Origin: an uncultured bacterium | GTDB lineage: Bacteria > Ratteibacteria > UBA8468 > B48-G9 > DSTR01 | Direction of reading: 5' to 3' | Length of the DNA stretch: 64,000 nt | Assembly (NCBI GenBank): GCA_964645405.1 | Contig: CAZYCA010000044.1 | Span: forward strand, 78,503-142,502 | Shown: positions 1 to 64,000 of the stretch, piece by piece | Position numbering within the stretch: the first letter of the stretch is position 1 | Layout of the letters: the number at the start of each line of letters is the position of its first letter | Notes under the pieces: model-generated | Seen by the model: only the letters and a program-made list of their open reading frames with translations | What the model was told of the DNA's origin: nothing | The model's database searches: none | Program-made: the position numbers and the translations under genes

Positions 1-129
1 TCTATCAAAAATGGAGTAAAAAAGGTTCATATCATTGGGGGGAACCTTTCTCATTCCCTGCTGCTGGAAATTTTTACCAACCAGGGTATTGGTACGGAGA
101 TTGTTGCTGAGGAAGGAGTGGAAAAATGA
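1..129 (+). CDS. argB: 3' fragment of acetylglutamate kinase (ArgB), C-terminal ~42 aa; the gene starts upstream of the window
   Basis: Frame 1 reads [42 protein letters not shown], an ArgB-like C-terminus. It lies directly upstream of argD-argF. Its stop (127-129) overlaps the argD ATG (126-128). Confidence 0.5.
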
Positions 130-1313
130 CCGGGGAGGAAATAAAAAGTCTTTATCAGCAGTTTGTAGTTGGTTGTTACAGGCGGGATGATGTTGTTTTA
201 GTGAAAGGACAGGGTAGCATAGTAAAAGATATGGATGGGAAAACGTATCTTGATTTCTTCCCTGGTTGGGCGGTTTCGGGGCTGGGACATTGTCCGGCAG
301 AAGTGGTAAGAGCCTTGAAAAAACAGGCAAGCCTTCTCATGCATGTTTCCAACAATTACTACCATCCCTGGCAGGCGCTGTTAGCCCGGCGAATTTCCCG
401 GCTTTCCTTTGGTGGTAAAGTTTTCTTCTGTAACAGCGGAGCTGAAGCCAACGAAGCAGCAATTAAACTCTGTCGTCTTTATGGCCGGGAGAAAGGACGA
501 TACAAAATTATTTCCATGGAAAACTCCTTTCATGGAAGAACTTTAGCTACAGTAACCCTGACCGGACAGGTGAAATACAGCCAGCCTTTTCATCCTCTGC
601 CGGAGGGGTTTGTGCAGGTACCTTTTAATGACCTGGATGCTGTGGAGAAAAATATTGACGAAGAAACAGTGGCTGTTTTTCTGGAATTGATTCAGGGTGA
701 AGGTGGAATTAATGTGGCGGAGAAAGATTACATCTCCGGGCTTGTTAAGTTGTGCCAGAAATCTGGTTTGTTGCTGGTTGTGGACGAGGTCCAGACTGGT
801 TTTGGCCGGACAGGCAGGATGTTTGCCTACCAGCATTATGACTTTCTTCCGGACATTATGACCCTGGCTAAGACCATGGGAGGTGGTTTTCCTGTTGCGG
901 CCATGGTTGCCAGAGGAGACCTGGCGGATTTAATGGTACCAGGGACTCATGCTTCCACCTTTGGCGGCAGTCCGTTAGCCTGTAGCAGCGGCCTGGCTGT
1001 CCTTGATTTGATAGAGAAAAAAAATTTAGTCCTGCGGGCAAGAAATATGGGGCAGTATCTGCAAGAGAGGTTAAATCTTTTAAGAAAGAAATATCCGGCG
1101 ATTACTCAGATACGGGGTTTAGGTTTAATGCTGGGACTGCAGCTGGATAGACCTGGTTCTGATCTGGTGAAGATTTGCCGGGAAAAAGGTCTTCTTGTTA
1201 ATTGTACCCACGAAAGTGTTATCCGGATTATGCCAGCGCTGACTGTGAAACGTTCTGAAATCCAGCAGGGGCTGAAGATTCTGGAGGAGAGTCTGCAGTT
1301 GTTTTTCCAGTAA
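126..1313 (+). CDS. argD: Acetylornithine aminotransferase (class III PLP aminotransferase)
   Basis: 395 aa. Carries the class-III aminotransferase motif [11 protein letters not shown] and the PLP-lysine region [10 protein letters not shown]. Sits between the argB tail and argF. Confidence 0.85.
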
Positions 1314-1315
1314 GG

Positions 1316-2254
1316 GTGCTGGCTTGCGGACAGGAGCGGGAAATTAAAAGAAAACGAGATTTTTTAGAGGTCACTGATTTAACCAGAGAAGAGGTTCTTT
1401 CCCTTTTTGATAGAGCCAGGTACTTCAAAAAAGAGAGGGGAAAAAATTCCTTTTCTTTTTTAAAAGGAAAGCACATTGGTTTGCTTTTCTGTAAACCTTC
1501 CACGCGCACAAGAGTTTCTTTTGAGGTAGCGATTTTAGAGCTGGGCGGGACACCTCTTTACCTCTCCGGACAATCAACTCAAATTTCCCGGGGGGAAAGC
1601 GTAAAGGATACGGCCTGTGTTCTCTCGCGTTATCTGCACGGGTTGGTGGTGCGAACATTTGCCCAGAAAGAAGTGGAAAACTATGCCCGGTGGTTCAACC
1701 ATCCTGTAATCAATGCTCTGACTGATTCTTCTCATCCCTGTCAGGCTTTATCCGATTACTTTACTATCCTGGAGAAGAAAAGAAGTCTGGAGAATTTAAT
1801 TCTTGCTTATATCGGTCATCCCAACAATGTCTGTAATTCTCTGGTTTTAATGGCAGACATTTTAGGAGTTTATATCCGGGTGTGTAGTCCCAAAGAGTAT
1901 CCCCTCTCTGAAGAAGTGCGCAGAAGAATGAAACATCCAGAATTACTGATGACTGGTTCTGACCCGGAAAACATTATCTCCGGAGCAGATGTTATCTATA
2001 CCGATACCTGGGTGAGCATGGGAGATGAGGGGAAAGAAAAAGAAAGGCTGGCTATTTTTCAGAAATACCAGGTAAACGAAAGTATTCTTTCTCTTGGCAA
2101 AAAAGAAGTTTTTTTCATGCACTGCCTGCCGGCGCACCGGGGCCAGGAAGTTACCGACAGTATTATTGACGGGCAAAATTCTATTGTTTTTGACCAGGCG
2201 GAGAATCGTCTCCACTGTCAGAAGGCCTTACTGGAATTTCTGTATGCCGGGTGA
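1316..2254 (+). CDS. argF: Ornithine carbamoyltransferase
   Basis: Carbamoyl-phosphate binding motif STRTR, ornithine-binding HCLPAHRGQEV, N-terminus KRDFLEVTDLTREEV. The start appears to be GTG at 1316, 2 nt after the argD stop. Confidence 0.85.
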   Translation: MLACGQEREIKRKRDFLEVTDLTREEVLSLFDRARYFKKERGKNSFSFLKGKHIGLLFCKPSTRTRVSFEVAILELGGTPLYLSGQSTQISRGESVKDTACVLSRYLHGLVVRTFAQKEVENYARWFNHPVINALTDSSHPCQALSDYFTILEKKRSLENLILAYIGHPNNVCNSLVLMADILGVYIRVCSPKEYPLSEEVRRRMKHPELLMTGSDPENIISGADVIYTDTWVSMGDEGKEKERLAIFQKYQVNESILSLGKKEVFFMHCLPAHRGQEVTDSIIDGQNSIVFDQAENRLHCQKALLEFLYAG

Positions 2255-3263
2255 GGAAAAGCCAATCCTTCTTAGAATAGAGAAGACAAGGGAATTCCTG
2301 GAAAAAAAAAGATGTACTGGTTGTCTGGTTTGTGGCTCGGCTAACATTTCCTGGCTGGTTGGTCTACCCCATACAGAAGGTCTACTTCTTCTGACAGGAA
2401 AAGAAGCGTATCTGTTTGTTTCTCCCCTGTGCAACCAGTCTCATCTGCATCAGAAAAAACTTCCTGTAGAACTGATTACTGAAGAGAAAAAATTTCGGGT
2501 TCTGGTGAACTGTTGCCGGAAAGTGGGGTATCTGGCACCAGAAATAACTGTGGAAAGACTGGCACACTGGAAGCGGCGGTTTACCTGCACATTTTTAGCC
2601 TGGCCTGATTTCATACTTAATCTACGTGCCGTGAAGGATTCTCTGGAACTGAAACTTTTGCGAAAAGCCAGAGTTATTGCCAGAAAGATTCTGAAGGAAA
2701 TCGTTACCAGGTATGTACGGTCCGGAGTGGAAGAGGTGGAACTGGCAGAAGAGATAAGGCACCTGGCTTATGTCTATGGGGCTACTGGTATTAGTTTCCC
2801 GCCTATTGTGGCCTCTGGTCCGAACAGTGCTTATCCACATCACCGGCCAGAAAGAAGGAAACTTAACGAAGGTGAAGCTCTCATCATTGATTTAGGTGTA
2901 GAATATGAGGGTTACCATAGTGATTTAACGGAAACAGTTTTTGCTGGGAAAAAATCCCCTGATCTGGAGTGTTTATATCAGGCTGTGGCAGAAGCGCAGA
3001 AAAAGTGTCTGGAAAAAATCAGGACAGGGCTTTCCGGTCAGGAAATTCATCAACTGGCTGCTTCTTATTTCCATGAGAAAGGACTGGCCAAGTATTTTGT
3101 TCACGGCCTGGGTCACGGACTTGGTCTGCAGGTTCATGAAAAACCAGTCTTAAACAGTCGTAGCAAAGACCTGTTACAGCCAGGTATGGTTGTTACTGTG
3201 GAGCCCGGGTTATATCTACCCGGTAGCGGAGGGGTAAGGCTGGAGGAAATGGTTTTTTTATAA
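2244..3263 (+). CDS. M24B-family Xaa-Pro aminopeptidase/dipeptidase (creatinase-like N-domain + pita-bread domain)
   Basis: Motifs HGLGHGLGLQVHE and VEPGLY, with metal ligands D...D...H...E...E in order. The ORF-track start (2094) lies inside argF. The ATG at 2244 overlaps the argF stop (2252-2254) and is the more plausible start. Confidence 0.7.
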   Translation: MPGEEKPILLRIEKTREFLEKKRCTGCLVCGSANISWLVGLPHTEGLLLLTGKEAYLFVSPLCNQSHLHQKKLPVELITEEKKFRVLVNCCRKVGYLAPEITVERLAHWKRRFTCTFLAWPDFILNLRAVKDSLELKLLRKARVIARKILKEIVTRYVRSGVEEVELAEEIRHLAYVYGATGISFPPIVASGPNSAYPHHRPERRKLNEGEALIIDLGVEYEGYHSDLTETVFAGKKSPDLECLYQAVAEAQKKCLEKIRTGLSGQEIHQLAASYFHEKGLAKYFVHGLGHGLGLQVHEKPVLNSRSKDLLQPGMVVTVEPGLYLPGSGGVRLEEMVFL

Positions 3264-3312
3264 AAAGCACACCAACAATTTTTTCCCACCGTATTCAGGA
3301 TTCACAGGCAAC

Positions 3313-3370
3313 TTGACAGAGGTAGCCGGTGTGTTTTATAATGATTCAATAAATGATTTGAATTCAATGC
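3313..3370 (+). promoter_or_regulatory. Near-consensus sigma70 promoter (TTGACA 3313-3318, 18-nt spacer, TATAAT 3337-3342) overlapped by Fur/PerR-box-like AATGATTYGAAT repeats and the palindrome TTGAATTCAA
   Basis: Read directly from the sequence: cTTGACAgaggtagccggtgtgtttTATAATgattcaataaatgatttgaattcaatg. It sits immediately upstream of the Fur-family gene, so an autoregulated operator is likely. Confidence 0.55.
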
Positions 3371-3408
3371 TGAAACTTATACATAGACGGAAAAATGAAG
3401 GATTTGAA

Positions 3409-3825
3409 ATGAACAAAGGTCAGATTATAGGAAAACTGGAAGGGAAGGGAATTCAGGCATCGTACCAGAGGATAAAAATACTGGAATATCTGATGAAAAA
3501 TAGAATTCATCCGACTGCTGATGATATCTACAAGGCTTTAAGAAATGAGATACCGACGCTTTCTAAAACGACGGTTTATAATACGCTAAAGACTTTGTTA
3601 GAAAAAAGAATTATTTTTATAGTTACAACAGAAGAGGATGAATTAAGGTATGACTGTGCTGGGGAGAACCATCTACATTTTAAGTGCAGGAGGTGCGGAG
3701 CTTTATATGATGTGTTTCATAAATGTGAGATTTTGAAACGCAGGGAGATACAAGGACATCTAATAGAAGAAAGCCACATATACCTTATCGGGGTATGTAA
3801 AAAATGCAGAAAGGAAAGTGCTTGA
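3409..3825 (+). CDS. perR: Fur-family transcriptional regulator, probably the peroxide sensor PerR
   Basis: 139 aa from the ATG at 3409 (RBS AAGGA 9 nt upstream). Winged-helix N-terminus, HxH metal site (HLHFKC), two CxxC pairs (CRRCG...CKKC). Heads an operon of peroxide/superoxide detoxification genes. The ORF-track start at 3313 coincides with the -35 box and is too long. Confidence 0.75.
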   Translation: MNKGQIIGKLEGKGIQASYQRIKILEYLMKNRIHPTADDIYKALRNEIPTLSKTTVYNTLKTLLEKRIIFIVTTEEDELRYDCAGENHLHFKCRRCGALYDVFHKCEILKRREIQGHLIEESHIYLIGVCKKCRKESA

Positions 3826-3841
3826 TTTAAGGAGGTGATTA

Positions 3842-4003
3842 ATGGATAGGTACATTTGTAAAGTGTGCGGATATGTGTACGACCCGGAGAAGGGAGACCC
3901 GGAAAACGGGGTGGCACCAGGTACAAGTTTTGAAAAACTTCCTGAGAAGTGGGTATGTCCTATCTGCGGGGCTGGAAAGAACATGTTTGAAAGGGAAGGT
4001 TAA
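3842..4003 (+). CDS. rub: Rubredoxin (53 aa). Absent from the supplied ORF track because it is under 60 aa
   Basis: Translates to [53 protein letters not shown], with the canonical CxxCG...CPxCG rubredoxin knuckles. RBS GGAGG 8 nt upstream. Confidence 0.85.
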
Positions 4004-4039
4004 AGGGATGACATGACCTAAAAAAGATGGGGGAAGACA

Positions 4040-4516
4040 ATGCCTGCAATTCTGGACATTCAAGATGTTTTGCAGTTTGCAGTAAAGATCGAGGAAAACG
4101 GAGAAAAATTCTACCGGACGGTAGCCCGGGCAATACGGGAGAAGGAAGTGGGAAAGCTGTTTAATTTTCTGGCAGAAGAAGAAGTACGACACGGAAAAAT
4201 TTTTGCGGAAATGCTGGAGAAAACAGGAAAACACCAAGTTCCTGAGACATATCCGGGTGAGTACTTCCAGTATCTGAAGGCCTATGTAGAAAATTTGATA
4301 TTTTCTTCCACGATGGAGAAACAACTGACCAACAGGGATGGGTTAATGAAAATTATGGACTTTGCTATAAGCAGGGAGCTGGATTCTATCACGTATTACC
4401 TGGAGACAAAACCTTTGGTACCTGAAATACAGCATGAGATTCTGGGCAGAATCATAGAAGAGGAGAGGGACCATTTTGTCCGTCTTTCCATCATGAAAGA
4501 AAAGATGGGAAAATGA
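4040..4516 (+). CDS. Ferritin-like diiron protein of the rubrerythrin family (no rubredoxin domain)
   Basis: 158 aa with paired E...ExxH diiron motifs (EEEVRHG and EEERDHF). RBS GATGGGGG. Lies inside the PerR operon. Confidence 0.6.
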
Positions 4517-4595
4517 AAGGCTGTTTCGGTCTGAAAGTTTTGAGATAAAGCAGAAGTATTACCGCGGTAATCAGTTAAACAAAAAAGGGGGGAAA

Positions 4596-5270
4596 ATGGA
4601 AGAAAAAGTAATGGCAAAGACAATGCCGCTTCTGGGGGATGACTTTCCGGAGATGAAGGTTCAGACCACGCAGGGAGTAATTGATTTACCCGGCCACTAC
4701 GCTGGGAAGTGGTTTGTTCTTTTCAGCCACCCGGCAGATTTTACACCTGTATGCACCACGGAATTTGTTGCTTTCCAGAAAAGATATGGGAAGTTCAAAG
4801 ATTTGAACTGTGAACTGATTGGGCTTAGTGTGGACCAGGTCTTTTCCCATATAAAGTGGGAAGAATGGATAAAGGAAAAGTTAGGAGTGGAGATTGAGTT
4901 TCCTATCATTGCAGATACCGGAGCGGTGGCAGAGACACTGGGTTTAATCCATCCGGGAAAGGGCAGCAATACTGTCCGGGCGGTCTTTGTAGTGGATGAG
5001 GCGGGTAAAATCAGGATTATCCTTTACTATCCTCAGGAACTCGGCAGGAATATGGAGGAAATACTGCGGGCGGTGAAGGCAATGCAGATATCTGACAAAT
5101 ATGGAGTGGCAATGCCGGCTAACTGGCCTGACAATGAGGTGATAAAGGACCATGTAATAATCCCGCCGGCCAGGGATGTGAGAACAGCAAAAGAAAGGCT
5201 GGAAAAAGCCAGAAAAGGTGAGTGGGAATGTTTTGACTGGTGGTTATGCCATAAGAAACTGCAAAAGTAG
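4596..5270 (+). CDS. 1-Cys peroxiredoxin (Prx6 subfamily thiol peroxidase)
   Basis: Peroxidatic-Cys motif FTPVCTTE. Total length is 224 aa (a C-terminal extension is typical of Prx6). RBS AGGGGGG precedes the ATG. Confidence 0.85.
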
Positions 5271-5320
5271 AAAATCCTGACAAAAAAGAATTTCAATTTC
5301 ATAGGAAAGGAGGTGAGAAA

Positions 5321-5845
5321 ATGGTTTATCTATGGAGATGCGAAATTTGCGGAGACCCCTATATCGGGGAAACCCCTCCCAGCAATTGTCCCTTCTGTGG
5401 TGCCCACTCCAGATACATTAAGCTGGCAACGCTGGCAGAGGTGACATTTGATGTGAATCTGGAGCTGCAGGATAGAGAAAATGCTGAACGTGCTCTTTCA
5501 GTGGAGGTAAGCAATTCCGCGTTTTATTTCTGCGCTGCAGAAAAGACTGATGATGCCGAGGGTAAACTTCTTTTTAAGGCGCTGGGCAAGGTGGAGGCTG
5601 AGCATGCAGCAATATGGAGGAAGATATTAAAGCTGGAATCCGTGCCCCAAGGCAAGGAGGTTTGCTCAACAAAAAACAGGGAGAACCTCAAAGAATCTCA
5701 CCAGCGGGAAACAAAGGCGATTGAATTCTACAGAAAAGCTGCCGGAGAAGCAAAAAACGCACGGATAAAAGAGATATTTGAGGCTCTGGTAGAGATTGAA
5801 ACTGACCATTTATATCTTTCCGAGGAGAGGATGAAAAATGACTAA
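5321..5845 (+). CDS. 'Reverse' rubrerythrin: N-terminal rubredoxin-like Cys4 domain followed by a ferritin-like diiron domain
   Basis: N-terminus [23 protein letters not shown] (CxxC...CxxC), then a four-helix diiron region with EAEHAA and ETDH. RBS GGAAAGGAGGTG. Confidence 0.7.
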
Positions 5846-6212
5846 AGTAAATCAAATTTACAGATGCAACGTATGCGGGAACATTGTGGTTGTTTTACAT
5901 GCGGGAGCAGGAGAGCTGGTTTGCTGTGGACAACCCATGGAATTACTTCCGGAAAAGACAGAAGATACAGGGAAAGAAAAACATGTGCCTGTGCTGGAGA
6001 AGACAGCTACCGGGATAAAAGTAAAAGTTGGTTCTGTCCCGCATCCCATGGAAGAAAAGCACCATATTGAATGGATTGAGATAATGGCTGACGGGTTCGT
6101 TGCCAGAAAATTCTTAAAGCCAGGGGACAAACCAGAGGCAGAGTTTGAGGTGCAGGCAGAAAACATTACCATTAGAGAATACTGCAATATCCACGGTTTG
6201 TGGAAGTCATAA
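5838..6212 (+). CDS. dfx: Desulfoferrodoxin (2Fe superoxide reductase)
   Basis: N-terminal desulforedoxin domain [12 protein letters not shown]...LVCCGQPM, then the SOR domain EKHVPV...H...CNIHGLW. It overlaps the preceding gene by 8 nt. Confidence 0.85.
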
Positions 6213-6369
6213 GTTTTTTATGGCTTCAGTCCAGGCGTTGATAGGGGAATGGTTCTGAATACTGCCCGGTGTATTTCTTATCCTCTCCGGGTAAGGTTGC
6301 TTTACGGAAGGATGGTTAGGTGTTTAAATATCAGTAATAAAGGAAACTACCTCTAACTGGAGGTAAAAG

Positions 6370-7194
6370 ATGGGTTTTCCTACCACAGAGGTTGGTGGTG
6401 TTACTCTTTCCCGGCTGATTTGTGGTACAAACTGGTTTCTTGGTTATTCTCACACCAGTGCCGCGAAAGATAAGTTTATCAGGGAGTTATTTCCTACCCC
6501 GGAGAAAATAGCAGCAGTAATTGAAGTTTTTGGACATCACGGTATTAACGCGGTTATGGGTCCTGCCAGTCCTCTCCTGGCAGAAGCCATTAAGATTGCC
6601 TGCGACCGGGTAGGTAAAAAAATACATTATGTCTGTACTCCCCATTATGAAGTGGGCAAACTGGATACCTGGCAGCAGGCGATAGACACAGCCATAAACT
6701 ACCAGGCTACTTTCTGTTTTCCGCACCAGTGTATGACTGACCCCCAGATAGACCTTGTCAGAAGAAGCCTTTCTGAAGAACTGCAGTTATGTTTGCAGAT
6801 GGTCAGGCAGGCAGGAATGATTCCAGGATTGAGCAGCCATACACCTCAGGCAATAGTTTGTGCGGATGCCTGCGGTGCTGATGTGGAAAGTTATATCCAG
6901 CCATATAATGCAGCTGGTTTTCTCTGCCAGGTAGAAACAGACTGGATAAGAAAAATTATTCTTCAGGCAAAAAAACCAGTCATGACCATTAAACCTCTTG
7001 CTGCGGGTCGGATCCTACCTCCTACCGGGTTGACATTTGTCTGGAATAGTATCCGGCCATGTGATTTAGTAACGATTGGTGTTGTTTCCCCGTATGAGGC
7101 GGAAGAGTGTATTGAACTGAGTCTTGCCTGTCTGGAAAAGCGGCCGGCAGAGGTAGAACTTCAGTTTACCAGAAGTAAGAAATCTCTTGTCTGA
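6370..7194 (+). CDS. Hypothetical Cys-rich protein (12 Cys in 274 aa). No family confidently recognised; there is a weak resemblance to an aldo-keto-reductase-like TIM barrel
   Basis: Long ORF with an RBS (GGAGGTAAAAGATG). Lies 157 nt downstream of dfx on the same strand. Contains CADAC and scattered Cys/His. Confidence 0.4.
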   Translation: MGFPTTEVGGVTLSRLICGTNWFLGYSHTSAAKDKFIRELFPTPEKIAAVIEVFGHHGINAVMGPASPLLAEAIKIACDRVGKKIHYVCTPHYEVGKLDTWQQAIDTAINYQATFCFPHQCMTDPQIDLVRRSLSEELQLCLQMVRQAGMIPGLSSHTPQAIVCADACGADVESYIQPYNAAGFLCQVETDWIRKIILQAKKPVMTIKPLAAGRILPPTGLTFVWNSIRPCDLVTIGVVSPYEAEECIELSLACLEKRPAEVELQFTRSKKSLV

Positions 7195-7223
7195 AGAGTT
7201 AACCCCGGGAAAAGGGAATTGCC

Positions 7224-10058
7224 GTGGACAAAAACAACGAGGAAAAAATTTCTGTGTTTCTCCGACGTATCAACTCCGAGTTAAGTTTTGCTGAGAAGTT
7301 TCTTTCTCTCTATCCGGATAAGAAGGCCTGGAAGGAAGTCGCTGAAGTAAAGAAAATTCTGGAGAGCGAGAGAGAAAACATTTCTGCCGGAACTGCAGGC
7401 CAGCTGGTGGAAGAATGTGAAAAAAGAATGTCTTATACTGCGGCATTGGCGAAAAAATTGACTGTCCATGCAGTTGGTCATGCCCATATTGATATGAACT
7501 GGACCTGGCCGTTAGATGAGACGCTGGCAGTCATCAGGGACACCTTCAGCACTGTTTTAACCTTAATGGACAGATACCCGGAGTTTACTTTTTCCCAGAG
7601 CCAGGCTGCTGTGTATTACCTTCTGGAAAAGTATTATCCGGAATTGTTAGAAAGGATAAAAGAAGCGGTGAAGAAAAAAAGGTGGGAGGTTTCTTCTGTT
7701 ACCTGGGTAGAAGCAGACAAAAATTTATCCTCCGGGGAGAGTCAAATAAGGCAGATTCTTCTAACGAAGAAATATTTTAAGAGAATTTTTGATTTACCTG
7801 AGGAAGAAATGGTTTTAGATTTTGAACCTGATACCTTCGGGCATGCTGTCATTGTTCCTTCTATTCTTGCAGGAGCTGGTGTTAAATACTACTACCACTG
7901 TCGTGGTTCCCAGGGTCCGAAACTGGCCAGGTGGGTGGGTCCTGACGGCGGTGAGGTACTGGTATATTTTGAAAAAGATAGCTGGTATATCAAACACGGA
8001 GACAGGGTTACTCCGGAAGCCATTGGTGATTTTGCCCTGATGAACCTGAAGCAGACGGCTCTGGCTGTGGCTCTTTTTGTTTATGGTATAGGTGACCATG
8101 GCGGTGGTCCCACAGTGCGAGATATTGAAAATATCCAGCAGGCATCTTCCTGGCCGGTTTTCCCTACAGTTATTTTCTCCAGTTATAAAAGATTTTTCTC
8201 TGCCATAGAACCCTTCCGGGAGAAACTTCCTGTCATCAGAGGGGAACTCAATTTTATGTTCACCGGTTGCTATAGCTCGCAATCAGAGATTAAAAAAGCC
8301 AACCGAGCTGGTGAACGTTATCTGAGACAGGCGGAAACCTGTGCCTGTTTGGCTTCACGGCTGGACCACAAATTTTCTTATCCTGAAGATTTGTTAGAGA
8401 ATGCCTGGAGAAAGCATCTCTTCAACCAGTTTCATGATATTCTGCCTGGTTCAGGGAAGCCTGAAACCAGGGAATATGCGTTAGGTCAGTTTCAGGAAAT
8501 TGCTGCCGCTACTTCCGCTGTCAGAACAAAAGCCCTGAGTTGTTTCACAGAATTGATTAATACCCGGGAAGCAGTCAAACTTTCAGGTTTTAAAGGTGGA
8601 AGGTCTGATTTATCCCTGGGCGCTGGTGCTGGTTTTCTCCAGAAGCAACGCGGTATCTCCTTACCAGGAAGTGATGATGCAGCCACCCGGGTTTTTCTCG
8701 TGTATAACTGCTGTCCTTTTCCCCGAACAGAAGTAGTAGAAGCTATTCTCTGGGATATGCCAGGCGAGTATCCTTTTGCGGTCAAGGATAGCCGTGGCCA
8801 GATTGTTATTTCTCAGCTGTTAGAAGGTAATGGACATTACTGGGGACACTGTTACCAGCGTCTTCTTTTTCTGGCGGAAAATGTGCCGCCTTTAGGTTAC
8901 CGAACCTATGTTGTGGGGGAAACCCCAGAAGCTAAATCTGAGGAGAAAAAAAAGTATGATTACCGTCTGGAAAAACCCCTGGTTTTCTCTTTAGAAAACG
9001 ATATTCTGCGCTTAGAGTTAGACAACATTTCCGGTGGTATTAAGCGCCTGTTATGGAAAAAAGACGGGCGGGAAATGGTAAAGCCTGGCCAGCTATTGGC
9101 TCTTTTCCGCCTGATAGAGGAGCGCTTTCCGCTCGGCTGGGGTATGACAGCCTGGCTGGTGGGAACCCATTCGCTGATTGAGAACCTGGAAGGTGTAAGT
9201 TTTTCTGCTGATTCGGTTTTTCAGGGTCCTTTGCGCTGGAGTATCACCTTTACTGGAAAAATCAGACATTCTGACCTGAAAGTGACTTATTCCTTAGACC
9301 GTGGAAGCTGTGATATTCGGCTGGAATGCCAGTGTTTCTGGAGAGAATGGGGTGAAAAGGAAAAGTTTGTTCCCCAATTGAATGTGATTTTCCCTGTGGC
9401 AGTGAAGGAATCAGTCAGGCATTATGAAGTTCCTTTTGGCTGGGTGGAAAGAAAAGAAAAAGATATGGACTTACCTACCTGGAGGTGGGCAGACATCTGC
9501 GGGAAAACCAGTGGCAGCAGGAATAAAATAGGGCTGACCGTTTATACTGATAGCAAGCACGGAATTCGGGCAGGAGATAATTTTCTGGCTGTTTCTCTTC
9601 TTCGTAGCAGTTACGACCCGGACCCCTTTCCGGAAATAGGGCAGCATAGTTTTACCCTTATTCTTTCTCCTCATCCAGGCAAATTTCAACCAGAAAATTG
9701 CTTCCAGAAGGCTGAAACTAATGATTTTCCCCTTCTGGTTTTTCCAGCCAGCAGCCACACTGGAATTCTACCTCCGGATTCTTTCCTCGTAGAACTGGCA
9801 GAGAAAAATGTGGTTTTTTCCGCTCTTAAGAAGCAGGAAGAAGACAATGGACTGATTATACGGTTTTATGAAGTCGCTGGGAAAAAGACTGTTTTTCATC
9901 TCCGGTTTAACAGACAACTTTTTCCTGCAGGTGTGAAAGTTACGGAGACAGATTTACTGGAGAACGCAAAAGGTAGAAGCAAGTCCTTCCCGGACGGTAC
10001 TGTTACCTGGGAGATTAAAGCCAGGGGGTTACTAACCCTTCTGGTGGAACCACTTTAG
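7224..10058 (+). CDS. Glycoside hydrolase family 38 alpha-mannosidase (cytoplasmic, no signal peptide)
   Basis: 944 aa. N-terminal GH38 catalytic-core signature VHAVGHAHIDMNWTW, followed by the large GH38 central/C-terminal beta domains. GTG start at 7224. Confidence 0.75.
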   Translation: MDKNNEEKISVFLRRINSELSFAEKFLSLYPDKKAWKEVAEVKKILESERENISAGTAGQLVEECEKRMSYTAALAKKLTVHAVGHAHIDMNWTWPLDETLAVIRDTFSTVLTLMDRYPEFTFSQSQAAVYYLLEKYYPELLERIKEAVKKKRWEVSSVTWVEADKNLSSGESQIRQILLTKKYFKRIFDLPEEEMVLDFEPDTFGHAVIVPSILAGAGVKYYYHCRGSQGPKLARWVGPDGGEVLVYFEKDSWYIKHGDRVTPEAIGDFALMNLKQTALAVALFVYGIGDHGGGPTVRDIENIQQASSWPVFPTVIFSSYKRFFSAIEPFREKLPVIRGELNFMFTGCYSSQSEIKKANRAGERYLRQAETCACLASRLDHKFSYPEDLLENAWRKHLFNQFHDILPGSGKPETREYALGQFQEIAAATSAVRTKALSCFTELINTREAVKLSGFKGGRSDLSLGAGAGFLQKQRGISLPGSDDAATRVFLVYNCCPFPRTEVVEAILWDMPGEYPFAVKDSRGQIVISQLLEGNGHYWGHCYQRLLFLAENVPPLGYRTYVVGETPEAKSEEKKKYDYRLEKPLVFSLENDILRLELDNISGGIKRLLWKKDGREMVKPGQLLALFRLIEERFPLGWGMTAWLVGTHSLIENLEGVSFSADSVFQGPLRWSITFTGKIRHSDLKVTYSLDRGSCDIRLECQCFWREWGEKEKFVPQLNVIFPVAVKESVRHYEVPFGWVERKEKDMDLPTWRWADICGKTSGSRNKIGLTVYTDSKHGIRAGDNFLAVSLLRSSYDPDPFPEIGQHSFTLILSPHPGKFQPENCFQKAETNDFPLLVFPASSHTGILPPDSFLVELAEKNVVFSALKKQEEDNGLIIRFYEVAGKKTVFHLRFNRQLFPAGVKVTETDLLENAKGRSKSFPDGTVTWEIKARGLLTLLVEPL

Positions 10059-10060
10059 GA

Positions 10061-11908
10061 TTAAAGGGTATACCGGTTACCTTTTGAACCATTCAACCAG
10101 TTAGTGAATCTTTCCTGGTGAATCATGGAAAGCCGGATAAGAGCATCCACGGCAACATAGCTGGAAAGCTCACTTCTGTTATTTTCTAAAAAAGACTGGA
10201 TTTGTTCTTCATTTTTCGCGCCCTCTGTAAAATTTCCTGTCAGTTCATAATCCCAGCTTTTTTTCCCTGCTTGCACGTATTCTATCCAGAGTAAATAACG
10301 GTTTACCCATTTCTGGTAAGGCATCTGAAGGAGGAATTCTTTAAGCAATTTCAGCTGTTTTACCGGGTTATGTTCCTTACCCAGTACATTTTGCACCTGC
10401 CTCAGTTTTTCTCTTAAAAAAGTACCTGATTTTCCAGCCAGTGCCTGGTAGTACTGTCTGGAGAGCTCTTCAGGATTTTCCTTCAAACTCCAGAGGATTT
10501 TGCCCAGGGACCACTGAGGGAAAATATCAGGCCAGCCATCAAAAATAGAACAAAGGTAAAAAACCTGTACATCATGCCGGGTATACCAGCGAACTTCGTC
10601 AAAGCGGATTTCCACGCGGGGATGGTAGAGATACCTGGGACGGTCAAAACGTCTGGTTTCATCATAGAAGCTTCCTCCGTATTCAAAAATGCCCAATCCC
10701 TGGTTTGTTTCCTTTACAACTTTAGACCATTTCCGAAACAATTTTCCATACTCTCTTTCATCCACCGGATTAATGATATCAGGTTCCGGATAACGTGTGC
10801 CCAGGGTAAGCTCTGGTCCAGATGGCTGGTAGATACGCTTTTGGTATGGCCTCAGGTAAGGACAAAGCATAGTGAAACAACGCTCATTAGGCTGGAGTTT
10901 CTTCCAGGGCAGATTGAGGAGATTAGAATAAGCAATCAGTTCTATCACTGTAGAAGATGGCAGTTTCTCAGACAGAAGGCTGGCGAGATGGTAAAGATGT
11001 TCATAAGGCGTTTTTTCCACGCACCTGGGACACTGACACCAGTTATTAACGCCATCATGTGGCCAGAGACCAAATATTTCTGCCTGGGGGAAACTCATCA
11101 TATGTTCTGCCATGCGGTCAGTAATAAATTCCGCTGCCTCCTGGTTGGAATAACAGGGCTGGATAGGAAGCTCGGCATTCAGATGCGGACAATCAGGTAT
11201 AACTACCTGGTCTGTAAGAACACGTCTTCCGTTTCTATAACCAAACCAGTCAGGATGCTGGAGAAACTTTTCTTCCGGCAGAAAGTATTTCATGGCGTGG
11301 TCACCCAGTGTCAGATGGATACACCGACTGGCACAGAGTTGAAGTATTTCCTTCCGGTAACACTCCTTCTGACTCATCCAGTAAGCACTATTTCTTCTCC
11401 ACAGGTTCCAGCGATTGCGGTTCATCCATCTGATAAAGGCGCGGTTGTCTCCATTGGGACTGCCCCCATCCCGTCCCCGGAAAGGGAAAAGAGGTTTCTG
11501 AACTCCAGCAGGTAAGGCTTTTCTCTTGCCAAAAAGAATATCCCTGTCTTCCAAACCAGCCCAGATAACCCCTGTTAAACACTGTAAAACTTCCTGAACT
11601 CCGTAGAGTGCGCCTTCGTTACCTCCAGCAACCACCCAGATTCGCCTGTCAGTATTTATCAACTGGAAACTCTGTCGGGTAATTTCCCGGGCGCACCGGC
11701 TGTGAAAAGAATCCGGTATTTTGGGTTCTGGTTTCTTTACCCTGTGGGAAGGAAGGTTAACAGGGATATTCCGGTTTTCCAGACTTATTACCACCAGAGA
11801 AATTCCTGCCAGTTGTTTTCTTGCCTCCTTATACTTTTCCACAGATTCAATATCTTCCCTGATACTTTCAAGAATTGTAGCGGAAACATTGGTGTGTTCA
11901 ACCTTCAT
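10061..11908 (-). CDS. DUF4838-like putative glycoside hydrolase (no signal peptide); last gene of the long minus-strand operon
   Basis: About 615 aa from MKVEHTNV... (the ORF-track start at 11971 would overlap the upstream gene, so the ATG at 11908 is preferred). Contains the WCQCPRC Cys cluster and a TIM-barrel-like core. The family assignment is from memory only. Confidence 0.45.
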   Translation of the reverse strand: MKVEHTNVSATILESIREDIESVEKYKEARKQLAGISLVVISLENRNIPVNLPSHRVKKPEPKIPDSFHSRCAREITRQSFQLINTDRRIWVVAGGNEGALYGVQEVLQCLTGVIWAGLEDRDILFGKRKALPAGVQKPLFPFRGRDGGSPNGDNRAFIRWMNRNRWNLWRRNSAYWMSQKECYRKEILQLCASRCIHLTLGDHAMKYFLPEEKFLQHPDWFGYRNGRRVLTDQVVIPDCPHLNAELPIQPCYSNQEAAEFITDRMAEHMMSFPQAEIFGLWPHDGVNNWCQCPRCVEKTPYEHLYHLASLLSEKLPSSTVIELIAYSNLLNLPWKKLQPNERCFTMLCPYLRPYQKRIYQPSGPELTLGTRYPEPDIINPVDEREYGKLFRKWSKVVKETNQGLGIFEYGGSFYDETRRFDRPRYLYHPRVEIRFDEVRWYTRHDVQVFYLCSIFDGWPDIFPQWSLGKILWSLKENPEELSRQYYQALAGKSGTFLREKLRQVQNVLGKEHNPVKQLKLLKEFLLQMPYQKWVNRYLLWIEYVQAGKKSWDYELTGNFTEGAKNEEQIQSFLENNRSELSSYVAVDALIRLSMIHQERFTNWLNGSKGNRYTL

Positions 11909-11930
11909 TTTTCCCCCGCTTTTTTGGAAA

Positions 11931-14900
11931 TTATTTTGCGCTGAGTTTTTCCTGTAACTGTTCAATGGCACTGGCTACTTTTTCCCGGCAGGCCAGAATA
12001 AGTTCATACGGCATGTTATAGTCATTCAAGGTTGGAAAAACATCATTCCAGATATTCTCCAGAATGTTTTGCGCTTTTTCTGCTTCTTTGTCCCATCCTT
12101 TTTCCTTTGCCTGAAGAATCATACTCCTTAAAAGATTTACATACCAGGCATCTTCCATCCCTTCCCTGATAATCTCCCATCTAATACTATCGACGGGCGA
12201 AGTGTCCACCCATCCTTTCCCTGGTTTTATCCAGGCAGGTTTCTCTGGATGCACAGGATACATTACGGAATTCCAGTGGCTATACCGGGAACGCCAGACT
12301 TCGTCATGGTCCTCCCAGCATTGTATTCCCCACCAGGAAATCAAATCAAGGTCATAACGAGCTGCCTGCCAGAGGTAACTGCGCCATTCTGAGGCTGGAG
12401 CAGAAACCGCAGTTTTTGGTGGAGGACCACAGTTGTACCAGGAAACCAGATCTCCTGCCTGCTTAGCCTTCTGGAAAAATGTACTGTTATGGAGCATGTA
12501 AAGAATCTGCCAGAGTTTAACAACACCCAGTCCTTTTTCTGCTTCCTGGTAATCAATGTTGTTAAAGGCAGTCATAAGAGGCATGCCAGCAGCTCTGGCT
12601 GCAGGAGTCAGTTTCTCCCACCAGTATTGAAAACCAGGTGGTTCATCACTTACTTTCAGAACAAACCGCTCCAGCCATCCTTTTCTGAGAAGGTGTTTTT
12701 TGAAAAGACCAATCATTTCCTCAGCATAGTAGTCAGCAATCCAGTGAACTCCTTCTCTTGATGTTTTTCCCTCAAACCTTTTAGGAAAAATTTTTTTGAA
12801 TTCTGAATGTTGTCTCCCCAGCAGCGCAAGTTCATAAAGCATATAACGAAGATTCCAGGGTTTTCCAGCCGCGTCAATGGTTTCCACCAGCCAGTCAAAG
12901 TAACTGGTATCTAAAGCTACAGTCCCATCATCATTAACTTCCAGCCAGTCAATATCCAGGTTTTTGTATTTCCCTTCCGGGCTGAAATGCCAGCGAAACA
13001 TTTCAGGAGGTCCCAGGTGGATAACTCTCATCCCGTGTTCTACAAGATTAATTACCAGGGATTCAATGTCCTGTTTCTTCAGTTCCCTTCTGGCATCAGG
13101 AGGAAACTGATTCAGGTGTATGTAGGGGTCACCACCCAACCCTTTCTCAGGAATGCTGAAATTGCGAACAGTCAGTTCCAGTGGAATGGTTTGTGAGACA
13201 TCATCTCCGGTGCAGGTTAAGGTGGAGTGGTAAACGCCAGGCTCAGCATTCTCAGATACTATTACTGTGAGCCAGAGCGCCTGGGTTTGCCCGGCATCCA
13301 GGGAGGAAACAGGTCTTTCCAGAAGCACATCAGGGTATCCTGTCCACCCTTTTTCCCAGCGGTCAGGTTCAACTGGATAATAGTAAACCCACCTTAACCA
13401 TAGAGGAGCATGTTTTTTTCTGAATGCTGTCTTATACCTTCTGTCAATTTCTTTACCTGTTTTTTCATGGACTAATGGGCTCAAAGTTACTTTCAGGTTT
13501 TTGATTTTCTGAAAAGCAGTAATGGCCAGTTGTTCTACCTCGTATTCACCTCTGGCTGCCTTCAAAGAAACTTTTTCTTTCTTTTCTTTGTGGGCTCTAC
13601 TGTAAGGATAGATTTTCCTGTCAGCACCGGCTACCCAGAAAATAAATCCTTCTGGTTCTTTTTTCTCTTTCAGGTAGTCGGTGATAAATTTTCTGGCTGC
13701 TTTCACAGTTCCAGAGGCATCACTGCCGGAAATCAGAAGTACCGATTCCTGGGTATCTTCGTAGTGGGGATAAAAAAGAATTGCACCCTTCCCCTTACCT
13801 GGCCAGGTAAGGCTCACGGAGTTTTTCCACCAGCCTATTTCTTTGACTACCTGGTTGGTTTCTGGATTTCCGATAATTAACAATTTGCCCCCGGGATTTG
13901 TCCAGGCTAGCCCAGCTCCTGTTTTTCTGGCAATAGTAATTGCCTGTTTTTTTTCCTCCGGGGAAGCCTCTGCAGAACAGTAAATGGTAAAATCACTTTC
14001 CTGAAGAAACTGGTCAATCTGTTTTTGCTGCTGCCTCTGGTAAACATCGGTTTTCACCGGTGGCAGATTCACCGGCTTTGTTTTGACTTCTATTTGACTG
14101 AGATTAAATTTTCCAGAAGAATCAACCTGGCCTATTGTTTTTCCAGCACTATCCACCGCCACAAGTTTCCAGTCAGAGTTGACCTGTGTTTTAATAATCA
14201 GGGTAGTGTCAGGACAGGCTCTATATTCAGCAATCCTGTTGCCTGTTTTTTCAACGACAAGTAACTTACCAGTAAAGAAAGGAATGATTTTCCCCTGGAG
14301 AAGATTTTGCTCACAAAAGAAAGGGTAAACAACAAGAAATAAAGGATTGATTCCATAAACCTTTTCCTTTACACCGGTGCAGGAGGACAAATAAACCTTT
14401 GTTTCCCAGGTATCTCCAGGCTTGAGCACCAGGGTTTTCAGGACCGGTTCCAGGGTGATTCCCGGACAGTTATAGAAACCAACAAGGGTTTTTTCCTCCA
14501 CCAGAAAACAGAGGGTGTCAGAACTGCTGCGGTTAACCCAGGCAGCCCAGTTTCCTTTCAAAACAGGTGTTGGAAGCTTTCCTGAGACCCAGTGCCGGGC
14601 TGGCTCATCCTTCCAGGAAGCGTTAAAAAATTTATCATTTTTGTATTTTTCTCTGTACTGCGTTAAATTTAGAGATTGATCCAGTTCCAGAATCCCTGCT
14701 TCTGTTTCCAGAAAAATGGTGTCATCCTTTTTTTGATATTTCCCTCTGGCACCAGGGCTGGCAGCGCTGTGAAGTCGCAGGGAAAAAGCAGAAACTTCCC
14801 CGCAAATGTTTTCTAATTTATAGCTCAGTTCAATAGTAGCCAGATCTCTTCTAAGGACCCATTTTTTTGTCAGCCGATAGGCTCCTTCACTTACCTGAAT

Positions 14901-15266
14901 CAAAACCGCGCCAGAACCATCCTGGTTTGTTCCATAAACTACGGGAATAAAAAGCCTTCCTGCCTGAGGTGCTTTACCCTGAAACTCTTTCCAGTTAACC
15001 GGGTCCCATTGCTCGCCCAGAAGATGTCCTCTGACATAATCTGTCTGTCCGTAAAGAACATCCACCATTTCATAGCCTGTGGATTTGAAAAACCAGGATA
15101 GAATACCCTGACTGCTACCCGGACGGCTGCTGATTTTAATATGGAGGAGACTGTTTTTTAGATTGACAGAACCATCAGGGTTAATTTTCACTTCCTGAGC
15201 CAGACCCGTTCTGGTAAGTGTTATTACCAGCAGGCAGAGAGAGATAAGCAGTCTTTTTCTTTCCAT
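11931..15266 (-). CDS. Giant secreted protein (1111 aa) with a C-terminal DUF4091/GH123-like (GH20-like D-E dyad) glycosidase module
   Basis: Signal peptide MERKRLLISLCLLVITLTRTGLAQ. C-terminal module with GVYHSTLTCTGDDVSQTIPLELTVRNFSIPE, then WLERFVLKVSDEPPG, then WYNCGPP...WWG. Paralogous to modules in the two genes described at 15280 and 22135. Confidence 0.6.
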   Translation of the reverse strand: MERKRLLISLCLLVITLTRTGLAQEVKINPDGSVNLKNSLLHIKISSRPGSSQGILSWFFKSTGYEMVDVLYGQTDYVRGHLLGEQWDPVNWKEFQGKAPQAGRLFIPVVYGTNQDGSGAVLIQVSEGAYRLTKKWVLRRDLATIELSYKLENICGEVSAFSLRLHSAASPGARGKYQKKDDTIFLETEAGILELDQSLNLTQYREKYKNDKFFNASWKDEPARHWVSGKLPTPVLKGNWAAWVNRSSSDTLCFLVEEKTLVGFYNCPGITLEPVLKTLVLKPGDTWETKVYLSSCTGVKEKVYGINPLFLVVYPFFCEQNLLQGKIIPFFTGKLLVVEKTGNRIAEYRACPDTTLIIKTQVNSDWKLVAVDSAGKTIGQVDSSGKFNLSQIEVKTKPVNLPPVKTDVYQRQQQKQIDQFLQESDFTIYCSAEASPEEKKQAITIARKTGAGLAWTNPGGKLLIIGNPETNQVVKEIGWWKNSVSLTWPGKGKGAILFYPHYEDTQESVLLISGSDASGTVKAARKFITDYLKEKKEPEGFIFWVAGADRKIYPYSRAHKEKKEKVSLKAARGEYEVEQLAITAFQKIKNLKVTLSPLVHEKTGKEIDRRYKTAFRKKHAPLWLRWVYYYPVEPDRWEKGWTGYPDVLLERPVSSLDAGQTQALWLTVIVSENAEPGVYHSTLTCTGDDVSQTIPLELTVRNFSIPEKGLGGDPYIHLNQFPPDARRELKKQDIESLVINLVEHGMRVIHLGPPEMFRWHFSPEGKYKNLDIDWLEVNDDGTVALDTSYFDWLVETIDAAGKPWNLRYMLYELALLGRQHSEFKKIFPKRFEGKTSREGVHWIADYYAEEMIGLFKKHLLRKGWLERFVLKVSDEPPGFQYWWEKLTPAARAAGMPLMTAFNNIDYQEAEKGLGVVKLWQILYMLHNSTFFQKAKQAGDLVSWYNCGPPPKTAVSAPASEWRSYLWQAARYDLDLISWWGIQCWEDHDEVWRSRYSHWNSVMYPVHPEKPAWIKPGKGWVDTSPVDSIRWEIIREGMEDAWYVNLLRSMILQAKEKGWDKEAEKAQNILENIWNDVFPTLNDYNMPYELILACREKVASAIEQLQEKLSAK

Positions 15267-15279
15267 CTTCCCCCCATTT

Positions 15280-18200
15280 TTAATGAGTAATGCTTTCCAT
15301 GAGAGCTTTTCTCAGAGCAGTTTTTACTGTCTGAAAACGTTCTGGTGTGATATTGTAAAAACTCTGTCTCTCCCCTTCAGGAGCCAGTACTGGTGCAACC
15401 ATTTCTTTCAGTTTTTCCTGTCCCAGTCTCTCTTTAACCAGGAAAAGGAGTTTAATGTCCTCCTGTGCCTGGCGGAAAAGTTCCAGTCTCTGGGAACCAA
15501 TAATTCTCTTTTCAGAAGCATCAGGATAAAAAACTGTGGTCCCACCAGGCCAGCCACCTGGATAATCAGTGTTAGCGTAAACATCAAAGACAAAATGGTC
15601 CCTCAGTTCTACAACCCCTTTCCCGCCTAACTCTCCACCGGACCACATATGACTCCAGTATCCACCACCATAATAAACAGCTCCGTCACACCCTTTCAGG
15701 AAACTGTCCCAGAGAAAAAAACGAATCTGGGTGGGAGTAGTCCGCAAATCAGCATAAGGTGCTCCACCCTTGCAGGTGTAATTCCAGACAACCTCACCCT
15801 CTTTTTTTCTTTCCTGAAGAAACTTCTGACTGAAAATGGTTGGTTCCTCCTCAGACATTGTCCTGCCGTAACGAGTAACCAGGAAAATCCAGTTAGGGCA
15901 CCAGATATTGATGGTACCAATCATTTTCTCTATCTCCTTCCTGCTGGTTCTGTTATGGCAAACTGTTACCGGTAGCCCTGCTCTGCGGAAAAAAGAAGCT
16001 GCTTTCACCCAGGCATCCATATCTGCCGGTTCATCTCCCACCCGCACATAAAGCCGGTCACGATAATCCTTATTTTTTAAAGAAGCAGCCAGAGAATCAG
16101 CCAGAAGATTAAATGCCTCTTCCTCTGTGAGATTAAGTTTTTTCATCATTGTTCTGGCTACAGGCAAAAGATTATTTGGATGCCCTACGATTTCAAAACG
16201 TCCGGAAAAGCCAGCCTTTTGATAAGCAGAAATGACTTTTTCCATCCCGGTTAAATCCCAGCACGGCATTCCTTTCTCCTTGAGGAAACATTCCAGACCA
16301 TACAAACCCCAGCCACTTCCAGCTACTGTAGCCACAGTAACTCCGTGAGAAGAGAAAAGTTTCCCCAGTTGAAAGAGTGCTTTTTCATAACAGGGCTCAT
16401 CAGGTTTTAAATTCAGGTAAAGAGCAAGACTGTTTTCCCGGTAAGAATAAAGTCCGTACATCAGGTTCAAATCCATCACCCAGCCAGAGGGTAAAACTAC
16501 TGGTAAGACATTCATTTCTACAGGTATCTGGAAAGAACTATCTGCACAGTCAATCTGTATCTTTCCCTGATAAAGACCGGGTACTGCAGAATCAGGAATC
16601 AGAAAATTGAACCAGAGGGAAAGGTAACTTTCTGCCGGGACCTGGTCAGGTATTCCTGGCCACAGGGCATCATTATTCGGTTCCGGACAGACATAAACAG
16701 GCCTTTTTTCTTCAGGAATATTTAGAGGATAGGTTGGTGCTCTGTGAGGTAAAGGATGCCCGATGAGGTAAATACTTCTTGCTGCAGGATAAACAGTGCC
16801 GTCAGAATCCAGCAAGGGAAATGTCCAGTAGATATGAGAAATTTCAGACTCTATTCTTGAATTGTTTGCGTTTTTAAGGGTTACCTGCACCCGGATAATT
16901 TTTTGTTTTTCCGGGAAAAAAAGAAGAAGGTGAACTGGTTCTACTTGTCCCTGACAGGCAGTAATATGGACTTTTTCAGGTTTAGACCTTCTCATCCATG
17001 GTCTTACCCTCATTTCTGGAGAGAGAAGACGAACCTGGGGACAGGTTATGGGTTTTAAATGGAAATGCTGGATAAGATATTCCGTCGCCAGTTTTACTCC
17101 GGAAATATCCTGGCCACCAGCATAAATTACAGGAAGCCCGGTTTTTAGAAAATCAGGAATGAGAACAATTCTACCTTTCTCTGGTCCTGGATAATAGCAG
17201 TCCACAAAGCCATATCCCGGGTTATTCGCCCCTACCACAGTATTTTCTTCAGGTGTACCCACCAGAATGAGTAAAAGGTTCTCACACTGGTAGGTTGGAT
17301 ACTGGGTGTTAAGAAAATTACTGAAGTTTTTAGCGGTAAGCAAAGGAGACTGAAATGCTTTTGCCAGTTTCTCAGCACAATAGAGACTACTTTTACTCAT
17401 TTTATCTCCGCTTAGAATAGCAATGTCCATCTCCTGGAGAAGTTTTGATATTTTGTTTCTGTCTGTAGCAGTGATGGCTACCCTGCCGGAAAAAACTTCT
17501 CTCTCTTTAACATAATGCGGAGCCAGAAAATCTGTCTGAAACTTCAGGTAGTCTTTTTCCCCGAAAGAAACGTCCTCAGGTAGTTGTGGATAAAGTGTTA
17601 ATCTCATTCTCAGGGAAACAGGTTTGCCAGCAGTATATTCTGTCCCGAACTGGTGGGGATTGATGTAGTTAGATTTTTCATTGAAGTTCCATATCCACCA
17701 TTGCAGTCCGGAACGATAGGCACCAGCTTCACCTTTTTTAGCACCAAAACTGCTTTTCAGGTCATCGCAGACATAAGAGAAAGCAGAAACCTTTCCTGCA
17801 ACGGCTGACCAGCAGCAACCTGTATTTTGCTGACTTTTGGCAGGAATGCCAAAAACAACAGAGACGGGTTTTCTGGTTTTTACATCTAAGGAATGTACCA
17901 GCCAGGTTTCTGTGGTGGTATCTACCACCAGTTGTCCTGTTCCGCAGATATAAAGACTGCCGTTTTGCTCAGGGACAAAAAGGGTCTCCAGATCTATCAT
18001 CGGTGATTGCCGGTAGATAGAGATTTTACTTTTTGTTGTCCCCGGGATGATTTCCACGTTCTGGTATCTGAGCTGTGACTTTCCAGTAATTAACAAAGTC
18101 GTCCTGAATGGTCCAGAGATTATCCTGATATCTGGTTTGCCCTGAAAAAAACCCAAATGGAACCCCTCTATGGAACTGACTCCTGTCTTCTGCCCGTTCC

Positions 18201-18654
18201 TGTAACGGAACTCTGTCAGTCTTCCTTTGACTAGTCCTTCTTTATCCGGTTCCCCGAGATAAAACAAGCAGGAAAAAATCTCATTGGAGAAAAAATATTT
18301 TTTCCCTTTTTCCATTTCTGCCAGGGTAGGTCCAGGTGAAAACTCATTTTTGACTGGCAGCAGTTTTACCCTTTTTCTCTCCTTGGGGTTCAAATCAACC
18401 AGGCCCACAATTTCTGTTTCCTCTGACGAAAAAACATCAATTTGTACAGGCAGGCTGACTTTTTCCTTAAGAGGGAAATTGCTGGTTTTTTCTGCAGCAG
18501 ACTTCACCTGTAAAACTACTGGTTGACCGCATACTGGAAAATCAAAGGGGTTGTAAAGGATAAATTCTTTCTCCTGGTTATTCCGGGCAATTCCAGGGGA
18601 AAGGAGAAAAAGATAGAGGGAAAAGGTCAGAAAGTACTTCTTTTCTCCTTTCAT
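15280..18654 (-). CDS. Giant secreted protein (1124 aa) with a DUF4091/GH123-like module
   Basis: Signal peptide MKGEKKYFLTFSLYLFLLSPGIARN. Module with GLYQGKIQIDCADSSFQIPVEMNVLPVVLPSG, then LYVRVGDEPADMDAW, then WNYTCKGG...GGGYWSHMW...FYPD. Confidence 0.6.
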   Translation of the reverse strand: MKGEKKYFLTFSLYLFLLSPGIARNNQEKEFILYNPFDFPVCGQPVVLQVKSAAEKTSNFPLKEKVSLPVQIDVFSSEETEIVGLVDLNPKERKRVKLLPVKNEFSPGPTLAEMEKGKKYFFSNEIFSCLFYLGEPDKEGLVKGRLTEFRYRNGQKTGVSSIEGFHLGFFQGKPDIRIISGPFRTTLLITGKSQLRYQNVEIIPGTTKSKISIYRQSPMIDLETLFVPEQNGSLYICGTGQLVVDTTTETWLVHSLDVKTRKPVSVVFGIPAKSQQNTGCCWSAVAGKVSAFSYVCDDLKSSFGAKKGEAGAYRSGLQWWIWNFNEKSNYINPHQFGTEYTAGKPVSLRMRLTLYPQLPEDVSFGEKDYLKFQTDFLAPHYVKEREVFSGRVAITATDRNKISKLLQEMDIAILSGDKMSKSSLYCAEKLAKAFQSPLLTAKNFSNFLNTQYPTYQCENLLLILVGTPEENTVVGANNPGYGFVDCYYPGPEKGRIVLIPDFLKTGLPVIYAGGQDISGVKLATEYLIQHFHLKPITCPQVRLLSPEMRVRPWMRRSKPEKVHITACQGQVEPVHLLLFFPEKQKIIRVQVTLKNANNSRIESEISHIYWTFPLLDSDGTVYPAARSIYLIGHPLPHRAPTYPLNIPEEKRPVYVCPEPNNDALWPGIPDQVPAESYLSLWFNFLIPDSAVPGLYQGKIQIDCADSSFQIPVEMNVLPVVLPSGWVMDLNLMYGLYSYRENSLALYLNLKPDEPCYEKALFQLGKLFSSHGVTVATVAGSGWGLYGLECFLKEKGMPCWDLTGMEKVISAYQKAGFSGRFEIVGHPNNLLPVARTMMKKLNLTEEEAFNLLADSLAASLKNKDYRDRLYVRVGDEPADMDAWVKAASFFRRAGLPVTVCHNRTSRKEIEKMIGTINIWCPNWIFLVTRYGRTMSEEEPTIFSQKFLQERKKEGEVVWNYTCKGGAPYADLRTTPTQIRFFLWDSFLKGCDGAVYYGGGYWSHMWSGGELGGKGVVELRDHFVFDVYANTDYPGGWPGGTTVFYPDASEKRIIGSQRLELFRQAQEDIKLLFLVKERLGQEKLKEMVAPVLAPEGERQSFYNITPERFQTVKTALRKALMESITH

Positions 18655-18670
18655 GGGCAGTTTTCCCTTA

Positions 18671-21600
18671 TCATCTCTGAGTTACCCAGAGATTTTGTAA
18701 TCTGATTGACGGAGAAGAAACTTTTTTCATTTCAGTGCCATAGACCAGACGGTCTCTCATCTCCAGAATTAACCTTTGCAAAACAAGGGGGAAATCCATT
18801 ATTCCGTCTCCACCTTCATACTTCCAGTTTCTATCTCTTGGGCCGTGGTAACCACCAGGGTAGCGACAAGGAAATCCCAGACGGATATTACACCAGCCAT
18901 CAAAGTTGATATAGGTTTGACTTTCCCAGTCTGAGACATTCCACCTGTCTGGTTCATAGCCGATAGAAATCCAGCGCTCTCCTTTGGCATCTTTAAACTC
19001 CCAGATGACCCGGCTCCAGCTACTGTTTCCCTTAATTACGAGCCCACAGGAATCTGCTGCAGTAGGTACAAGAATAGTCTTCTTTGGTTTTAAAATCAGA
19101 TACCGGGGACAGACAGCTGGGATCTCTGGCTGTGGCAGAAGAGTTACTTCTGTTACCGGTCCTTTCTTCTCGTCAAATACAGCGGAAATTGTACCTTTAC
19201 CAGCCCGGGCAGGATTGTCAAAGGCGTTTGTCTCCAGTTCCTCATCCGTTTCTGTCAGAAGCTGCCAGGATTCTGGTGAAGAAAAACTGTCTAAAATATA
19301 TACCTTTGCAGGAAGACTATCATCCAGGAAACTTTCACCTGCAGTAACAGAAACTACCTTTTCCGGACATATCAGATAGCCAGGCATGGCAGATACCTTT
19401 ATTGATACTGGCTGGTTATCAATTTTAACAGGGGTAACATTTCCCATACTGTCTATGAAGGTACTCTGGCACTGCCTTGCTGACTTGATTAACACCTGCC
19501 TTTCCCCTCTTAAAGTCCAGACAGCCAGGATTGTTTCTTTCCCGCGCTGGAACTGGAAAGCATAGAGACTGGTAGAACCTGTGTCCCATGCTTGCTGGTA
19601 TTTAGCCTGGTCCAGAACCCGGGTCAAAGTAGCCATCGCCACATAAGAAATTTTGGGGTATAAGAGAGGGTTTCTCATAAGGAAACCACTGGCACCATAG
19701 ATGGTGTAATAATAAGAATCAGCTACATCTTCCAGTAAACCGATATTAATACTGGGCATACCATAAGCCAGGGCATGGAGAGCATCTCTGACATAATAGG
19801 CAGCCTGGTCTTTCCAGGAAAGTGCACCAGGTTGGGTACAGCGGCAAATCCATTCAAAACCGGAAGAAACAGGTATGTCCTGGTAACCATAAATTTTTTT
19901 CATTTCCTGAAGCCACCAGACTTCCTGAAAGTTTCCTAATTCTGGTTGTCTTTCTGGCATTTTCCAGGCTGAAACTCCTTCTATACCAAAAGCATCAATA
20001 TACTCTTTCGGAAATTTTGCCCGCATAAACTGGATCATCAGAGGAGAGCTACTGTTACCAAAAGTAATTTTTACTCCAGGAAGTTTTTCCCGGTATAACC
20101 TGGCTGCTTCCAATGCCTGCTGCCAGAGTTTCTGGAATCTCTCGTTTTCTTCAGGTGTAAGTTCTGGTGCTGGTAGATTAAGAAGTTCCGGATAAAACAT
20201 CTGAGTCAGCCTGCCGGAAATACCTGTTTCATGGAAAATCATCGCCCATCTGACATGAGGATGTTTTGTAAAAAAAGTATTAACGATTTCCTCTCTCCTG
20301 GTTCCATACCAGGGAGCCATGGAATAGGAAAGTTTGTACTTAGCCAGTTGTTCACCAGAAAAATTTTTCCATCCTGAAGGACAGATGTGACGTATACCCA
20401 TCTTCTGGAGAAGCGGACCAACAGTATCAAGGGAGGCACAACCACCATGAGTACTACCAAACCACCAGACCCCAAAGGGTGATTCCAGACCAGCCTTTCT
20501 GGTATCGGCAGGAAGCAAGGCATAGAAAAAAGGTTCTTCCCAGATTTTTTCTCCTTCTTTATTTTTAATGGTTATTCTTGCCTGAAACCAGCCAGGATTT
20601 TTCTGACTTAAGTCCACTTCTATGATGTTATCGTTTTTTTCCGGGGAAGCTGGCAGAAAAACAGGAATATTTCTGGTTGTCTTCTGGTTATAGAAATCTT
20701 CTGTAGTCAGAATGAGGGAACCGGAGAAAGGAATCTTCTGATTGTTTTTCAAAATGACCTGGAGAGAAGGTTTTTTCTCATCCGCAAAGATAAAATCTCC
20801 ATGTTTTGTCCTGAGCTTTACTTCTACTGGACTTTCTTTCAGGGTCAGAGCCAGAACATGTACACTGCTGGGTAGTCCTAAAGGTTTAAGGGAACAGTTC
20901 TGGTAAGCGAAAAAATGGACAGCGGTACGAATCTCTTTTGTAAGTTCCAGATCCAGAAAATCACCTTCCCGGCCAAACTTGGGGAAATTGTCTCCCAGTA
21001 AATCAGAAATCTGACCTGCTGGTAAATCTACAGAAACAAGCCATAAAGGGATTTGGACTTCCTTTTTTCCCAGTATAATAGTAGCCTGTCCGGCTTTGCG
21101 GATATTTTCTGATGGTGACTGGGAATCCTCAGGGAGATAAACAACAGTGTCAGCAAAGGCATCACCTCGACCACCGCTATCCCCGTAGTGGTTACCAAAA
21201 CGGGTTAACCGCAGTCCCAGGGCCGGTACCTTATTCTTATTCGGCTCTACCAGGCAAAGAAGGTAAGCCTTCTGGTAAAAACGCTTTGGAATTCTGAAGA
21301 TGATACTTTCCGGATTGCCATCAAAGGCACTTCTGGTAGTATAGTTGTCGCAGAAGTCTGCCGGGTCAATACCCTCTTCCAGCCACCGGGAGAGGCCAAC
21401 GTCAATGTGCTTGTTCCAGGCAGCCACCTTCAGGGGAATACTGGAAAAGGTATCTTCCTGGATATTGAGGAACTTTAATTCCAGGCTACCTGGCCGGCCA
21501 TAATACTCAATTTCTAAAGGAAGAAAATCATTTTGTCTGATAGTTTTTTTCTTCTGAAAACCGATAATAAGACATCCCGGGGAAACTTCTAACAAGGTAG

Positions 21601-22138
21601 AATTTTTGTCCGGCGGTCCAGGAATAAAATTTATAAACCTGCCGTCCAGCCATACTTCCATACCTTCAGAATGAACATCCAGTCTTAACTGGAAAGGATG
21701 TTTTGTGGCAGGGGTAAAAAGATGGTATTTGGCTAATACCTGGTTTTGCTCCTCGAATACGTGTCTGTCAACAAACTGGTAAAACCAGCCACCTTTTCTT
21801 TTCTCGCCGACATAAAAGTAAGGGTTTGGTTTAATATAGTAATTCTGCTGGAGAGAAGGTTTCCCTGAAGTTGCCAAATCAAAAATCAGGCAGGATTCTT
21901 TTGTCTCTCTGGGAAGGTGTAAAGAAAATGAGCTACGTACGCCAGCCTGAGACCAGGAAACAACAAGGGTGGCATTTTCCTTTAAAAGAGAACCTTCCAG
22001 GACAACTCCTTCCCCGGTTTCTGGTAAAGAAAAATGGTAGCGGCTTTTCTCAGAAACCTGGAGGGGAAGGTCAGGTATCTGGGCGAAGACACAAACTAAA
22101 GGTAAAAAAAATAGCAGCAGGAAGAATATTCTGTTCAT
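18671..22138 (-). CDS. Giant secreted protein (1155 aa), glycoside-hydrolase-like. Different architecture; no clear DEP motif
   Basis: Signal peptide [21 protein letters not shown]-terminal half resembles a TIM-barrel GH (AMIFHETG...EGVSAW) followed by beta-sandwich domains. Its stop overlaps the upstream start by ATGA. Confidence 0.45.
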   Translation of the reverse strand: MNRIFFLLLFFLPLVCVFAQIPDLPLQVSEKSRYHFSLPETGEGVVLEGSLLKENATLVVSWSQAGVRSSFSLHLPRETKESCLIFDLATSGKPSLQQNYYIKPNPYFYVGEKRKGGWFYQFVDRHVFEEQNQVLAKYHLFTPATKHPFQLRLDVHSEGMEVWLDGRFINFIPGPPDKNSTLLEVSPGCLIIGFQKKKTIRQNDFLPLEIEYYGRPGSLELKFLNIQEDTFSSIPLKVAAWNKHIDVGLSRWLEEGIDPADFCDNYTTRSAFDGNPESIIFRIPKRFYQKAYLLCLVEPNKNKVPALGLRLTRFGNHYGDSGGRGDAFADTVVYLPEDSQSPSENIRKAGQATIILGKKEVQIPLWLVSVDLPAGQISDLLGDNFPKFGREGDFLDLELTKEIRTAVHFFAYQNCSLKPLGLPSSVHVLALTLKESPVEVKLRTKHGDFIFADEKKPSLQVILKNNQKIPFSGSLILTTEDFYNQKTTRNIPVFLPASPEKNDNIIEVDLSQKNPGWFQARITIKNKEGEKIWEEPFFYALLPADTRKAGLESPFGVWWFGSTHGGCASLDTVGPLLQKMGIRHICPSGWKNFSGEQLAKYKLSYSMAPWYGTRREEIVNTFFTKHPHVRWAMIFHETGISGRLTQMFYPELLNLPAPELTPEENERFQKLWQQALEAARLYREKLPGVKITFGNSSSPLMIQFMRAKFPKEYIDAFGIEGVSAWKMPERQPELGNFQEVWWLQEMKKIYGYQDIPVSSGFEWICRCTQPGALSWKDQAAYYVRDALHALAYGMPSINIGLLEDVADSYYYTIYGASGFLMRNPLLYPKISYVAMATLTRVLDQAKYQQAWDTGSTSLYAFQFQRGKETILAVWTLRGERQVLIKSARQCQSTFIDSMGNVTPVKIDNQPVSIKVSAMPGYLICPEKVVSVTAGESFLDDSLPAKVYILDSFSSPESWQLLTETDEELETNAFDNPARAGKGTISAVFDEKKGPVTEVTLLPQPEIPAVCPRYLILKPKKTILVPTAADSCGLVIKGNSSWSRVIWEFKDAKGERWISIGYEPDRWNVSDWESQTYINFDGWCNIRLGFPCRYPGGYHGPRDRNWKYEGGDGIMDFPLVLQRLILEMRDRLVYGTEMKKVSSPSIRLQNLWVTQR

Positions 22139-25100
22139 CTATCCTCCTTGTTTCCCAGGATTAACTGATAAAGTCTGGAACGGGCTTCATTCCAGCTGTC
22201 CATTTTCTGGCTATAGCCATATTTGTAAGGAACAACTGCTTCCAGTATTTGTTGAAGTTGACTGTTTAACTGGCTGGCTTTTTCCTTTTCTCCTTTTTCT
22301 TTTAAATCATGAATTTTTTTCTCCAGCTGCTCCAGCAGTTTCATATCCTGGATTCCTTCGGCTTCCAGCTGCCGGCGTGTAGTATCCAGGATGGTGCCAT
22401 CAGGAAGAAAAGCAATCCGGTGGTCAAGACCATGGTCATAACGGAAGGGGACAGGCTGGATATGGATATTACAATGCAAAGCAGCATAGTTTAAGGCACC
22501 ATCAAATTTCCATTTCTTAGTTAGCCAGTAGAAGGGTAGATTGTCAACAGGTTGACCTGTGATTCTGGTGGGTGGAACCCCACAGCAGTACCACCAGACT
22601 TCTTCTCCTACTTTCTGTCTTTCCTGGAAAAATGGACGGAGAACATTATGCTGGTAGTTAGGACACCATGGTTCCATGATACCAGAAGCTACCTCTATCT
22701 CCGGGTAGTTTCCTGAATGGCAGGTCATGGTGCGTAGTCCGGACAAGCGATAGGGTTTTGCCCACTCTACCCATTCTTTTATATCACGTGGTTCATCACT
22801 TACTTTCAGAATAAATCTTTCCAGCCTTCCTGTTTTTTCAACAAACGCAGCCAGCTGCTCAGCGAACATTTTTTGACATCCACCATTATGCCAGTGGCTG
22901 ACACCAACAAGCTCTCCAGAAATCTTTCCGGTGTCATGTGTTAACTGAGAAAGAAAGAAAGGTGGTGGCAGATTCTCTTTTCTATAAACCTCTTCTATAA
23001 TTTGCATCTGTTCTTTTAGTAGGGAAAAATCAACCGTAAAAGGATACTCCCGGTTTTCTTCTGAAAAAGCAACTATTTTACCTATTTCCAGTTCTTTCCC
23101 TTTCTGGTGGAAAAAACGCATTTTTTTCACTTTCTCTGACAGGCCGGTGAAGAAAAGTCCGTACCAGGAAGGTTCAGTGTTAGTTCCTTTAGGATATGGT
23201 AAAAGGTCTAATCTTTTCCATATTCCCTGATTTCCACAGACCTCCACTACTAAATCTTCCGGAGAAGTAACCCTGACTGCCAGTCCTGCCTGTCTTATTT
23301 TTAATGGTGAAGCAAACTCCACTGTAAGAATACTACCTTCCGGAACTTTTTTACCTCCTGCGGTGTAGACAGCCCAGTTCTCAGATTCAGCAGTTTGTGC
23401 GCTGGTTATTGCTTGCCTGACCGGTTCTATTCCTTCCTCACATTCCCAGGTAAGCAGCATTGGCAGACTGACTACACTTACGCTATGCCGGGCTTCGTTT
23501 TCTGCCAGAGATTTTGTTGCCTTTTTCCATTCTTCTGTCCCTGGAGGGAAAAACCAGGGCACAGCAGCAAAACTCATTGTTTTTACTCTGGAAAACGAAG
23601 GTAACTGTATGGGTAAGACGTTTACTCTTACAGGAACTGATTCCTGATAGTTTTGCCCGGAAACAACAATTTCTCCGTGATAGATACCCGGTCGGGTAAA
23701 CGTGGTTGTTTTTACTGTTAGCCAGATGCCTGTTGATGTCTTTCCGGGTAAAGAAATGGGAAAATCTACCAGAAAATTTGGTAGTCTCAGGTCCCCAAAA
23801 AATGGTTCCCATTCATAAAAACCAACTGCCCGCAGTTTCACCTCACCGGAAAAATCACCCTGGTCAGAGACAAGTTTCCTGCAGGACGCAGATAAAGAAA
23901 CAATATTTTTGTTTGCGGTGATACCAAGCTGAAGGGAACGAGTGTCATTTTGTCCCAGGGTAAGAGATAGGATTTCAGGTTTTCTTCTTTCTGGATGTAA
24001 CTGCCAGGGATAAACAACTTCTAAAACGTCAGAGGAGAAAAGACGGAAGGGTTTATCTGACAGCAGGGGAGATTTAATCTTTCCGAGAAGTCGTCTCCCG
24101 GCAGCAACCACAGCTTCAGGAGTTTCTCCAGTAACAAAAAGCCAGTGAATGCTGGCGTCGCTGTTTTTGTACCAGCCGACCACCCCTTCTTTGTTATTGA
24201 GAAAATTGGCATCAGACCAGATACCTTTTGCTGCCAGCAGCTGACGGCAGTAACGATGTGTCAGTGGCGTGCCAATAGCCAAAACAACCCCAGGATAGAG
24301 GTTAAGACCGATATCATCAGAAACCAGGTAAACACTGGCTTTTTCAGCAATTTCTCTGGCTATTTCCAGTTCTTCTTTTGTGCCCATTTTGGGATAAACA
24401 ATAACAATTTCTCTCCGGCTGATAGCATCAGCCACAGTCTCCAGGTCCTCAGAAAGAAGTGGAGGTTTTAATGGTTTAAAGGCTGGAAGTTCTTCTCCAG
24501 GTTGAGAATGGGGCAGCAACTGGATATTTTTTACTATCGGGCTTAGTTCTCCCCGGACAGAATCAGACTTCAGAATAAACTTTGCCTGGCAGACGGTAAG
24601 AGGAAATGTGGTAGCAGAAGGTATCTTTATTACCTTACCGGGTTCGGTAACAGGACCCAACCAGCAGGTCCAGTTTTTTCCATTTCCGAACCGCACCAGA
24701 GCAAAAAGTTGTGTTTTCCCCTTCACTTTCACTCCATGTATTTCGCAGTCTCCGGCCCCGTAAGTATCCTGTTTTGCCGGGAAGATTTCATTTTCCAGCC
24801 AGAGGTAGTGCCTGCCAGAAGGTAGATTATCTGCCAGAAGATGTTCTGATTTTTCTTTTTCCGGATGCAAGATAAGTCCGGAATGGCCGGTATCCAGAAA
24901 CCATCTAATTTTGCCCGTGCCAGAGACTAAAAGGGAAGCATTATCACCACAAAATTCAATTCCTGCCTGGCCACCAATCTGCCGCAGCAGAACAGATTTT
25001 CTTTTCAGCCAGGGTGTCTGCCAGCGCATGATGGGAAAGCCGCGGAATGACTCCATCTGAGGAGTATAAATAATTTCTTTTTCTTTTTCCTCGCATTCCC

Positions 25101-27108
25101 AATTTAAGGAAATACCCTTTATCCCCGGGGATAGACTTACTTCCTTTACCAGGCAGCCTTCCAGGGCGAAAGCAGTAGAGTACGCTTCCAGTTCTTTCAC
25201 CCCTGTTTTTAAACCCAGGCTGGAAGAAAGTTCCAGTTTTATACAGGCAACCCCGTGGACAGGATTGATTTGTAAGGTAACCTCTTTCCCCGGATAGAGA
25301 CTTTTTGTCCGGAATTGCTCCCAGAAGTTCCAGTCCCTTTCATACCGGCTGATGGTCTTTCCTGAAATGTCAAGAAAACTAATGGTGAAATAAGTATATT
25401 CTTCCAGGATGATGACCAGTTTTTCTATACTTGCTACCCGGGGAAGACTGACCATCAAAACTGCAGGAAGGTTTTCTGGTTGCCAGGATGTTTCCCTTTT
25501 CCCATCTATTGCCAGGCTGCCATTGCCGCTGGAACAGGTAAAGGCAGCATCCTTCAGAAGATTCTTACTGGCAGGAAAATTAGCCAGAGCAATTTCTTCT
25601 CCAGCAAGAATAATAGTTTCAGGCGTTTCTGGTAAAGGTGGTAAAGAACAAGAAGGTGTTTTCAAAAACGATTTTTCCGGTGTTGAATTTCTGGGTAACG
25701 GTCCCTGGACAATCTTTGTTTCCCCGTTTAACACAGAGAGGAACCATTCTGCTGCCGTGGCAGCCTGGCAGGTAGGGCAAAACCTGACTGCCTGCTCGAG
25801 GTTTTTAATGGCAGTTTCTTTATCAATACACCAGCTACCCCTTCCCGCCTTGAAAAAGTAATCACTGGCAGCATCAGCCAGATTGAGTCTCCTGCACATT
25901 TTGGCACAAAACATCATTACTTCCACCATCAATCCGGGCCGGGTGTCTAAAAAAGGTAGCTGTGCCAGTTGCTTGATTTTATGGCCATCGCGGTGAATGT
26001 CGCCAGCATTTTTTTCCAGATATTTTTTTATCAGATAAATGCTTTCTGTTTTTCCTTTCAGAAAGCTACTGATATGAGCGTAATAGTCTTCAGCTATTCT
26101 TCCAGAAGGCATCACTTCCAGGGCAAAACTGAGGAAAGGAATCTGTCGGGCAGAAGATAAACCTTGAATTTCTTTGAGAAAATCCTTCCAGAAAGGTTCT
26201 GTCACTCCGGCAGGTTGTTTTTTGATTTCTTCAAGTATTTTTAAGGCATCCTGATACTGCTTTGCACCAAATAACTGGTGGATGGAGGAAAGAATTTCCT
26301 TCAGTTTCTGAGCAGTGTTCTTCTCTATCTCTTCCATTTCCTTTAATTTCTGACTGGAATTTTCGTCTCCTGACTTGCTTTGCAAAAAAAGCAACCTTTT
26401 TAAAGCATTCCACCTTTCTGGGGTCTGTTCCTGGTAACGGTCAAGAAAACGTTTCAGCTCAGGAATGGCTTTTTCTGCTGGAACCGTGGAAGTGTAACAG
26501 TCGAGAAAGGACCAGAGAAATACTCTACTGTAAGGATAGGTACCACAGACTTCTTCTCCCCTTCTGGCAAGAATATATTTTTCTTCTGGTGAGAGAGGCA
26601 GACTGGCAATTGTATTCTGGGTTAAGGAAAGCATCCAGGAAGCATGCTGACAGTTGTCCAGGAAAACCAGCAAACAATCTTTTCTTATGTCTTCAGGTAA
26701 ATTACGGTCAATAACAATTCTTACTAACTGGTAAAGCAGGCTGGCCTTCAAACTACCATAGTCAGGATAATCCTTACAGAATTTTGCAAACCCCTCTGCA
26801 AAATTCAGGTACCTGCCTGATGCAAATAAGGAAGAGAGAAAAGTATTTGCTGACCAGGCTGGCCATTGAGTTTCCGGGTAAACATTAGCCAGGTACTTCC
26901 AGCGGGAGAAAAGTTGCTCAGGAGTGAGACCTTTTTCCAGAATAATTTCTTCATAAATTCTTTTTGCCTGGTCCTGCCGGGCTAAATTGTGTTCCGGGTC
27001 GCTGAAACAGTTTCCGCAGAGGAAACTGCCAAGAAAAAATGGCAAGTAAGAAAAACACTGCTTCTTCATTATTCTTTGCTTAAAGCTAACCTGGTGAAAA
27101 GCTACCAC
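22135..27108 (-). CDS. Giant secreted multidomain protein (1657 aa): alpha-helical repeat N-domain, discoidin (F5/8 type C) domain, C-terminal DUF4091/GH123-like module
   Basis: Signal peptide [23 protein letters not shown]. About 450 aa of helical, TPR-like sequence. Discoidin-like [31 protein letters not shown]-terminal [30 protein letters not shown], then [14 protein letters not shown], then WYCCGVPP. Confidence 0.6.
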
Positions 27109-27854
27109 ATTCTGAATTTAGTACTCCAGGGACCATCATCTGTGCCAGAATTGGGCACTGGTGGTGTCACGTATTCTGCATGGCCATCAGCAAACAGAAT
27201 GTTTACACCGTAAAAATGGTGTCTTGCCCACCAGTCCACCACCGGCCGACCAACCGTGGTACTGGCAAAACTTCTGGGTAGCCTGACTATGTACTGGCTG
27301 AAATCTCCGAGGACAAAAAATCTGCTGGGTTCCGGTAACCGGCCAAGTCTTCTGGGACCGGTACCACCTGTTCCCCACCAGTTCCTTCCAAACTGAAGGG
27401 TAAAATTATAGCCATAACTGTGGCCCAGCCAGGAAATGGCAGTACTTGGCCAGCTTGTCGGACACTGAAACTGAGGGATAAACCTGTCAATAGAAGTTGG
27501 CAGAGTGGAATCATGGCAGGTTTTTCCTGTCAGATCTAATTTCGGGTCCAGATAATGAGCAATCTGTAACATCCAGTGAGCCCAGTATTCAGTATTATTC
27601 GGGTAGGTGCCACCAATCCTGGCCGGGTCCCAGGTTACTACGGGAAAATAATCATCATTGTCCTGAAGATACAGGAAAATTGCCAGTCCCATCTGTTTGC
27701 AGTTATTAAGGCAGGCAGCACGTCTGGCATTTTCTCTGGCTCTTTCCAGCACAGGTAAAAGAATGGCAGCTAAAATGGCAATGATGGCAATTACCACTAA
27801 CAATTCAATCAGGGTAAATCCATTTTTCACCCATAATTTTTTTCTGTCCATTTT
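27102..27854 (-). CDS. Prepilin-type N-terminal cleavage/methylation domain protein, DUF1559/H-X9-DG family (pseudopilin-like)
   Basis: Preferred start [11 protein letters not shown]|[24 protein letters not shown] (class III signal peptide, Glu at +5). C-terminal [13 protein letters not shown] matches H-X9-DG. The ORF-track start at 27932 would overlap the next gene. Confidence 0.7.
27720..27822 (-). repeat. About 100-nt segment roughly 80% identical to 28447-28548 (5' ends of the two tandem pseudopilin paralogues)
   Basis: Pairwise comparison by eye: ...ggtaaaagaatggcagctaaaatggcaatgatggcaattaccactaacaattcaatcagggtaaa... versus ...ggcaaaagcaaagcggctaaaatggcgatgatcgcaattaccactaataactcaatcaaagtaaaa... 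Confidence 0.5.
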
Positions 27855-27861
27855 TTCCTCC

Positions 27862-28566
27862 TCATTCAACAAAGGTAAACGGGTTATAAAGAACACCAAT
27901 ACCGGTGGTGGGATTATCAATGCTTTGTTCAATGTTAGGACCTGCTACCCACTGGACCCGGCCATCCATAAAAAGCACATTTACTCCCTGCCAGCCATGA
28001 TTCAGGTAGGCACCGGTGATTCTTGGCTGGTAAGCACTGGCAGTCGTATCCTGCTTTGCTTTCCAGATAGAACTACGTTTGTCAAACGTGTAGTACCACT
28101 TATCGCTTTCATCTATTAAGAGGGCAAACTTCTGGAAGTAGGGGTCACTGCTGACCTGAAGCTGGATGGCATAGGCGTAAGAACAGTGGTTTCTTTTATC
28201 CTTTCCGGTGGGACATCCTCCCGGACAGTTCTGGGAAATACGGGTATTGCGGCCGATATGGTCGTAGGTGCGGGCTGAAGGGCAGACAAAAACTCCGGCA
28301 GATTTCAGATACCCTTCTGTCTGTAGCATCGCCAGAGAACGCAGCATATTCAGGCTGTTGGGCCAGGAAGGAAAAAATCCTCCAAAATCCTGGGCATACA
28401 TAGTTAAAGATGTGCCCAGTTGTTTCAGGTTACTCGTACAGACGCCACGTCGCGCGTTTTCTCTTGCCCGGCCCAGGACAGGCAAAAGCAAAGCGGCTAA
28501 AATGGCGATGATCGCAATTACCACTAATAACTCAATCAAAGTAAAACCTTTACTGTCTGTCTTCAC
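27862..28566 (-). CDS. Prepilin-type N-terminal cleavage/methylation domain protein, DUF1559-like (second tandem paralogue)
   Basis: N-terminus MKTDSKG|[34 protein letters not shown]-terminal [19 protein letters not shown]. Its start overlaps the regulator stop (28563-28566). Confidence 0.7.
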
Positions 28567-29645
28567 CTTATCCTCCTTGTTGATTCTCTGATAAGAATTT
28601 TACCCGGGATAATTGTTCTTAGTTCTACTTTCTCGCCCCGGATAAGACGGATTAGTTTTTCTGCGGCTTTCCTTCCTAAAAGAGAAGGGAAAATATCTGC
28701 GGTGGTCAGACTGGGGATGGTGTGCTGGGTAAAGGAAGAATTGTGACAGCCGCAGAGAGAAATATCTTCCGGGACAGATAATCCTTTTTCTCTGATGGCT
28801 CTCAAGGCACCAACGGAGATAAAATCATCGGCACAGACCAGTGCGGTAGGGGAATATTTCAAAATTTTTCTGGCATTTTCATAGCCGCTGATTTCAGAGA
28901 AAGCACCATGTTTTACCAGGGTTTTTTCATAACCAATCCCGTATTTCTGAAGAGCCATTCTATACCCGTTAAGTTTGTCCTGGCAGACAGTCAGTCTCTT
29001 TGGACCGTTTATAAAGCCTATCTTTTTGTGTCCTGACTTGAGAAGATGTTCTGTAAGCAGGTAAAAGATTTTCTGGTGGTCGACATCTACGGTAGAAACA
29101 TTTTGTTCTTGTGTTCTGCCCAAAACAACGAAAGGGGTACCCATCTTTTGCAGTTTTTTTACCCTGTTATCAGAAAAGGTGGGCTCGGTCAGGATAACAC
29201 CCTGCAGGGAATTTTTCTTTCCGGGCTCAAGGTAACCGTTCTCCGTATCAGTGAAGACCAGTACGTCCTGTCCGTACGTACATGTAACACTCTTGATTCC
29301 CAGAAGGAAATCAGAAACAAAAGGTGAACAGAGTCCCCCGTTGGTGGAGGGGATAACTATGCCAATAGGTGCACCTCCTTTCTCAGCCGAGCAAAGTTTT
29401 TCTGCCACATAGGTACCTTTGCCGGGAACCCGGAAGAGAAGGCCATCTCTGGTTAGTTCCACCAGCGCCTGACGGATACTGATGTGGCTGACACCAAAGA
29501 GATGACACATCTGTCTTTCTGAAGGTAGTAACTGACGGGGTTTGAGTATTCCTTCCACAATTGCCCTGCGGATGGCTTCCTTGACCTGAATATAGAGTGG
29601 CACAGGATTATTTCTTTCTACCTTCTGGAATATCTTTTCAGGCAT
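28563..29645 (-). CDS. Transcriptional regulator with a GntR-type winged-helix N-domain and a LacI/PBP1 periplasmic-binding-fold sugar-sensor domain
   Basis: N-terminus [48 protein letters not shown] (GntR HTH). The C-terminal ~270 aa resemble a LacI-family ligand-binding domain. First gene of the long minus-strand operon. Confidence 0.65.
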
Positions 29646-29781
29646 AATGGCCCACTGTTTATATACAGATATATTTTACACCTGACACCTCTGGCAGTCA
29701 AGTCAGGCAGAAAATAAAAAGAGAAAGGAGTATTCTGTTTTGTGATAGGGTATAATAAAAAGGTTACAAGCAAGGAGGGTT

Positions 29782-30540
29782 ATGGTCAGACGGGAAACAC
29801 TGGTAAAGTTTATTGATAATTATCTGAAGACAACTGAGGTCAGGGATTCTTCCTGGAATGGATTGCAGGTAGAGGGTAAGGCTCTTGTAAGAAAAGTTGT
29901 GGGTGCTGTGGATGCGGGGCTGGAAACCTTCCGTGTGGCTCTGGCAAAAAAGGCGGATTTTTTGATAGTACATCATGGGCTTTTCTGGAAGCAGATTCTT
30001 CCTTATTTGACAGGGGTAAACAAGGAAAGAATTAAGATTCTACTGGATAACCAGCTATCTCTCTATGCCAGCCATCTACCTTTAGACAGGCATCCAAAAA
30101 TAGGCAACAATGCCCTGTTGTTGAAGACTATTGGCGCTAAGAAGGAAAGGGAATATTTTCTTTATGAGGGCCAGAGTATCTCCTGGACAGGTATTTTTCA
30201 ACCGGCTACAACTACAAAAGAAGTCGTAGCCAGGCTGGAAAAATATCTCCGGACAAACTGTCGGGTGCTGGACTTCGGACCGAAAAAGGTAAACCGGGTA
30301 GCTGTCTGCAGCGGTGCTGGTGGGCTGGCGGCTTTTACTCAGGCATTGAGCCAGGAAGTGGATTTGTATGTGACCGGGGAGGAAACTGATTTTTACCACC
30401 TGGCAAAGGACAACAATTGTGCAGTTATTTTTGCGGGTCACCATGCGACAGAAACCCTTGGTGTCCAGGCTTTATTGCGACTGGTAGCTGCCAGATGGAA
30501 GCTGGAGACAGTTTTTGTTGATATTCCTACCGGGCTTTGA
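29782..30540 (+). CDS. Nif3-family (YqfO/YbgI) dinuclear-metal-centre protein
   Basis: 252 aa. N-terminal HHGLFW and C-terminal GHHATE motifs. RBS AAGGAGGG. Confidence 0.65.
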   Translation: MVRRETLVKFIDNYLKTTEVRDSSWNGLQVEGKALVRKVVGAVDAGLETFRVALAKKADFLIVHHGLFWKQILPYLTGVNKERIKILLDNQLSLYASHLPLDRHPKIGNNALLLKTIGAKKEREYFLYEGQSISWTGIFQPATTTKEVVARLEKYLRTNCRVLDFGPKKVNRVAVCSGAGGLAAFTQALSQEVDLYVTGEETDFYHLAKDNNCAVIFAGHHATETLGVQALLRLVAARWKLETVFVDIPTGL

Positions 30541-30575
30541 TTTCTCGTGGTAAAGAAGTTTTTTGGAGGAGGGGA

Positions 30576-33500
30576 ATGGTTAATTTTCATATGGAGGAAC
30601 TTCGCCGTAGCCTCCCGGGGATGGCCGGTAAAGGGAAGGGAAACGGTTCTCTGCGTAGCAATCGGGAAGCTCCCTTGCGGGCAGAATTGCTCAGCATAGA
30701 ACAACTGAAGCGGCACGCAGTAGAGTTAGCCCGCCGGCATACGGCAGAAATAAAAGCCGGGGAGAATCTTCTTCTTGCCAGGTTAGATAAAAACGAAGAG
30801 ATTCTTTTACAGGCTTTCACAGAACTCAGCCAGGCAGTGGAGAAACAGCAGGAGCTTGTCCCGGCTGCTGAATGGTTAATTGATAACTTCTACCTCATCC
30901 AGGAGCAGATTAGACTGGCAAGAAAACATCTCCCGCGTTCTTATAGCCAGCAGCTGCCCAGTTTAACCAGAGGACCGTTGACTGGTTATCCCCGGGTTTA
31001 TGAGATTGCTTCCGAGCTTATTGCCCACAGCGATGGACGGGTGGAAGACAGAAATCTTTATACTTTCGTAGCAGGCTATCAAACGGAAAGTTTTCTCACC
31101 CTTGGTGAACTCTGGGCCATTCCGATTATGCTGCGGCTGGCTCTGATTGAAAACATCAGACGGATAGCCAGCCGGCTCATCAATAGCCGCGCCGCCCGTA
31201 CTGAAGCAGCCTACTGGGTAAACCAGATGAGTAAAGCAGTGGAACAAAGCCCTGATAATCTTATCCTTGTTGTCGCGGATATGGCGCGGGCAAATCCTGT
31301 CCTAAATTCCTCCTTTGTGGCTGAATATGCCAGACTTCTTCAGGGGCAGAGTGCCGTCTTTGTTCTTGCTCTCACCTGGCTGGAGCAGCGTCTGGCTGCT
31401 GAAGGTTCTTCCATTGAACAACAGGTGCGTTTAGAAAATCAAACCCAGGCCGCAGACCAGGTTTCCATCAGTAACAGTATCAACAGTCTGCGTTTTCTGG
31501 ATGGGATGGACTGGCATGAGTTTGTAGAAGGTGTCAGTGTAGTGGAATCAATTCTTCGGACTGACCCGGCTGACGTTTATTCCCGTATGGATTTTGCTAC
31601 CAGGGACCGTTATCGTCATGCAGTAGAAAAGTTAGCAAAATTTTCAGGGCAGAAGGAAGAACAGGTGGCACAGAAAGCGATTGAACTGGCTAGAACCTGT
31701 CGGCAGCAAAATGGGGAAGATATAAAATACAGCCATGTTGGTTTTTACCTGATAGGACCAGGTATCTCTGAGTTAGAAAAAGGCCTGGGCGTGCCATTGA
31801 CTTTCTGTCGCAGGCTAAAACTCTGGTGTCAGAAAAAGGTTTTTCTCTGGTATGCGGGCAGCATTGGAGTGATAACATTGGCTCTGTCGCTGTTTATTTT
31901 GCGGGCTATTGGTTACCTCCCGCTGTGGCTGGCAATTTTCACTCTTTTTTTGCTTTTCGTCGTTTGCAGTCAGCTTGCTGTTGCCTTGACCAACTGGATG
32001 ACAACACTTTTTGTCAAACCGGTGCTTTTACCGCGTCTTGATTTTTCCCGGGGATTACCTCCGGAGTGCAGGACGCTAATAGTTTTCCCGGTGATCTTAA
32101 GCGACAGCAAAACGGTGGAGCAACTCTTAGAAAATCTTGAAGTCCAGTACCTGGCTAATCGGGATGAACATATCCATCTGGGACTGCTTACTGATTTTAA
32201 AGATTCCTTCCAGGAAAAGGAACCGGAAGATGAAGTTCTTTTGCACGAGGTTAAGGAGGGTATTCGGAAACTTAACAGGCGGTACCGGAGCCAGGGACAG
32301 GATATCTTCTTCCTTTTTCATCGCGACCGGACTTGGAACCCAAAGGAAAAGTGCTGGATGGGTTATGAACGTAAAAGAGGCAAGCTGCTCGGGTTGAACA
32401 TGCTCATCCAGGAAGGGAGAAAGGATGCTTTTACCCTTATCCTGGGAGAAATGGAGACTTTAAGGAAAGTGCGTTATGTGGTCACTCTGGACGCTGACTG
32501 TCAGTTGCCCAGGGAAGCAGTACGCAAGATGGTCGGGTGTCTGGAGCATCCTCTGAACAAGCCCCGGTATGAGGAGAAGAAACAGACAGTGGTGGAGGGA
32601 TATGGTATCCTGCAGCCCCGGGTAGCAACCAGTCTAACAAGTGCCAATCGGTCTCTCTATGCGAGGTTTTTCAGCGGAGAGCCAGGTCTGGACCCCTATA
32701 CCAGAGTTGTCTCTGATGTCTATCAGGACCTTTTCCAGGAGGGCTCTTTTGTAGGTAAAGGTATCTACCATGTGGAAACTTTTACCAGGGCACTTAAAGA
32801 ACGTTTCCCTGATAATTTAATTCTCAGTCATGACCTTCTGGAAGGCTGTTATGTGCGTTGTGGTCTTATCAGCGATGTCCAGGTATATGAGAATTTTCCG
32901 GCTCGTTACAGTGCTGATGTAAAGAGAAGACACCGCTGGATTAGAGGAGACTGGCAGATTTTAGCCTGGCTTTTTCCCCGGGTCCCAGGAAGAAGAGAAA
33001 AATGGGTGGTCAATCCTCTGAACAGCATAAGCCGGTGGAAAATCTTTGATAATATAAGAAGGAGTCTCTTCCCTCCTTTCTTGCTGCTTTTGGTCCTGGT
33101 AGGATGGCTGTTTTTAAAACCGGTCTGGATCTGGACAGTTCTCACCTCCGGACTTATATTTTTACCACTTTTCCTGAATGCCGCCTGCGGGATGCTGCAA
33201 CGGTCAAGAGAGATGTACTGGCTGGCTGCTTTGCGCATTGCCTTCCGTTCCGCAGGCAAGTATTTTATTCAGGCCTGTTTCTTTCTTGTTTTCCTTCCTT
33301 ACGAGGCGTTTCTTTCGCTTGATGCCATCACCAGAACCATCTGGCGTCTTTTGATTACCAGGCGTGGGCTACTGCAATGGGTGACCTCTGTTGAATCAGA
33401 GAAGAAATCAGAAAGTAATCTCTCAGAATTTTTAAAACTGATGTGGGTGGCTCCGTTAATCTCCATAGCCAGCTTAGTATCTCTGACAGTTTTTTCCTCT

Positions 33501-36500
33501 GTTTCCTTGCTCTTTGCGGAAATTTTTATCTGGGGATGGCTGTTTTCCCCTGTGGTTGCCTGGTGGTTGAGCCAGCCGCTTGTGATCTGGGAGACAGGTT
33601 TAAATGAGCAACAGATTTATTTCCTTCGGCGGGTTGCCCGGAAAACCTGGAGTTTCTTTCAAACTTTTGTGAATGCCGGAACCAGGTATCTGCCACCGGA
33701 CAACTATCAGGAGTACCCGGTCAGACGCGTCGCTTACCGCACTTCACCAACCAACATTGGCCTGACTTTACTTTCTACGCTGGCAGCCCGGGATTTAGGG
33801 TATCTCACCGGCAGCCACTTTGTTTTTCGTCTGCAGCAGACTTTGAATACCCTTCAACGGTTGAAACGTTTCCGGAAGCATTTTTACAACTGGTATGATT
33901 TAAAAACCTTAGAGCCACTTGCCCCTGTTTACATTTCCACTGTGGATAGCGGAAATTTAGCCGGACATCTACTTGTTCTGCACCAGGCACTTTTGGAGAT
34001 GTGTGATTCTCCGATTTTTGCCGAACAGTCACTGGCTGGTTTGGGTGATACTCTGTATGTGCTGCTGGAAGTAGCCGGTCAAGCCGAGAAACACCAGTTA
34101 AGACAGCTACCGGTTTTTTCGCGGGTGATGCGGGCAGGCTGGCGAGAGTTGACAACCCAGATGGAACAACCCGTGAAATCTTTGACTGGTATGTTTTCCC
34201 TTTTAGAAAAGGTGAAAGAGATGCACCAGGTGATGGAGGGAGAACTGAGAACCAGAGACAGAGAGGTAAATCGCTGGCAGAGGCTGTTAAGGGAACACTA
34301 TCAATCCCTGGAGGAGGAGCTAAATACTATCAGTCCCTGGGTGAGATTGCTTGCCGAACGGCCGCAGAATAATCTCTGGGCAGAATCCGTGAGAAAAACC
34401 TTAGAAAAACTCTGCCAGCTGGTAGATGAAAATCTTCCCCTGAGGAAGCTGGCTAATCTTTCTGCAGAGTTAGAAGGTTATCTCAGTGACCTGAGGGATT
34501 ATGCGGCAGCAAGTCAAGCTTCTGATTTGCTTAAGTGGCTGGAAAAACTTTCTTCAGCGATTGAAAAAGGAGCAAGTAAGGCTGAGCAACGTTTGCAGGA
34601 TTTAACCTCCTTAGCGGAGAGATTTGCGGAAATGGCTGATATGGACTGGGATTTTCTTTATGACCGTTCCTCCCGGTTATTGTCACTCGGGTACCATGTG
34701 GCAGAAAGAAGAAAAGATGCCATCTATTATGACCTTCTGGCTTCAGAGGCAAGACTGGCCAGTTTTGTCGCTATCTCCCTGGGACTGCTTCCTCAGGAGC
34801 ACTGGTTTGCTCTAAATCGCTTAATCACCGGAGAAGGTGAGAATGCTGTCCTGGTCTCCTGGGGTGGGTCAATGTTTGAGTATTTAATGCCGCTTCTGGT
34901 GATGCCAAACTTCCGCGGGACTTTGCTTGACCAGTCATGTCAGGCTGCGGTCAGGAGGCAGATAGAGTATGCGGCGGAACGGGGTGTGCCCTGGGGAATC
35001 TCTGAAGCTGCCTACAACGCGGTAGATTCCAGCCGGAATTACCAGTATGATTCTTTTGGCGTCCCTGGTCTGGGTTTGAGAGCAGGACTAGCTGAGGACC
35101 TGGTGGTGGCGCCTTATGCCTCAGCTTTAGCGTTGATGGTAACACCAGCCAGAGCCTGCCAGAATTTACAGCGTTTAAGGAAGGAAGGGATGGAGGGCCG
35201 TTTTGGTTTCTATGAATCCGTGGACTATACACCAGGAAGACTGGTACCGGGTCAGGAGAAGGCAATTGTTCGGTGTTTTATGGCTCATCATGAGGGAATG
35301 AGTCTGGTTGCCATCGCTAACACCCTTTTAAACCTGCCCATGGTGCGGCGTTTCCGGCAGAATCCTTTTTTCCGTTCAGCTGAACTCCTGCTGCAGGAAA
35401 GGGTACCTGATGTGGAACCATTCCAGTGGCCAGCAGAAGAATTGCCGCGTTATCGTCGGACTTCAGAAAAACAGGCAGCACTGATGAGAATTTTTACTGA
35501 GCCTGATACCCCGATGCCAGAAATCCATCTTCTCTCCAACGGGCGTTATACCGTAATGGTCACAAATGCCGGAGGAGGTTTTAGTCGCTGGCAGGATATA
35601 CTCCTGACAAGATGGCGGGAGGATTACACCCGTGATAACTGGGGTCTTTTCTTCTATGTGAAAGATGTCTCTACAGGTCAGTTCTGGTCAATAGGTCACC
35701 AGCCAGCACTACGGCCTGGCCGCAGATATGAAGTTATTTTCTCCCAGGCGAGGGCTGAATTCAGAAGAGTTGACGGTGATTTTGTCACCCATATGGAAAT
35801 TGCTGTTTCTCCTGAGGATGATATTGAGCTGCGCCGTATCAGTATCACCAACCGTTCCTGGTCTACCCGGACGATAGAACTCACCAGTTATGCAGAAGTA
35901 GTTCTGGACCAGGCATCTTCTGATGCCACTCATCCTGCTTTCAGTAAACTTTTTGTCCAGACAGAAATCCTGAAGCAGAGGCAGGCGATTATCTGTACCA
36001 GGCGGCCGCGTTCAGAGAAAGAAAGAGGCCTCTGGTTTTTTCATCTGGTGACCATCCATGGTGAACCAGCAAGGTCAGTAACCTATGAAACGGACAGGAT
36101 GAAGTTTTTAGGTCGGGGGAGAACTCCAGCAGAGCCAGTGGCGCTGGAAAGGGAACTTTCTAACAGCCAGGGACCGGTTCTGGACCCGATTGTGGCTATC
36201 AGGTGTCATCTCACCCTGGAGCCAGATGAAACCAGGGTTGTTGACTTTATTTCCGGTGTGGCAACCGAGAGAGATAAAGCAGAGTTGTTGCTGGAACGCT
36301 ATCATGACCCTGATTTAGCCAGTCGTGTTTTCAGTTTAGCCTGGACCCACAGCCAGGTTGTTTTGCACCAGTTAAATACCACAGAAGCGGATGCTCAACT
36401 TTATGGAAGGTTAGCCGGTTCTATAGTGTACGGCGGACCACAGCGTCGTGCTCCTGCAGGAATTCTTTTGAGGAGTAGAGGCAGACAGTCTGCTCTCTGG

Positions 36501-39347
36501 GCGTATGGTATCTCAGGAGATTTACCGATTGTTCTGGTGCGCATCAGCGATGCTTCACGGGTGGAACTCATCAGACAGATTCTGCAGGCTCACGGTTACT
36601 GGCAGGCCAAGGGGTTGAAAGTTGACCTTGTTATCTGGAATGAAGAAACTGGTAGTTACCGTCAGCAGCTGCATGATTTAATCATGAATATTTTAGCCGG
36701 TTTCCCCAATACTCAACTGGATACTCCAGGTGGTGTTTTTGTGCGCCGTATTGATCAGATGACAGAAGAGGATAGACTTCTCATGCAGGCTGCAGCCAGA
36801 ATCATTCTTCAGGATAGCAGAGGGTTACTCCCAGACCAGATAAGTTACAGAGCTACTGCTGAACTTCCGCCTCTTATGATTCCGGAAAAGAGCCGGCGCC
36901 TGGAGGCAGGGGAAGGACTATCCAGAAGGAAGGATTTAGAGTTTGCTACTGACTATGGCGGTTTCACCGCTAATGGCAGAGAGTACGTTATCCATGTCTG
37001 GCGGAGAAGGTTACCTCCTGCTCCCTGGGTAAATGTTATTGCCAATCAGGTTTTCGGGACAGTAGTTTCAGAATCTGGTTCTGCTTACACCTGGGCGGAA
37101 AATGCCCATGAGTTTCGCCTTACACCCTGGTACAACGACCCGGTCTCAGATGTAAGTGGAGAAGTGGTATATCTCCGGGATGAGAAAACAGGATACTTCT
37201 GGTCAGCTACACCTCTTCCCGCAGGAGGACCATTTCTCTACAGAGTTACCCACGGGTTTGGTTATACGGTTTATGAGTACCAGGAAAACTTTCTTCATTC
37301 CCAGATGTGGGTGTTTATTGCTCCTGATATGCCGATAAAGTTTTTTTATCTGAAGCTAGATAATAACTCCTCACAGGCAATGAGGCTTTCGGCGACAATC
37401 TATGTGGAATGGATATTGGGACAGTTACGTTCTCAGACAGCCATGCATGTTTCTACAGAGGTGGATTCCCGAACAGGGGCTATCCTGGCGAGAAACCATT
37501 ACAATATAGAATTTGCTAATAGGGTTGTTTTCCTGGATGCAGGTGAAGCGGAACATGAGTTTTTAGAAAGAAGTGTTACCGGAGACCGCACAGAATTTTT
37601 GGGACGAAACGGCACCCCTGTAGCCCCGGAGGCCATGAAACGGGAACGTCTTTCCGGTAGAACTGGAGCAGGCTTTGACCCGTGCGGTGCAGTGCAGGTT
37701 TTCTTTGACCTGGAGGCTCAGGAGAGCAAGGAACTGGTTTTTGTTCTGGGAAGCGGGCATAACCTGGAACAGGTGCGCAGTCTCCTGCTCCGTTATAGAA
37801 ATGTTGCTGCTGCCAGGTCTGTCCTGAAAGATGTGCAGAACCGCTGGAGACAGTTACTCAGTGCAGTGCGGGTGGAAACACCTGATTTAGCGTTGAATAT
37901 TATGGCTAATGGATGGTTGTTATACCAGACGTTAGCCTGTCGGTTTTTTGGCCGGAGTGCCTTCTATCAGTCTTCAGGTGCCTACGGTTTCCGGGACCAG
38001 TTACAGGATGTGATGGCTCTGGTTCATGCCACACCTTCCCTGGTACGTCGTCATTTGTTACGATGTGCTTCCAGGCAGTTCCGGGAAGGAGATGTGCAAC
38101 ACTGGTGGCATCCGCGAATTAGCCGGGGTGTCCGCACCAGAATTTCTGATGACCTGCTCTGGTTGCCGTTAGCCACCAGCCGGTACATAGCTACCACCGG
38201 GGACAGGGAGGTGCTGGGACACCAGGTGCACTATCTGGTAGGTCGTCCTCTGGGAACCGGGGAAATAGATTATTATGATTTGCCCTATCAATCAGAAGAA
38301 ACAGGTTCCCTTTATGAACATTGCCGGCTGGCTATCCGTCGCGCCTGCCGGTTTGGACCACATGGACTGCCTTTAATGGGAAGTGGTGACTGGAATGATG
38401 GAATGAACATGGTAGGAATTGAAGGTAAAGGGGAGAGTGTCTGGCTTGGTTTCTTCCTTTACCATGTGTTAATGGAGTTTGCTCCGGTAGCTGAAGAGTG
38501 GGGAGATAAATCCTTTGCCGAAGAATGCCGTCAGATAGCCAGAAATTTACAGGAAAATATTGAGAAACATGGATGGGATGGAAAATGGTACAGGAGAGCT
38601 TATTTTGATAACGGGCAAGTCCTTGGTTCTTCAGTCAATGAGGAGTGCCAGATAGATTCCTTACCTCAGAGCTGGGCAGTTCTTTCCAGGGCTGCAGGAA
38701 GGCAGCGGGCTATTCTTGCTCTTTCCTCAGTAGAGGAATATCTTGTAGACGAGAAAGCTGGACTTATCAGGCTTTTATTCCCACCTTTTGACAGAAGTCA
38801 CCTGAACCCGGGGTACATAAAGGGCTATGTCCCGGGTGTGAGAGAAAATGGTGGTCAGTATAACCATGCTGCTTGCTGGGTGGCTATGGCTCTGGCACAT
38901 CTTGGTGAGGCTGATAATACCTGGAAAATTTTCCGGTTGCTGCATCCCATTTATCGGAGTGAAACTACGGAAAAAGCTGAACGTTATGCTGTGGAACCCT
39001 ATGTCATGGCAGGGGATATTTATGCTGTCAGTCCTCATACTGGAAAGGGAGGCTGGACCTGGTATACCGGAGCTAGTGGCTGGATGTACCAGCTTATACT
39101 GGAATCACTCTTGGGTTTAAGAAGGAAAGGGCAGATGATAGAAGTAGTTCCCTGTGTCCCTGAAAACTGGCTTTCTTACAAGATTCATTATCGCTTCGGG
39201 AAAAGCATCTATCATCTGGATATAATCAGAAAAGGACCGGGCAGTTCAGTCAAAACTGTTCTTCTGGACAACCAGTTTATCCAGGATAAAGCCTTTCCCC
39301 TGCAGGATGATGGGAAAGAACACCAGGTGGAAATTCACTTTGGCTGA
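30576..39347 (+). CDS. cgs: Cyclic beta-1,2-glucan synthase-like giant (about 2920 aa): N-terminal cytosolic domain, TM segments, GT84 glycosyltransferase, second TM cluster, helical middle region, C-terminal GH94 phosphorylase-like domain
   Basis: GT84-like region TLIVFPVILSDSKTVEQLLENLEVQYLANRDEHIHLGLLTDFKDS with DxD in VVTLDADCQ. Hydrophobic clusters near aa 440-490 and 830-1000. GH94 N-domain ANQVFGTVVSESGSAYTWAENAHEFRLTPWYNDPVSDVSGEVVYLRDEKTGYFWS and catalytic-region YQSSGAYGFRDQLQD. Start taken at the ATG at 30576 (RBS GGAGGAGGGGA 4 nt upstream) rather than the TTG at 30537. Confidence 0.7.
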   Translation: MVNFHMEELRRSLPGMAGKGKGNGSLRSNREAPLRAELLSIEQLKRHAVELARRHTAEIKAGENLLLARLDKNEEILLQAFTELSQAVEKQQELVPAAEWLIDNFYLIQEQIRLARKHLPRSYSQQLPSLTRGPLTGYPRVYEIASELIAHSDGRVEDRNLYTFVAGYQTESFLTLGELWAIPIMLRLALIENIRRIASRLINSRAARTEAAYWVNQMSKAVEQSPDNLILVVADMARANPVLNSSFVAEYARLLQGQSAVFVLALTWLEQRLAAEGSSIEQQVRLENQTQAADQVSISNSINSLRFLDGMDWHEFVEGVSVVESILRTDPADVYSRMDFATRDRYRHAVEKLAKFSGQKEEQVAQKAIELARTCRQQNGEDIKYSHVGFYLIGPGISELEKGLGVPLTFCRRLKLWCQKKVFLWYAGSIGVITLALSLFILRAIGYLPLWLAIFTLFLLFVVCSQLAVALTNWMTTLFVKPVLLPRLDFSRGLPPECRTLIVFPVILSDSKTVEQLLENLEVQYLANRDEHIHLGLLTDFKDSFQEKEPEDEVLLHEVKEGIRKLNRRYRSQGQDIFFLFHRDRTWNPKEKCWMGYERKRGKLLGLNMLIQEGRKDAFTLILGEMETLRKVRYVVTLDADCQLPREAVRKMVGCLEHPLNKPRYEEKKQTVVEGYGILQPRVATSLTSANRSLYARFFSGEPGLDPYTRVVSDVYQDLFQEGSFVGKGIYHVETFTRALKERFPDNLILSHDLLEGCYVRCGLISDVQVYENFPARYSADVKRRHRWIRGDWQILAWLFPRVPGRREKWVVNPLNSISRWKIFDNIRRSLFPPFLLLLVLVGWLFLKPVWIWTVLTSGLIFLPLFLNAACGMLQRSREMYWLAALRIAFRSAGKYFIQACFFLVFLPYEAFLSLDAITRTIWRLLITRRGLLQWVTSVESEKKSESNLSEFLKLMWVAPLISIASLVSLTVFSSVSLLFAEIFIWGWLFSPVVAWWLSQPLVIWETGLNEQQIYFLRRVARKTWSFFQTFVNAGTRYLPPDNYQEYPVRRVAYRTSPTNIGLTLLSTLAARDLGYLTGSHFVFRLQQTLNTLQRLKRFRKHFYNWYDLKTLEPLAPVYISTVDSGNLAGHLLVLHQALLEMCDSPIFAEQSLAGLGDTLYVLLEVAGQAEKHQLRQLPVFSRVMRAGWRELTTQMEQPVKSLTGMFSLLEKVKEMHQVMEGELRTRDREVNRWQRLLREHYQSLEEELNTISPWVRLLAERPQNNLWAESVRKTLEKLCQLVDENLPLRKLANLSAELEGYLSDLRDYAAASQASDLLKWLEKLSSAIEKGASKAEQRLQDLTSLAERFAEMADMDWDFLYDRSSRLLSLGYHVAERRKDAIYYDLLASEARLASFVAISLGLLPQEHWFALNRLITGEGENAVLVSWGGSMFEYLMPLLVMPNFRGTLLDQSCQAAVRRQIEYAAERGVPWGISEAAYNAVDSSRNYQYDSFGVPGLGLRAGLAEDLVVAPYASALALMVTPARACQNLQRLRKEGMEGRFGFYESVDYTPGRLVPGQEKAIVRCFMAHHEGMSLVAIANTLLNLPMVRRFRQNPFFRSAELLLQERVPDVEPFQWPAEELPRYRRTSEKQAALMRIFTEPDTPMPEIHLLSNGRYTVMVTNAGGGFSRWQDILLTRWREDYTRDNWGLFFYVKDVSTGQFWSIGHQPALRPGRRYEVIFSQARAEFRRVDGDFVTHMEIAVSPEDDIELRRISITNRSWSTRTIELTSYAEVVLDQASSDATHPAFSKLFVQTEILKQRQAIICTRRPRSEKERGLWFFHLVTIHGEPARSVTYETDRMKFLGRGRTPAEPVALERELSNSQGPVLDPIVAIRCHLTLEPDETRVVDFISGVATERDKAELLLERYHDPDLASRVFSLAWTHSQVVLHQLNTTEADAQLYGRLAGSIVYGGPQRRAPAGILLRSRGRQSALWAYGISGDLPIVLVRISDASRVELIRQILQAHGYWQAKGLKVDLVIWNEETGSYRQQLHDLIMNILAGFPNTQLDTPGGVFVRRIDQMTEEDRLLMQAAARIILQDSRGLLPDQISYRATAELPPLMIPEKSRRLEAGEGLSRRKDLEFATDYGGFTANGREYVIHVWRRRLPPAPWVNVIANQVFGTVVSESGSAYTWAENAHEFRLTPWYNDPVSDVSGEVVYLRDEKTGYFWSATPLPAGGPFLYRVTHGFGYTVYEYQENFLHSQMWVFIAPDMPIKFFYLKLDNNSSQAMRLSATIYVEWILGQLRSQTAMHVSTEVDSRTGAILARNHYNIEFANRVVFLDAGEAEHEFLERSVTGDRTEFLGRNGTPVAPEAMKRERLSGRTGAGFDPCGAVQVFFDLEAQESKELVFVLGSGHNLEQVRSLLLRYRNVAAARSVLKDVQNRWRQLLSAVRVETPDLALNIMANGWLLYQTLACRFFGRSAFYQSSGAYGFRDQLQDVMALVHATPSLVRRHLLRCASRQFREGDVQHWWHPRISRGVRTRISDDLLWLPLATSRYIATTGDREVLGHQVHYLVGRPLGTGEIDYYDLPYQSEETGSLYEHCRLAIRRACRFGPHGLPLMGSGDWNDGMNMVGIEGKGESVWLGFFLYHVLMEFAPVAEEWGDKSFAEECRQIARNLQENIEKHGWDGKWYRRAYFDNGQVLGSSVNEECQIDSLPQSWAVLSRAAGRQRAILALSSVEEYLVDEKAGLIRLLFPPFDRSHLNPGYIKGYVPGVRENGGQYNHAACWVAMALAHLGEADNTWKIFRLLHPIYRSETTEKAERYAVEPYVMAGDIYAVSPHTGKGGWTWYTGASGWMYQLILESLLGLRRKGQMIEVVPCVPENWLSYKIHYRFGKSIYHLDIIRKGPGSSVKTVLLDNQFIQDKAFPLQDDGKEHQVEIHFG

Positions 39348-39352
39348 AATAC

Positions 39353-40270
39353 TTATTTCCCTCTGATTAAGCAGGCTACTTCATGTCCCGGTTCTATCTC
39401 TTTCAGAGCAGGAATATAGTCCAGACAGCAATTTTCAAACTCAGGACAGAAACAGGCATAAGGACAACCCTGGCTAGGTATGGTTCTCAAGGCTAACCGG
39501 GTAACTCTGTACTGAGAAGAAGCCACCAGAGACATAGTATAAGGATGAGCGGGTGATCTGATAATCTGGCTGGACTTTCCTATTTCCACAATTCTTCCCC
39601 GGAACATGACCGCAATTCTATCAGCAAGAAATTCCACCACCTTTAGATTATGGGAAATGAAAAGGTAAGTTAAAAAGTATTGCTCCTTCAGTTGCAGAAA
39701 AAGATTGAGAATCTGTGCCTGAACAGAAAGGTCCAGATTGGATGTTGGTTCGTCGCATACCAGAAATTCTGGTTCTGGACCAAGCGCTCGGGCAATCGCT
39801 AACCGCTGTCTCTGTCCTCCGCTGAACTGGTGGGGCAAGCGGTCAAAATCATCAGTACTCAGCCCCACATCCAGAAGCAGTTTCCTTGCCCTTTCTTTTT
39901 TTTCTGAAAAACTACCGGCAGCTGCCTCCATAATAATTTGACCGGCTTTCATCCTGGGATTGAGAGAACGGTAGGGGTCCTGGAAAACTATCTGAAAGTT
40001 TTTCCGCAGCCCACGCAACCTGCTTTCTGGAAGATGTGTTATCTCTAAAGTGCGAAAGAAAATCCTGCCAGAACTGACGGGAAGAAGCCTTAAAAGTACT
40101 TTCCCGAGCGTGCTTTTTCCACTCCCACTTTCACCGACCAGTCCAAGGGTTTCTCCCTGGTAGAGACGCAGGTCAATGTCCTTCAGAGCCTCCAGTCTTA
40201 TTGCCCCGCCCAGGGGGTCTGTCAGCTGGTATGTTTTATTAACTTTTTTCAGTTCCCAGAGTTTTTCCAT
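39353..40270 (-). CDS. ABC transporter ATP-binding protein, OppF/DppF type
   Basis: Walker A GESGSGKST, ABC signature LSGGQRQR, Walker B FLVCDEPTS, and a C-terminal Cys/His-rich Opp-type extension. Confidence 0.8.
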   Translation of the reverse strand: MEKLWELKKVNKTYQLTDPLGGAIRLEALKDIDLRLYQGETLGLVGESGSGKSTLGKVLLRLLPVSSGRIFFRTLEITHLPESRLRGLRKNFQIVFQDPYRSLNPRMKAGQIIMEAAAGSFSEKKERARKLLLDVGLSTDDFDRLPHQFSGGQRQRLAIARALGPEPEFLVCDEPTSNLDLSVQAQILNLFLQLKEQYFLTYLFISHNLKVVEFLADRIAVMFRGRIVEIGKSSQIIRSPAHPYTMSLVASSQYRVTRLALRTIPSQGCPYACFCPEFENCCLDYIPALKEIEPGHEVACLIRGK

Positions 40271-41204
40271 AGCGAAAACACCTTACCTTGATATCATCTC
40301 TCCTGAATACCGGCGGCTGGCTGCAGGTACATACGGGCAGTCTGTATCTACAACGCGGGTGATAGGAGCAACCAGAAGGTAGTCTCCGGAAATCAGGTAC
40401 AGAACCCGGGATGGCACTGATGGTCTGTTTCGGCTGATACTTTTCCGGAAGGCACCCGATGAGGTTTTCTGTGTAAGGATGCAGTGGTGAGGAAAAAATT
40501 TTCTTCGCCGGTCCGATTTCCACAATCTGTCCTGCGTACATAACAGCAAGCCTGTCACCGAAATGACAGGCCAGGGCGATATCGTGTGTAATCAGAAGAA
40601 GGGCAAGTCTATGCTTTTCCTGGAGGGTTTGAATAAGAGTCATAATCTGAATGGCAGTGGTGACATCAAGAGAGGTAGTTGGTTCATCTGCAATGAGAAG
40701 AGCGGGCTGGTTAATTAAAGCCATGGCAATCAGGCTACGTTGTTGCATCCCACCACTTAACTGGTGAGGGAATTGCCAGTAATGCATAGGTTTTAAGCCC
40801 ACCTCTGTCAGAGCCTGGAATACCTTCTCTTTTTTTTCTTTTTTTGTAAGTGGTGCTCTGATAGCTTCTGCAATCTGGTTGCCAATAGAATACACCGGGT
40901 TAAGGTAAGAAGATGGTTCCTGAAAAATCATTCCTATTTTTTTGCCTCTGATATTCAGCATATCTTTTTCGGCAAGATTAACAAGGTTATCTCCCAGCAG
41001 GTTTATCTCTCCCCGGTCAATTCTGGCATGCCGGGGCAGGAGTTTCACAATGGAAAGGGCAGTCAGAGTCTTCCCGCAACCACTTTCTCCTACCAGAGCA
41101 AGACTTTCCCCGGATTGGATGTCAAATTCCACTTCAGAAAGGATATTAACCGGGATCTTGCCCTGATGATAAAAGGAAACCTTTAGATTTTTAACGTTTA
41201 ACAT
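40239..41204 (-). CDS. ABC transporter ATP-binding protein, OppD/DppD type
   Basis: Walker A GESGCGKT, signature LSGGMQQR, Walker B LLIADEPTT, and a C-terminal Opp-type CxxC...C extension. Confidence 0.8.
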   Translation of the reverse strand: MLNVKNLKVSFYHQGKIPVNILSEVEFDIQSGESLALVGESGCGKTLTALSIVKLLPRHARIDRGEINLLGDNLVNLAEKDMLNIRGKKIGMIFQEPSSYLNPVYSIGNQIAEAIRAPLTKKEKKEKVFQALTEVGLKPMHYWQFPHQLSGGMQQRSLIAMALINQPALLIADEPTTSLDVTTAIQIMTLIQTLQEKHRLALLLITHDIALACHFGDRLAVMYAGQIVEIGPAKKIFSSPLHPYTENLIGCLPEKYQPKQTISAIPGSVPDFRRLPSGCSYHPRCRYRLPVCTCSQPPVFRRDDIKVRCFRYGKTLGTEKS

Positions 41205-41213
41205 TTAACATCC

Positions 41214-42281
41214 TTACCAGTTCTTAGGGTCAAGTACATCCCGGAGGCCATCTCCTAAAAAGTTAAAGCAGATAACCGTGAGGAAAATGCAGCCACCAGG
41301 TATCAGCATCCAGGGTGCACCTGTTAAGATACGGAGATTGCCAACACAAATAGAAAGCATGTTGCCCCAGCTGGGGTATGGTTCCTGAATTCCTAAACCA
41401 AGCAGGCTTAATGTTGATTCTCCCAGGATATAGCCCGGAATGGAAAGTGTTAAGGCTGTGATAGTGTAGGAAAAGGTATTCGGGAGTATATGTCGGGTAA
41501 TGATACGAAAGCTTGATAATCCTAAGGCCCGGCTGGCCATCACAAACTCTTCTTCTTTCAAGGAAAGAACCATCCCCCGGATGACCCGCGCCAGGGAAGC
41601 CCAGCCAATTAAACTCATAATAACGACAATGAGCAGGTAAAGCTGGAGGGAAGAAATATTTGGTTTGAACGCAGCGCGTAAAGCCAGAAGAAGATAAAAC
41701 CCGGGGAAGGTCATGATGATTTCTACCAGCCGCATCAAAACAGTATCCAGACGTCCCCCTATGTATCCTGAAATTCCGCCGATGAGAAGACCAAGGAAGA
41801 AAGAGATGGACACACCAATCAGACCAATGGAAAGGGAGATTCTGGCCCCATGAAGAACACGAGAGAAAACATCCCGGCCGTGCAAGTCTGTCCCGAAAAG
41901 AAAAATCTTACCTTCCGGCGCCACACCAAAGAGGCGGCGGCCACCAGAAGGGAAAAACATAATTTCGTAGCGCGTGGAGAAATCCTCCTGATATTCCTTT
42001 AAAGCTGGATTAACAATTGCTATCCGGTAAACAAACGGTCGCCAATGGAAACGACCGTCTCTGTCAAAAAAGTGGATTCTTGTCGGCGGGCAAAGAGAAT
42101 ATTCCCGGAACTGGCTATCATAAGGATAGGGTGCAATAAAATCAGCCAGAAGAGCAGCTAAGTAAAGCAGAAGAAGAAGCACCAAAGACACGCAGGCTGG
42201 TCTGTTTGCTCTTTTTAACCGGTTCCAGAAGTTTATCATAAGTTTCCCCTTTCTACTTGAGGCGAATGCGTGGGTCTGCAA
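41214..42281 (-). CDS. ABC transporter permease, OppC/DppC type
   Basis: Multi-TM protein with the binding-protein-dependent permease EAA-like region (SRALGLSSFRIITRHILPN). The real start may be MINFWNRL at 42239, which would avoid overlap with the upstream gene. Confidence 0.75.
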   Translation of the reverse strand: MQTHAFASSRKGKLMINFWNRLKRANRPACVSLVLLLLLYLAALLADFIAPYPYDSQFREYSLCPPTRIHFFDRDGRFHWRPFVYRIAIVNPALKEYQEDFSTRYEIMFFPSGGRRLFGVAPEGKIFLFGTDLHGRDVFSRVLHGARISLSIGLIGVSISFFLGLLIGGISGYIGGRLDTVLMRLVEIIMTFPGFYLLLALRAAFKPNISSLQLYLLIVVIMSLIGWASLARVIRGMVLSLKEEEFVMASRALGLSSFRIITRHILPNTFSYTITALTLSIPGYILGESTLSLLGLGIQEPYPSWGNMLSICVGNLRILTGAPWMLIPGGCIFLTVICFNFLGDGLRDVLDPKNW

Positions 42282-43218
42282 TTACCAGAAGGATATCCGC
42301 TATGAGGTTTCCAGCTACCAGCAAAAAACCTCCTATGAGAAGGGAAGCCATAACCAGGTAAAGATCCTGAGACAAAACTGCATCCAGGATGAGACGACCC
42401 ATTCCTGGCCAGTTGGTTATGATTTCCACCAAAGCAGCACCGCTTAAGATACTGGAAAGTTCATAGCCAAAAATGGTAATCATCGGATTGATGGCGTTCC
42501 TTAAAGCATGCTTGTAGAGAACAACAAACCGTGGCAGTCCTTTGGCATGGGCCGTCAGAATATAGGGACTGCCCAGGGCTTCCAGAAAGTTATTTTTCAT
42601 CAGGCGGTAAAGAGAACCTGTGCCCGCAAGTGTTAAAGCCAGGCCCGGCAGTAAAAGATGGTGGAGATAATCTATGAATTTTTGCCAGAGACTGGCCTGT
42701 TTCCAGAAGATACTGGTGGTGCCACCAACAGGTAAAACCAGGGTGCGGGCAGCAAAAAAAACCAGAAGCATTGCCAGAAAGAAGGAAGGGAGAGAAATAC
42801 CAACATAAGCTAAGCTGGATAAGAGTGTTTCCTGCCAGCGGCCATTTTTCTGCGCCGCATATATACCCAGGGGTATGGCTACAAGCCAGGTCAGAGTAAT
42901 GGAGAAAACAGAAAGGCTGATGGTGTTTAGCAACCGCTGTCTAATCAGAAAAGCATTAGGCACATGGTAAGCAAAAGATTCACCGAGGTTTAAAGTAAGG
43001 ATATTCTTCAACCAGTAAAAATACTGGACCATAACAGGTTTGTCCAGGCCAAAATTCTTTTCCATGGCAGCAATGGTTTCCGGTGAAATCTGCGGGTTCA
43101 TCTTCAGCTGGGTGAAATAGTCTCCAGGAGCAAGATGGATGATAAGAAAGGAAAGCAACGTCATACCCAGGAGAAGCGGGATAAACTGCATCAGACGCCT
43201 GAGGATATACCTTCTCAT
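42253..43218 (-). CDS. ABC transporter permease, OppB/DppB type
   Basis: 321 aa, six predicted TM segments, motif AHAKGLPRFVVLYKHALRNA typical of DppB/OppB. Confidence 0.75.
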   Translation of the reverse strand: MRRYILRRLMQFIPLLLGMTLLSFLIIHLAPGDYFTQLKMNPQISPETIAAMEKNFGLDKPVMVQYFYWLKNILTLNLGESFAYHVPNAFLIRQRLLNTISLSVFSITLTWLVAIPLGIYAAQKNGRWQETLLSSLAYVGISLPSFFLAMLLVFFAARTLVLPVGGTTSIFWKQASLWQKFIDYLHHLLLPGLALTLAGTGSLYRLMKNNFLEALGSPYILTAHAKGLPRFVVLYKHALRNAINPMITIFGYELSSILSGAALVEIITNWPGMGRLILDAVLSQDLYLVMASLLIGGFLLVAGNLIADILLVIADPRIRLK

Positions 43219-43221
43219 TTT

Positions 43222-44286
43222 TTAACTTAGCCAGCGGGAAAGATTTTCCCTGACGAAATCATCGTCCGCCAGATGGCGATAAAGGTGGTAGACTCTTACA
43301 ATTTCTTCTTTCTGTCCAGGAGAAAGAGTTTCCCTGGGGTCAAGGCAATAGATATTAGTGAGCAGCCCCTGCTGATAAAGAATCTGATGAATTCCAGGGA
43401 GACAACCAGCAAAGTTATGGGTAGCATCAAAGACAGCGCTATTACAATCGGTGATAGCAGCAGCCAGAGTAAGCATCTCTTGTGGTATCTTCTGGCCGGA
43501 TTCTCTAATTTTTCTTATCCTGTTAAATATTGCGACTGCCTTTTTTGTCCAGAAAGCCCAGTGTCCAAGAAGACCACCCTTTATCTGAATTTTTATTTTA
43601 CCGAACTGATAAGTGGTCAGAAGGTCAAGTACAATATGGTCGTCGTTTCCGGTATAAAGGCAGATTTCCCTGTGTCTGCCTGAATCAGCCAGGGCTCTCA
43701 CTACATCCACTGTCTGGTACCGGTTGAAAGGAGCAATTTTAATACCCACGACATTGGGAATCTCCAGAAATTTTCTCCAGAATACATATGATAGTACCCG
43801 ACCGCCAACCGCGGGCTGTAAATAGAAGCCGAAAAGGGGAATAATTTCTGCCACTTTCTGACAGTGGTCCAGTAGCTGACTTTCAGATTCCTTTCTGAAG
43901 GCAGCCGGACTTAAAAGTCCAGCGTGGTAGCCGAGTTCTCTCGCCAGCCGGGCTTCAGCAGTAGCCTGTCTTGTTTTCCCGCAGATTCCGGCAATGGCGA
44001 CCACGGTATTTTTGAGTTTTTTGTTATGCTGGCTGATGGTAGAAGCCGCCAGTTCCAGTACTGGCCGGTAAAGTCCTACCTCTGGTTTATGGATGGCAAA
44101 CTGGGTGGTGTGCACGCCAATTGCTAAACCGCCACAGCCAGCTTCCAGATAATACCTGGTCAAAACCTTCTGCCGTCTTTCATCCAGTTTTCTAAATTTA
44201 TTCAGAGCCAGAGGATGTGCTGGAATCATCAGTCCAAGCCGTATTCTTTCCAGAATATCTTGCGGTGGTAAAGGGTAGTTTGGCAT
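43222..44286 (-). CDS. Dihydrodipicolinate synthase / N-acetylneuraminate lyase-family (DUF993-like) TIM-barrel protein
   Basis: [11 protein letters not shown] resembles the DHDPS GTTGE region. VVGIKIAPF aligns with the Schiff-base lysine motif (IVGIK). The call is by eye only. Confidence 0.45.
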
Positions 44287-44305
44287 CAGCTCATCCTTTT
44301 TGACT

Positions 44306-44334
44306 TTGACATAGGCTATAGTTTATTGTACTAT
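44306..44334 (+). promoter_or_regulatory. sigma70-like promoter (TTGACA 44306-44311, 17-nt spacer, TACTAT 44329-44334) placing the transcription start at or next to the rpmA ATG, giving a leaderless mRNA
   Basis: Read from the sequence: tTTGACAtaggctatagtttattgTACTATataagcATG. No Shine-Dalgarno sequence lies between the -10 box and the ATG at 44341. Confidence 0.45.
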
Positions 44335-44340
44335 ATAAGC

Positions 44341-44589
44341 ATGGCACGCAAAAAACAGGGTAACGGAAGGGATTCCAATCCTAAAAGACTGGGCACCAAG
44401 GTTTTTTCTGGCCAGAAGGTGAAAGCCGGAGATATTATTGTGAGGCAGAAGGGCTCCCGGATTCAGCCCGGTAAGAATGTTGGCCGGGGACGGGATTTTA
44501 CCCTTTACAGTCTGGCTGAGGGAGTAGTTCAGTTTGGTGTGAGGAAGGGAAGAACTGTTGTGAATGTAGTTAGTTTTTCCTCCCCATGA
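44341..44589 (+). CDS. rpmA: 50S ribosomal protein L27
   Basis: [65 protein letters not shown] matches the L27 consensus. The ORF-track start at 44326 is 5 codons too long. Confidence 0.9.
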
Positions 44590-44945
44590 TAAGGACTGGC
44601 CTGGCTTTCTGTGAAGTATCCTTTATCAGAAAAGTGCTGGCAGAAAAGAAAGAGAAGAAATTTTTTACCAGCCAGGAATTGGCCAGAGGAAATCATCTCT
44701 CCCGGGCTGTTCACCTTTCAGGGGTGCTGGCAGCCAAGAAGGCTTTTCTGGACGCTCTCCAGAAGCCAGGATTTCAGCCACTTAACCAGATAAATATCCA
44801 CTCTTTAACAACAGGCTGTCCTGTACTGCAGACAGATTGTCCTTCCCTGAAATCTGCTTTACGCAAGAAAAAAGTTTGTATTTCTATCTCCCATACCAGG
44901 AAAACAGGAGTTGCTTTCTGTCTGATTTATTCCAGGAAAAAATAA
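44586..44945 (+). CDS. Holo-ACP synthase (AcpS)-like protein lacking both conserved Mg-ligand acidic residues
   Basis: Overall AcpS layout: GLAFCEV aligns to GIDIx[14 protein letters not shown] to FAAKEAxxKAL, and [16 protein letters not shown] to the HT/HS motif strand. Asp and Glu are replaced by Ala and Lys. The start overlaps the rpmA stop. Confidence 0.45.
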
Positions 44946-44946
44946 G

Positions 44947-45831
44947 ATGGAGGAACAGGAAAATAAGAGAAATTATCCCTGGGAGAAAAGGAATCCGGAA
45001 AGCCACAAGGGTAGTTACGGTCATCTTTTTGTCATGGGAGGGAGTCCTGGTTTTACCGGTGCAGTATGCCTGGCAGCGCAGGCAGCGCTGAGAAGTGGTG
45101 TCGGACTGGTGACAGTAGGTATTCCAGAAAGTCTAAATGATATTCTGGAAGTGAAGCTAACTGAACCAATGAGTTTACCTTTACCAGAAACAGGGGAGAA
45201 AACTTTTTCTCTCAGGGCTGCAGAATTAGCACTTGATTTCATTCGTGAAAGGAGTGATGCGGCAGTCATTGGTCCAGGAATTTCTCTTCATCCAGAAACG
45301 ATAAACTGTCTGACTTCTTTAATTCCGCAGATTCCGGTTCCCATGGTCATAGATGCAGATGCTTTAAAAATTATCTCTACCAGAATGGAGATTATGAAAA
45401 AGCTGAAAGCACCAGTTATTTTGACACCACATCCCGGGGAAATGGGATATTTAGTGGGTAAGTCCGCAGCAGAGGTGCAAAAGGATAGGCTGAATCTTGC
45501 CAGGAGACTGGCTGAAGAATATCAGGTAGTTGTTGTCCTTAAAGGCCATCGGACAGTGGTAACAGACGGCCATAACGCTACTATTAATCTTACAGGAAAT
45601 GCTGGTATGGCTACAGCTGGTGCGGGTGATGTACTATCCGGAATAGCAGGTAGTTTCCTCGCACAGGGAATGCAGACCCTGGAAGCCGCTTCCTGGGCAG
45701 TGTACTTTCATGGTCTGGCTGGTGATTTAGCAGTCTCAGCAAAAGGTGAGATATCCTTGATCGCTTCTGATTTGATAGAATATCTACCTCTGGCTTTCCA
45801 GATGTTTAAAAGGAAAGGTGCTCCTTCCTGA
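44947..45831 (+). CDS. ADP/ATP-dependent NAD(P)H-hydrate dehydratase (YjeF C-terminal domain, Nnr2)
   Basis: HKGSYGHLFVMGGSPGFTGAVCLAAQAALRSGVGLVTVG together with a C-terminal GNAGMATAGAGDVLSG motif typical of the YjeF-C carbohydrate-kinase fold. Confidence 0.75.
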   Translation: MEEQENKRNYPWEKRNPESHKGSYGHLFVMGGSPGFTGAVCLAAQAALRSGVGLVTVGIPESLNDILEVKLTEPMSLPLPETGEKTFSLRAAELALDFIRERSDAAVIGPGISLHPETINCLTSLIPQIPVPMVIDADALKIISTRMEIMKKLKAPVILTPHPGEMGYLVGKSAAEVQKDRLNLARRLAEEYQVVVVLKGHRTVVTDGHNATINLTGNAGMATAGAGDVLSGIAGSFLAQGMQTLEAASWAVYFHGLAGDLAVSAKGEISLIASDLIEYLPLAFQMFKRKGAPS

Positions 45832-45855
45832 AGCCTGGTAGTTTCCGGAGATTTT

Positions 45856-46179
45856 TTAAGAAACAGGGCTACCAGGTGGCAAATCCCTGTCCAGGGTTAA
45901 AATTGCCAGCTGATTGTTTGCCAGAGAAGCGAGAATCATTCCGTGACTTTCCACCCCGCGGATATTTTTGGTAGCAAGGTTGGTCAGGACAATCACGTTC
46001 TTACCCACCAGTTCCTCTTTCTGATACCAGGGTTTAATCCCGGCCACCATTTTTCTCTTTTCATTTCCTAAATCCACTGTCACCAGATAGAGTTTGTCAG
46101 CGTTTGGATGGTCCTCAACGTCTACCACCTTCCCCACTCTTAAATCCATTTTCTTGAATTCCTCAAAAGAAATATCCAT
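45856..46179 (-). CDS. csaA: tRNA-binding protein of the CsaA/Trbp111 type (EMAP-like OB fold)
   Basis: 107 aa: KMDLRVGKVVDVEDHPNADKLYLVTVDLGNEKRKMVAGIKPWY...ESHGMILAS, characteristic of CsaA and the MetRS C-terminal tRNA-binding domain. Confidence 0.75.
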   Translation of the reverse strand: MDISFEEFKKMDLRVGKVVDVEDHPNADKLYLVTVDLGNEKRKMVAGIKPWYQKEELVGKNVIVLTNLATKNIRGVESHGMILASLANNQLAILTLDRDLPPGSPVS

Positions 46180-46909
46180 ATTGCCCCCTTTTCCGTTACT
46201 TATATCTCAGAAGACTTTCTCTGTCAAACCGTATGTGTAGTTAGAAAGTTAAAATGTCGTATTGCAATTTTTCTTTTCCTTTGTTGCACAAGGAGTTTCC
46301 AAGAGCAGGGTTTTTAATTCCCTGTAATTTCTATTGTTTGAAAGATAAAATGTCGTATTTTACCAGAGTAACTGTTCAATGAACTGGTCATGGTGGCACA
46401 CTCTTATCTTTTGATGAGCACAAAAATTCTTCCAGATAGCGCATTACATCCTCTTAACCTGGCTGAAAATAAAGACAATCCTTTCGGGTTTATCCTTGTG
46501 TTGCTATTTCTCAATTTAAAGTATTAAGTTTTTTTTGATGGTTTGATAGCGATCGGATTATGACATTCTATCTTTCTAATAACAACCGTAAGGTAAATAG
46601 CCAGGCAAGTTTAACTGATTTTGAAGGGCTGGTTAAAAATCCTGAATTCAGGCCGAAGATGAATTTCTCCGGTTAACAGTCTCTCCTGAAGTTTTCATCT
46701 CGCAGTCACTTTCGGTATAGTTTTTCCGCCTCCTGAAAAACTCTGTTTGCTTCCTCAATTAACCCTTAAGTGTCTGTTAAATAAAAGTAAATTCTTCAAG
46801 GAATATCATAAGCCCTGGAGAAATTCTGCCAGCGCTGGTAGAAACTCAAACTGCTAAGATGTTTGCACTGTTATCCTTTTCGTCGTAAACTAATTCTTAT
46901 GGAGAGGAA

Positions 46910-47890
46910 ATGACCAGCAGAGAAGTGGTGAAAAGAACAGTGGAGTTCAGGAAACCAGCCTGGCTGGCGCACAACTTTCCTGAGCCTTACGGCACAGATT
47001 TTGCCTGGACAGGGCTGGACCCTTCACCTGATGCCAGACCAAAGTCAGGTAAGGATGAATGGGGTGCTATCTGGGAAAATATCGGGGTCAGTAATCTCGG
47101 TCAGGTAAAGGATTTCCCCATAAAAGACTGGTCTGATTTTGACAGGTTGCGGATACCTGACATCAAAGAGCCACAGAGATACCGTCATCTGGCGACTGCC
47201 AGGGAAAAGGCAGGAGATAAGTTTCTCTTAGGTGGTGGTATTTCCATATATGAAAGGGTGCACTTTCTCAGAGGATTGGAAAACACCTGGTCTGATATCT
47301 ACCAACATCCAGATGATCTGGGAAAGTTACTGGACCTTCTGGTGGAGATGAACCTGGTAGTGATTGATCGTTACGCTAAAGCCGGAGTGGATGGGTACAT
47401 CTTCTGTGATGACTGGGGTCTTCAGAACAGGCTGATGATTTCTCCGGAGAAGTGGCGCGAGCTCTGGAAACCCCGTTACCGTCGCATCTACCAGGCATGC
47501 CACCAGGCTGGTCTGGTGAGTTTTCTGCATTCCTGTGGTTACATTATGGATATTCTGGATGATTTGATTGAGGTGGGACTGGATGTGATTTGTATGGACC
47601 AGCAAGAAAATATGGGACTGGAATTGCTGGGAAAAAGATTTGGTGGACGCATTACTTTTTACGCTCCGGTTGACATTCAGAACACAATGGTTTACGGCAG
47701 TATCCAGGAAATTCGGGCTTACTGCTGGAAGATGGTAAAGTTTCTTGGCCGGCCAGAAGGGGGGTTCATCGCTGCGTGGTATTCTGACCCGGTCGGGGCT
47801 GGGCATCGGCAGGAGGCTATTGATGCTATGTGCCAGGAGTTCCTGAAAATAAGCCAGCAGGTTTATGGTAGTTCAGGTGGAAATACCTGA
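46910..47890 (+). CDS. Uroporphyrinogen-decarboxylase (URO-D) family protein (MtaA/CmuA-like fold), function unknown
   Basis: 326 aa with URO-D-family (beta/alpha)8 features: FCDDWGLQNRLMISPEKWRE and HSCGYIMDILDDLIEVGLDVI. RBS GGAGAGGAA. Confidence 0.55.
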   Translation: MTSREVVKRTVEFRKPAWLAHNFPEPYGTDFAWTGLDPSPDARPKSGKDEWGAIWENIGVSNLGQVKDFPIKDWSDFDRLRIPDIKEPQRYRHLATAREKAGDKFLLGGGISIYERVHFLRGLENTWSDIYQHPDDLGKLLDLLVEMNLVVIDRYAKAGVDGYIFCDDWGLQNRLMISPEKWRELWKPRYRRIYQACHQAGLVSFLHSCGYIMDILDDLIEVGLDVICMDQQENMGLELLGKRFGGRITFYAPVDIQNTMVYGSIQEIRAYCWKMVKFLGRPEGGFIAAWYSDPVGAGHRQEAIDAMCQEFLKISQQVYGSSGGNT

Positions 47891-47920
47891 GAGAAAACAA
47901 AATTCACTGAGAGGAGAAAA

Positions 47921-48697
47921 ATGAAACTGGGGCTGGTGACTTATCAGCTGGCAGCAGAATGGGATTTAGATACCATTATCAAGAAAGGGAAAGAATTAGG
48001 TTATAAGGGGGTGGAATTGCGCACCACCCATGCGCACGGGGTGGAACCTTCCCTGAGTAAGGCAGAAAGGGAGAAGGTGAGAAAGAAATTTGCGGATTCA
48101 GCAGTGAAACTGGTAGGTCTTGGTTCAGTCTGTGACTATCACACTCCAGACCCGGAGGAATTAAAGAGAAAAATTGAGGAGACAAAGGCATTTGTTCTTT
48201 TAGCCAAAGATGTAGGTGCGGAAGGAGTAAAGGTCAGGCCAAATGCTTTTCCAGAAGGAGTGCCGAAAGAAAAAACAATAGAACAGATTGGTCTGAGTCT
48301 GGGTAAGGTCTCCAGGTTTGCTGCAGACTACGGGGTAAAAATTCGGCTGGAGGTTCACGGGGCAGGAACCGCACATCCACCTTTTATCAAGCAAATGGTG
48401 GATATCGCCAATCATCCTAACTGTTGTGTCTGCTGGAACTCTAACTTAACTGATCTGGACGAAAATGGGTGTATTGACAGGAATTTTAACCTTCTCAGCG
48501 ATAAGATAGAGATTGTTCACATCAATGAACTGAGCAACGAATATCCCTGGGTAAGATTGTTTTCCCTCCTCCAGAAAAGAAACTTCACCGGTTGGTGTCT
48601 GGCTGAGGTTGGGGGAAGTTCTGAGCCAGAAAGATTTTTCCGTTATTACCGGGCACTTTTTGAGGCTTATTGCCGCCTGGCTCAACTGTCACTTTGA
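47921..48697 (+). CDS. Sugar phosphate isomerase/epimerase (xylose-isomerase-like TIM barrel, AP endonuclease-2 superfamily)
   Basis: MKLGLVTYQLAAEWDLDTIIKKGKELGYKGVELR, metal-ligand pattern E...D...H...E across the barrel (LEVHG, HINEL). Confidence 0.6.
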   Translation: MKLGLVTYQLAAEWDLDTIIKKGKELGYKGVELRTTHAHGVEPSLSKAEREKVRKKFADSAVKLVGLGSVCDYHTPDPEELKRKIEETKAFVLLAKDVGAEGVKVRPNAFPEGVPKEKTIEQIGLSLGKVSRFAADYGVKIRLEVHGAGTAHPPFIKQMVDIANHPNCCVCWNSNLTDLDENGCIDRNFNLLSDKIEIVHINELSNEYPWVRLFSLLQKRNFTGWCLAEVGGSSEPERFFRYYRALFEAYCRLAQLSL

Positions 48698-50143
48698 TTA
48701 ATGCCTCACATCAATCTGGTAGAAATCAGTGTGGAATCCTGGCCATGAACTGTTGCGGTGGTCAGCAGTGGTATCCTTCCCCGGGGGTAAAGCCACAAAA
48801 TTGTTTTCTGCGACCAGGGAAGAATTACGCGCCTTATGTCTGGAGATAAGTTCGTTCTTCAGACGTTCCTTTTCTTCCTTAAATTCAGCTAAAAAAGCCA
48901 GATTTTTTAATTCCCGGGGGTCTGATTGTAAATCAAACAGTTGTTCTCCTGCGCCTTCCGGGTAGTAAATGTATTTCCATCTTCCATCGGTGATAGCAGT
49001 GTAACCCTTAGTACCTGCTGCTCCTGCTTCTAAGTATGTGCGGCTTTCTATTTGTCCTCTTGCCAGTTTTATTAAATCTATGCCATCAGTATCTTCCGGT
49101 GGACTTCCACCAGCAGCAGAAACAATTGTAGGTAGAATATCAGCATGTGTCACCAGGGTATGAATCTGGCTGCCATAACAGCGGTTGGTCCAGGTTTTGG
49201 GCATTCTTAGAACAAAAGGGATTCTGGCTGATGGCTCGTGAAAGAAAACTTTAGAACAGGTATGGTGGTCGCCTAAATACTCGCCATGGTCTGAGGTATA
49301 AATGATCAAGGTATTTTCCAGCATTCCAAGGTCCTGGAGGGCAGATAGAACACGTCCCAGATTATAGTCTATCTGGGTAATAAGACCGTAATAGGCAGCT
49401 CTTGCTTCCCTGATTATTTCCGGTGGCAGTATGTCATAGTCCAGAGCTTCGCGGAAACGGCGGAAGGGTAGCGGACAATGTTCCGGACCAGCCCAGTCAC
49501 CATAAACTGGTTCCGGGATAGGGCAGTTGCGGTACATGGAGTAGTATGGTTCCGGCGGGTCAAAAGGAGGATGTGGTTTGGTAAAGGAACACCAGAGGAA
49601 AAAAGGTACTGTAGGGTCGCGTCTTTCCAGGATGTATTCCAGACATTGTTCTGCTATCCAGGAAGTCAGGGTGAGAGATTCCGGGACAGTGGCCATACCC
49701 GGATACATTTCATTTTGTCCCAGTCCGTGGCGCATGGGCTGGAAAGGGAAGCCTGTTTTTCTAATCCAGCGGTAATAGTCTTCAGGCAGAATCATCTCGT
49801 CAAATCCATGCCTGGCACGTTGAGGGGAAAAATGCATCTTCCCGATGGCTGCTGTTTGGTATCCCAGTTCCCTGAGGTAAGCAGGCAGTGTACTTGTTCT
49901 TCCCATGACCTGGCTGGTTTTTCCGTTACCCCACATGCCATGGTGGAAGACGTATTTGCCGGTCATGATGCCTACCCTGGCAGGGACACAGATAGGACAA
50001 TCGGCATAGGCACGGGTAAAAGTTACTCCTTCCCGGCAGAGAAGGTTGAAATGGGGTGTTCTCATAAAGGAAGGAGCCTGCTGTGCACAGGTGTCAAATC
50101 TTTGCTGGTCTGTTGTTACCAGAAGGATATTCGGTTTTTCCAT
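48698..50143 (-). CDS. Cys-type sulfatase (arylsulfatase family) with no N-terminal signal peptide
   Basis: Sulfatase signature PICVPARVGIMTGK (C-x-P-x-R), N-terminus MEKPNILLVTTDQQRFD, metal ligands DQQ...D...H. Start preferred at the ATG at 50143. Confidence 0.8.
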   Translation of the reverse strand: MEKPNILLVTTDQQRFDTCAQQAPSFMRTPHFNLLCREGVTFTRAYADCPICVPARVGIMTGKYVFHHGMWGNGKTSQVMGRTSTLPAYLRELGYQTAAIGKMHFSPQRARHGFDEMILPEDYYRWIRKTGFPFQPMRHGLGQNEMYPGMATVPESLTLTSWIAEQCLEYILERRDPTVPFFLWCSFTKPHPPFDPPEPYYSMYRNCPIPEPVYGDWAGPEHCPLPFRRFREALDYDILPPEIIREARAAYYGLITQIDYNLGRVLSALQDLGMLENTLIIYTSDHGEYLGDHHTCSKVFFHEPSARIPFVLRMPKTWTNRCYGSQIHTLVTHADILPTIVSAAGGSPPEDTDGIDLIKLARGQIESRTYLEAGAAGTKGYTAITDGRWKYIYYPEGAGEQLFDLQSDPRELKNLAFLAEFKEEKERLKNELISRHKARNSSLVAENNFVALPPGKDTTADHRNSSWPGFHTDFYQIDVRH

Positions 50144-50150
50144 CTTTGCC

Positions 50151-50846
50151 TCACTTTCTTTTCTGTCCGTATCTGGATGAGTGGTACCTGTCAAACCATT
50201 TCTTTATCTCTGAATATGGCAGGGGAGAAATTTTATGCTTCAGCAGTCTGCTGAGGACTAAAGCGTAAAAGGAAGTTTGGGCACAGTATTCCGCCATTAA
50301 GGCGTAAAAGGCTGCTTTTTCCGGAGTTTCACCGACTGTGAAAAGACCGTGATTTCCGAGGATGATAGCAGGACAGCCCGTGGCATAGTAAGTTTTTAGA
50401 AAGGTTTTTCCTATAGCATCGGCTTTGTTGTCCACATAGGAAGTTACCGGGATTTCCTGGCCAAATACATCAGCATGTCCTGTAGAAAAAGTCGGCACTG
50501 CTAACTTGAGGATGGCAAATACTGTGGTAAAACAGGAGTGGGTATGCGCTACACCTCCGATTTCTTTAAGGTGGTTGTAAAGAAAAAGATGGTGGACAGT
50601 GTCTACAGAGGGTTTCAACCGGGAGATAATAACTTCTCCGTTAAGTTTCACTCTGACGAGATGTTGAGGTTGGAGTTTTTCGTAAGGTACCCCGCTGGGC
50701 TTAATCAAAATTTCTTTTCTCTCTCTGTTCAGCCCACTGACATTACCCTGGGTTCCATAGACCAGACGATTCTCCCAGAGAGATAAATTTGCCTGCCAGA
50801 TGGAGAAGCGCAACCTCTTAAGAAAGCTCTTTCTTTTCTTATTCAT
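50151..50846 (-). CDS. araD: Class II aldolase/adducin-family protein, likely L-ribulose-5-phosphate 4-epimerase
   Basis: GNVSGLNRERKEILIKPSGV and HTHSCFTTVFA (Zn-binding His cluster). Paired with a ribulokinase-like gene, which it overlaps by 8 nt. Confidence 0.6.
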   Translation of the reverse strand: MNKKRKSFLKRLRFSIWQANLSLWENRLVYGTQGNVSGLNRERKEILIKPSGVPYEKLQPQHLVRVKLNGEVIISRLKPSVDTVHHLFLYNHLKEIGGVAHTHSCFTTVFAILKLAVPTFSTGHADVFGQEIPVTSYVDNKADAIGKTFLKTYYATGCPAIILGNHGLFTVGETPEKAAFYALMAEYCAQTSFYALVLSRLLKHKISPLPYSEIKKWFDRYHSSRYGQKRK

Positions 50847-52521
50847 TAGTTTTACCCTTTAAGGAAAGAAGTTCCTTCATCACCTGGTAAAGACTTTCCC
50901 TGTAGTCTCTTGTGCCAAAGGAATCATGGAGTTTTCTGTAAAGTTCGTACAGGCGGTTATAAATCTGGTGGTTGGCTGAATCAGGCTGGTAAACTACCGG
51001 CTGGAAATGACATAGTCTTTCCTGTAACCGGGAAACTGAAGAAAAACCAGTTTTTTCTGGCCCGGCAACCACTGCTCCAAAGATAGCAGCTCCAAGGGCG
51101 CAGTTTTGAGAGGAGGCAGAAATTTTGAAGTTCCGGCCAATGACATCAGCATAAATCTGCATGAGGAAAGGGCTTTTTTCCGCAATTCCACCGCCGGTGA
51201 TAATCTCTGAGACTTTCACCCCATATTCTTCCAGTCTATCAATAATGACCCGGGCACCAAAGGCTGTAGCCTCAATTAAAGCACGGTAAACCTCAAAAGG
51301 TTTTGTTTTTAAGGTAAAACCAAGAATCAGCCCGGTTAATTTCTGGTCCACCAGAACTGTTCTGTTGCCATTGTGCCAGTCCAGAGCAAGTAACCCGGAT
51401 TCCCCTGGTTTCAGACACTTTGCCTGCTTTTCAAAGTAAGTATAAGAACGGCCAGGAAATTCAGGCATAAAGGTTTTTACAAACCAGTAGAATATATCAC
51501 CAACCGCTGACTGACCTGCTTCCAGACCATAGTAGCCAGGGACAATAGAATCAGGGACAATTCCGCACAGTCCTGGAATATCAGGCAAAGGCTGGTTCTC
51601 AGGGAAAATCATTAAGTCACAGGTAGAAGTACCCAGAATTTTCACCAGGGTCCGTTCTTTAATCCCGGAACCCACCGCTCCCATATGCGCATCAAAGGCA
51701 CCTACACTGAGGGGAATGTTTTCTGGAAGTTTCAGCCTTTCCGCCCAGGTACGGCAGAGGAACCCGGCCAGTTGACCTGCAGGATAAGCCTTCTGGTAAA
51801 GTCGGTTTCTTAATCCCCGGAAAGAGGGAGAAAGAGTACACAGGAATTCCTCATCAGGTAGTCCTCCCCAGTCTTCACTGTACATGGCTTTATGACCGGC
51901 AGCACAAATACTGCGGATAACTTCTGCAGGGGTTTTCTTGCCTGCAAGGAGAGCCGGAATAAAATCCACCAGTTCTACAAAACTGGCACTACAGGCAAAG
52001 ACTCTGGGGTCTACCCGGGAAAGGTGTAAAATCTTGGAAAAGAACCACTCGGAAGAGTAAACTCCGCCTATGCGGGCTAAATACTGTGGTCTTATTTTTC
52101 TTGCCAGTTGTGTAATTTCTTCGGCTTCTTCCACAGAAGTGTGGTCCTTCCACAACCAGGCATAAGCATTTTTGTTATTCTTAAACTCAGGATGAAAGGC
52201 TAATGGTGTCAGGCTGGCATCCACCGGTAAGGGGGTACTGCCGGTAGTGTCCACTCCAATACCAACAACTGCACCAGGTGAAAATTTTTTTTCTTTTTTC
52301 CGGGCTAGCTGGAGAAGTTTTTTGATTACCTTTTCCAGACAGACTACATAGTCAGCAGGATTCTGCCTGGCTAAATGCGGATTTTTTTCGTCCAGGATGA
52401 CCCCATCAGTCCCGGAAGGATAGGGGACAACACTTGCAGCAAGTTCTTCACCTGTTTTCAAGTTAACTAGAACGGCTCTGACAGAGTTAGTTCCAAAGTC
52501 AATCCCAAGAGAATAAGACAT
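50839..52521 (-). CDS. araB: FGGY-family carbohydrate kinase, ribulokinase-like
   Basis: MSYSLGIDFGTNSVRAVLVN (FGGY N-terminal motif). About 560 aa, typical of ribulokinases, with a C-terminal GGGIAEKSPFLMQIYADV motif. The ORF-track start at 52656 is 45 codons too long. Confidence 0.65.
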   Translation of the reverse strand: MSYSLGIDFGTNSVRAVLVNLKTGEELAASVVPYPSGTDGVILDEKNPHLARQNPADYVVCLEKVIKKLLQLARKKEKKFSPGAVVGIGVDTTGSTPLPVDASLTPLAFHPEFKNNKNAYAWLWKDHTSVEEAEEITQLARKIRPQYLARIGGVYSSEWFFSKILHLSRVDPRVFACSASFVELVDFIPALLAGKKTPAEVIRSICAAGHKAMYSEDWGGLPDEEFLCTLSPSFRGLRNRLYQKAYPAGQLAGFLCRTWAERLKLPENIPLSVGAFDAHMGAVGSGIKERTLVKILGTSTCDLMIFPENQPLPDIPGLCGIVPDSIVPGYYGLEAGQSAVGDIFYWFVKTFMPEFPGRSYTYFEKQAKCLKPGESGLLALDWHNGNRTVLVDQKLTGLILGFTLKTKPFEVYRALIEATAFGARVIIDRLEEYGVKVSEIITGGGIAEKSPFLMQIYADVIGRNFKISASSQNCALGAAIFGAVVAGPEKTGFSSVSRLQERLCHFQPVVYQPDSANHQIYNRLYELYRKLHDSFGTRDYRESLYQVMKELLSLKGKTNE

Positions 52522-52648
52522 TTTTGCCTTCTCCCGTAGAAGTTTGAAAGGTATTTTATCTTTAATCAGCCCTTTCAGACAAGTGGTGGGGTTCAGGTAG
52601 AAAATGACAGCGCTGTTTTCAGATGATAAAATTGAAGCAGGCAAAAAT

Positions 52649-54199
52649 ATGCGCACCGTTACTGTTTACTTTTCTGTGTTATTCATTCTTACAGAGTATC
52701 TCTGGTCAGGAACAGAAAGGGAAAATTTCGCCCTGGCAGTGGAGTATATGGTTCCAGGTCTGGCTGAGGTTTACGCCAGGACTGGTGTTAAGTGGGCTAA
52801 AGCCATGGGGCAGGGGTTTTCCTGGGCGGATATTGAACCCTCTGCCCCTGTCAAGGGCAAACATTCATATCGCTGGGATTTTACAGATAGATTAATTCTG
52901 GAATACCAGAAGGCTGGCTTCCAGAATTTTCACATCTATGTGAAAAGCATGAGTCCCTGGGCTTCTACCAAACCCGTGAAACTGATAGGCCACGGAAGTT
53001 CTCCCCTGAAACCCGAGCACATAGAAGATTATAAAGCTTTCCTCACCGCGCTGGTACAGCGTTACAATCTCCACCACCCTGACCATGTTCCCGGACTTCT
53101 CTATTCTGTGGAATACTGGGAAATTGAATCAGAGTGGGGCACTGGTTTCTGGCAGGGGACGGTTTCTGAATACCTGAATTTACTGAGGATAGCCTATTCC
53201 ACTGTCAAGAAAGCCAACCCTGAGGCAAAAGTTATTCTAATTGGTTTTTTTCTCGCCGGGCTTTTTGAAGGGCATCCTGATTTGCAGGAAATTCCACTTA
53301 CACTTTCCAAAATGCCAGCAAAGCGGAGGAAAATAACAGTTCAATACCTGACCGAGATGAAAGAACTTCTTGCTCATCCTGAAATTTTTGATGTCGTGGA
53401 ATTCCATTCTCTGAGCGACTGGAGCGAAATACCAGGGATGATAAGATTTCTTCGTCAAACGATGAAAGAATATAACTATGAAAAACCTATCTGGGTGGGC
53501 GATGTAAACTATACGGCTTCGCCACTGGTTTTCTGGGGTAATCCCGTTCCTCCTTATAGAGAGGAGCAGAAGCCTGCTATTCAGGAAACGCTGAAGGCTC
53601 TGGCTGAGGAAAAGCATCCCCGGAGAAAGGAAGTAATAACGTGGTTTCGGGCAGAACAGGCCAAAGGACTGGTGAAAAAAGCGGTTCTGGCAATGGCTGA
53701 AGGGGCACGAGGTATCAATCTGGGAAATCTAAAGGATGAACCTATGTTTGCTCTTGCTCCGGGTCTGGCAGGGACAGTGGCTTTTCAGGGGCTCATTGAC
53801 ACAGAGGGTATTCCGGCCAGACCTGGTAAGGAAAGACCGGCCTACAGAGCTTTAACTCTTCTGGTGGAAAAACTGGGTCATTTTTCCAGTGTGAAATCAC
53901 TGGCTTCTGGTACGGGTATCTACAGCTATGAATTTACCAGGGAAGGGAATAACAAAGTATATGTTTTCTGGTATGATGATGGTAAAAGATATCTTCCAGG
54001 AGATAAACAACCGGAGAAGGAAGTAAGCCTTGTGTTGCCAGGTGGCAGTTACCTACTTACAGAGATCCCCACTGGAGAAAAAACGGTGTTTGCGAGAACT
54101 ATTTTTCTTTCATCTTCAGGAATAAAGATAAAGCTTTCCACCACGCCTGTATTTCTGGAACCTGAATCCCGGAAAATGTCTTGCCCGGGTGAGAATTAG
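52649..54199 (+). CDS. Hypothetical secreted or membrane-anchored protein (about 516 aa), possibly a TIM-barrel glycosidase-like fold
   Basis: N-terminal hydrophobic segment MRTVTVYFSVLFILTEYLW. No confident family. Confidence 0.4.
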   Translation: MRTVTVYFSVLFILTEYLWSGTERENFALAVEYMVPGLAEVYARTGVKWAKAMGQGFSWADIEPSAPVKGKHSYRWDFTDRLILEYQKAGFQNFHIYVKSMSPWASTKPVKLIGHGSSPLKPEHIEDYKAFLTALVQRYNLHHPDHVPGLLYSVEYWEIESEWGTGFWQGTVSEYLNLLRIAYSTVKKANPEAKVILIGFFLAGLFEGHPDLQEIPLTLSKMPAKRRKITVQYLTEMKELLAHPEIFDVVEFHSLSDWSEIPGMIRFLRQTMKEYNYEKPIWVGDVNYTASPLVFWGNPVPPYREEQKPAIQETLKALAEEKHPRRKEVITWFRAEQAKGLVKKAVLAMAEGARGINLGNLKDEPMFALAPGLAGTVAFQGLIDTEGIPARPGKERPAYRALTLLVEKLGHFSSVKSLASGTGIYSYEFTREGNNKVYVFWYDDGKRYLPGDKQPEKEVSLVLPGGSYLLTEIPTGEKTVFARTIFLSSSGIKIKLSTTPVFLEPESRKMSCPGEN

Positions 54200-54216
54200 A
54201 TTAACCAGGAGGAAAA

Positions 54217-55251
54217 ATGGCAGGTGTATTTCGTTTCTCATTTGGTCCGTGGAACATTCATGAAGGGGCAGACCCTTTCGGTCCGCCTGTGCGCCGGCCA
54301 GTGGAGCTGGGAAGAAAATTGAAGGAGTACAGAAGGTTAGGTTTTGAGGGAGTGCAGTTTCATGATGACGATGCTGTGCCTGACCTGAACAATCTCTCAG
54401 CCAGGCAGATAGAACAGGAGGCGAAAACTTTAGCACACCTTTTACAGGAAGAAGGCCTGGTAGCTGAGTTTGTGGCTCCACGACTCTGGGAGGATTACCG
54501 TACTATTGATGGTGCTTACACTTCCAATGATGAAAAATGCCGGCAATATGCGCTGGAGAGAAGTTTCCGAGCGATTGACATCGCCCGGGCTCTGGGAACA
54601 AATCTTATTGTCCTCTGGCTGGCCAGGGAAGGTACCTACATCCGGGAATCAAAGGATACCAGGGTGGCTATTGACAGGTTGGTGGAGGCAATTAACGCCC
54701 AGTTAAACTATGATAATTCCATCAGGATAGCCATTGAACCAAAACCTAATGAACCTATGGACCAGGCTTTCATTCCAACAGCCGGCCATGCTCTTGCTGT
54801 TGCCAGCCGCTGTCTGGATCCTGGCCGCGTGGGAGTGAATGTGGAAAGTGCCCATGCCATTTTAGCCGGGCTTGACCCTGCAGAGGAGATGGCTTTTGCT
54901 CTTTCTTTCGGAAAATTGTTTTCTGTTCATCTCAATGACCAGAATGGGTTGAAGTTTGACCAGGACAAGGTTTTTGGTTCTGTAGATATCCGTAGAGCTT
55001 TCAACCAGGTCCGGGTTCTGGACAGGTATGGTTACGGGACAAACGGGGAATGGGTTGGTTTGGATGTTAAGGCGATGCGTACCCAGCCTGAGGAAAAAGC
55101 CACCAAACACTTAAAAAATAGCCGGGCTATGTTTCTCTCTTTGCTGGAGATTTCCCGTAACCTGGATGAAGAGAGAATCTCAGGGCTGATAAAGGAGAGG
55201 GACTACGAGGAATTAGAAGGCTACATCCTGCAACGGCTCATCGGTCGTTAG
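54217..55251 (+). CDS. xylA: Xylose isomerase, class I (short actinobacterial/Thermus type)
   Basis: FSFGPWNIHEGADPFGPPVR (compare FTFGLWTVGWxGRDPFG), FHDDD, IAIEPKPNEP, and HALAV...VNVESAHAILAGL. RBS AGGAGGAAAAATG. Confidence 0.7.
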   Translation: MAGVFRFSFGPWNIHEGADPFGPPVRRPVELGRKLKEYRRLGFEGVQFHDDDAVPDLNNLSARQIEQEAKTLAHLLQEEGLVAEFVAPRLWEDYRTIDGAYTSNDEKCRQYALERSFRAIDIARALGTNLIVLWLAREGTYIRESKDTRVAIDRLVEAINAQLNYDNSIRIAIEPKPNEPMDQAFIPTAGHALAVASRCLDPGRVGVNVESAHAILAGLDPAEEMAFALSFGKLFSVHLNDQNGLKFDQDKVFGSVDIRRAFNQVRVLDRYGYGTNGEWVGLDVKAMRTQPEEKATKHLKNSRAMFLSLLEISRNLDEERISGLIKERDYEELEGYILQRLIGR

Positions 55252-55257
55252 AAAGAC

Positions 55258-55911
55258 TCAGATGAAGAGAAGCTGGTGGTAGTCTTCATACCTATGAAAG
55301 TCAGCTTTGGGAAAATGGGCAGTAGAAGAAAGCTCAGGTTCTGTCCAGGCTGAAGAGTAATTGTACCGGCATACAGCAAATCGCCAGCCTGTCTGCGGGA
55401 GGCTAAACTTCTCTAAACCAAAGGAAGACCAGGGGATGGTAATTTCTACAGCCCAGGCTTCTTTCAGGATAAAAGTTTTATACCGACTGTGGCTGTTAAA
55501 GTTTAGAACATCTTCCCAGGAAACCTTTTTATTTCTGAATTTTTCCCTGGAGGGGATGCGCAGGTCCATGATGTGTCCGTTGGGGGAGATATGAATTTCG
55601 TAATACACAGTTTGCCGTGGCCCTGGTTTGATAAAAAATTCTACAGTGTCACCCAGCATCCATATTTTCTGGTTGTCAGAGGTAACCTTTGTAATGATTT
55701 CACTGTCTTCTAAGAAAGCTGCAAACCGCAGTCCTTCTTCATCATACCCAGTCCAGGCAAAACCATTCTCTCGCGGAAGGTAATTTTCCTTATCCCAGAA
55801 GCGAATCAGAGGCAGTTCAGACTCTTCCGGAAAAGGAGCTGGTGGTTTAACAGAAAAATCCTTTACCGGACCGCTGATTTTCTGACACAAAACCACTTTT
55901 TTCTTTTCCAT
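55258..55911 (-). CDS. Hypothetical protein with a CBM9/DOMON-like beta-sandwich resemblance
   Basis: GDTVEFFIKPG...YYEIHISPNGHIMDL resembles CBM9-type carbohydrate-binding modules. Weak call. Confidence 0.35.
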   Translation of the reverse strand: MEKKKVVLCQKISGPVKDFSVKPPAPFPEESELPLIRFWDKENYLPRENGFAWTGYDEEGLRFAAFLEDSEIITKVTSDNQKIWMLGDTVEFFIKPGPRQTVYYEIHISPNGHIMDLRIPSREKFRNKKVSWEDVLNFNSHSRYKTFILKEAWAVEITIPWSSFGLEKFSLPQTGWRFAVCRYNYSSAWTEPELSSTAHFPKADFHRYEDYHQLLFI

Positions 55912-55934
55912 TTTTCCCTTTCGTAATTAGTAAC

Positions 55935-56435
55935 TTATTTTTGCTGAAGGAAAAATCCAAACTTTTTCAGTGGCCAGTAACGACAGAAGGCACGACCTAC
56001 GATAAGCTCTTTCTCCACTGGTCCCCAGATACTGCTGTCCTCACTGTTGTTGCGGTTATCTCCCAGGAGAAAATAGCAGGATTCTGGAATGGTGAAAGGT
56101 TCTATCTGATAGGCAGTGGGTTCCTTGATGTAAGGTTCGTCCAGCCGTTCGTTGTTGATATAAACATATCCTTCTCTGACAGATAGTTTTTCACCGGGAA
56201 GCCCGATAACCCGTTTGGTAAGAATTTCTTCTCCTCCTTTGGGGTCACGCAGGACAACAATTGTTCCTCTCTCAATCCGTTCGGGTTTAACTGCGGCTAT
56301 CCTGTCGTTCCTTTGTAATAATGGCTCCATAGAAGAGGAAGTAATCTGGTAGAAGCGGACCTGTTTTAAACCGAACAGGTAGCCGACCAGAAATATTCCA
56401 CCTACCAGGATTAACTGCCTGAGAAGTCTAAACAT
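55935..56435 (-). CDS. lepB: Signal peptidase I (S26 family)
   Basis: N-terminal TM segment, catalytic-Ser box SSSMEPLL, RVIGLPGE, catalytic-Lys region, GDNRNNSEDS box E. Confidence 0.85.
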   Translation of the reverse strand: MFRLLRQLILVGGIFLVGYLFGLKQVRFYQITSSSMEPLLQRNDRIAAVKPERIERGTIVVLRDPKGGEEILTKRVIGLPGEKLSVREGYVYINNERLDEPYIKEPTAYQIEPFTIPESCYFLLGDNRNNSEDSSIWGPVEKELIVGRAFCRYWPLKKFGFFLQQK

Positions 56436-56487
56436 GTGTTTATTTCAACTGAAACGAAATTTAACACTATGGATTATACCTGAAATC

Positions 56488-56517
56488 TTGACAGAGTGGA
56501 AGAAATATCGGTATAAC
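56488..56517 (+). promoter_or_regulatory. sigma70-like promoter (TTGACA 56488-56493, 18-nt spacer, TATAAC 56512-56517) upstream of dnaG-rpoD
   Basis: Read from the sequence: cTTGACAgagtggaagaaatatcggTATAACtgg, about 30 nt upstream of the dnaG ATG. Confidence 0.45.
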
Positions 56518-56546
56518 TGGTAAAACCTGTAATGAACTGAAGAAAA

Positions 56547-58295
56547 ATGGAAGAGGAAAAAGGTTTAGACATCACCGGGGAGATTCTTTCCAGGTTAGAT
56601 CTAACAAAAATAGTCGCAGAATACGTCACGTTAAAGAAAAGTGGACGGTCGCTGAAAGGACTCTGTCCCTTTCACCAGGAAGATACTCCCTCTTTTTTTG
56701 TCAGTCCGGAAAAGCAGGTTTTCTATTGTTTTGGGTGCGGTGCAGGGGGTAATGTAATTACTTTCCTTAAAAATATTGAAAAGGTTTCTTACGGTGAAGC
56801 GCTGGAACTGGCAGCTCAAAGGGCAGGGATAACCTTAGCCTCAGGAACGATTGAAGGCAATAAAGAGAAAAACGAGATATATCAGGCTAACCTTTTAGCA
56901 GCAAAATTTTATCAGTCGGTTCTTTTCCAGCCGGAAGGCAAGGACGGGCTGGATTATCTTACCAGTCGCAATCTGGGCGAGGAAGAAATAAAACGTTACG
57001 GGTTAGGCTATGCTCCAGGGCAACCGGATTTCCTTGTGGCTAAAATAAAGAAGGAAGGATGGGAAAAAGAGCATTTTAAAAAAGCGGGTTTAATAGATGG
57101 CTCAGAAAAGAGGGATGTTTTCCACCGGAGAGTTCTTTTCCCTATTTATGATGTGAAGGGTCAGGTACTTGGTTTTGGTGGAAGGTGTGTTGACGACAGG
57201 CAGGAACCGAAGTATCTCAACACTGCAGAAAACCTTGTCTTTAACAAGAGAAGGATTCTCTACGGGCTCAACTGGGCACGGGAGGGAATCCGGGAAACAG
57301 GTTATGCTTTGATTGTGGAAGGATATTTTGATGTTCTCCGCTTACACAAGCATGGTTTTCGCAATGCTGTAGCTCCTTTAGGAACAGCACTGGGGGAAGG
57401 ACACTTGCGCCTTTTGAAAAGGTTTACAGAACGGTTGCTCTTGCTTTTTGATTCCGATGAATCAGGAGTTCGGGCTACCTTAAAACACCTGGAAACTGTT
57501 TTAAGCAATGGCTTTGAAGTAAAGATAGGGATTTTACCTGTTGGTTTTGACCCGGACAGGTTTTTGGAAGATTATGGCGAACAATCTTTCTCCACCTTTA
57601 TGCAGAATGCTCAGGACTTTCTTGATTTCAGTTTATCTGCACTCAGCGGTCTTTATCAGAGTAATTCTCCACGGGGAAAAGCGAGGTTAGCCAGGGAGAT
57701 AATGAGATTAATAAGATGTATCCCGGACGAGGTGGAACGTGATGAATACAGAAAAAGGTTAGAGGAAAAACTGCAGTTATCTCCTGCAGTTGCTCAGTTG
57801 ATAGAAATTGCGGAAAGAGAAGTCCTGCCAAAGCCTTTTTCCGAAAAGCAGCCTGCTGGGAAAAACTCCCGCCAGGAACTGGCGGAAAAGGAATTGATAC
57901 GACTGGCACTGACTGATAAAAGTTACTGGGAACGATTATCTGAGGAAAGGGGTAACCTCACTGAAAACATAGAGAGGTTGCTTAATTCAGGAGAGATTTT
58001 GAAAAAGGAGGGACTGCCGATTACTATTTCCGGATTAATCTCCAGATGCCAGGACGAGAAATTAAGCAGATGGTTGGCAGAAATCTCTGTGGAAGAAACT
58101 GAAGTAGAAGGTGAGAAGAAGGAAAAAATTTACAGTGACTGTGTTTGCTGCCTGCGCCAGTGTCGGTCTGCTGAGGAGCTTAGAATGAGGCTGGCAAAGT
58201 TGAAGGAAAAGTCCTCAGAGGAAGAAATCAGTGTGGAGGAATTGAAACAGATACAACAGACATTGTGGGCAATGAAAAAAGGAGTAGAACTATGA
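56547..58295 (+). CDS. dnaG: DNA primase
   Basis: CHC2 zinc finger CPFHQEDTPSFFVSPEKQVFYCFGCGAGGNVITFL and a TOPRIM region EGYFDVL...DSDESG. Confidence 0.9.
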   Translation: MEEEKGLDITGEILSRLDLTKIVAEYVTLKKSGRSLKGLCPFHQEDTPSFFVSPEKQVFYCFGCGAGGNVITFLKNIEKVSYGEALELAAQRAGITLASGTIEGNKEKNEIYQANLLAAKFYQSVLFQPEGKDGLDYLTSRNLGEEEIKRYGLGYAPGQPDFLVAKIKKEGWEKEHFKKAGLIDGSEKRDVFHRRVLFPIYDVKGQVLGFGGRCVDDRQEPKYLNTAENLVFNKRRILYGLNWAREGIRETGYALIVEGYFDVLRLHKHGFRNAVAPLGTALGEGHLRLLKRFTERLLLLFDSDESGVRATLKHLETVLSNGFEVKIGILPVGFDPDRFLEDYGEQSFSTFMQNAQDFLDFSLSALSGLYQSNSPRGKARLAREIMRLIRCIPDEVERDEYRKRLEEKLQLSPAVAQLIEIAEREVLPKPFSEKQPAGKNSRQELAEKELIRLALTDKSYWERLSEERGNLTENIERLLNSGEILKKEGLPITISGLISRCQDEKLSRWLAEISVEETEVEGEKKEKIYSDCVCCLRQCRSAEELRMRLAKLKEKSSEEEISVEELKQIQQTLWAMKKGVEL

Positions 58296-59440
58296 GCGAG
58301 AAGATGGCTAATGTGTCTGACCGGGAGAAGAAAATAAGAGATTTCATAGAAACAGGGAAAAAGAAAAAGCATCTTTCCTGGGAGGAAATCAACGAGATTT
58401 CCCTGGATATGAGTACAGAAGAAATTGATGACCTTTTTGAGGAACTGGAAAGCTGGCATATTGAGATTGAAGGGGAGGAAATTCCTTTTATTGAGGAAAA
58501 AAAGGTGGACCTGGAAGAAGCCAGGAATCCACTCCGTTCCTATCTGAAAGGTGCAGGTTCTTACTCACTTTTAACACATGAAGAGGAAGTGGAGATTGCG
58601 CGTGGTATTGAAGAGACTAAGAAGAAAATAAGTCGTGAGAAGAGTGTCTCAGGAAAAAATTTAATCCGGTACGAAAGGCAATTGCAGGAATTACGCGGCC
58701 GTCTTATCCAGGCTAATTTGAGGCTGGTAATCAACATAGCGAAAAGGTACAGCAATTCTAAACTTTCCATCCTGGACTTAATTCAGGAGGGAAATATCGG
58801 TCTGATGAAGGCGGTGGAGAAATTTAAATACAGAACCGGTTTTAAGTTCAGCACCTATGCCACCTGGTGGATAAGACAGGCTATCACCAGAGCCATTGCG
58901 GACCATTCAGCCACAATTAGGATACCAGTTCACATGATAGAAAAAATAAACAAAATGAACAAAACTATCAGATACCTTTCGCAACAGCTGGATAGGGAAC
59001 CAACCGACCAGGAAATTGCGGAAGCGTTGAACCTTGACGAAGATAAGGTACGTGCCATTAAACGTTCCATGCGTCCGGAACCTGTATCCCTGGATTTACC
59101 GGTAGGTGATGAGGAACGGACCACAGTGGGTGATTTTATTGAGGATAACGATGACCCCGGTCCCTTGCATTATACCAAGCATTCTCTTTTGCGGGAGATG
59201 CTGGAAAAAGCGATGGAGGTTCTTGACGAACGGGAAGAAACTATTATCCGTTTGAGGTTTGGTCTGGATAAGGAAGGCTATCCACGGACATTAGAAGAAG
59301 TTGGTCAGTATTTTCGGTTGACCCGGGAAAGAATCAGACAGATTGAAGCCAAAGCCATCCAGAAACTGCGCAATTCCGATAAGGCGCAGAAGTTGTTGCC
59401 TTTCCTGCAGGAAATGTATACCGGCCTTTCTGCGAGATAA
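58292..59440 (+). CDS. rpoD: RNA polymerase sigma-70 (primary sigma factor), short form without the non-conserved region
   Basis: Region 2 motifs IAKRYSNSKLSILDLIQEGNIGLMKAVEKF and TYATWWIRQAITRAIAD, region 4 LTREEVG-like RTLEEVGQYFRLTRERIRQIEAKA. The ATG at 58292 overlaps the dnaG stop (ATGA). Confidence 0.9.
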   Translation: MSEKMANVSDREKKIRDFIETGKKKKHLSWEEINEISLDMSTEEIDDLFEELESWHIEIEGEEIPFIEEKKVDLEEARNPLRSYLKGAGSYSLLTHEEEVEIARGIEETKKKISREKSVSGKNLIRYERQLQELRGRLIQANLRLVINIAKRYSNSKLSILDLIQEGNIGLMKAVEKFKYRTGFKFSTYATWWIRQAITRAIADHSATIRIPVHMIEKINKMNKTIRYLSQQLDREPTDQEIAEALNLDEDKVRAIKRSMRPEPVSLDLPVGDEERTTVGDFIEDNDDPGPLHYTKHSLLREMLEKAMEVLDEREETIIRLRFGLDKEGYPRTLEEVGQYFRLTRERIRQIEAKAIQKLRNSDKAQKLLPFLQEMYTGLSAR

Positions 59441-59443
59441 GGG

Positions 59444-60208
59444 ATGAATTTTATTAAATTCCTGGGTACGGCCGGTGCCAGATTTGTTGTTATCAAGCAG
59501 CTACGAGCATCCGGGGGACTATGGGTGGCTGTTGCAGAAACAAATCTTTTGGTTGACCCGGGACCCGGTTGCCTGGTGAGATGCTGGAAAAGTCGTCCAC
59601 CCTTAGACCCTGGAACCCTTGATGGAATTTTCCTTTCCCATAAACATCTTGACCATTCCGGAGACGTCAATATTATGATTGAAGCAATGACCAATGGTGG
59701 TTTTTCTCCCCGCGGGGTTCTTCTGGCTCCTTCTGATGCCTTAAAAGAGGATGCTGTTGTTTTGAATTATCTCCGCTCTTTTCTCCAGAGGATAGAAATT
59801 CTGAAGCCCGCCGGTAAATATAAACTTAATCAACTGGAACTGATGGTACCTATTGAGCATCAGCATGGGGTGGAAACTTACGGTTTCACCATGAGGACAG
59901 AAGGTTATCCTGCTATTTCCTATCTCCCTGACACCAGATTTTTCCCAGAGTTGTTTTCTGCCTACGCGGGAACAGAAATACTGATTATCAATTCAGTGCT
60001 GCTTCAACCCCGCCCTCACATTTTTCATTTATCTCTTCCTGAAGCAGAAGAAATTATTAGAAATATTCGGCCGAAAACAGCTATTCTGACCCATTTCGGA
60101 ATGACTGTGCTGAAGGCGCGCATCTGGGAGAGACAGGAGGAAATTTCTCAGAAAGTAGGAACCAGGGTTATTGCCGCCAGTGATGGTCTGATGCTTCCTC
60201 TGGACTGA
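59444..60208 (+). CDS. MBL-fold metallo-hydrolase
   Basis: HKHLDHSGD (HxHxDH Zn motif) and the later His/Asp ligands. 254 aa. Confidence 0.65.
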   Translation: MNFIKFLGTAGARFVVIKQLRASGGLWVAVAETNLLVDPGPGCLVRCWKSRPPLDPGTLDGIFLSHKHLDHSGDVNIMIEAMTNGGFSPRGVLLAPSDALKEDAVVLNYLRSFLQRIEILKPAGKYKLNQLELMVPIEHQHGVETYGFTMRTEGYPAISYLPDTRFFPELFSAYAGTEILIINSVLLQPRPHIFHLSLPEAEEIIRNIRPKTAILTHFGMTVLKARIWERQEEISQKVGTRVIAASDGLMLPLD

Positions 60209-60220
60209 CAGGTCGTGTTT

Positions 60221-61432
60221 CTACAGCCATCCAGTGAGAAAGGCAAGGTAGCGGCAATAATTCAAAAAATCAGGCCAGGAAATGTCAGGTGGTACCCCGT
60301 GGTCGCAGCCAGGGATATAACCACCCTCTTTCAATAAAGGTGGGATCACCCTTTCCAGTTCCTTTTTCATCACTTCTCCGCCCCTGGCTATTGCTCTTTT
60401 ATCCAGTCCACCCTGGTATGCCATCTTTTTGTGAAACTGATTACGGAAGGCGACAATGTCATTTCCTGCTGCTACCTCAATCGGAGTAGTGGCGTTGATA
60501 CCGGACTCAATCCACAGGGGAATAAGCTGTCCGATGTAACCATCTGAATCCAGCATGATAATCTGGCAACCACTTTCTCTCAACCTTTGAGACCAGGCTG
60601 TCCAGGAGGGGCTAAGGAATTTTCTTACCATGGCAGGGGAAATCATGGCTTTCTCTTTATAAGCCATATCTTCGCTGATAATGACATAATCAAAGGTAAC
60701 AAAATCAACTACCCTGTCCAGAACAGAAAGAACAAACTTTTTCCAGAAGTTAGCCATCTCATCAACAAAATCTGGCTGGGTAGCCATAAGAAGACAAAGG
60801 CCTTCCAAACCGCACCAGTCTCTCATGGTCCAGAAAGGTCCTGGAATGCCAATCCCGCAGACAGTTTCCCGGTTCCTTAAGCAACTGGCTACTTTTTCTA
60901 TATCTTCGGGATACCGGTCTTCAGTATCTGGGTTATATCTTTTCTTCATCCTTTCCCAGTCGGAGAAGTTTTCCACCGGAAACTTATGCCATTTTCTGGT
61001 GACAAAGTCCTTGGCAGTACGCAGGTAACTGAAATCGTACTGGTCAGAGATTTCTACAATAGCACCTTTGCTATCCTGAACCAGATAATGGCCAGCACAG
61101 TGCTGGATAATTTTTTCTTCAAAGGGTGGAAGGGGAGCAAAAGAAAGTCTGAAGGCAGGAACTTCTTCCTTTTTTGGTTCTGCGGGCAAACCAATCTGGT
61201 GTTTAAGATACTCAAACCAGTTAACATTTCTTGGTAGCCCCTGGCTGTACCAGACATTCAGCGTTGATTCCCGTGGCCCACCCGGAGCAAAATAGACTTT
61301 ATCAGGCTTCCCGAACAAAAGTGATTGCAGAAATCTTTCTCTTTCCGTCAAATTTCCTCCTTTCCCGTGAAAGATGTTCCTTGAAGAATCCTTTCTGCGT
61401 TCTGCCACCAGACCCACTCCTGGAATTCCCAA
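60221..61432 (-). CDS. URO-D-family protein (second paralogue)
   Basis: C-terminal URO-D-like region QIIMLDSDGYIGQLIPLWIESGINATTPIEV...GGYIPGCDHGVPPDISWPDF. The 5' end overlaps the upstream amidohydrolase gene by 85 nt, so the true start is probably internal or a non-ATG codon. Confidence 0.5.
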   Translation of the reverse strand: MGIPGVGLVAERRKDSSRNIFHGKGGNLTERERFLQSLLFGKPDKVYFAPGGPRESTLNVWYSQGLPRNVNWFEYLKHQIGLPAEPKKEEVPAFRLSFAPLPPFEEKIIQHCAGHYLVQDSKGAIVEISDQYDFSYLRTAKDFVTRKWHKFPVENFSDWERMKKRYNPDTEDRYPEDIEKVASCLRNRETVCGIGIPGPFWTMRDWCGLEGLCLLMATQPDFVDEMANFWKKFVLSVLDRVVDFVTFDYVIISEDMAYKEKAMISPAMVRKFLSPSWTAWSQRLRESGCQIIMLDSDGYIGQLIPLWIESGINATTPIEVAAGNDIVAFRNQFHKKMAYQGGLDKRAIARGGEVMKKELERVIPPLLKEGGYIPGCDHGVPPDISWPDFLNYCRYLAFLTGWL

Positions 61433-62169
61433 GGTAGCTGCAGGTTGTTAAAAAGGTTTTCGTAGTCTGCCACCACTTCCGCTATACTCTCCGGGGCAAC
61501 ATCACTGCCAAAAACTATTTTCTGCCATGGCCAGGTCCGGTCAGGACTCGGATAGGAACAATGGGGTGACCACCAGAGAAGTCCACCAATGTAATCAGGG
61601 CTCCGGTATTTCAGAAGAGAACCGGAAAAATCAAAAGACAGGTTAGGGTTCCAGCGACAGGCCATAGCAGCCTCATCACTCCAGGGATTCCCGAAATGAG
61701 CACCGATAATGGTTAGTTCCGGGAAACACCGGGCGATGTGGTCCAGATAGATGGGCCTCATGAGACTACTGTCACAATCCTTCCAGGCTGAGGTATTGGC
61801 AACAATGCCAAGATGAAAAACACAGATCATTCTCAGCCGGGCTGCTTTCTCATAGAGAGAGAAATACCGGGCATCATTATAGGGGAAAGTGGGGGCAATA
61901 AACTTTAGCCCCAGAAATCCTTCTTCTTTAAAATGTTCTATATCCAGAGTACTACCGGTGCGAAAATCAAAACCAGCAAAGGGGACAAAGAAATCAGGAT
62001 AGTCTTTTGCTGCTTTGAGCACCAGTTTGTTATTACCAGGCAAACGGGATTCAGGCATACCTAAAACAACAGTCTTGATTACTCCAGCCTTTTCCCCATT
62101 GATTCTCAATTTTTCCACATCCTCCTTTGAATGGAGGTGCTGGTGAAAGTCAATAATCTTTCTTTTCAT
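61348..62169 (-). CDS. Amidohydrolase-2-family metal-dependent TIM-barrel hydrolase
   Basis: N-terminus KIIDFHQHL (HxH metal motif), later His and Asp ligands (GAHFGNPWSDEAAM...FGSDVAPES). Confidence 0.6.
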   Translation of the reverse strand: MKRKIIDFHQHLHSKEDVEKLRINGEKAGVIKTVVLGMPESRLPGNNKLVLKAAKDYPDFFVPFAGFDFRTGSTLDIEHFKEEGFLGLKFIAPTFPYNDARYFSLYEKAARLRMICVFHLGIVANTSAWKDCDSSLMRPIYLDHIARCFPELTIIGAHFGNPWSDEAAMACRWNPNLSFDFSGSLLKYRSPDYIGGLLWWSPHCSYPSPDRTWPWQKIVFGSDVAPESIAEVVADYENLFNNLQLPWEFQEWVWWQNAERILQGTSFTGKEEI

Positions 62170-62248
62170 GATATCCTTAAATTAAATTTTAACACGGGAG
62201 ACAGAAAATAGAAAAATTTTCTGCCTGCCAGTATAATAAAAAAATTCT

Positions 62249-63364
62249 ATGGTTGACTTTGAAGTACTGGTAATTGGTGCCGGGATTGTCGGGCTGGCAG
62301 TGGGTCGGGAACTGGCAGAAAGTGGTTTTTCTGTAGGTATGCTGGAAAAAAATCGCCGTTATGGTCTGGAAACCAGTTCCCGTAACAGCGAAGTACTCCA
62401 TAGTGGTATTCACTATCCACCTGATTCTCTAAAAGCCAGTTTGTGTGTCCAGGGGAACCAGTTGCTTACTTCTCTGCTGAAAGAGTATGGTTTGATGTAT
62501 CTACCCTGCGGCAAGCTTACCCTGGCTGTAAACCCGGAAGAGGAGGGCAATCTTTATCACCTGAAGCAACAGGGAGAAAAAAATGGGGTGCCCGGGCTAA
62601 AACTTTTGAGCGGAACACACCTCAGCCAGATAGAGCCAGAAATTAAAGCAGTTTCTGGCTTGCTCACCCCAACGACTGGCATTTGCAACGCTCACCAGGT
62701 GATGGATTTTCTCGCGGAAAAATTTCGCCAGAGTGGTGGACTGATGGGATTAAATTCCAGAGTTACAGGAATAGAGTGGACCGGTCATCTTTACCGGGTT
62801 AGTGTTTTACAGGAGAAAGTGGAAACATACACAGCTTGTGCAGTTATTAATTGTGCCGGGCTCTTCTGCGATGATGTTAGCCGCATGCTGGGGCTGGTTT
62901 ACCGGTTGTACTGGGCGAAAGGAGATTATTTCTCAGCACATAACTGCCCCCGGGTGAAACACCTGATATATCCGCTACCTTCCTCTGATTCTCTCGGTAT
63001 CCACGTGACACCAAGACTCGCTGGTGGATATCGTCTTGGTCCGGATATCCAGTATGTGGAAAAACAAACGAATCCCTATCCGGATGAAAAGGGGAATCCT
63101 GGCTATGGGGTTGATGCTGGCAAGGACAAGATTTTCCGGCAGCAGGTGGGATACTTTCTCCCGGGGATAGAAAAGGCAGAAATATTTCCAGAAACCTATG
63201 GACTGAGACCAAAGATTCAGGGCCCAGGGGAACCATTCCAGGATTTTATTATCAAAGAGGAGAAAGAAAGAGGGTTTCCTCATTTTATTAACCTGATTGG
63301 TATAGAATCTCCAGGGTTGACTGCCTGTCTGGCGATAGCAAGGCTGATGAGGAAATTTTTCTGA
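62249..63364 (+). CDS. FAD-dependent oxidoreductase, L-2-hydroxyglutarate oxidase/dehydrogenase (LhgO)-like
   Basis: Rossmann motif VLVIGAGIVGLAVGREL, then LEKNRRYGLETSSRNSEVLHSGIHYPPDSLKASLCVQG, closely matching the LhgO/YgaF family. Confidence 0.6.
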   Translation: MVDFEVLVIGAGIVGLAVGRELAESGFSVGMLEKNRRYGLETSSRNSEVLHSGIHYPPDSLKASLCVQGNQLLTSLLKEYGLMYLPCGKLTLAVNPEEEGNLYHLKQQGEKNGVPGLKLLSGTHLSQIEPEIKAVSGLLTPTTGICNAHQVMDFLAEKFRQSGGLMGLNSRVTGIEWTGHLYRVSVLQEKVETYTACAVINCAGLFCDDVSRMLGLVYRLYWAKGDYFSAHNCPRVKHLIYPLPSSDSLGIHVTPRLAGGYRLGPDIQYVEKQTNPYPDEKGNPGYGVDAGKDKIFRQQVGYFLPGIEKAEIFPETYGLRPKIQGPGEPFQDFIIKEEKERGFPHFINLIGIESPGLTACLAIARLMRKFF

Positions 63365-63428
63365 AATATCCTCTGCCCAGACCTTGGGTATTGACAGGGA
63401 AAAGATAAAGAAGGTATAATCACACAAA

Positions 63429-63995
63429 ATGAAGAAAGGTCGGTTCCACTTACTGATTGACAGGGAGATTCAACTGCGGTTTGTCGTGTATATTGTCATT
63501 TTTATGACTCTGGCGATGGCTGTAGGGAGTGTAGCAATTTTCTACAATGTCTGGGAGAGTATCCTTCAGGATGTTGTTGCCAGTAATGAACTGGTTACCC
63601 AGATTTATCACCTTTCCTGGAGAAGATTTTTACCGGTGAGTATCAGTCTGACCCTGGGCATGGCAGTTTTATCCTGTCTGGGCATGATTATTCTTTCCCA
63701 CCGGGTCGCCGGGCCGGCTTACCGCATAGCTACTATCCTGAAAGAGCTCAAACAGGGACGGCAACCAAATTTTAAGTTAAGGAAAGGGGATAGTCTCTAT
63801 CCGGTTCTGGAAGAACTGAAATCTTTTGCTGAACAGCAGGAAGCTATCACCAGAGCCGCCAGGCTGGTAATTTCCCACTGGCAAAATGTGGAGATTAAAG
63901 ACATAAGTTTTAATCTTTCCCTGAAAGAACTGGAAAACTGTTTAAGCCGGGGCAAAAAACCTGAGGAGGGCGAAAACCATGAGAAAGGGGTTTAG
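63429..63995 (+). CDS. Hypothetical membrane protein (2-3 predicted TM helices)
   Basis: Hydrophobic segments FVVYIVIFMTLAMAVGSVAIF and VSISLTLGMAVLSCLGMIIL. No family recognised. Confidence 0.4.
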   Translation: MKKGRFHLLIDREIQLRFVVYIVIFMTLAMAVGSVAIFYNVWESILQDVVASNELVTQIYHLSWRRFLPVSISLTLGMAVLSCLGMIILSHRVAGPAYRIATILKELKQGRQPNFKLRKGDSLYPVLEELKSFAEQQEAITRAARLVISHWQNVEIKDISFNLSLKELENCLSRGKKPEEGENHEKGV

Positions 63996-64000
63996 TCTGA

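What the first reader, a model, noticed from the sequence alone, without database searches (positions are those of the whole stretch)
3313..6212. PerR-headed six-gene oxygen/ROS detoxification operon typical of strict anaerobes
A consensus-like promoter overlapped by Fur-box-like repeats drives perR, then rubredoxin, a rubrerythrin-like diiron protein, 1-Cys peroxiredoxin, 'reverse' rubrerythrin and desulfoferrodoxin. All are tightly spaced on one strand, with an 8-nt overlap at 5838-5845. Superoxide reductase plus rubredoxin and rubrerythrins, with no SOD or catalase in the window, is the classical anaerobe solution. It marks the organism as an obligate or aerotolerant anaerobe, consistent with a gut, sediment or anoxic marine PVC lineage.
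Basis: partly seen in the sequence, partly recalled or inferred. Interest (0 to 1): 0.5.

Follow-up and report, generated by a model that had tools for sequence, protein, structure and literature searches.

The report
PerR-controlled anaerobe oxidative-stress operon
This is an ordinary six-gene operon of an uncultured PVC-group (Omnitrophota-like) bacterium, in which a peroxide-sensing PerR-type repressor probably controls rubredoxin, two diiron proteins, a peroxiredoxin and a superoxide reductase; it is a new example of a well-known anaerobe defence, not a new kind of system.

Summary
Six co-directional genes lie behind a perfect sigma-70 promoter (TTGACA-18-TATAAT, 3313-3342):
- a Fur-family regulator (true start ATG 3409, not TTG 3313)
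- rubredoxin
- a rubredoxin-less rubrerythrin-family diiron protein (TM1526-like)
- a Prx6-subfamily peroxiredoxin
- an N-terminal-rubredoxin ("reverse") rubrerythrin
- a 2Fe desulfoferrodoxin

The 8-nt overlap at 5838-5845 is real.

The regulator is PerR-like, not Fur or Zur. Its best solved relatives are PerRs. All five regulatory ligands and the Cys4 zinc site of B. subtilis PerR are kept, including the PerR-diagnostic Asp. In 50 of 82 independent genomes, homologues sit next to rubredoxin, SOR, Prx or rubrerythrin-like genes.

A 7-1-7 PerR-box-like site (TTATAATGATTCAAT, 3336-3350) overlaps the -10. It is the best intergenic match in the window to a box recurring upstream of homologues.

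The prx-revRbr-dfx part matches DPANN-archaeal clusters at 64-73% identity.

No SOD or catalase lies in the window, but that says little about the whole genome. The PVC affiliation is supported; strict anaerobiosis is only plausible.

Verdict: a new member of a known kind, of low interest.

The parts
3313..3342 (+). Sigma-70-type promoter: -35 TTGACA (3313-3318), 18-nt spacer, -10 TATAAT (3337-3342). The predicted transcription start is near 3349-3350.
   Evidence: It matches 12 of 12 positions. It is one of only two perfect matches in the 64 kb. It is 30/30 identical in sister species L007, even though a different gene lies upstream there. Homologous clusters L009, L012 and L014 also have TTGACA-N16/17-TATAAT.
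3336..3350 (.). Candidate PerR operator: the 7-1-7 element TTATAAT-G-ATTCAAT, overlapping the -10 hexamer.
   Evidence: It matches 11 of 14 positions of the B. subtilis PerR box. It ranks 2nd of about 64,000 positions under a weight matrix built from boxes upstream of 28 homologous regulators; the only better hit is intragenic. In L012, L009 and L014 the same register relative to the -10 holds 12-13 of 14 matches. The right half is degenerate (4 of 7) and differs in L007.
3345..3368 (.). AT-rich leader element: second AATGATT core (3352-3358), inverted repeat ATTCAA-N8-TTGAAT, palindrome TTGAATTCAA (3358-3367). It may be a second regulator contact.
   Evidence: The block 3345-3368 is 100% identical in L007, against 81-91% identity at third codon positions. 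It scores poorly with the family weight matrix (-3.0). By my estimate, palindromes of this size are expected by chance.
3409..3825 (+). perR-like Fur-family repressor, 138 aa.
   Evidence: PF01475, 82.6 bits. The best PDB hit is 2fe3, B. subtilis PerR, E 5.5e-22, followed by three more PerRs. H34, D82, H88, H90 and D101 match B. subtilis H37, D85, H91, H93 and D104; C93, C96, C130 and C133 form the Zn site.
3842..4003 (+). Rubredoxin, 53 aa (CxxCG ... CPxCG).
   Evidence: PF00301, 90 bits. NF045768, 102 bits, above its cutoff of 90. An AGGAGG ribosome-binding site precedes it.
4040..4516 (+). Rubredoxin-less rubrerythrin-family (ferritin-like diiron-carboxylate) protein, 158 aa.
   Evidence: PF02915, 48.7 bits. 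The best PDB hit is 1vjx, TM1526 'putative ferritin-like diiron-carboxylate protein', E 2e-13. The motif E...ExxH occurs twice in the sequence. Homologues sit in the perR clusters of L010 and L013, and a true ferritin occupies that slot in L009.
4596..5270 (+). Prx6-subfamily peroxiredoxin, 224 aa. The peroxidatic Cys53 lies in FTPVCTTE; the C-terminal pair is C212/C218 (CFDWWLC).
   Evidence: NF009668, 369 bits, above its cutoff of 211. The best PDB hits are archaeal Prx 6itz, 3w6g and 2cv4, E 1e-79 to 1e-85, with the CxDWWxC motif aligned.
5321..5845 (+). 'Reverse' rubrerythrin, 174 aa: an N-terminal Cys4 rubredoxin-like ribbon followed by a diiron four-helix bundle.
   Evidence: RUBY_RBDX at residues 5-30 (31 bits) and Rubrerythrin at 53-165 (34 bits). 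The family invariants are C7, C10, C23, C26, E62, E92, H95, E130, E160 and H163. The AF2 model has pLDDT 94.5: a beta ribbon plus four helices. Foldseek gives ferritin-like bundles with TM about 0.6.
5838..6212 (+). Desulfoferrodoxin (2Fe superoxide reductase), 124 aa. It overlaps the preceding gene by 8 nt.
   Evidence: TIGR00320, 218.7 bits, above its cutoff of 146.9. 1dfx, E 7e-49. The centre I cysteines (C10, C13, C29, C30) and centre II ligands (H49, H69, H75, C116, H119) fall in identical alignment columns (ligand list from my own knowledge).
6203..6227 (+). A 10-bp hairpin spanning the dfx stop codon, with no U-tail. It may be a weak 3' end or a stability element.
   Evidence: RNA fold. 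The stem is conserved in L007. It is not a canonical intrinsic terminator, and the fold z-score of the whole gap is not significant.

Best explanation
This is an autoregulated, peroxide-inducible oxidative-stress operon of an uncultured Omnitrophota-like (PVC) bacterium.

Repression (inferred). Under reducing conditions, a dimer of the PerR-type repressor sits on a 7-1-7 box that overlaps the -10 hexamer of a consensus sigma-70 promoter. The dimer carries a structural Zn(Cys)4 site and a regulatory Fe2+ or Mn2+ bound by H34, D82, H88, H90 and D101. Binding there blocks RNA polymerase.

Induction (inferred). H2O2 reacts with the bound Fe2+ and oxidises His34 or His88, as in B. subtilis PerR. 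The repressor falls off, and one polycistronic mRNA (about 3350 to 6212 or beyond) is made.

Enzymes (shown as family membership; activities inferred from those families):
- Desulfoferrodoxin reduces superoxide to H2O2 with electrons from rubredoxin.
- The reverse rubrerythrin, and probably the rubredoxin-less diiron protein, reduce H2O2 to water.
- The peroxiredoxin removes H2O2 and organic peroxides through Cys53. It is recycled through its C-terminal cysteines by a thioredoxin-type system.

NADH:rubredoxin oxidoreductase and thioredoxin reductase are not in the window and must be encoded elsewhere.

Shown: gene identities, ligand conservation, promoter, gene spacing, conservation of the cluster, association of the regulator clade with such genes.
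Inferred: peroxide sensing, operator position, co-transcription, enzyme activities.
For: Gene families all score above curated cutoffs, except the regulator at equivalog level.

Regulator:
- PerRs are the four best solved relatives.
- PerR models are the best NCBIfam hits for it and for all 32 clade members.
- The PerR ligand set is conserved, with Asp at the Asp104 position (PMC4866751).
- 50 of 82 independent genomic loci with a homologous regulator carry a rubredoxin, SOR, Prx or rubrerythrin-like gene within 3.5 kb on the same strand.
- Homologues at 54-66% identity (L009, L010, L012, L013) lie in ogg-perR-rd clusters. In L009, L010 and L013 these run on through a flavodiiron-like gene to SOR.

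Operator:
- Boxes within 2 mismatches of TTATAATNATTATAA are about fivefold enriched just upstream of the homologues: 36 of 78 hits, against about 7 expected.
- They show a recurrent TTGTAATnATTACAA palindrome.
- The window's site at 3336 is the best intergenic hit.

Operon:
- One perfect promoter, strong ribosome-binding sites, short gaps and an 8-nt overlap.
- No internal promoter or terminator in the scan, apart from a 9/12 match inside perR that is not conserved in L007.
- The same six genes and promoter occur in sister species L007, although a different gene lies upstream there.

Precedents: C. difficile rbr-perR-rbo (bioRxiv 10.1101/2024.09.17.613384); D. vulgaris perR-rbr-rdl and Geobacter perR-rbr-roo, the latter with a box over the -10 (PMC545781).
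Against: - The regulator scores below the curated cutoffs of every NCBIfam PerR equivalog model (99 bits against 180).
- The operator's right half matches only 4 of 7 positions. It changes in the sister species.
- The only close comparison, L007, is too similar (81-91% at third codon positions) for a real phylogenetic footprint.
- The 79-nt gap before prx coincides with a seam between two evolutionary modules, so a second promoter there cannot be excluded.
- No clear terminator follows dfx, so the 3' end of the unit is undefined.
- No reductase for rubredoxin or for the Prx is in the window.
- The fold search cannot separate peroxidase from ferroxidase function for the diiron proteins.
Confidence: 0.8

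Rival explanations
1. The regulator is a metal sensor (Fur-, Mur- or Irr-like). It switches the cluster according to iron or manganese supply rather than sensing peroxide. The iron-rich enzymes and a ferritin-like protein would then be an iron-sparing or iron-storage regulon.
For: It belongs to the Fur family and is below every PerR equivalog cutoff. Fur proteins share three of the five ligands (PMC4866751). Gene 3 is ferritin-like, and a true ferritin occupies its slot in L009. The Thermotogae-type PerR model that it matches is described as manganese-dependent.
Against: Asp, not Glu, occupies the Asp104 position, and His at the His37 position is invariant across the clade. Fur and Zur models score far lower: 46 and 24 bits against 99. 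Neighbouring genes in 50 of 82 loci are ROS enzymes, and I noticed no iron-uptake genes in the loci I annotated. No iron-uptake genes lie nearby in the window.
Confidence: 0.1
2. The six genes form two transcription units joined by evolution: perR-rd-rbrL under the PerR-controlled promoter, and prx-revRbr-dfx with its own non-consensus promoter in the 79-nt gap (4517-4595).
For: The largest gap lies exactly at the seam. prx-revRbr-dfx recurs as a block, in the same order and at 64-73% identity, in DPANN archaea and Saganbacteria without a perR. perR-rd-(fprA)-rbrL-sor is the pattern in the regulator's closest relatives.
Against: The scan finds no promoter-like or terminator-like site in the gap. 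The gap has no significant structure. The gap is no better conserved than coding third positions. The genes share a strand, and a strong ribosome-binding site precedes prx.
Confidence: 0.12
3. One or both diiron proteins (4040-4516 and 5321-5845) are not peroxidases. They could act as ferroxidase or iron-sequestering proteins, or as O2 reductases. That would protect by removing Fenton-active iron, as Dps/MrgA does in other PerR regulons.
For: Structural neighbours of the revRbr model are ferritins and bacterioferritins, not specifically rubrerythrins. TM1526 has no assigned function. NCBI names homologues 'ferritin family protein'. Ferritin replaces gene 3 in L009.
Against: Both pass the Pfam Rubrerythrin threshold. 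The fused rubredoxin-like Cys4 domain is an electron-entry module typical of peroxide- or O2-reducing rubrerythrins (PMC5114695). The revRbr gene is translationally coupled to the H2O2-producing SOR.
Confidence: 0.2

Closest known systems
Clostridioides difficile rbr-perR-rbo(-gltD) operon (bioRxiv 10.1101/2024.09.17.613384)
   Same: An autoregulated PerR operon behind a canonical sigma-A promoter, with a PerR box close to the promoter. It encodes a rubrerythrin and a desulfoferrodoxin that together take superoxide to water.
   Different: perR is the second gene there, not the first. The rubrerythrin is canonical (C-terminal rubredoxin domain). There is no separate rubredoxin, peroxiredoxin or rubredoxin-less diiron protein. 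A reductase with a rubredoxin domain (GltD) is attached there; none is present here.
Desulfovibrio vulgaris perR-rbr-rdl and Geobacter perR-rbr-roo operons (predicted; PMC545781)
   Same: perR-headed operons with rubrerythrin and a rubredoxin-type carrier in Gram-negative anaerobes. In Geobacter the candidate box overlaps the -10.
   Different: They have three genes rather than six. The predicted operators differ in sequence from the one here and from the B. subtilis box. They include no SOR or Prx.
Bacillus subtilis PerR (PDB 2fe3, 3f8n) and its box TTATAATNATTATAA
   Same: It is the best solved relative (E 5.5e-22). All five regulatory ligands and four zinc cysteines are conserved. The operator candidate matches 11 of 14 box positions.
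   Different: Identity is modest, and the protein is below the PerR equivalog cutoffs. The regulon here consists of anaerobe enzymes, not catalase, AhpCF or MrgA. The clade's own consensus appears to be TTGTAATnATTACAA.
ogg-perR-rd-flavodiiron-(ferritin or rubrerythrin-like)-SOR clusters of Omnitrophota and related MAGs (L009 = GCA_023819225.1, L010, L013; L012 is cut short after the flavodiiron-like ORF)
   Same: They hold the closest regulator homologues (54-66% identity), rubredoxin immediately downstream of perR, and a consensus promoter with the box over the -10. In L010 and L013 the same rubrerythrin-like gene follows.
   Different: They start with an 8-oxoguanine glycosylase gene. They carry a flavodiiron-like O2/NO reductase and a 1Fe SOR instead of reverse rubrerythrin plus 2Fe desulfoferrodoxin. 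Thioredoxin reductase and a glutaredoxin-like gene are attached. I found no paper describing them.
DPANN-archaeal grx-prx-(87-aa EncFtn-like)-revRbr-desulforedoxin-FeSOD clusters (L092, L093) and the Saganbacteria revRbr-dfx cluster (L094)
   Same: The order prx, revRbr, dfx or its N-domain is the same. Identities are 64-67% (Prx), 72-73% (revRbr) and 60-68% (Dfx or its N-terminal domain).
   Different: There is an AsnC-type regulator instead of PerR. A 42-aa desulforedoxin stands alone in place of the full Dfx. An Fe-SOD is present.
Archaeal Prx6-subfamily peroxiredoxins (A. pernix ApTPx 2cv4; P. horikoshii 3w6g; T. kodakarensis 6itz)
   Same: E-values are 1e-79 to 1e-85. The peroxidatic Cys lies in FTPVCTTE and the C-terminal CxDWWxC pair is conserved. 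In ApTPx that pair takes part in catalysis through a Cys50-Cys213 disulfide reduced by Trx and TrxR (PMC7465337).
   Different: The host is bacterial. The oligomeric state and the reductant are unknown, and no Trx or TrxR gene lies nearby in the window.

Membership tests
PerR (peroxide-sensing Fur-family repressor) | Fur-family winged-helix plus dimerisation domain | tested here: met
   PF01475, 82.6 bits against a cutoff of 23.1.
PerR (peroxide-sensing Fur-family repressor) | Structural Zn(Cys)4 site made of two CxxC motifs | tested here: met
   C93, C96, C130 and C133 align to B. subtilis C96, C99, C136 and C139. They are invariant in 32 homologues.
PerR (peroxide-sensing Fur-family repressor) | Regulatory site His37, Asp85, His91, His93, Asp104, with Asp (not the Glu of Fur) at position 104 and His37 present (absent in Zur) | tested here: met
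   H34, D82, H88, H90 and D101 occupy these positions in a gap-free alignment to 2fe3. H34, H88 and H90 are invariant and D101 nearly so. The criterion is from PMC4866751.
PerR (peroxide-sensing Fur-family repressor) | Closer in sequence to PerR than to Fur, Zur or Irr | tested here: met
   The PDB ranking starts with 2fe3, 4i7h, 6dk4 and 5nl9. Two are labelled PerR in the output; I identify 6dk4 (C. jejuni) and 5nl9 (Leptospira) as PerRs from my own knowledge. NCBIfam scores: PerR 99 and 72.5 bits, Fur at most 46, Zur 24. All 32 clade members hit PerR models at 1e-15 or better. No tree with reference sequences was built.
PerR (peroxide-sensing Fur-family repressor) | Score above a curated PerR equivalog cutoff | tested here: not met
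   99 bits against 180 (Clostridia-type model); 72.5 against 200 (Thermotogae-type model). These models are lineage-specific.
PerR (peroxide-sensing Fur-family repressor) | A 7-1-7 PerR box at the regulated promoter | tested here: inconclusive
   TTATAATGATTCAAT over the -10 matches 11 of 14 positions and is the best intergenic weight-matrix hit. The right half is degenerate, it is not conserved in L007, and the box is not enriched over shuffles.
PerR (peroxide-sensing Fur-family repressor) | Genomic association with peroxide and superoxide defence genes | tested here: met
   50 of 82 independent loci show it.
PerR (peroxide-sensing Fur-family repressor) | Fe-catalysed His oxidation by H2O2 that releases the DNA | not testable with these tools
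   This needs purified protein, an EMSA and mass spectrometry.
Desulfoferrodoxin (2Fe superoxide reductase) | An N-terminal desulforedoxin-like Fe(Cys)4 domain plus a C-terminal Fe(His)4Cys domain, with all ligands present | tested here: met
   PF06397 and PF01880 both hit. TIGR00320 scores 218.7 against a cutoff of 146.9. The alignment to 1dfx (E 7e-49) has the ligand columns identical.
Reverse-type rubrerythrin | A rubredoxin-like Cys4 domain N-terminal to the diiron four-helix bundle | tested here: met
   Pfam domain order. C7, C10, C23 and C26 are invariant. The AF2 model at pLDDT 94.5 shows a ribbon followed by four helices.
Reverse-type rubrerythrin | Diiron carboxylate ligands (E, ExxH, twice) | tested here: met
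   E62, E92/H95, E130 and E160/H163 are invariant in 26 homologues.
Reverse-type rubrerythrin | Same clade as the characterised clostridial reverse rubrerythrins (group 2 of PMC5114695) | not tested
   No reference sequence was available to me. Only weak hits (22-26 bits) appeared to rubrerythrin-like ORFs in Clostridia and other loci.
Reverse-type rubrerythrin | NAD(P)H- or rubredoxin-dependent H2O2 (or O2) reductase activity | not testable with these tools
   This needs an enzyme assay.
Prx6-subfamily ('1-Cys') peroxiredoxin, archaeal three-Cys type | PVCTTE active-site motif, 1-cysPrx_C domain, C-terminal CxDWWxC pair | tested here: met
   Cys53, Cys212 and Cys218 are present, and the six-residue spacing matches ApTPx C207/C213 (PMC7465337).
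Rubredoxin | About 50 aa, two CxxC knuckles, score above the equivalog cutoff | tested here: met
   NF045768, 102.4 bits against 90. CKVCG and CPICG are present.
Single operon | Same strand, short gaps or overlap, one promoter, no internal terminator, arrangement conserved | tested here: met
Single operon | One transcript | not testable with these tools
   This needs RNA-seq or RT-PCR.

The most novel reading that the evidence does not exclude
The right half of the operon (prx-revRbr-dfx) may be a cross-domain mobile antioxidant cassette. It would circulate between DPANN archaea and small-celled or candidate-phylum bacteria (Omnitrophota-like, Saganbacteria). Here it would have been docked behind a resident perR-rd-rbrL unit, so that an archaeal-type module came under bacterial PerR control. 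The 172-aa reverse rubrerythrin, with two further invariant cysteines (C71, C115) and 72-77% identity across domains, would be its unusually constrained core enzyme.
Probability: 0.35. Interest if true: 0.4.

Novelty: new member of a known kind. Interest (0 to 1): 0.2.

Why it matters
This gives a clean, fully parsed example of the rubredoxin / SOR / rubrerythrin / Prx defence under PerR-type control in an uncultured PVC-group (Omnitrophota-like) lineage, for which I found no published description.

Practical by-products:
- The public gene call for the regulator swallows its own promoter. The true start is 96 nt downstream.
- The regulator clade appears to use a TTGTAATnATTACAA / TTATAATnATTATAA box, which could be used to predict PerR regulons in many uncultured anaerobes.
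- The prx-revRbr-dfx block is shared with DPANN archaea at high identity, which hints at horizontal exchange of oxidative-stress modules.

None of this changes current understanding of how anaerobes handle oxygen.

Tried and rejected
1. It is not enriched in the window, and the first copy is not conserved in L007.
2. A phylogenetic footprint with L007. The two species are too close (81-91% at third positions) for more than a weak statement.
3. A second PerR-box-like site with a 9/12 promoter inside perR (3595-3628). It is not conserved in L007, so it is chance.
4. The best weight-matrix hit at 55689. It is intragenic in a 217-aa ORF, so it is chance.
5. The palindrome TTACCGCGGTAA in the rbrL-prx gap. 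It is broken in L007 and forms no significant fold.
6. An intrinsic terminator after dfx. There is only an A/U-rich hairpin without a U-tail.
7. Rfam scan of the whole window: no match.
8. Identifying the source organism. The exact proteins occur in JGI, ENA, Logan and NCBI assemblies without names.
9. The 274-aa downstream ORF. It has no Pfam, NCBIfam or PDB match, even with a profile. The single-sequence AF2 model was useless at pLDDT 38.
10. The fold search could not tell rubrerythrin from ferritin for gene 5.

Full report
WHAT IS THERE

Region 3313-6212 holds six + strand ORFs.
- The regulator is Fur family (PF01475, 82.6 bits).
- Gene 2 is a canonical 53-aa rubredoxin (NF045768, 102 bits, above cutoff).
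- Gene 3 is a 158-aa rubrerythrin-family protein with no rubredoxin domain. Its best solved relative is the uncharacterised Thermotoga protein TM1526 (1vjx, E 2e-13).
- Gene 4 is a peroxiredoxin with the 1-cysPrx_C domain (NF009668, 369 bits).
- Gene 5 has a rubredoxin-like Cys4 ribbon at residues 5-30, then a Rubrerythrin domain at 53-165. This is the 'reverse' order.
- Gene 6 is a two-domain desulfoferrodoxin (TIGR00320, 218.7 bits). It aligns to 1dfx at E 7e-49 with all metal-ligand columns identical.

Gaps between the genes are 16, 36, 79 and 50 nt. The last two genes overlap by 8 nt (ATGACTAA, 5838-5845), and Shine-Dalgarno sequences precede each start.

One correction concerns the regulator's start. 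The ORF lister and the public JGI gene calls (170 aa) begin it at TTG 3313. That TTG is the first base of the -35 hexamer. Homologues are 133-143 aa long and align from ATG 3409, which has GAAGGA 6 nt upstream.

PROMOTER

TTGACA (3313-3318), 18 nt, TATAAT (3337-3342) matches 12 of 12 positions. Only two perfect matches exist in the 64 kb, whereas base composition predicts about 0.05 by my estimate.

In a sister species (L007; regulator 85% identical) an extra 447-aa hydrolase-like gene lies between the upstream peptidase gene and perR. Even so, the 30 nt from -35 to -10 are identical and sit directly upstream of perR. The promoter therefore travels with the operon.

The scan found no other promoter-like site in the operon, apart from a 9/12 match inside perR that is not conserved in L007. 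It also found no terminator between the genes.

After dfx there is only a conserved 10-bp A/U-rich hairpin across the stop codon, with no U-tail (6203-6227). The 3' boundary is therefore not defined. Read-through into the 274-aa ORF and the GH38 gene downstream is possible.

IS THE REGULATOR A PerR?

Five lines of evidence favour PerR:
- The four best solved relatives are B. subtilis PerR (E 5.5e-22), S. pyogenes PerR, and the entries 6dk4 and 5nl9. I know the last two as the C. jejuni and Leptospira PerRs. Fur and Zur structures follow at E 1e-9 or worse.
- NCBIfam ranks two PerR models first (99 and 72.5 bits). Fur reaches at most 46 bits and Zur 24.
- All 32 members of the clade hit the PerR models at 1e-15 or better. 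Six hit a Fur model and none hit Zur.
- The alignment to 2fe3 has no gaps through residue 101. It puts H34, D82, H88, H90 and D101 on B. subtilis H37, D85, H91, H93 and D104, and C93, C96, C130 and C133 on the zinc cysteines. These residues are invariant or nearly so in the clade.
- PMC4866751 states that Fur proteins carry Glu at the Asp104 position, and that Zur lacks the His37 ligand and uses a Cys near position 84. This protein has the PerR pattern.

The one formal failure is that it scores below the curated cutoffs of the lineage-specific PerR equivalog models.

GENOMIC ASSOCIATION

A scan of one genome per species returned 80 loci with homologous regulators at 43-66% identity. All come from lineages I know as anaerobic or microaerophilic, among them Fusobacteria, Spirochaetes, Cloacimonadota, Clostridia, Bacteroidales and ANME-1.

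In 50 of 82 independent loci, at least one homologue of the window's rubredoxin, SOR, Prx or rubrerythrin-like genes lies within 3.5 kb on the same strand. This is a lower bound, because my queries detect canonical rubrerythrins poorly.

Four close regulator homologues (54-66% identity: L009, an Omnitrophica MAG; L010; L012; L013) lie in ogg-perR-rd clusters. L009 and L010 are annotated in full and continue with:
- a flavodiiron-like gene
- a ferritin or rubrerythrin-like gene
- a 1Fe SOR
- further on, a glutaredoxin-like gene, thioredoxin reductase and more rubrerythrins (plus a Prx in L009)

L013 shows the same run as far as the SOR. L012 is cut short by the end of its contig.

OPERATOR

With two mismatches allowed it is found less often than in shuffles (8 against 15.2). 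The B. subtilis box with three mismatches is likewise at chance level in the window (2 against 3.0).

The comparative picture is clearer. Across 83 loci (1.0 Mb), 78 sites lie within two mismatches of TTATAATNATTATAA. Of these, 36 fall between -1000 and +60 of the regulator ORF, where about 7 are expected. Many of them are the perfect palindrome TTGTAATnATTACAA, located 5-50 nt upstream.

In L012 (TTATAATTATTATAT), L009 (GTATAATGATTATAT) and L014 (GTATAATTATTACAA), the box overlaps the -10 of a TTGACA-N16/17-TATAAT promoter. That is the same register as the window's TTATAATGATTCAAT.

A weight matrix built from 28 such sites ranks 3336-3350 second of about 64,000 positions in the window. The only better hit lies inside a coding region. 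The left half of the site is also the -10 hexamer, so it counts twice. The right half is poor (4 of 7) and changes in L007.

The downstream block 3345-3368 holds a second AATGATT core and the palindrome TTGAATTCAA. It is identical in L007 but scores badly with the matrix.

I therefore place the operator over the -10 with moderate confidence. The role of the leader element remains open.

THE ENZYMES

The Prx is closest to the archaeal Prx6-subfamily enzymes of Thermococcus, Pyrococcus and Aeropyrum (E 1e-79 to 1e-85). It keeps both the peroxidatic Cys (C53) and the C-terminal CxDWWxC pair (C212, C218). In A. pernix all three cysteines matter, and a Cys50-Cys213 disulfide is reduced by Trx and TrxR (PMC7465337). 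'1-Cys' is thus the subfamily name rather than the likely mechanism.

Gene 5 belongs to a remarkably conserved family of about 172 aa. Its best 120 database relatives are 69-92% identical (all but the sister-species copy at 69-80%), and the named ones include Nanoarchaeia, Aenigmatarchaeota, Hadesarchaea, Hydrothermarchaeota and Saganbacteria. The Cys4 site, the six diiron ligands and two further cysteines are invariant. The AF2 model (pLDDT 94.5) is a ribbon plus a four-helix bundle. Its structural neighbours are generic ferritin-like bundles. The fold is confirmed, but peroxidase function is inferred from family and context.

MODULAR ORIGIN

In two DPANN-type archaeal genomes the cluster reads: glutaredoxin-like, Prx, an 87-aa EncFtn-like protein, revRbr, a 42-aa desulforedoxin, Fe-SOD. 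In a Saganbacteria MAG it reads: revRbr, Dfx, a flavin reductase-rubredoxin fusion, Rbr.

Identities to the window proteins are 64-67% (Prx), 72-73% (revRbr) and 60-68% (Dfx or its N-terminal domain). The window's largest intergenic gap (79 nt) lies exactly where this block meets perR-rd-rbrL.

The operon therefore looks like two modules joined together, the second shared across domains. This is the most interesting aspect, but it rests on a few loci and no trees.

ORGANISM AND LIFESTYLE

The window also encodes a DUF1559 + N_methyl protein pair, a sulfatase, four GH123-like giants, a GH38, a 2,936-aa GH94 protein, DnaG and RpoD. The nearest named RpoD relatives are Candidatus Omnitrophica (82%, then 65-68%) and Ratteibacteria (about 65%). 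NCBI places Omnitrophota in the PVC group. The exact proteins occur on metagenome contigs of up to 389 kb, without names.

The Pfam survey of the 44 non-overlapping ORFs of at least 90 aa found no SOD, catalase, NROR, thioredoxin or thioredoxin reductase. Signature regular expressions over all six frames found no SOD or catalase.

That result is true but weak, since 64 kb is a small part of the genome. The archaeal clusters above combine the same module with an Fe-SOD. An anaerobic or microaerotolerant lifestyle is the sensible guess. It is not demonstrated.

COMPARISON WITH KNOWN SYSTEMS AND VERDICT

Published precedents:
- PerR-containing operons with rubrerythrin and desulfoferrodoxin are experimentally established in C. 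difficile (rbr-perR-rbo-gltD; bioRxiv 10.1101/2024.09.17.613384).
- perR-headed operons have been predicted in Desulfovibrio (perR-rbr-rdl) and Geobacter (perR-rbr-roo, with the box over the -10) (PMC545781).

Reverse-type and rubredoxin-less rubrerythrins are recognised groups (PMC5114695).

Three things here are specific to this locus: the six-gene composition, the lineage, and the joined-module architecture. I found no paper describing such clusters in Omnitrophota.

This is a new member of a known kind.

Noticed in passing
window 6370-7194 (+): A 274-aa ORF lies 157 nt after dfx and 29 nt before a GH38 mannosidase gene. It has no Pfam, NCBIfam or PDB match, even with a 22-sequence profile. 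It belongs to an uncharacterised family: 574 cluster representatives at E up to 1e-3, with none of 10 tested members hitting Pfam. Conserved G, N, H and K residues and weak profile hits to RuBisCO chains and a designed protein (E 0.003-0.25) make an alpha/beta barrel only a guess. The single-sequence AF2 model was unusable (pLDDT 38). No terminator or promoter separates it from the ROS operon.
   Followed up: partly
window 3313-3408; L001-L004 and L007 gene calls: Public gene calls start the regulator at TTG 3313 (170 aa; 164 aa in L007). This turns the -35 box, the -10 box, the operator and the leader into coding sequence. The family alignment and the ribosome-binding site put the start at ATG 3409 (138 aa).
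   Followed up: yes
L092 3713-6282; L093 3739-6607; L094 5001-7225: DPANN-type archaeal and Saganbacteria loci carry prx / revRbr / desulforedoxin-or-Dfx blocks that are 60-73% identical to the window's genes and in the same order. In the archaea these sit next to an Fe-SOD, an 87-aa EncFtn-like protein and a divergent AsnC-type regulator.
   Followed up: partly
window 63391-63420 (+): The second perfect TTGACA-18-TATAAT in the window ends 8 nt before ATG 63429 of an ORF with no Pfam match that runs into the end of the window. The mRNA would have a very short leader or none.
   Followed up: no
window 55689-55703: The best match in the window to the regulator-clade box (TTGTAATGATTTCAC) lies inside the coding region of a 217-aa ORF without a Pfam family (55258-55911, - strand). 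It is probably chance.
   Followed up: partly
window 11931-27108 (-) and 30537-39347 (+): There is a run of four very large proteins (1,111-1,657 aa). Three have weak GH123 catalytic-domain hits and one has no family. A 2,936-aa GH94/glucoamylase-domain protein follows further on. A DUF1559 + N_methyl pair and a GntR/LacI-type regulator lie between them. This looks like a large glycan-degradation locus typical of PVC bacteria.
   Followed up: no
window 5321-5845 (residues C71 and C115): Besides the rubredoxin-like Cys4 site, two further cysteines are invariant across 26 homologues of the reverse rubrerythrin from bacteria and archaea. Their role is unknown.
   Followed up: no
L009 7330-7371; L012 about 4715-4760: In the Omnitrophica-type clusters the consensus promoter with its box sits only a few nucleotides before the annotated start of the first gene (ogg). 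Either the mRNA is leaderless or the start codon is mis-called.
   Followed up: no

Follow-up and report, generated by a model that had tools for sequence, protein, structure and literature searches.

Gene content and conservation of the array

The window, that is the whole 64,000-nt stretch of DNA analysed, carries the large ORFs P1, P2, P3 and P4 at the positions given for them in the initial annotation, all on the minus strand (Table 1). Their spacing is operon-like, with a 4-nt overlap between P4 and P3 and gaps of 16 nt between P3 and P2 and 13 nt between P2 and P1. The unit extends beyond this four-gene set: the co-directional array comprises a regulator gene, two DUF1559 pseudopilin-like genes, P4-P3-P2-P1 and a DUF4838 gene, and is faced by a convergent GH38 gene. 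The best sigma-70-like site of the region, recognised by consensus match only, is found directly upstream of the regulator gene. For P4, a start at Met14 giving 1644 aa is the more probable one, because the orthologue in the syntenic locus L002 aligns from Met14 and 1644 aa is also the length returned by other gene callers; P4 residue numbers used here follow the 1657-aa GTG-start ORF.

Table 1 Features of the array and its surroundings. Positions are those of the window; nucleotide positions of selected residues and segments are included.
Feature	Position	Strand	Evidence or remark
Sigma-70-like site	29701-29673	-	
Transcription regulator (GntR-type HTH + LacI-type sugar-binding domain)	28563..29645	-	Pfam GntR 8e-19, Peripla_BP_3 1e-31; opens the co-directional array
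DUF1559 / N-methylation-motif pseudopilin-like protein	27862..28566	-	Pfam N_methyl 1.6e-9, SBP_bac_10 (DUF1559) 2.4e-10
Second DUF1559 / N-methylation-motif pseudopilin-like protein	27102..27932	-	Pfam N_methyl 4.8e-8, DUF1559 3.3e-12
P4	22135..27069 (27108 for the 1657-aa GTG-start ORF)	-	GH123_cat 23.6 bits; DEP codons 22789-22797
P4 barrel insertion	22909-23445	-	
P3, 1155 aa	18671..22138	-	GH39-like, not a paralogue of P1/P2/P4
P3 H636-E637	20228-20233	-	Candidate catalytic residues
P3 E762	19853-19855	-	Candidate catalytic residue
P2, 1124 aa	15280..18654	-	GH123_cat 28.3 bits; DEP codons 16027-16035
P1, 1111 aa	11931..15266	-	GH123_cat 44.8 bits; DEP codons 12639-12647
DUF4838 protein, 615 aa from ATG at 11908	10061..11908	-	Pfam DUF4838 2.8e-18; closes the array
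GH38 alpha-mannosidase, 944 aa	7224..10058	+	Pfam Glyco_hydro_38N 2.5e-54 + middle and C-terminal domains
Sulfatase	48698-50194		

The N-termini of P1-P4 resemble Sec signal peptides by eye (two of the four are MERKRLLISLCLLVITLTRTGLAQE and MKGEKKYFLTFSLYLFLLSPGIARN), and the DUF4838 protein and the GH38 alpha-mannosidase are both without a signal peptide. No TonB-dependent receptor or SusD domain, as expected of a Bacteroidota-type PUL, was detected by Pfam in any ORF between 6370 and 30540, and the array codes for no transporter.

The nearest relatives are in MAGs that bear either the label Candidatus Omnitrophota or just 'bacterium'. Omnitrophota-labelled MAGs also show the array order, in some cases without P2. 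L002 keeps the order regulator-pseudopilins-P4-P3-P1-DUF4838 with the convergent GH38 gene at 59-71% identity; the orthologues of the regulator (69%), the DUF4838 protein (67%) and the GH38 protein (68%) each occupy the same position, and homologues of the DUF1559 pseudopilin-like proteins are at the equivalent place. Parts of the order are held by L001 and L006, the latter including the P1-DUF4838 adjacency. P2 is missing from L001 and L002, and a 38% homologue in L006 adjoins P1-like and DUF4838 genes. The conserved convergent synteny in L002 bears out the suggestion of the initial annotation that the GH38 gene belongs with the paralogues. A sulfatase assigned to the same battery has to be dropped from it, as it lies 20 kb off, is missing from the syntenic loci and is separated from the array by several genes, among them those for a cyclic beta-1,2-glucan-synthase-like protein and an Opp-type ABC transporter.

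GH123-type modules of P1, P2 and P4

P1-P4 had been described as four tandem paralogues sharing a module with a DEP motif, in a text that itself conceded three. All the motifs quoted there were found in the translations, and the shared module holds for P1, P2 and P4, whereas P3 is not a paralogue (no BLASTP match to P4 below E=3). BLASTP aligned P1 with P2 at E=3e-20 across ~650 aa, P1 with P4 at 5e-19 plus 7e-15, and P2 with P4 at 8e-17 plus 2e-06. As their identity is only 22-32%, P1, P2 and P4 are old lineages and not the outcome of a recent tandem expansion.

The Pfam family GH123_cat (PF13320, formerly DUF4091) matched P1, P2 and P4 above its gathering cutoff of 23.1 bits, marginally in the case of P4, and did not match P3. 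A phmmer search of the PDB returned NgaDssm (8k2j, Group 3) as the top match of all three proteins (7e-8 for P4), with DEP aligned on the catalytic ADEP, and a profile built from P1 and its relatives matched every GH123-family crystal structure (1e-119 to 1e-29). The DE pairs (D874-E875 in P1, D874-E875 in P2 and D1438-E1439 in P4) are in register with D353-E354, the catalytic pair of NgaDssm, as well as with the DE of BvGH123, and are kept in all orthologues. Together with the GH123-like fold of P1, this agrees with the proposal that DEP is a glycosidase active-site motif.

P1 consists of a signal peptide (1-23), a galactose-mutarotase-like supersandwich with a beta domain (24-400), an alpha/beta domain (408-535), the GH123 N-terminal beta-sandwich (541-705), a (beta/alpha)8 barrel (711-1025) containing D874-E875 and a C-terminal helical bundle (1028-1109); in the model, beta-sandwich and barrel superpose on solved GH123 structures. 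In P2, a signal peptide and an N-terminal part of ~400 aa are followed by an alpha/beta domain (~399-540) and the predicted GH123-type beta-sandwich and barrel, with D874-E875 as the putative catalytic pair; only 5 relatives of P2 were found. P4 has a signal peptide, a helical region of ~440 aa, beta domains (~480-870) and an alpha/beta domain (~878-1020) ahead of its predicted GH123-type beta-sandwich and barrel, where D1438-E1439 is the putative catalytic pair. The alpha/beta domain, which is S-layer-anchor-like, is common to the three proteins. The P4 barrel is interrupted by an insertion of ~180 aa (residues ~1222-1400), which P0051 and the orthologue of L002 share; neither this insertion nor the helical region matched Pfam. 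A discoidin domain named in the initial annotation was not recovered: residues 481-880 of P4 gave no Pfam match at a threshold as loose as E<=1.

It could be supposed that DEP and its flanking motifs are a chance or compositional likeness among unrelated large secreted proteins, as DEP is just three residues long and the Pfam score of P4 is near threshold. Given pairwise BLASTP E values of the order of 1e-17 to 1e-20 over several hundred residues, eight or nine family-wide positions in register in the alignment, and a P1 fold that agrees with all GH123 structures, such an origin has virtually no likelihood and was discarded in favour of common descent of the three modules.

Nine residues have been called invariant in the expanded GH123 family (NgaLy D95, W115, D327, E328, Y392, G427, W431, Y466 and R478) (PMC11087588), a set defined on 17 sequences, the numbering of which was checked against Supplementary Table 8. 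In a MAFFT alignment of P1, P2 and P4 with NgaDssm and 36 other sequences, the full set was kept by none of the three (P1 8/9, P2 8/9, P4 6/9), and the D, the E and the substrate-binding Tyr were retained in all of them. P1 has L975 at the position of NgaLy G427, a Gly reported to be sterically essential, and a residue other than Gly occurs here in 11 of 12 P1-type sequences. P2 has Y995 at the W431 position and keeps the other eight residues, and P4 carries N1111 (D to N), Y1541 (W to Y) and F1567 (Y to F). At the Y466 position, the Lys of P1 and the Leu of P4 given by a small MAFFT alignment were artefacts according to deeper alignments, in which the equivalents are Y1003 in P1, followed by a 13-residue insertion, and F1567 in P4. 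Because the nine-residue set was defined on 17 sequences, these departures point to lineages beyond the sampled GH123 groups and not to exclusion from GH123. P1, P2 and P4 are new, deeply diverged members of this known family.

Owing to its marginal Pfam score, its three changed residues and its barrel insertion, P4 could have altered or lost activity. Taken further, one or more of the paralogues, P4 above all, would be catalytically dead and act as GH123-like glycan-binding or scaffolding subunits, for which the ~870 aa of non-catalytic sequence in P4 also speak, as does the behaviour of NgaLy mutants (D95A and Y466A gave insoluble protein, W431A ~26% activity; PMC11087588). The P4 changes are, however, conservative (D/N, W/Y, Y/F), Tyr occupies the last of these positions in the L002 orthologue, and D1438-E1439 and Y1507 are retained, also in orthologues with 59% and 84% identity. 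In pseudo-enzymes the catalytic pair is usually the first to go, and loss of catalysis in one or more of the paralogues is considered very improbable.

P3, a GH39-like protein

The core of P3 had been described as different from that of the other three and TIM-barrel-like, and indeed a (beta/alpha)8 barrel is present at 555-840. It is preceded by a signal peptide and N-terminal beta domains (27-545, galectin/ConA-like), and followed by a beta-sandwich (846-937) and an extra beta domain (946-1155). In the model, barrel and C-terminal beta-sandwich superpose on GH39 structures. No Pfam or NCBIfam match was obtained at E<=0.1, and with phmmer and a P3-family profile the match in the PDB was confined to the beta-sandwich of 5JVK. 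The family counts ~44 sequences and is without HMM coverage in the libraries searched.

The candidate catalytic residues are H636-E637 and E762. Across 42 sequences (23-70% identical), E637 is invariant and follows the strand 631-633, and E762, at least 90% conserved, follows the strand 757-758. E637, the nearly invariant E720/E762, and H636, N695, R583 and D804/D807/Y809 are clustered at the predicted barrel strand ends. In GH39 enzymes the two catalytic Glu stand at the ends of strand 4 (acid/base) and strand 7 (nucleophile). In clan GH-A the residue preceding the acid/base is typically Asn, and here it is His636. P3 is best described as a GH39-like clan GH-A retaining glycosidase of a rare family, with a putative catalytic Glu pair. 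A non-enzymatic role, structural or lectin-like, for a surface protein whose TIM barrel has degenerated would suit the lack of any matching HMM family, the restriction of sequence likeness to the beta-sandwich, the several galectin/ConA-like domains and the His at the usual Asn position; it is nonetheless judged quite unlikely, since conserved residues at the predicted strand ends are the pattern expected of an active site.

A relationship of P3 to DSSM_1, a five-domain non-GH123 protein (Sumida et al.), was also considered, and no resemblance was visible over the ~400 aa compared. A general partnership of P3 with GH123 was not seen in three distant genomes, where P3 homologues are not consistently beside GH123 genes, so that it is the close relatives that link P3 functionally to the paralogues.

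Proposed function

The DUF4838 protein matched PF16126 with 66.6 bits (cutoff 26.6) over profile positions 32-321 of 325, and no solved relative was found by sequence. GH163 and GH185, two substrate-assisted and GlcNAc-directed families, have DUF4838 as their catalytic domain (PMC10570127), and a putative GH163/GH185-type, GH20-related beta-N-acetylhexosaminidase catalytic domain is assigned to the protein.

The locus is best read as an ordinary operon for sugar breakdown in an uncultured bacterium. In all likelihood it serves glycan degradation, with P1, P2 and P4 as exported, divergent GH123 beta-N-acetylhexosaminidases, P3 as a GH39-like glycosidase and cytoplasmic finishing enzymes. This reading draws on homology, on the folds of P1 and P3, on conservation of the dyad and on gene order. 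The activity and its preference for GalNAc or GlcNAc, the location of the proteins in the cell, co-transcription of the genes and the nature of the glycan are predicted from these. [quoted passage not shown] P3 would act as a separate enzyme, a clan GH-A retaining glycosidase. The large non-catalytic parts (mutarotase-like supersandwich, S-layer-anchor-like alpha/beta domain, helical region and lectin-like beta domains) probably serve to bind a polymeric substrate, to hold it in position or to tether the enzymes. Two cytoplasmic enzymes, the GH38 mannosidase and the hexosaminidase-type DUF4838 protein, would complete the breakdown of the oligosaccharides released, and the glycan would be a HexNAc- and probably mannose-containing polymer; mucin, glycosphingolipid and algal glycoprotein, proposed in the initial annotation, are guesses.

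The modules may also be active with a main target other than beta-GalNAc, either beta-GlcNAc or another 2-acetamido sugar, or by endo-action on an exopolysaccharide or a cell-envelope polymer of bacteria or archaea. Within GH123, the enzymes of Group 2 are beta-HEX and those of Groups 1 and 3 set oligosaccharides free, the substrate-contacting Trp is Tyr in P2 and P4, and the neighbouring DUF4838 and GH38 genes belong to GlcNAc- and mannose-directed families. Such targets would suit a predatory or host-dependent way of life, as has been proposed for Omnitrophota, the label borne by the related MAGs. The GH123 enzymes characterised so far are, on the other hand, almost all GalNAc-specific, and this alternative is held to be rather unlikely. 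A bolder version, regarded as unlikely, makes P1, P2 and P4 the founders of three new subfamilies that branch deeply within GH123, and P3 that of a new GH family or a new subfamily of GH39, all displayed together on the cell surface via the shared S-layer-anchor-like domain and dismantling a HexNAc-rich polymer attacked by no characterised GH123 enzyme (e.g. exopolysaccharide or envelope material from other microbes), the lineage being one suspected to be host-dependent or predatory. If so, the altered 'invariant' residues and the P4 insertion would represent new endo-acting or non-GalNAc specificities.

Under the preferred reading as a glycan-degradation operon, four uncharacterised enzyme lineages occur in one operon with known relatives as a guide. 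GH123, formerly made up of a few exo-GalNAc-ases, has recently been broadened to take in endo-like and GlcNAc-active groups, and P1, P2 and P4 could show how far specificity drifts in this fold; they are also potential tools for cutting GalNAc- or GlcNAc-containing glycans. P3 could found a new CAZy family or subfamily. The cluster hints at the diet of poorly known Omnitrophota-like bacteria; a literature search on the glycoside hydrolases of Omnitrophota gave no mention of GH123. A known picture is filled in, and no concept is changed.

Comparison with known systems

The closest characterised relative of P1, P2 and P4 is NgaDssm (PDB 8K2J/8K2K), a Group 3 beta-N-acetylgalactosaminidase from a deep-sea metagenome that releases oligosaccharides and monosaccharides (Sumida et al. 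2024, PMC11087588). Identity is ~20-25%, and NgaDssm has 568 aa in two domains, whereas P1, P2 and P4 have 1111-1644 aa with 540-1020 extra N-terminal residues, which in P1 include the mutarotase-like and S-layer-anchor-like domains; P4 also has the barrel insertion. In NgaDssm numbering, G457 is replaced by Leu in P1, W461 by Tyr in P2 and P4, and D131 by Asn in P4. Classical GH123 exo-beta-N-acetylgalactosaminidases (BvGH123 5L7R, CpNga123 5FQE and NgaP) are more distant, with a phmmer value of 2e-7 for P1 and at best a borderline match for P2 and P4; these compact enzymes come from gut and soil Bacteroidota and Bacillota and act on glycosphingolipid or mucin-type termini.

P3 compares with the GH39 protein BACCELL_00856 of Bacteroides cellulosilyticus WH2 (5JVK) and with PslG (4ZN2) at 17% identity. 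It differs from them in matching no Pfam model, in additional sequence at both ends (lectin-like beta domains of ~520 aa at the N-terminus, one domain of ~210 aa at the C-terminus), and in the His before its putative acid/base. The DUF4838 protein shares its catalytic domain with GH163 (BT1035) and GH185 (Sp_0475) and, as in the GH185 cluster, is without a signal peptide; unlike the GH163/GH185 systems, the array holds no sulfatase or N-glycan-specific partner. As a whole, the array resembles a PUL in logic only, with DUF1559 pseudopilin-like genes instead of a SusC/SusD-like pair.

Gene arrangement and relatedness of the four proteins

Translation of the window placed four ORFs, all on the minus strand, at the coordinates named in the initial annotation, and every motif quoted there is present. 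P4 and P3 overlap by 4 nt, followed by gaps of 16 nt (P3-P2) and 13 nt (P2-P1), an operon-like spacing, and each of the four proteins was found on inspection to have a Sec signal peptide-like N-terminus. The true start of P4 is more probably Met14 (ATG 27069) than GTG 27108; the P4 orthologue in the related locus L002 (59% identical) aligned from Met14, and other gene calls give 1644 aa. For the DUF4838 gene, the longest-ORF start GTG 11971 is probably wrong, its orthologues starting at the internal ATG 11908. These two ATG starts leave no overlap with neighbouring genes.

Coordinates of the features in the window
Feature	Position	Strand	Remarks
P1	11931-15266	-	ORF, 1111 aa; DEP codons 12639-12647
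P2	15280-18654	-	ORF, 1124 aa; DEP codons 16027-16035
P3	18671-22138	-	ORF, 1155 aa
P3, His-Glu of FHETG	20228-20233	-	
P4	22135-27108	-	ORF, 1657 aa from GTG; DEP codons 22789-22797
ORF	6370-7194	+	274 aa
Opp/Dpp-type ABC transporter genes	39353-44286	-	
URO-D-family protein	46910-47890	+	
Sulfatase, class II aldolase, FGGY sugar kinase	48698-52656	-	
ORF	52604-54199	+	531 aa
ORF	55258-55911	-	217 aa
URO-D-family protein	60221-61432	-	

BLASTP matched P1 with P2 (3e-20, about 650 aa), P1 with P4 (5e-19 and 7e-15) and P2 with P4 (8e-17 and 2e-06), while P3 matched none of these. Therefore, of the four paralogues first proposed, P1, P2 and P4 stand as such and P3 is an unrelated protein. The DEP tripeptide alone is meaningless as evidence; judged from the likeness of the surrounding sequence, the resemblance is not due to chance, and that explanation is refuted. 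As the region common to P1, P2 and P4 in the pairwise comparisons includes an alpha/beta domain (residues 408-535 in P1, ~399-540 in P2 and ~878-1020 in P4), the repeated unit comprises this domain, the beta-sandwich and the barrel, and so is larger than the module described initially. The 22-32% identity and the separate orthologues in other genomes argue against a recent tandem expansion and point to old lineages brought or kept together. The C-terminus of P1 is a helical bundle, and no HMM match was obtained for the first 400 aa of P2, for P4's helical stretch of 440 aa or for the beta domains that follow it, so that the 'discoidin' label found no HMM support.

Assignment to GH123

The Pfam model GH123_cat (PF13320, formerly DUF4091; cutoff 23.1 bits) matched P1, P2 and P4 with 44.8, 28.3 and 23.6 bits, respectively, and the model of the GH123 N-terminal beta-sandwich matched P1 clearly and P2 and P4 weakly. 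The top PDB-sequence match of all three was 8K2J (NgaDssm), a Group 3 oligosaccharide/monosaccharide-releasing beta-N-acetylgalactosaminidase (Sumida et al. 2024, PMC11087588). Each alignment set DEP onto the ADEP of NgaDssm, where the corresponding residues are the Asp stabiliser and the Glu acid/base of substrate-assisted catalysis.

Searching the whole library by HMMER disclosed 1600 relatives of P1 at E<=1e-3; when these were grouped into clusters at 50% identity, the full P1 architecture was present in only ~13 clusters. P1 was aligned with 35 of the relatives, and from this alignment an AlphaFold model was built (pLDDT 92.2, pTM 0.88), in which D874-E875 come after barrel strand 868-871. 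Comparison of this model with known enzymes gave 25.0 for 8K2K, 24.5 for BvGH123, 24.4 for NgaCa, 23.0 for CpNga123, 22.5 for NaNga, 21.7 for NgaAt and 20.0 for a Group 4 enzyme, and the profile of the alignment matched all compared GH123 structures (1e-119 to 1e-29). These results went against both refutations named in the initial annotation (no HMM similarity to DUF4091/GH123, models lacking a glycosidase-like active site around DEP), and its GH123 reading therefore stands. From sequence and model, P1, P2 and P4 are members of GH123 as now defined, with the corresponding function predicted; of the family's five criteria on sequence and structure, only the presence of all nine invariant residues does not hold for them.

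These nine residues are conserved in all five GH123 groups (Sumida et al., PMC11087588, Supplementary Table 8), a rule that rests on 17 sequences, and their mutation destroyed folding or substrate recognition (PMC11087588). Their equivalents were read from 40 aligned sequences, the NgaDssm numbering being checked against Supplementary Table 8.

Equivalents of the nine conserved GH123 residues (departures in brackets)
NgaDssm	P1	P2	P4
D131	D646	D662	(N1111)
W150	W665	W681	W1129
D353	D874	D874	D1438
E354	E875	E875	E1439
Y422	Y944	Y959	Y1507
G457	(L975)	G991	G1537
W461	W979	(Y995)	(Y1541)
Y494	Y1003	Y1043	(F1567)
R505	R1029	R1056	R1578

Of 12 P1-type sequences checked, 11 have another residue in place of the Gly equivalent to G457. 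Tyr replaces W461 in all P2 and P4 relatives, and each of the three P4-type sequences has Asn for D131; the L002 orthologue of P4 has Tyr at position 1567. Neither the catalytic dyad nor the Tyr that binds substrate is ever lost, and the remaining changes are conservative; we read P1, P2 and P4 as three putatively active lineages beyond the groups covered to date rather than as pseudo-enzymes. P4 is the weakest case for activity, and its barrel holds an insertion of ~180 aa (residues ~1222-1400), conserved in orthologues and with no Pfam match. A purely binding, non-catalytic role for P4 (or others) would agree with these departures and, with the dyad intact, is unlikely.

The unrelated protein P3

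P3 had no Pfam or NCBIfam match, and only 44 homologues were found among 5.8 billion clustered proteins, none with a Pfam match to the core. Their source MAGs bear the labels Planctomycetota, Omnitrophica, Kiritimatiellae and Armatimonadota; the more distant homologues lie near other glycosidases without regular GH123 neighbours. E637, which comes after a barrel strand, is invariant in the family, and E762, E720, H636, N695 and R583 are each at least 90% conserved. From their strand positions we infer that E637 is the putative acid/base and E762 the putative nucleophile. Clan GH-A normally has Asn before the acid/base; in the P3 family this place is held by a conserved His (FHETG). P3 is alike to GH39 and clan GH-A by fold but fails the GH39 sequence criterion, and may deserve its own family. 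A non-enzymatic P3, which the missing Pfam match would allow, is unlikely beside the conserved Glu residues.

In L004 (GCA_041320515.1, a 5.97-Mb genome), a 506-aa protein (4460-5980) with weak matches to GH123 N-terminal domains only, and no GH123_cat match recorded, is encoded upstream of the P3 homologue at a distance of 3 kb. In another such locus, L007, a URO-D-like gene follows the P3 homologue.

Gene neighbourhood and proposed function

Upstream of P4, on the same strand, are a GntR-HTH/LacI-type regulator and two DUF1559 pseudopilin-like genes. Downstream is the DUF4838 protein and, convergent to its gene, a GH38 alpha-mannosidase, both without a signal peptide. GH163 and GH185, both GH20-related and GlcNAc-directed with substrate-assisted catalysis, have DUF4838 as their catalytic domain (PMC10570127). 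L002 (contig JAKPFT010000022) carries, in the same order and at 59-71% identity, the regulator, pseudopilins, P4, P3, P1, a 350-aa ORF, DUF4838 and the GH38 gene, whose partnership, proposed earlier, is borne out by the same convergent position. L001, from an Omnitrophota MAG, has part of this order. In these two loci, the closest syntenic ones, P1 follows P3 with no P2 between them; L006, in another Omnitrophica MAG, carries a P2 homologue of 38% identity directly before a P1-like gene and a DUF4838 gene. From the gene content of these loci, P1 and DUF4838 are the constant core and P2, P3 and P4 variable additions. P2 is a presence/absence polymorphism; its homologues elsewhere include P0046, at 86% identity, and others at 38-39%.

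It is proposed that exported P1, P2 and P4 would cleave beta-linked HexNAc, by default GalNAc, off a polymeric glycan, the DE dyad enabling neighbouring-group participation. P3 would take off a different sugar with retention, accessory domains would bind the polymer or cell surface, and the DUF4838 enzyme and GH38 would complete the products in the cytoplasm. The enzymatic identity is held with good confidence, the substrate specificity with much less. Specificity for GlcNAc or another acetamido-sugar, or endo action on microbial envelope polymers, is compatible with this proposal and a possible, if doubtful, variant.

The cytoplasmic sulfatase initially counted in the system is 20 kb off, behind unrelated genes, and we leave it out of the system. 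This sulfatase, without a signal peptide, precedes genes for a class II aldolase and for an FGGY sugar kinase on the same strand. The three may form a small cytoplasmic unit for the catabolism of sulfo-sugars or deoxy-sugars; they are unrelated to the GH123 array. The Opp/Dpp-type transporter (two ATPases, two permeases) comes after a weak DHDPS-family protein, with no solute-binding protein gene among ORFs of at least 200 aa. Two URO-D-family proteins score weakly (5.7e-18 and 2.3e-7), one adjoining xylose-isomerase-like TIM-barrel proteins, and the three tabulated ORFs named only by length had no Pfam match at E<=0.001-0.01.

Clusters of multi-domain glycosidases like the one described here are common, and its main value lies in the uncharacterised enzymes that it offers as targets. 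Although it is without SusC/D, the array resembles a Bacteroidota-type PUL in its logic.

Follow-up and report, generated by a model that had tools for sequence, protein, structure and literature searches.

Proteins that carry a DUF1559 domain and an H-X9-DG box make up one of the largest protein families of environmental bacteria whose function is unexplained; a single-sequence search of the family returned about 89,000 cluster representatives at 50% identity. DUF1559/H-X9-DG proteins constitute the largest paralogue family of Planctomycetota, and in Planctopirus, where the DUF1559 family is the largest paralogue group, two members are essential. The domain is also named SBP_bac_10, which has been described as a solute-binding family (PMC2754498). 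In Tuwongella, proteins with the N_methyl and SBP_bac_10 domains were found in detergent-soluble membrane fractions, and their genes are dispersed and flanked by genes for signal-peptide proteins (PMC8567305). In Verruconatronum alginivorum, a PulG-like gene (pgaptmp_000050) from a set of 67 homologues is embedded in an alginate-degradation cluster, and the type II secretion system, encoded elsewhere, was suggested by the authors to export the enzymes of the cluster (PMC13274419). The cluster genes were over-expressed on alginate and, separately, so was a pseudopilin outside the two clusters (PMC13274419). We found no demonstrated function for DUF1559 or H-X9-DG proteins in the literature, and no experiment that ties any DUF1559 protein to secretion.

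We analyzed a 64,000-nucleotide stretch of DNA (hereafter, the window), in which positions 27102..28566 comprise two minus-strand ORFs of this family, genes A and B. Unlike the DUF1559 proteins of Planctomycetota, these belong to an Omnitrophota-like, uncultured anaerobe. An RpoD identical to that of the window is present on contigs of up to 389 kb, among them an NCBI record. Read from the promoter-like site onward, the features of the locus are as follows.

29673..29701, minus strand: sigma-70-like promoter match (TTGACT-17-TAAAAT, 10/12) upstream of the regulator gene; a consensus match only
29706..29682 and 29668..29655: short inverted repeats flanking the promoter-like site, candidate operators
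28563..29645, minus strand: regulator with a GntR-type winged-helix N-terminus (GntR, 67.5 bits) and a LacI-type sugar-binding domain (Peripla_BP_3, 110.4 bits)
28566..27862, minus strand: gene A, prepilin-type DUF1559-family protein, 234 aa
27851..27102, minus strand: gene B, prepilin-type DUF1559-family protein, 249 aa
22135..27069, minus strand: large exported protein of about 1644 aa with a Sec-type signal peptide and a weak GH123_cat match (23.6 bits; cut-off 23.1)
18671..22138, minus strand: exported 1155-aa protein with no Pfam match and a homologue in contig L004
15280..18654, minus strand: exported GH123-like protein, 1124 aa (GH123_cat, 28.3 bits)
11931..15266, minus strand: exported GH123-like protein, 1111 aa (GH123_cat, 44.8 bits)
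10061..11971, minus strand: DUF4838 protein, 636 aa (66.6 bits), last gene of the same-strand cluster

The promoter-like site scored highest of all such sites in 9950-29900. The preliminary description had placed the pair in a CAZyme operon, and the genes do belong to a single, closely packed minus-strand operon that also encodes GH123-like glycosidases and a DUF4838 protein. Sec-type signal peptides were present in all four large downstream proteins (1100-1650 aa), three of which are GH123-like, and the 1111-aa protein was related to solved beta-N-acetylgalactosaminidases (8k2j, E 1.6e-15). The start of the 1644-aa protein was assigned to the ATG at 27069; the mechanical ORF, 1657 aa long, begins at a GTG at 27108. 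Elsewhere in the window, at 39353..43218, a separate and distant transcription unit encodes an ABC importer.

Gene A starts with a GTG that lies 5 nt past an AGGAGG and overlaps the stop codon of the upstream regulator gene (GTGA). The likeliest start of gene B is the ATG at 27851. A GAGGAGG closely precedes it and overlaps the gene A stop, and a 10-nt spacer separates the ATG from that stop. The same ATG was chosen in an independent JGI gene call; given its ribosome-binding site, normal-length leader and independent gene calls, the TTG at 27932 that opens the mechanical ORF is an unlikely start. Plus-strand antisense ORFs (e.g. 27697..28119 and 28268..28591) mirror the conserved helix codons and, without any support as genes, were rejected.

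Both predicted proteins have the traits of a class III signal peptide: a short, basic leader with Gly at -1 is followed by Phe at +1, Glu at +5 and a stretch of about 20 hydrophobic residues. The leader of A reads VKTDSKG/FTLIE (the slash marking the boundary between -1 and +1) and that of B likewise ends in G/FTLIE, so that the prepilin leaders with Glu at +5 reported earlier could be read directly from the sequence of both genes. The motif ERARENARR had been assigned to both as well; it is exact in B, but A has GRARENARR in the segment that follows the leader. The C-terminal H-X9/10-DG box was recovered with ten intervening residues in A (27999..27958) and nine in B (27221..27180). The cysteines of A, Cys43 and Cys95 (C-P-S), are conserved in the family, and B has Cys47 and Cys130 (C-P-T).

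Profile searches placed both proteins in the family. A and B scored 37.4 and 32.8 bits against Pfam N_methyl (PF07963; cut-off 21.2), 33.5 and 36.0 against NCBIfam TIGR02532 (cut-off 16.3), and 41.3 and 48.1 bits against Pfam DUF1559/SBP_bac_10 (PF07596; cut-off 23.3), the last match covering no more than positions 2-35 (A) and 2-103 (B) of the 268 in the profile. For the H-X9-DG profile (TIGR04294; cut-off 19), B reached 19.2 and A, at 18.0, fell just below. Among 77 aligned family members, F+1, T, L, I, E+5, the two Cys and the motif Asp were invariant, and the motif His and Gly were at least 90% conserved. A and B share with the family the domain order N_methyl, DUF1559 and H-X9-DG (the last scoring just short of the cut-off in A), the near-invariant N-terminal segment through ARE.ARR..C, the C-P-S cysteine and the H..G.N..FADGH box, as well as a location away from pilus machinery and adjoining exported proteins. 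They differ from it in being short (234 and 249 aa) with a partial profile match, and in their arrangement as a conserved tandem of two diverged copies downstream of a sugar-regulator gene. The Pfam and NCBIfam scores thus bear out the earlier assignment of both genes to DUF1559-family prepilin-type proteins and, judged by these scores, A and B are ordinary members of this very large family; we regard this identity, together with the operon context, as virtually certain. The window brings in no new kind of element.

The best full-family NCBIfam match of A was GspG (E 8.5e-11, profile positions 1-70). However, against the GspG equivalog profile (TIGR01710; cut-off 88.85), A and B scored just 42.0 and 31.2 bits, and the match was confined to the N-terminal 59-70 profile positions. 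Compared with GspG/PulG/EpsG, the heads of A and B are about 100 residues larger, the H-X9-DG box and the conserved cysteines are specific to the DUF1559 family, and the two genes do not lie in a gsp operon. AlphaFold models of both proteins showed a predicted pilin fold, in which a helix of about 50 residues at the N-terminus packs against a head made of antiparallel beta-sheet; their best matches, though weak, were type IV pilins and the pseudopilin EpsG, and in the structure comparison neither model resembled a periplasmic binding protein. By contrast with type IVa pilins such as Thermus thermophilus PilA4 (PDB 6xxd), to which sequence similarity is limited to the N-terminal helix, A and B have no pilB/C/M-Q nearby.

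The preliminary description stated that no assembly machinery is encoded in the window, and this not only holds but extends to 74 kb. No further GFTLIE-type leader was found in six frames of the 64-kb window, and Pfam scans of nearly all window ORFs of at least 150 aa, leaving out those that lie within a larger annotated gene or antisense to one, detected no prepilin peptidase, GspD/E/F or PilB/C/Q. The next 10 kb past the window start contained housekeeping genes only, with no pilus or type II secretion gene. Over the window and these 10 kb, A and B are not encoded with gspD/E/F or minor pseudopilins, and they are the two DUF1559 copies in the 74 kb of source contig read. To call them orphan pseudopilins was therefore correct, yet this is usual for the family. 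A genome-collection scan with protein B yielded 43 loci of other genomes, none above about 35% full-length identity, which served as family-context and codon controls; at these loci, DUF1559 genes were mostly solitary, and no pilus genes were among their commonest neighbours. In published genomes of planctomycetes and verrucomicrobia, too, the genes are scattered away from pilus machinery (PMC8567305, PMC13274419). Because the family is large and dispersed in other genomes, the lack of nearby machinery is normal. Any machinery in this genome would lie outside the 74 kb that was read; secretion and pilus genes do occur in Omnitrophota (bioRxiv 10.64898/2026.06.07.730766).

The proposal that A and B arose by recent duplication did not stand: the two proteins are 32% identical overall and 25% identical outside the first 36 mature codons, and each has its own orthologue in the Omnitrophota-like contigs L004 and L005 (62% identity for A, 67-68% for B). 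The split between A and B therefore predates the L004 and L005 lineages and, by these identities, they are old, anciently diverged paralogues rather than recent copies. Synteny was also retained, at 60-68% identity, with a LacI-type regulator followed by two or three pseudopilin genes in L004 and L005, and in L004 the pseudopilin genes are directly followed by a homologue of the 1155-aa protein (31% over 990 aa, E 7e-128). To judge from these contigs, the order of regulator, pseudopilins and exported large proteins is conserved. The locus offers a clean, conserved case from beyond the PVC phyla, where translational coupling links two diverged members to a putative sugar-sensing repressor and to predicted Sec-exported GH123-like enzymes.

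We then considered the nucleotide repeat at the 5' ends of the two genes, which had been read as a sign of recent duplication or gene conversion. Its two copies are as follows.

28441..28548, minus strand: repeat copy 1, codons G(-1) to +35 of gene A
27714..27821, minus strand: repeat copy 2, the same codons of gene B, identical to copy 1 at 84/108 positions

The repeat is real. The identity of roughly 80% reported over about 100 nt (27720-27822 versus 28447-28548) was confirmed at 81/102 (79%); a repeat search extended it to 137 nt at 74% identity (27688-27824 versus 28415-28551), and a 32-nt pattern common to both copies occurred exactly twice in the window and never in shuffles. In a simulation based on the two peptides and the codon usage of the window, the encoded peptides by themselves gave 69.5 +/- 3.1% identity over the 108 nt, slightly below the observed 78% (P ~0.006), and identical residues used identical codons at 16/32 positions versus 9.85 expected (z 2.4, P ~0.015).

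This excess, small as it is, is what gene conversion between adjacent copies, that is, concerted evolution of the segment encoding the signal peptide and helix, would leave, and several comparisons point the same way. The 5' ends of A and B are more alike (84/108) than either is to that of its own orthologue (72-73/108), although this comparison is confounded by codon usage (46% GC in the window versus 36-37% in L004 and L005). A linked pair in another genome gave z = 2.8, whereas unlinked same-genome paralogues in other genomes showed 67-76% identity and no codon excess (z ~0); these control pairs for the A/B excess all come from other genomes. The clearest case was the relative L004, in which genes 1 and 3 match perfectly over 52 nt and have 26/33 identical codons versus 12.5 expected (P < 5e-5), despite 34% identity elsewhere. 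In A and B, however, no perfect run exceeds 14 nt and the codons differ at half of the synonymous positions; the P values, moreover, are not corrected for the pair having been picked for looking similar, which weakens them. As the maintainer of the A/B repeat, gene conversion thus seems doubtful, though not far-fetched; the codon data offer at most weak support for it in A and B (P ~0.01), and its signal is clear in L004.

Most of the repeat reflects the near-invariant N-terminal peptide, and exchange between the two adjacent genes would have contributed little at most. These figures set a baseline: the peptide alone should make the 5' ends of any two family members about 70-75% identical in nucleotide sequence, and such repeats are therefore not evidence of recent duplication. 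A metagenome scan for the shared codon pattern GARTTRTTAGTGGTAATTGCNATYATYGCNATTTTAGC, in a collection that does not include the source contig, returned five matches; four were on high-GC contigs with no leader fitting the prepilin motif pattern, and the fifth was in an unrelated 146-aa pilin.

Regulators of the Bacillus subtilis AraR type join a GntR DNA-binding domain to a sugar-binding domain of the LacI/GalR type. The gene that opens the operon encodes a chimera of the same build, and this AraR-like makeup implies sugar-relieved repression; in the orthologous operons of L004 and L005, the regulator differs in carrying a LacI-type DNA-binding domain. Transcription would start at the promoter-like site upstream of this regulator, and the cognate sugar would relieve repression, so that A and B are produced alongside the enzymes. 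The N-terminal helix would insert A and B into the inner membrane, where a prepilin peptidase encoded elsewhere may cleave them after Gly(-1). Invariant Phe+1 and Glu+5, together with the pilin-like fold, led us to propose that A and B then enter a shared platform of the type II secretion or type IV pilus type, also encoded elsewhere, and serve there as operon-specific pilin or pseudopilin subunits; most probably, they would help the co-encoded large glycosidases to cross, or dock at, the outer envelope.

We infer that A and B most likely serve their own operon as pseudopilins and work with a type II secretion or type IV pilus machine encoded at a distance. Taken as a whole, the explanation that combines old DUF1559 paralogues, a sugar operon and a pseudopilin role has a little better than an even chance of being right, and the specific mechanism, in which A and B act as secretion adaptors, is put forward tentatively, with the chances somewhat against it. 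In V. alginivorum, too, a pseudopilin-like gene of a many-copy family lies within polysaccharide-degradation genes. That cluster is likened to A and B by its description, with a different phylum, substrate and set of enzyme families, and the over-expression data belong to V. alginivorum only. At the 43 loci of other genomes, by contrast with a secretion role, the neighbours were mixed (phosphofructokinase, GFO/IDH/MocA oxidoreductases, BNR, pectate lyase and PSD1/PSCyt2); family neighbours elsewhere are not uniformly secreted enzymes, which counts against that role. The dozens of paralogues per genome are also hard to reconcile with a single pseudopilus.

The arrangement gives a specific form to the vague idea that these pseudopilins serve polysaccharide use, since it pairs them with candidate cargo, among which is the conserved 1155-aa partner. 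A bolder version, which we consider a long shot, is that the regulator, the A-type and B-type pseudopilins and the exported glycosidase-like proteins form a conserved plug-in targeting device. In this version, each substrate-specific operon would bring a pseudopilin pair of its own, and that pair would for a time refit a single machine, shared between operons and of the type II secretion or type IV pilus kind, to export or present the operon's enzymes or to capture its glycan. If true, this would explain why, in Planctomycetota, Verrucomicrobiota, Omnitrophota and other phyla, the DUF1559 family has grown to dozens of dispersed copies per genome.

Two other roles have to be weighed against that of a secretion pseudopilin. 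A and B could be major or tip subunits of a type IV pilus-like fibre for glycan capture or adhesion, which would bind the operon's polysaccharide and hold it to the cell or retract it there, with no part in enzyme secretion. The pilin-like fold and invariant Glu+5 fit such a fibre equally well. Glycan-binding surfaces are often rich in aromatic side chains, and the head of B is too (of 238 mature residues, 11 are Trp, 10 Tyr and 14 Phe); this content is only suggestive, though, and Pfam and NCBIfam profile searches detected no carbohydrate-binding module in A or B. According to work cited in PMC11131199, planctomycetes have crateriform structures at which dextran is bound, and Fimbriiglobus adheres better to chitin by means of its type IV pili; however, no direct evidence places any DUF1559 protein in a fibre, and no retraction or extension ATPase is encoded near A and B. 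We therefore rate the fibre as improbable.

About equally improbable is that A and B form no part of any filament: their class III signal peptide would be an inner-membrane anchor only, and the periplasmic heads would serve in substrate binding or enzyme scaffolding. This is the solute-binding reading of the Pfam name SBP_bac_10 and of its description in PMC2754498, and it agrees with the detergent-soluble membrane fractions in which the Tuwongella two-domain proteins were found (PMC8567305). Dozens of paralogues per genome would also suit independent membrane proteins better than a single filament. The ABC importer of the window could be counted in its favour, but the importer genes lie in a different, distant transcription unit, and the models of A and B match pilins and a pseudopilin best rather than periplasmic binding proteins. 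Glu+5 matters for assembly in studied pilins, and its strict invariance across the family would be superfluous for mere anchoring.

We analyzed two neighboring minus-strand genes, A and B, of the DUF1559 prepilin-type family, together with the operon to which they belong.

Features of the pseudopilin operon and its upstream region
29701..29673, minus strand: promoter-like site, the best of a 20-kb region, just upstream of the regulator gene
29655-29706, minus strand: short inverted repeats around the promoter-like site, candidate regulator operators
28563-29645, minus strand: AraR-like regulator with its LacI-type sugar-binding domain behind a GntR winged helix, upstream of A and translationally coupled
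28566..27862, minus strand: gene A, 234 aa, GTG start
27851 (ATG, most plausible start) to 27102, minus strand: gene B, 249 aa
18671-22138, minus strand: 1155-aa Sec-exported protein, whose homolog follows the pseudopilin genes of L004, a contig of a Candidatus Omnitrophica relative (NCBI GCA_023818805.1, JAMWDJ010000057.1)

AGGAGG precedes the GTG of A by 5 nt, and this start codon shares bases with the stop of the gene upstream (GTGA). The ATG of B lies 10 nt past the stop of A, which is overlapped by the ribosome-binding site GAGGAGG, and independent JGI gene calls concur with this start. A mechanical call at TTG 27932 was rejected, as it would overlap A and make the leader abnormally long. 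The prepilin leader of A reads VKTDSKG ahead of FTLIE, and an 11-residue leader precedes FTLIE in B, giving both proteins Glu at +5. In A the next segment is GRARENARR and the C-terminal box H-X10-DG; in B these are ERARENARR and H-X9-DG. The preliminary description of these features was accurate. No further leader of this type was found in any of the six frames of the window.

Both proteins passed the Pfam cut-offs for N_methyl and DUF1559/SBP_bac_10, with only the first 35 (A) or first 103 (B) of the 268 DUF1559 profile positions covered. The NCBIfam prepilin domain TIGR02532 was also above cut-off, and the H-X9-DG model TIGR04294 (cut-off 19) scored just over for B (19.2) and just under for A (18.0). 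All NCBIfam pilin and pseudopilin equivalogs fell far under cut-off, the N-terminal helix alone being matched; GspG scored 42 (A) and 31 (B) against a cut-off of 88.85. By this equivalog test A and B are not GspG, and on gene order they are not in a gsp operon; they may work in pseudopilin fashion, and their predicted fold is pilin-like. In a 77-sequence alignment, the columns without variation were F+1, T, L, I and E+5, much the larger part of the helix, the A-R of ARENARR, one Cys following that motif, another Cys within C-P-S, and the Asp of the H-X9-DG box, whose His and Gly were retained in 90% or more of the sequences. A and B match at every one of these positions. The family is very large, with more than 8000 word-sharing candidates in one search; an exhaustive search at E ≤ 1e-10 reached 88,965 cluster representatives (50% identity). 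Just three representatives were reached at E ≤ 1e-30, which makes the B subtype itself rare. A and B are short, divergent DUF1559/H-X9-DG prepilin-like proteins of an Omnitrophota-like genome.

Similarity between the 5' ends of A and B had been taken as a sign of recent duplication or gene conversion. The repeat is real, extending over 137 nt at 74% identity, with 81/102 positions (79%) identical over the interval originally compared. Across the 36 codons from Gly(-1), A and B share 84/108 nucleotides (78%), against 72-73/108 between each gene and its own ortholog, a comparison confounded by base composition (46% GC in the window, 36-37% in the ortholog-bearing contigs). When codons for both peptides were redrawn from the window's own codon usage, the expected identity was 69.5 ± 3.1% (P about 0.006), and the same codon occurred at 16/32 identical residues (9.85 expected; P about 0.015), both P values being uncorrected for choice of the pair on the look of its similarity. 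Unlinked same-genome DUF1559 paralogs from three other MAGs gave 72-82/108 identity with codon identity as expected (z about 0), and a pair 5 kb apart gave z = 2.8. Simulation and controls together place the family baseline at roughly 70-75%; the similarity thus goes beyond that imposed by the conserved peptide, but by only some 8 points, and no perfect run exceeds 14 nt.

Outside the 36 N-terminal codons A and B are 25% identical, whereas separate orthologs in two other contigs are 62% (A) and 67-68% (B) identical. On these identities the divergence of A and B is old, and recent duplication is excluded. Gene conversion between them is at best weakly supported: the codon excess favors it, but the pair was picked for its similarity. 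A clear 5' gene-conversion or segment-replacement event is seen by sequence comparison in L004, where genes 1 (6136-6867) and 3 (7668-8348) match without interruption over 52 nt of the helix codons and have 26/33 identical codons (12.5 expected; P < 5e-5), with only 34% identity elsewhere. Judged from this pair, 5' gene conversion does occur in the DUF1559 family.

Downstream of B, on the same strand and with minimal spacers, are genes for proteins of about 1644, 1155, 1124 and 1111 aa, then a DUF4838 protein. All four large proteins have a Sec-type signal peptide, and three have a GH123 catalytic-domain match above cut-off, one being related to solved beta-N-acetylgalactosaminidases (8k2j, E 1.6e-15). 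The three GH123-like proteins (within 11931-27069, minus strand) are distant paralogs with C-terminal parts 22-32% identical; the 1155-aa protein matches none of them. For the latter, Pfam gave nothing even at E ≤ 1, and PDB sequences gave a single weak match (5jvk, an uncharacterized protein, E 6e-6). In L004, a LacI-type regulator is followed by three pseudopilin genes and then by a gene whose product is 31% identical to the 1155-aa protein across 990 aa; in L005, a further contig from a relative, a LacI-type regulator is followed by two pseudopilin genes. The order of regulator, two or three pseudopilin genes and large exported protein is thus kept in relatives at 60-68% identity, which speaks for the pseudopilins and the exported proteins being functionally connected. 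By synteny, the 1155-aa protein is a conserved partner of the pseudopilin genes.

The syntenic regulators (L004:4896-5903 and L005:148-1158) have a LacI-type helix-turn-helix and align with the window regulator in the sugar-binding part alone (28-34% identity), indicating that the DNA-binding domain varies between otherwise equivalent operons. Of the inverted repeats, one, CTGAC...GTCAG, extends across the -35 hexamer and the other, CTGT-ATATAA-ACAG, closely follows the -10 hexamer; their arms are only 4-5 bp and may have arisen by chance.

Pfam scans of nearly all ORFs of at least 150 aa, namely those that neither lie within a larger annotated gene nor run antisense to one, detected no prepilin peptidase, secretin, assembly ATPase or platform protein in the window, and the next 10 kb of the source contig likewise had none. 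The genes are therefore orphans locally, as first described, but this is not special: among 40 of 43 loci from other phyla at which a motif scan found the gene, 35 had no second family gene within about 20 kb, and the 25 commonest Pfam families among 96 neighboring proteins included no pilus or secretion component. Orphan status is the norm for the DUF1559 family, and published genomes agree. Planctopirus has 68 paralogs, two of them essential (PMC10632474), and Rhodopirellula baltica has 74 (PMC2754498). In Tuwongella both domains occur together in 91 proteins, encoded by evenly spread genes often flanked by signal-peptide genes; those identified came mostly from detergent (membrane) fractions (PMC8567305). 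Verruconatronum has 67 pulG-like homologs, one within an alginate-degradation cluster, and encodes its type II secretion system elsewhere (PMC13274419). A context of the kind in which A and B lie has been described before in Verrucomicrobiota and Planctomycetota.

Under the mechanism we favor, sugar-dependent derepression would cause A and B to be made together with the operon enzymes, and a prepilin peptidase encoded elsewhere would cleave them after Gly(-1). Since Phe+1 and Glu+5 never vary in the family, the mature proteins would probably join a shared assembly platform of the type II secretion or type IV pilus kind; in those pilins that have been studied, the role of Glu+5 is in assembly and not in cleavage. 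On that platform they would act for the enzymes or the substrate of the operon, most plausibly by assisting the large glycosidases in export or in docking at the surface, since these enzymes must cross the outer membrane to reach a polymeric substrate. We propose this export or docking role tentatively. That A and B form a glycan-capture fiber seems unlikely, and it is equally doubtful that they are non-filament, membrane-anchored periplasmic binding or scaffold proteins. What the DUF1559 family does could be probed with these two pseudopilins, whose pairing with candidate cargo is clean and conserved.

The window lies within a JGI metagenome contig of 94 kb. The nearest named relatives of the window RpoD are from Candidatus Omnitrophica (82%) and Ratteibacteria (64-66%), and a Candidatus Omnitrophica MAG supplies the nearest named homolog of B (67%). 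The presence of rubrerythrin, desulfoferrodoxin and peroxiredoxin genes points to an anaerobic host. Oxidative-stress genes typical of anaerobes occur at 3313-5845 (plus strand) and in the source-contig stretch reaching 10 kb beyond the window start (L056:13717-16087), and comprise a Fur-family regulator, rubredoxin, two rubrerythrins, peroxiredoxin and desulfoferrodoxin. Divergent from the operon and after a NIF3-family gene, 30537-39347 (plus strand) encodes a 2936-aa protein in which two stretches of the GH94 supersandwich type accompany a GH94 catalytic domain and a glucoamylase-like domain; it resembles a synthase or phosphorylase of cyclic beta-1,2-glucan. Further glycan-use genes, at 7224-10058 (plus strand), 48698-50194 (minus strand) and 39353-43218 (minus strand), encode a GH38 alpha-mannosidase, a sulfatase and an ABC importer of the Opp/Dpp type, for which no gene for a binding protein was recognized.

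Follow-up and report, generated by a model that had tools for sequence, protein, structure and literature searches.

The window, i.e., the whole stretch of DNA that was analysed, is 64 kb in length and carries on its plus strand an uninterrupted reading frame extending from a TTG codon at nt 30537 to nt 39347. Within this frame lies the cgs gene (nt 30576–39347, +), which was delimited by its ORF and by alignment to the Cgs protein of A. tumefaciens (8rf0). Starting from an ATG, it encodes 2923 aa, confirming that the single ORF of ~2920 aa described at this position in an earlier, sequence-only reading is intact, and both of the motifs quoted in that reading (AYTWAENAHEFRLTPWYNDPV and GFRDQLQD) were found in the translation. 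The identical protein is already present in NCBI, JGI and Logan assemblies, and the same gene recurs across several independent assemblies. The majority of the public gene calls give a protein of 2923 aa (ATG), and two JGI calls give 2936 aa (TTG).

The ATG at nt 30576 is preceded by a Shine-Dalgarno-like sequence (GGAGGAGGGG, nt 30565–30574, +) that can be read directly from the DNA. Its GGAGG core occupies nt 30565–30569, leaving 6 nt between the core and the ATG. Because of this Shine-Dalgarno sequence, and because alignments with homologues begin at around residue 20–31, the ATG is favoured as the start of cgs and the TTG at nt 30537 is the less likely candidate. The TGA/TTG junction at nt 30537–30540, to which the earlier reading had pointed, is therefore probably not its start.

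A gene of the DUF34/NIF3 family (nt 29782–30540, +; PF01784, E 1e-54) ends 35 nt upstream of the cgs ATG, and no terminator-like or promoter-like site was seen in the spacer. The short gap, together with a spacer lacking such sites, makes co-transcription of the two genes plausible, as had been suggested, although the TGA/TTG junction that was part of the suggestion is probably not the start of cgs and the linkage is kept in none of 80 other cgs loci. A functional link between Nif3 and Cgs was rejected since none of these 80 loci is flanked by a Nif3 homologue, and we take the adjacency of the two genes to be a lineage-specific gene order and not a functional module.

Residues 32–2887 of the cgs product align to residues 23–2807 of A. 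tumefaciens Cgs (AtCgs, 8rf0) with a score of 2038 bits, far above chance, and the alignment to the AtCgs cryo-EM structures (8rf0 and 8rf9) is collinear and near full-length. The cytoplasmic N-terminal domain (NTD, ~residues 1–420; nt 30576–31835, +) is collinear with AtCgs residues 23 to ~415 and, going by the AtCgs paper (PMC10901819), would serve as a scaffold and as a TPR-like region that binds the primer. It is followed by a hydrophobic pair, TM1–TM2 (residues 424–470; nt 31845–31985, +), comprising Kyte-Doolittle segments at residues 424–442 and 452–470 that align with the AtCgs TM region, and then by the GT84 domain (~residues 480–830; nt 32013–33065, +), in which residues could be mapped to AtCgs. 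A second hydrophobic cluster, TM3–TM6 (residues 827–994; nt 33054–33557, +), was likewise located by Kyte-Doolittle hydropathy and is collinear with AtCgs TM3–6. Next is the cyclization domain (GH189, residues 1006–1612; nt 33591–35411, +), which matches the corresponding domain of TiCGS from Thermoanaerobacter italicus (8wy1) with an E value of 2.4e-134, and within which PF10091 (a 'glucoamylase' fold) spans residues 1384–1586. The GH94 phosphorylase region (nt 35511–39344, +) contains two stretches matching the GH94 supersandwich family PF06165 (E 3e-165, 548 bits) and one matching the GH94 catalytic family PF17167 (residues 2424–2847; E 1e-125, 420 bits). Over its C-terminal ~800 residues the protein matches phosphorylases of cellobiose and chitobiose (E ~1e-82), and the alignment with the cellobiose enzymes runs from end to end.

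The proposal that both GT84 and GH94 would be detectable by profile held for GH94, through PF06165 and PF17167. No Pfam match was returned over the GT84 region, so the assignment of this domain rests on the alignment to AtCgs and not on a profile. The NCBIfam search returned no family for the protein, a result that is uninformative and was not counted against the Cgs assignment. By a hydropathy heuristic, as distinct from a dedicated topology predictor, the hydrophobic clusters fall at the TM positions of AtCgs and give a six-TM-like anchor, with two segments ahead of the GT domain and a cluster of several more behind it. This agrees with AtCgs itself, where six TM helices in a 2+4 arrangement form a bundle without an export channel (PMC10901819). 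All parts of the Cgs/NdvB/ChvB architecture that had been proposed for this ORF (NTD, GT84, TM clusters and GH94) are thus present by alignment, Pfam and hydropathy, and the middle region carries a complete GH189 domain, the lack of which would have pointed elsewhere. As the profiles do not fail and the cyclization domain is not missing, the protein is, judged from its sequence, a complete, canonical and intact Cgs of a well-known enzyme family, from a lineage in which it is uncharacterised.

Residues with experimental support were taken from the papers on AtCgs cryo-EM (PMC10901819) and TiCGS (PMC10834661), transferred by region-by-region alignments, and their positions checked in the cgs translation. 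In the GT84 site, D540, expected to coordinate UDP, corresponds to At D527, and D639 and D641 to At D624 and D626; the latter pair forms the DxD motif (within TLDAD) that had been noticed earlier. The catalytic base D753 matches At D739, and R787-W788 (the RW motif) matches At R773. The predicted priming tyrosine is Y708 (in GLDPY), equivalent to At Y694 (in GIDPY), and is situated in the IF1-homology loop. In the cyclization domain, D1124 corresponds to At D1104, the acid/base E1391 to Ti E1356 and At E1300, the nucleophile E1477 to Ti E1442, and the supporting E1435 and H1571/H1572 to Ti E1400 and H1536/H1537. In the GH94 domain, D2474 matches At D2393, and the catalytic acid D2608 matches At D2528. 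Across 75 full-length homologues aligned with MAFFT, among them rhizobial NdvB and a copy from an E. coli plasmid, all 15 mapped positions were invariant.

The host looks like an Omnitrophota-like member of the PVC group, judging from several features of the window, and the earlier description of the genome as PVC-like is borne out. Genes near cgs encode two proteins of the DUF1559/N-terminal-methylation kind that is typical of PVC bacteria, and the best named relatives of the RpoD protein of the window belong to 'Candidatus Omnitrophica' (82%, 68% and 65%) and 'Candidatus Ratteibacteria' (64–66%). The closest Cgs in one-genome-per-species data (70% identity) is from an Omnitrophota MAG, with the same Opp-type ATPase pair downstream, and the NCBI taxonomy counts Omnitrophota among the PVC bacteria. 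A cluster of genes for Fur, rubredoxin, two rubrerythrins, an AhpC-type peroxiredoxin and desulfoferrodoxin (window nt 3313–6100, +; nt 13188–16087 of the extension contig L087) suggests an anaerobic or microaerophilic host.

Homologues of Cgs are numerous, with at least 7,968 proteins at E<=1e-50 in a large protein collection, many of them labelled 'cyclic beta-1,2-glucan synthetase', and at least 586 matching species-level genomes. Those with 46–54% identity include proteins of Nitrospirota, Ignavibacteria, Bacteroidota, Desulfobacterota, Acidobacteriota, Planctomycetota and Verrucomicrobiota. Full-length cgs genes (44–45% identity) are also carried by plasmids of E. coli, Klebsiella, Enterobacter and Pantoea, e.g., the conjugative IncF plasmid CP057517.1 of E. 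coli (cgs at nt 7908–16490), which has no annotated exporter within 8 kb of the gene. One bacterial-type Cgs (52% identity) is found in a methanogenic archaeal bin ('Methanolinea sp. SDB', LKUF01000507.1), the contig probably having been mis-binned.

Downstream of cgs, on the opposite strand, are two ATPase and two permease genes of an Opp/Dpp-type ABC importer (nt 39353–43218, −). The Pfam matches (ABC_tran with oligo_HPY, and BPD_transp_1 with OppC_N) uphold their earlier description as Opp-type components. There is no adjoining gene for a substrate-binding protein; what follows is a DHDPS-like gene. An identical arrangement of the ATPase pair, convergent with cgs and downstream of it, is found in the Omnitrophota MAG carrying the 70%-identical protein (L003, nt 6046–8035, −). 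The Opp transporter is not regarded as belonging to the Cgs system and was rejected as a candidate for the glucan exporter, as it has the architecture of a binding-protein-dependent importer, is convergent with cgs, and resembles NdvA only in the nucleotide-binding domain.

On the other side of the nif3 and cgs genes, four giant ORFs of 1111, 1124, 1155 and 1657 aa are arranged in tandem, three with weak matches to the GH123 catalytic domain and one without a Pfam match (nt 11931–27108, with nt 27102–28566 and nt 28563–29645, all −). Upstream of them, on the same strand, are two DUF1559/N-methyl prepilin-like genes and a regulator combining a GntR-type HTH with a LacI-type periplasmic-binding fold. 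The block of giant ORFs, DUF1559 genes and regulator looks like a PVC-style glycan-degradation operon. ORFs without any Pfam match (E<=1e-3) are located at nt 52604–54199 (+, 531 aa), 18671–22138 (−, 1155 aa), 6370–7194 (+, 274 aa), 55258–55911 (−, 217 aa) and 63429–63995 (+, 188 aa).

No ORF of the 64-kb window joins an N-terminal membrane domain to an ABC ATPase, and the only ORFs with both a Walker A motif and an ABC signature are the two Opp ATPases. Pfam searches of essentially all window ORFs of at least 150 aa were negative for ABC_membrane-type exporters, for OpgC/Cgm and for beta-1,2-glucanases. Two Rhizobiaceae loci served as positive controls, and the exporter-finding heuristic does detect the control NdvA. 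In Rhizobium sp. NLR16a (L085) the annotated gene order is cgs, opgC and a 'glucan ABC transporter ATP-binding protein/permease', and the same cgs-opgC-ndvA order was recovered in Sinorhizobium sp. M103 (L086) by tblastn with the NdvA and OpgC proteins of the former. When NdvA was searched by tblastn against the window and 80 other cgs loci, similarity was confined to the nucleotide-binding domain (NdvA residues ~327–582) of stand-alone ATPases, which were hit in the window and also in seven loci of the 80; neither a membrane-domain match nor an OpgC match was found in any of them. Metagenome contigs that carry the window a further ~10 kb in the upstream direction and ~5 kb in the downstream direction (L087, L089 and L090) were also without an NdvA or OpgC match. 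The Rhizobiaceae-type cgs-opgC-ndvA/chvA cluster is thus lacking at this locus over the ~80 kb read, and the sequence-only reading was correct in reporting no ChvA/NdvA exporter near cgs.

That reading had regarded the missing exporter as an anomaly, a view that does not survive comparison: a ChvA-type exporter within 10 kb of the gene is present in 0 of the 80 non-rhizobial loci, which come from other species, whereas the Rhizobiaceae controls do, so the window is typical. What had seemed an odd setting is the rule for the Cgs family outside Rhizobiaceae, and the survey shows that the clustering of cgs with its exporter described in textbooks is a Rhizobiaceae trait and not a family-wide one. 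Neither ndvA nor opgC lies within 8 kb of a 'protein ndvB' gene on a 2.16-Mb replicon of Sinorhizobium sp. B11 (p1; L083, nt 7947–16424), in contrast to the two control loci, so that even in Sinorhizobium the classic cluster is not always present.

When the 1,103 ORFs flanking cgs in the 80 loci were clustered in an unbiased way, no widely conserved neighbour emerged, the biggest cluster being represented in 11 of the 80. A cluster of 604-aa proteins was considered as a possible exporter and discarded, its members being PAS histidine kinases. A gene for a single-domain response regulator is positioned directly 5′ of cgs, on the same strand, in ten Bacteroidota loci of Chryseolinea, Cyclobacteriaceae and Chitinophagales types (L029, nt 3438–3764; L031, nt 9472–9807; L039, L049, L053, L055, L057, L060, L076 and L077), and this may represent a lineage-specific regulatory link. 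Nine loci, belonging to Ignavibacteria, Nitrospirota, Syntrophales and further groups, have a B12-binding radical-SAM/DUF4070 gene in the vicinity of cgs (L012, nt 21967–23448; L025, nt 8441–9943; L022, nt 8194–9675; L013, L028, L035, L045, L046 and L070).

The claim that an adjacent exporter is needed does not apply to synthesis, since Cgs alone in E. coli produces cell-associated cyclic glucan and Cgt is needed for export only (PMC11071196). If the glucan were never exported by a transporter of the ChvA/Cgt family, it could be a cytoplasmic compatible solute or store, or be moved by an unrelated transporter. The cell-associated product fits such a scheme, as does the lack of a fused TMD-NBD exporter or OpgC in the window, its extensions and the 10 kb around 80 cgs loci, by a method that recovers NdvA where it exists. 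Set against this, an absence over ~80 kb is silent on the remainder of a multi-megabase genome, and most genomes are rich in type-I ABC exporters. In Brucella, moreover, cgs and cgt are unlinked, yet act together. On balance, a cytoplasmic or otherwise ChvA/Cgt-independent fate for the glucan is possible but the less probable outcome. The wider proposal, that the Omnitrophota-like lineage and possibly most of the environmental phyla with cgs make the glucan without either a ChvA/NdvA/Cgt exporter or an OpgC-type modifier, is similarly tentative. If true, Omnitrophota, along with many environmental phyla, would have a genuine, exporter-less variant of the system, in which the glucan acts in the cytoplasm or leaves by an unrelated route. 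The physiology would then be unlike that known from alphaproteobacteria, where the glucan is a periplasmic osmoprotectant with a role in host interaction.

The reading of the locus that we strongly favour is that of a Cgs making cyclic beta-1,2-glucan through its GT84, GH94 and GH189 domains in an Omnitrophota-like (PVC) host. By homology with the characterised enzymes, GT84 would use UDP-glucose to glucosylate Tyr708 as a primer and then extend a linear beta-1,2 chain, and the C-terminal GH94 phosphorylase would trim over-long chains phosphorolytically and so control their length. GH189 would then free the ring by intramolecular transglycosylation, with E1477 as nucleophile and E1391 as acid/base acting through the 3-OH of the substrate. 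The ring would be expected on the cytoplasmic side with ~17–25 glucoses, a size carried over from homologues and not predictable from the sequence. As Cgs has no export channel, export to the periplasm, if any, would need a separate transporter, presumably encoded elsewhere.

A product other than the classical all-beta-1,2 ring, i.e., a linear beta-1,2-glucan or a precursor closed through an alpha-1,6 linkage by a separate enzyme, is improbable. Alpha-1,6-closing pathways do exist, as in the NdvB/OpgD system of Xanthomonas (bioRxiv 10.1101/2025.04.21.649730), but in the present protein GH189 is complete, with its nucleophile, acid/base and supporting residues conserved, and no OpgD/GH186-like gene is found among the annotated window ORFs. 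That cgs is a decaying or non-functional relic of horizontal transfer is very improbable indeed: its closest relatives in other lineages are only 54% identical and belong to unrelated phyla (e.g., Nitrospirota), which fits an old transfer, but the 8.8-kb ORF is intact with all catalytic residues kept, its GC content (0.47–0.50) is close to that of the surrounding genome (0.43–0.47), and the 70%-identical orthologue in another Omnitrophota MAG is accompanied by the same downstream ATPase genes.

With a Cgs of the classical type as the preferred reading, an uncultured Omnitrophota-like bacterium joins a long list of phyla with a complete enzyme, and the gene is a routine orthologue of one that is well understood in structure and mechanism. 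The fate and role of the glucan in free-living environmental bacteria is a question that spans hundreds of species and is not particular to this locus.

Compared with A. tumefaciens Cgs (ChvB), Brucella abortus Cgs and Sinorhizobium NdvB, the window Cgs has the same order of parts (NTD, TM1–2, GT84, TM3–6, cyclization domain, GH94) and is of similar length (2923 aa versus ~2820–2870 aa). It shares all of the experimentally defined catalytic and priming residues of the rhizobial/AtCgs type, although identity to characterised rhizobial NdvB is only about 36–37%. The locus differs from those of Rhizobium sp. NLR16a and Sinorhizobium sp. M103 in missing the cgs-opgC-ndvA cluster, and its carrier is an uncultured, Omnitrophota-like bacterium and not a symbiont or pathogen from the alphaproteobacteria. 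The functional residues of the TiCGS cyclization domain (8wy1), i.e., E1356, E1400, E1442 and H1536/H1537, are all matched (by E1391, E1435, E1477 and H1571/H1572); that enzyme is from a Gram-positive Firmicute and was characterised as an isolated domain only. The catalytic Asp of GH94 is conserved with cellobiose and chitobiose phosphorylases and with the 1,2-beta-oligoglucan phosphorylase LpSOGP, but these are free-standing catabolic enzymes, whereas the GH94 of the window Cgs is a length-control module fused within a synthase. The Cgs proteins of environmental bacteria and enterobacterial plasmids (44–54% identity over the full length), all of them uncharacterised, have the same architecture and are likewise without an adjacent exporter; the window Cgs makes up a separate branch together with the Omnitrophota protein to which it is 70% identical.
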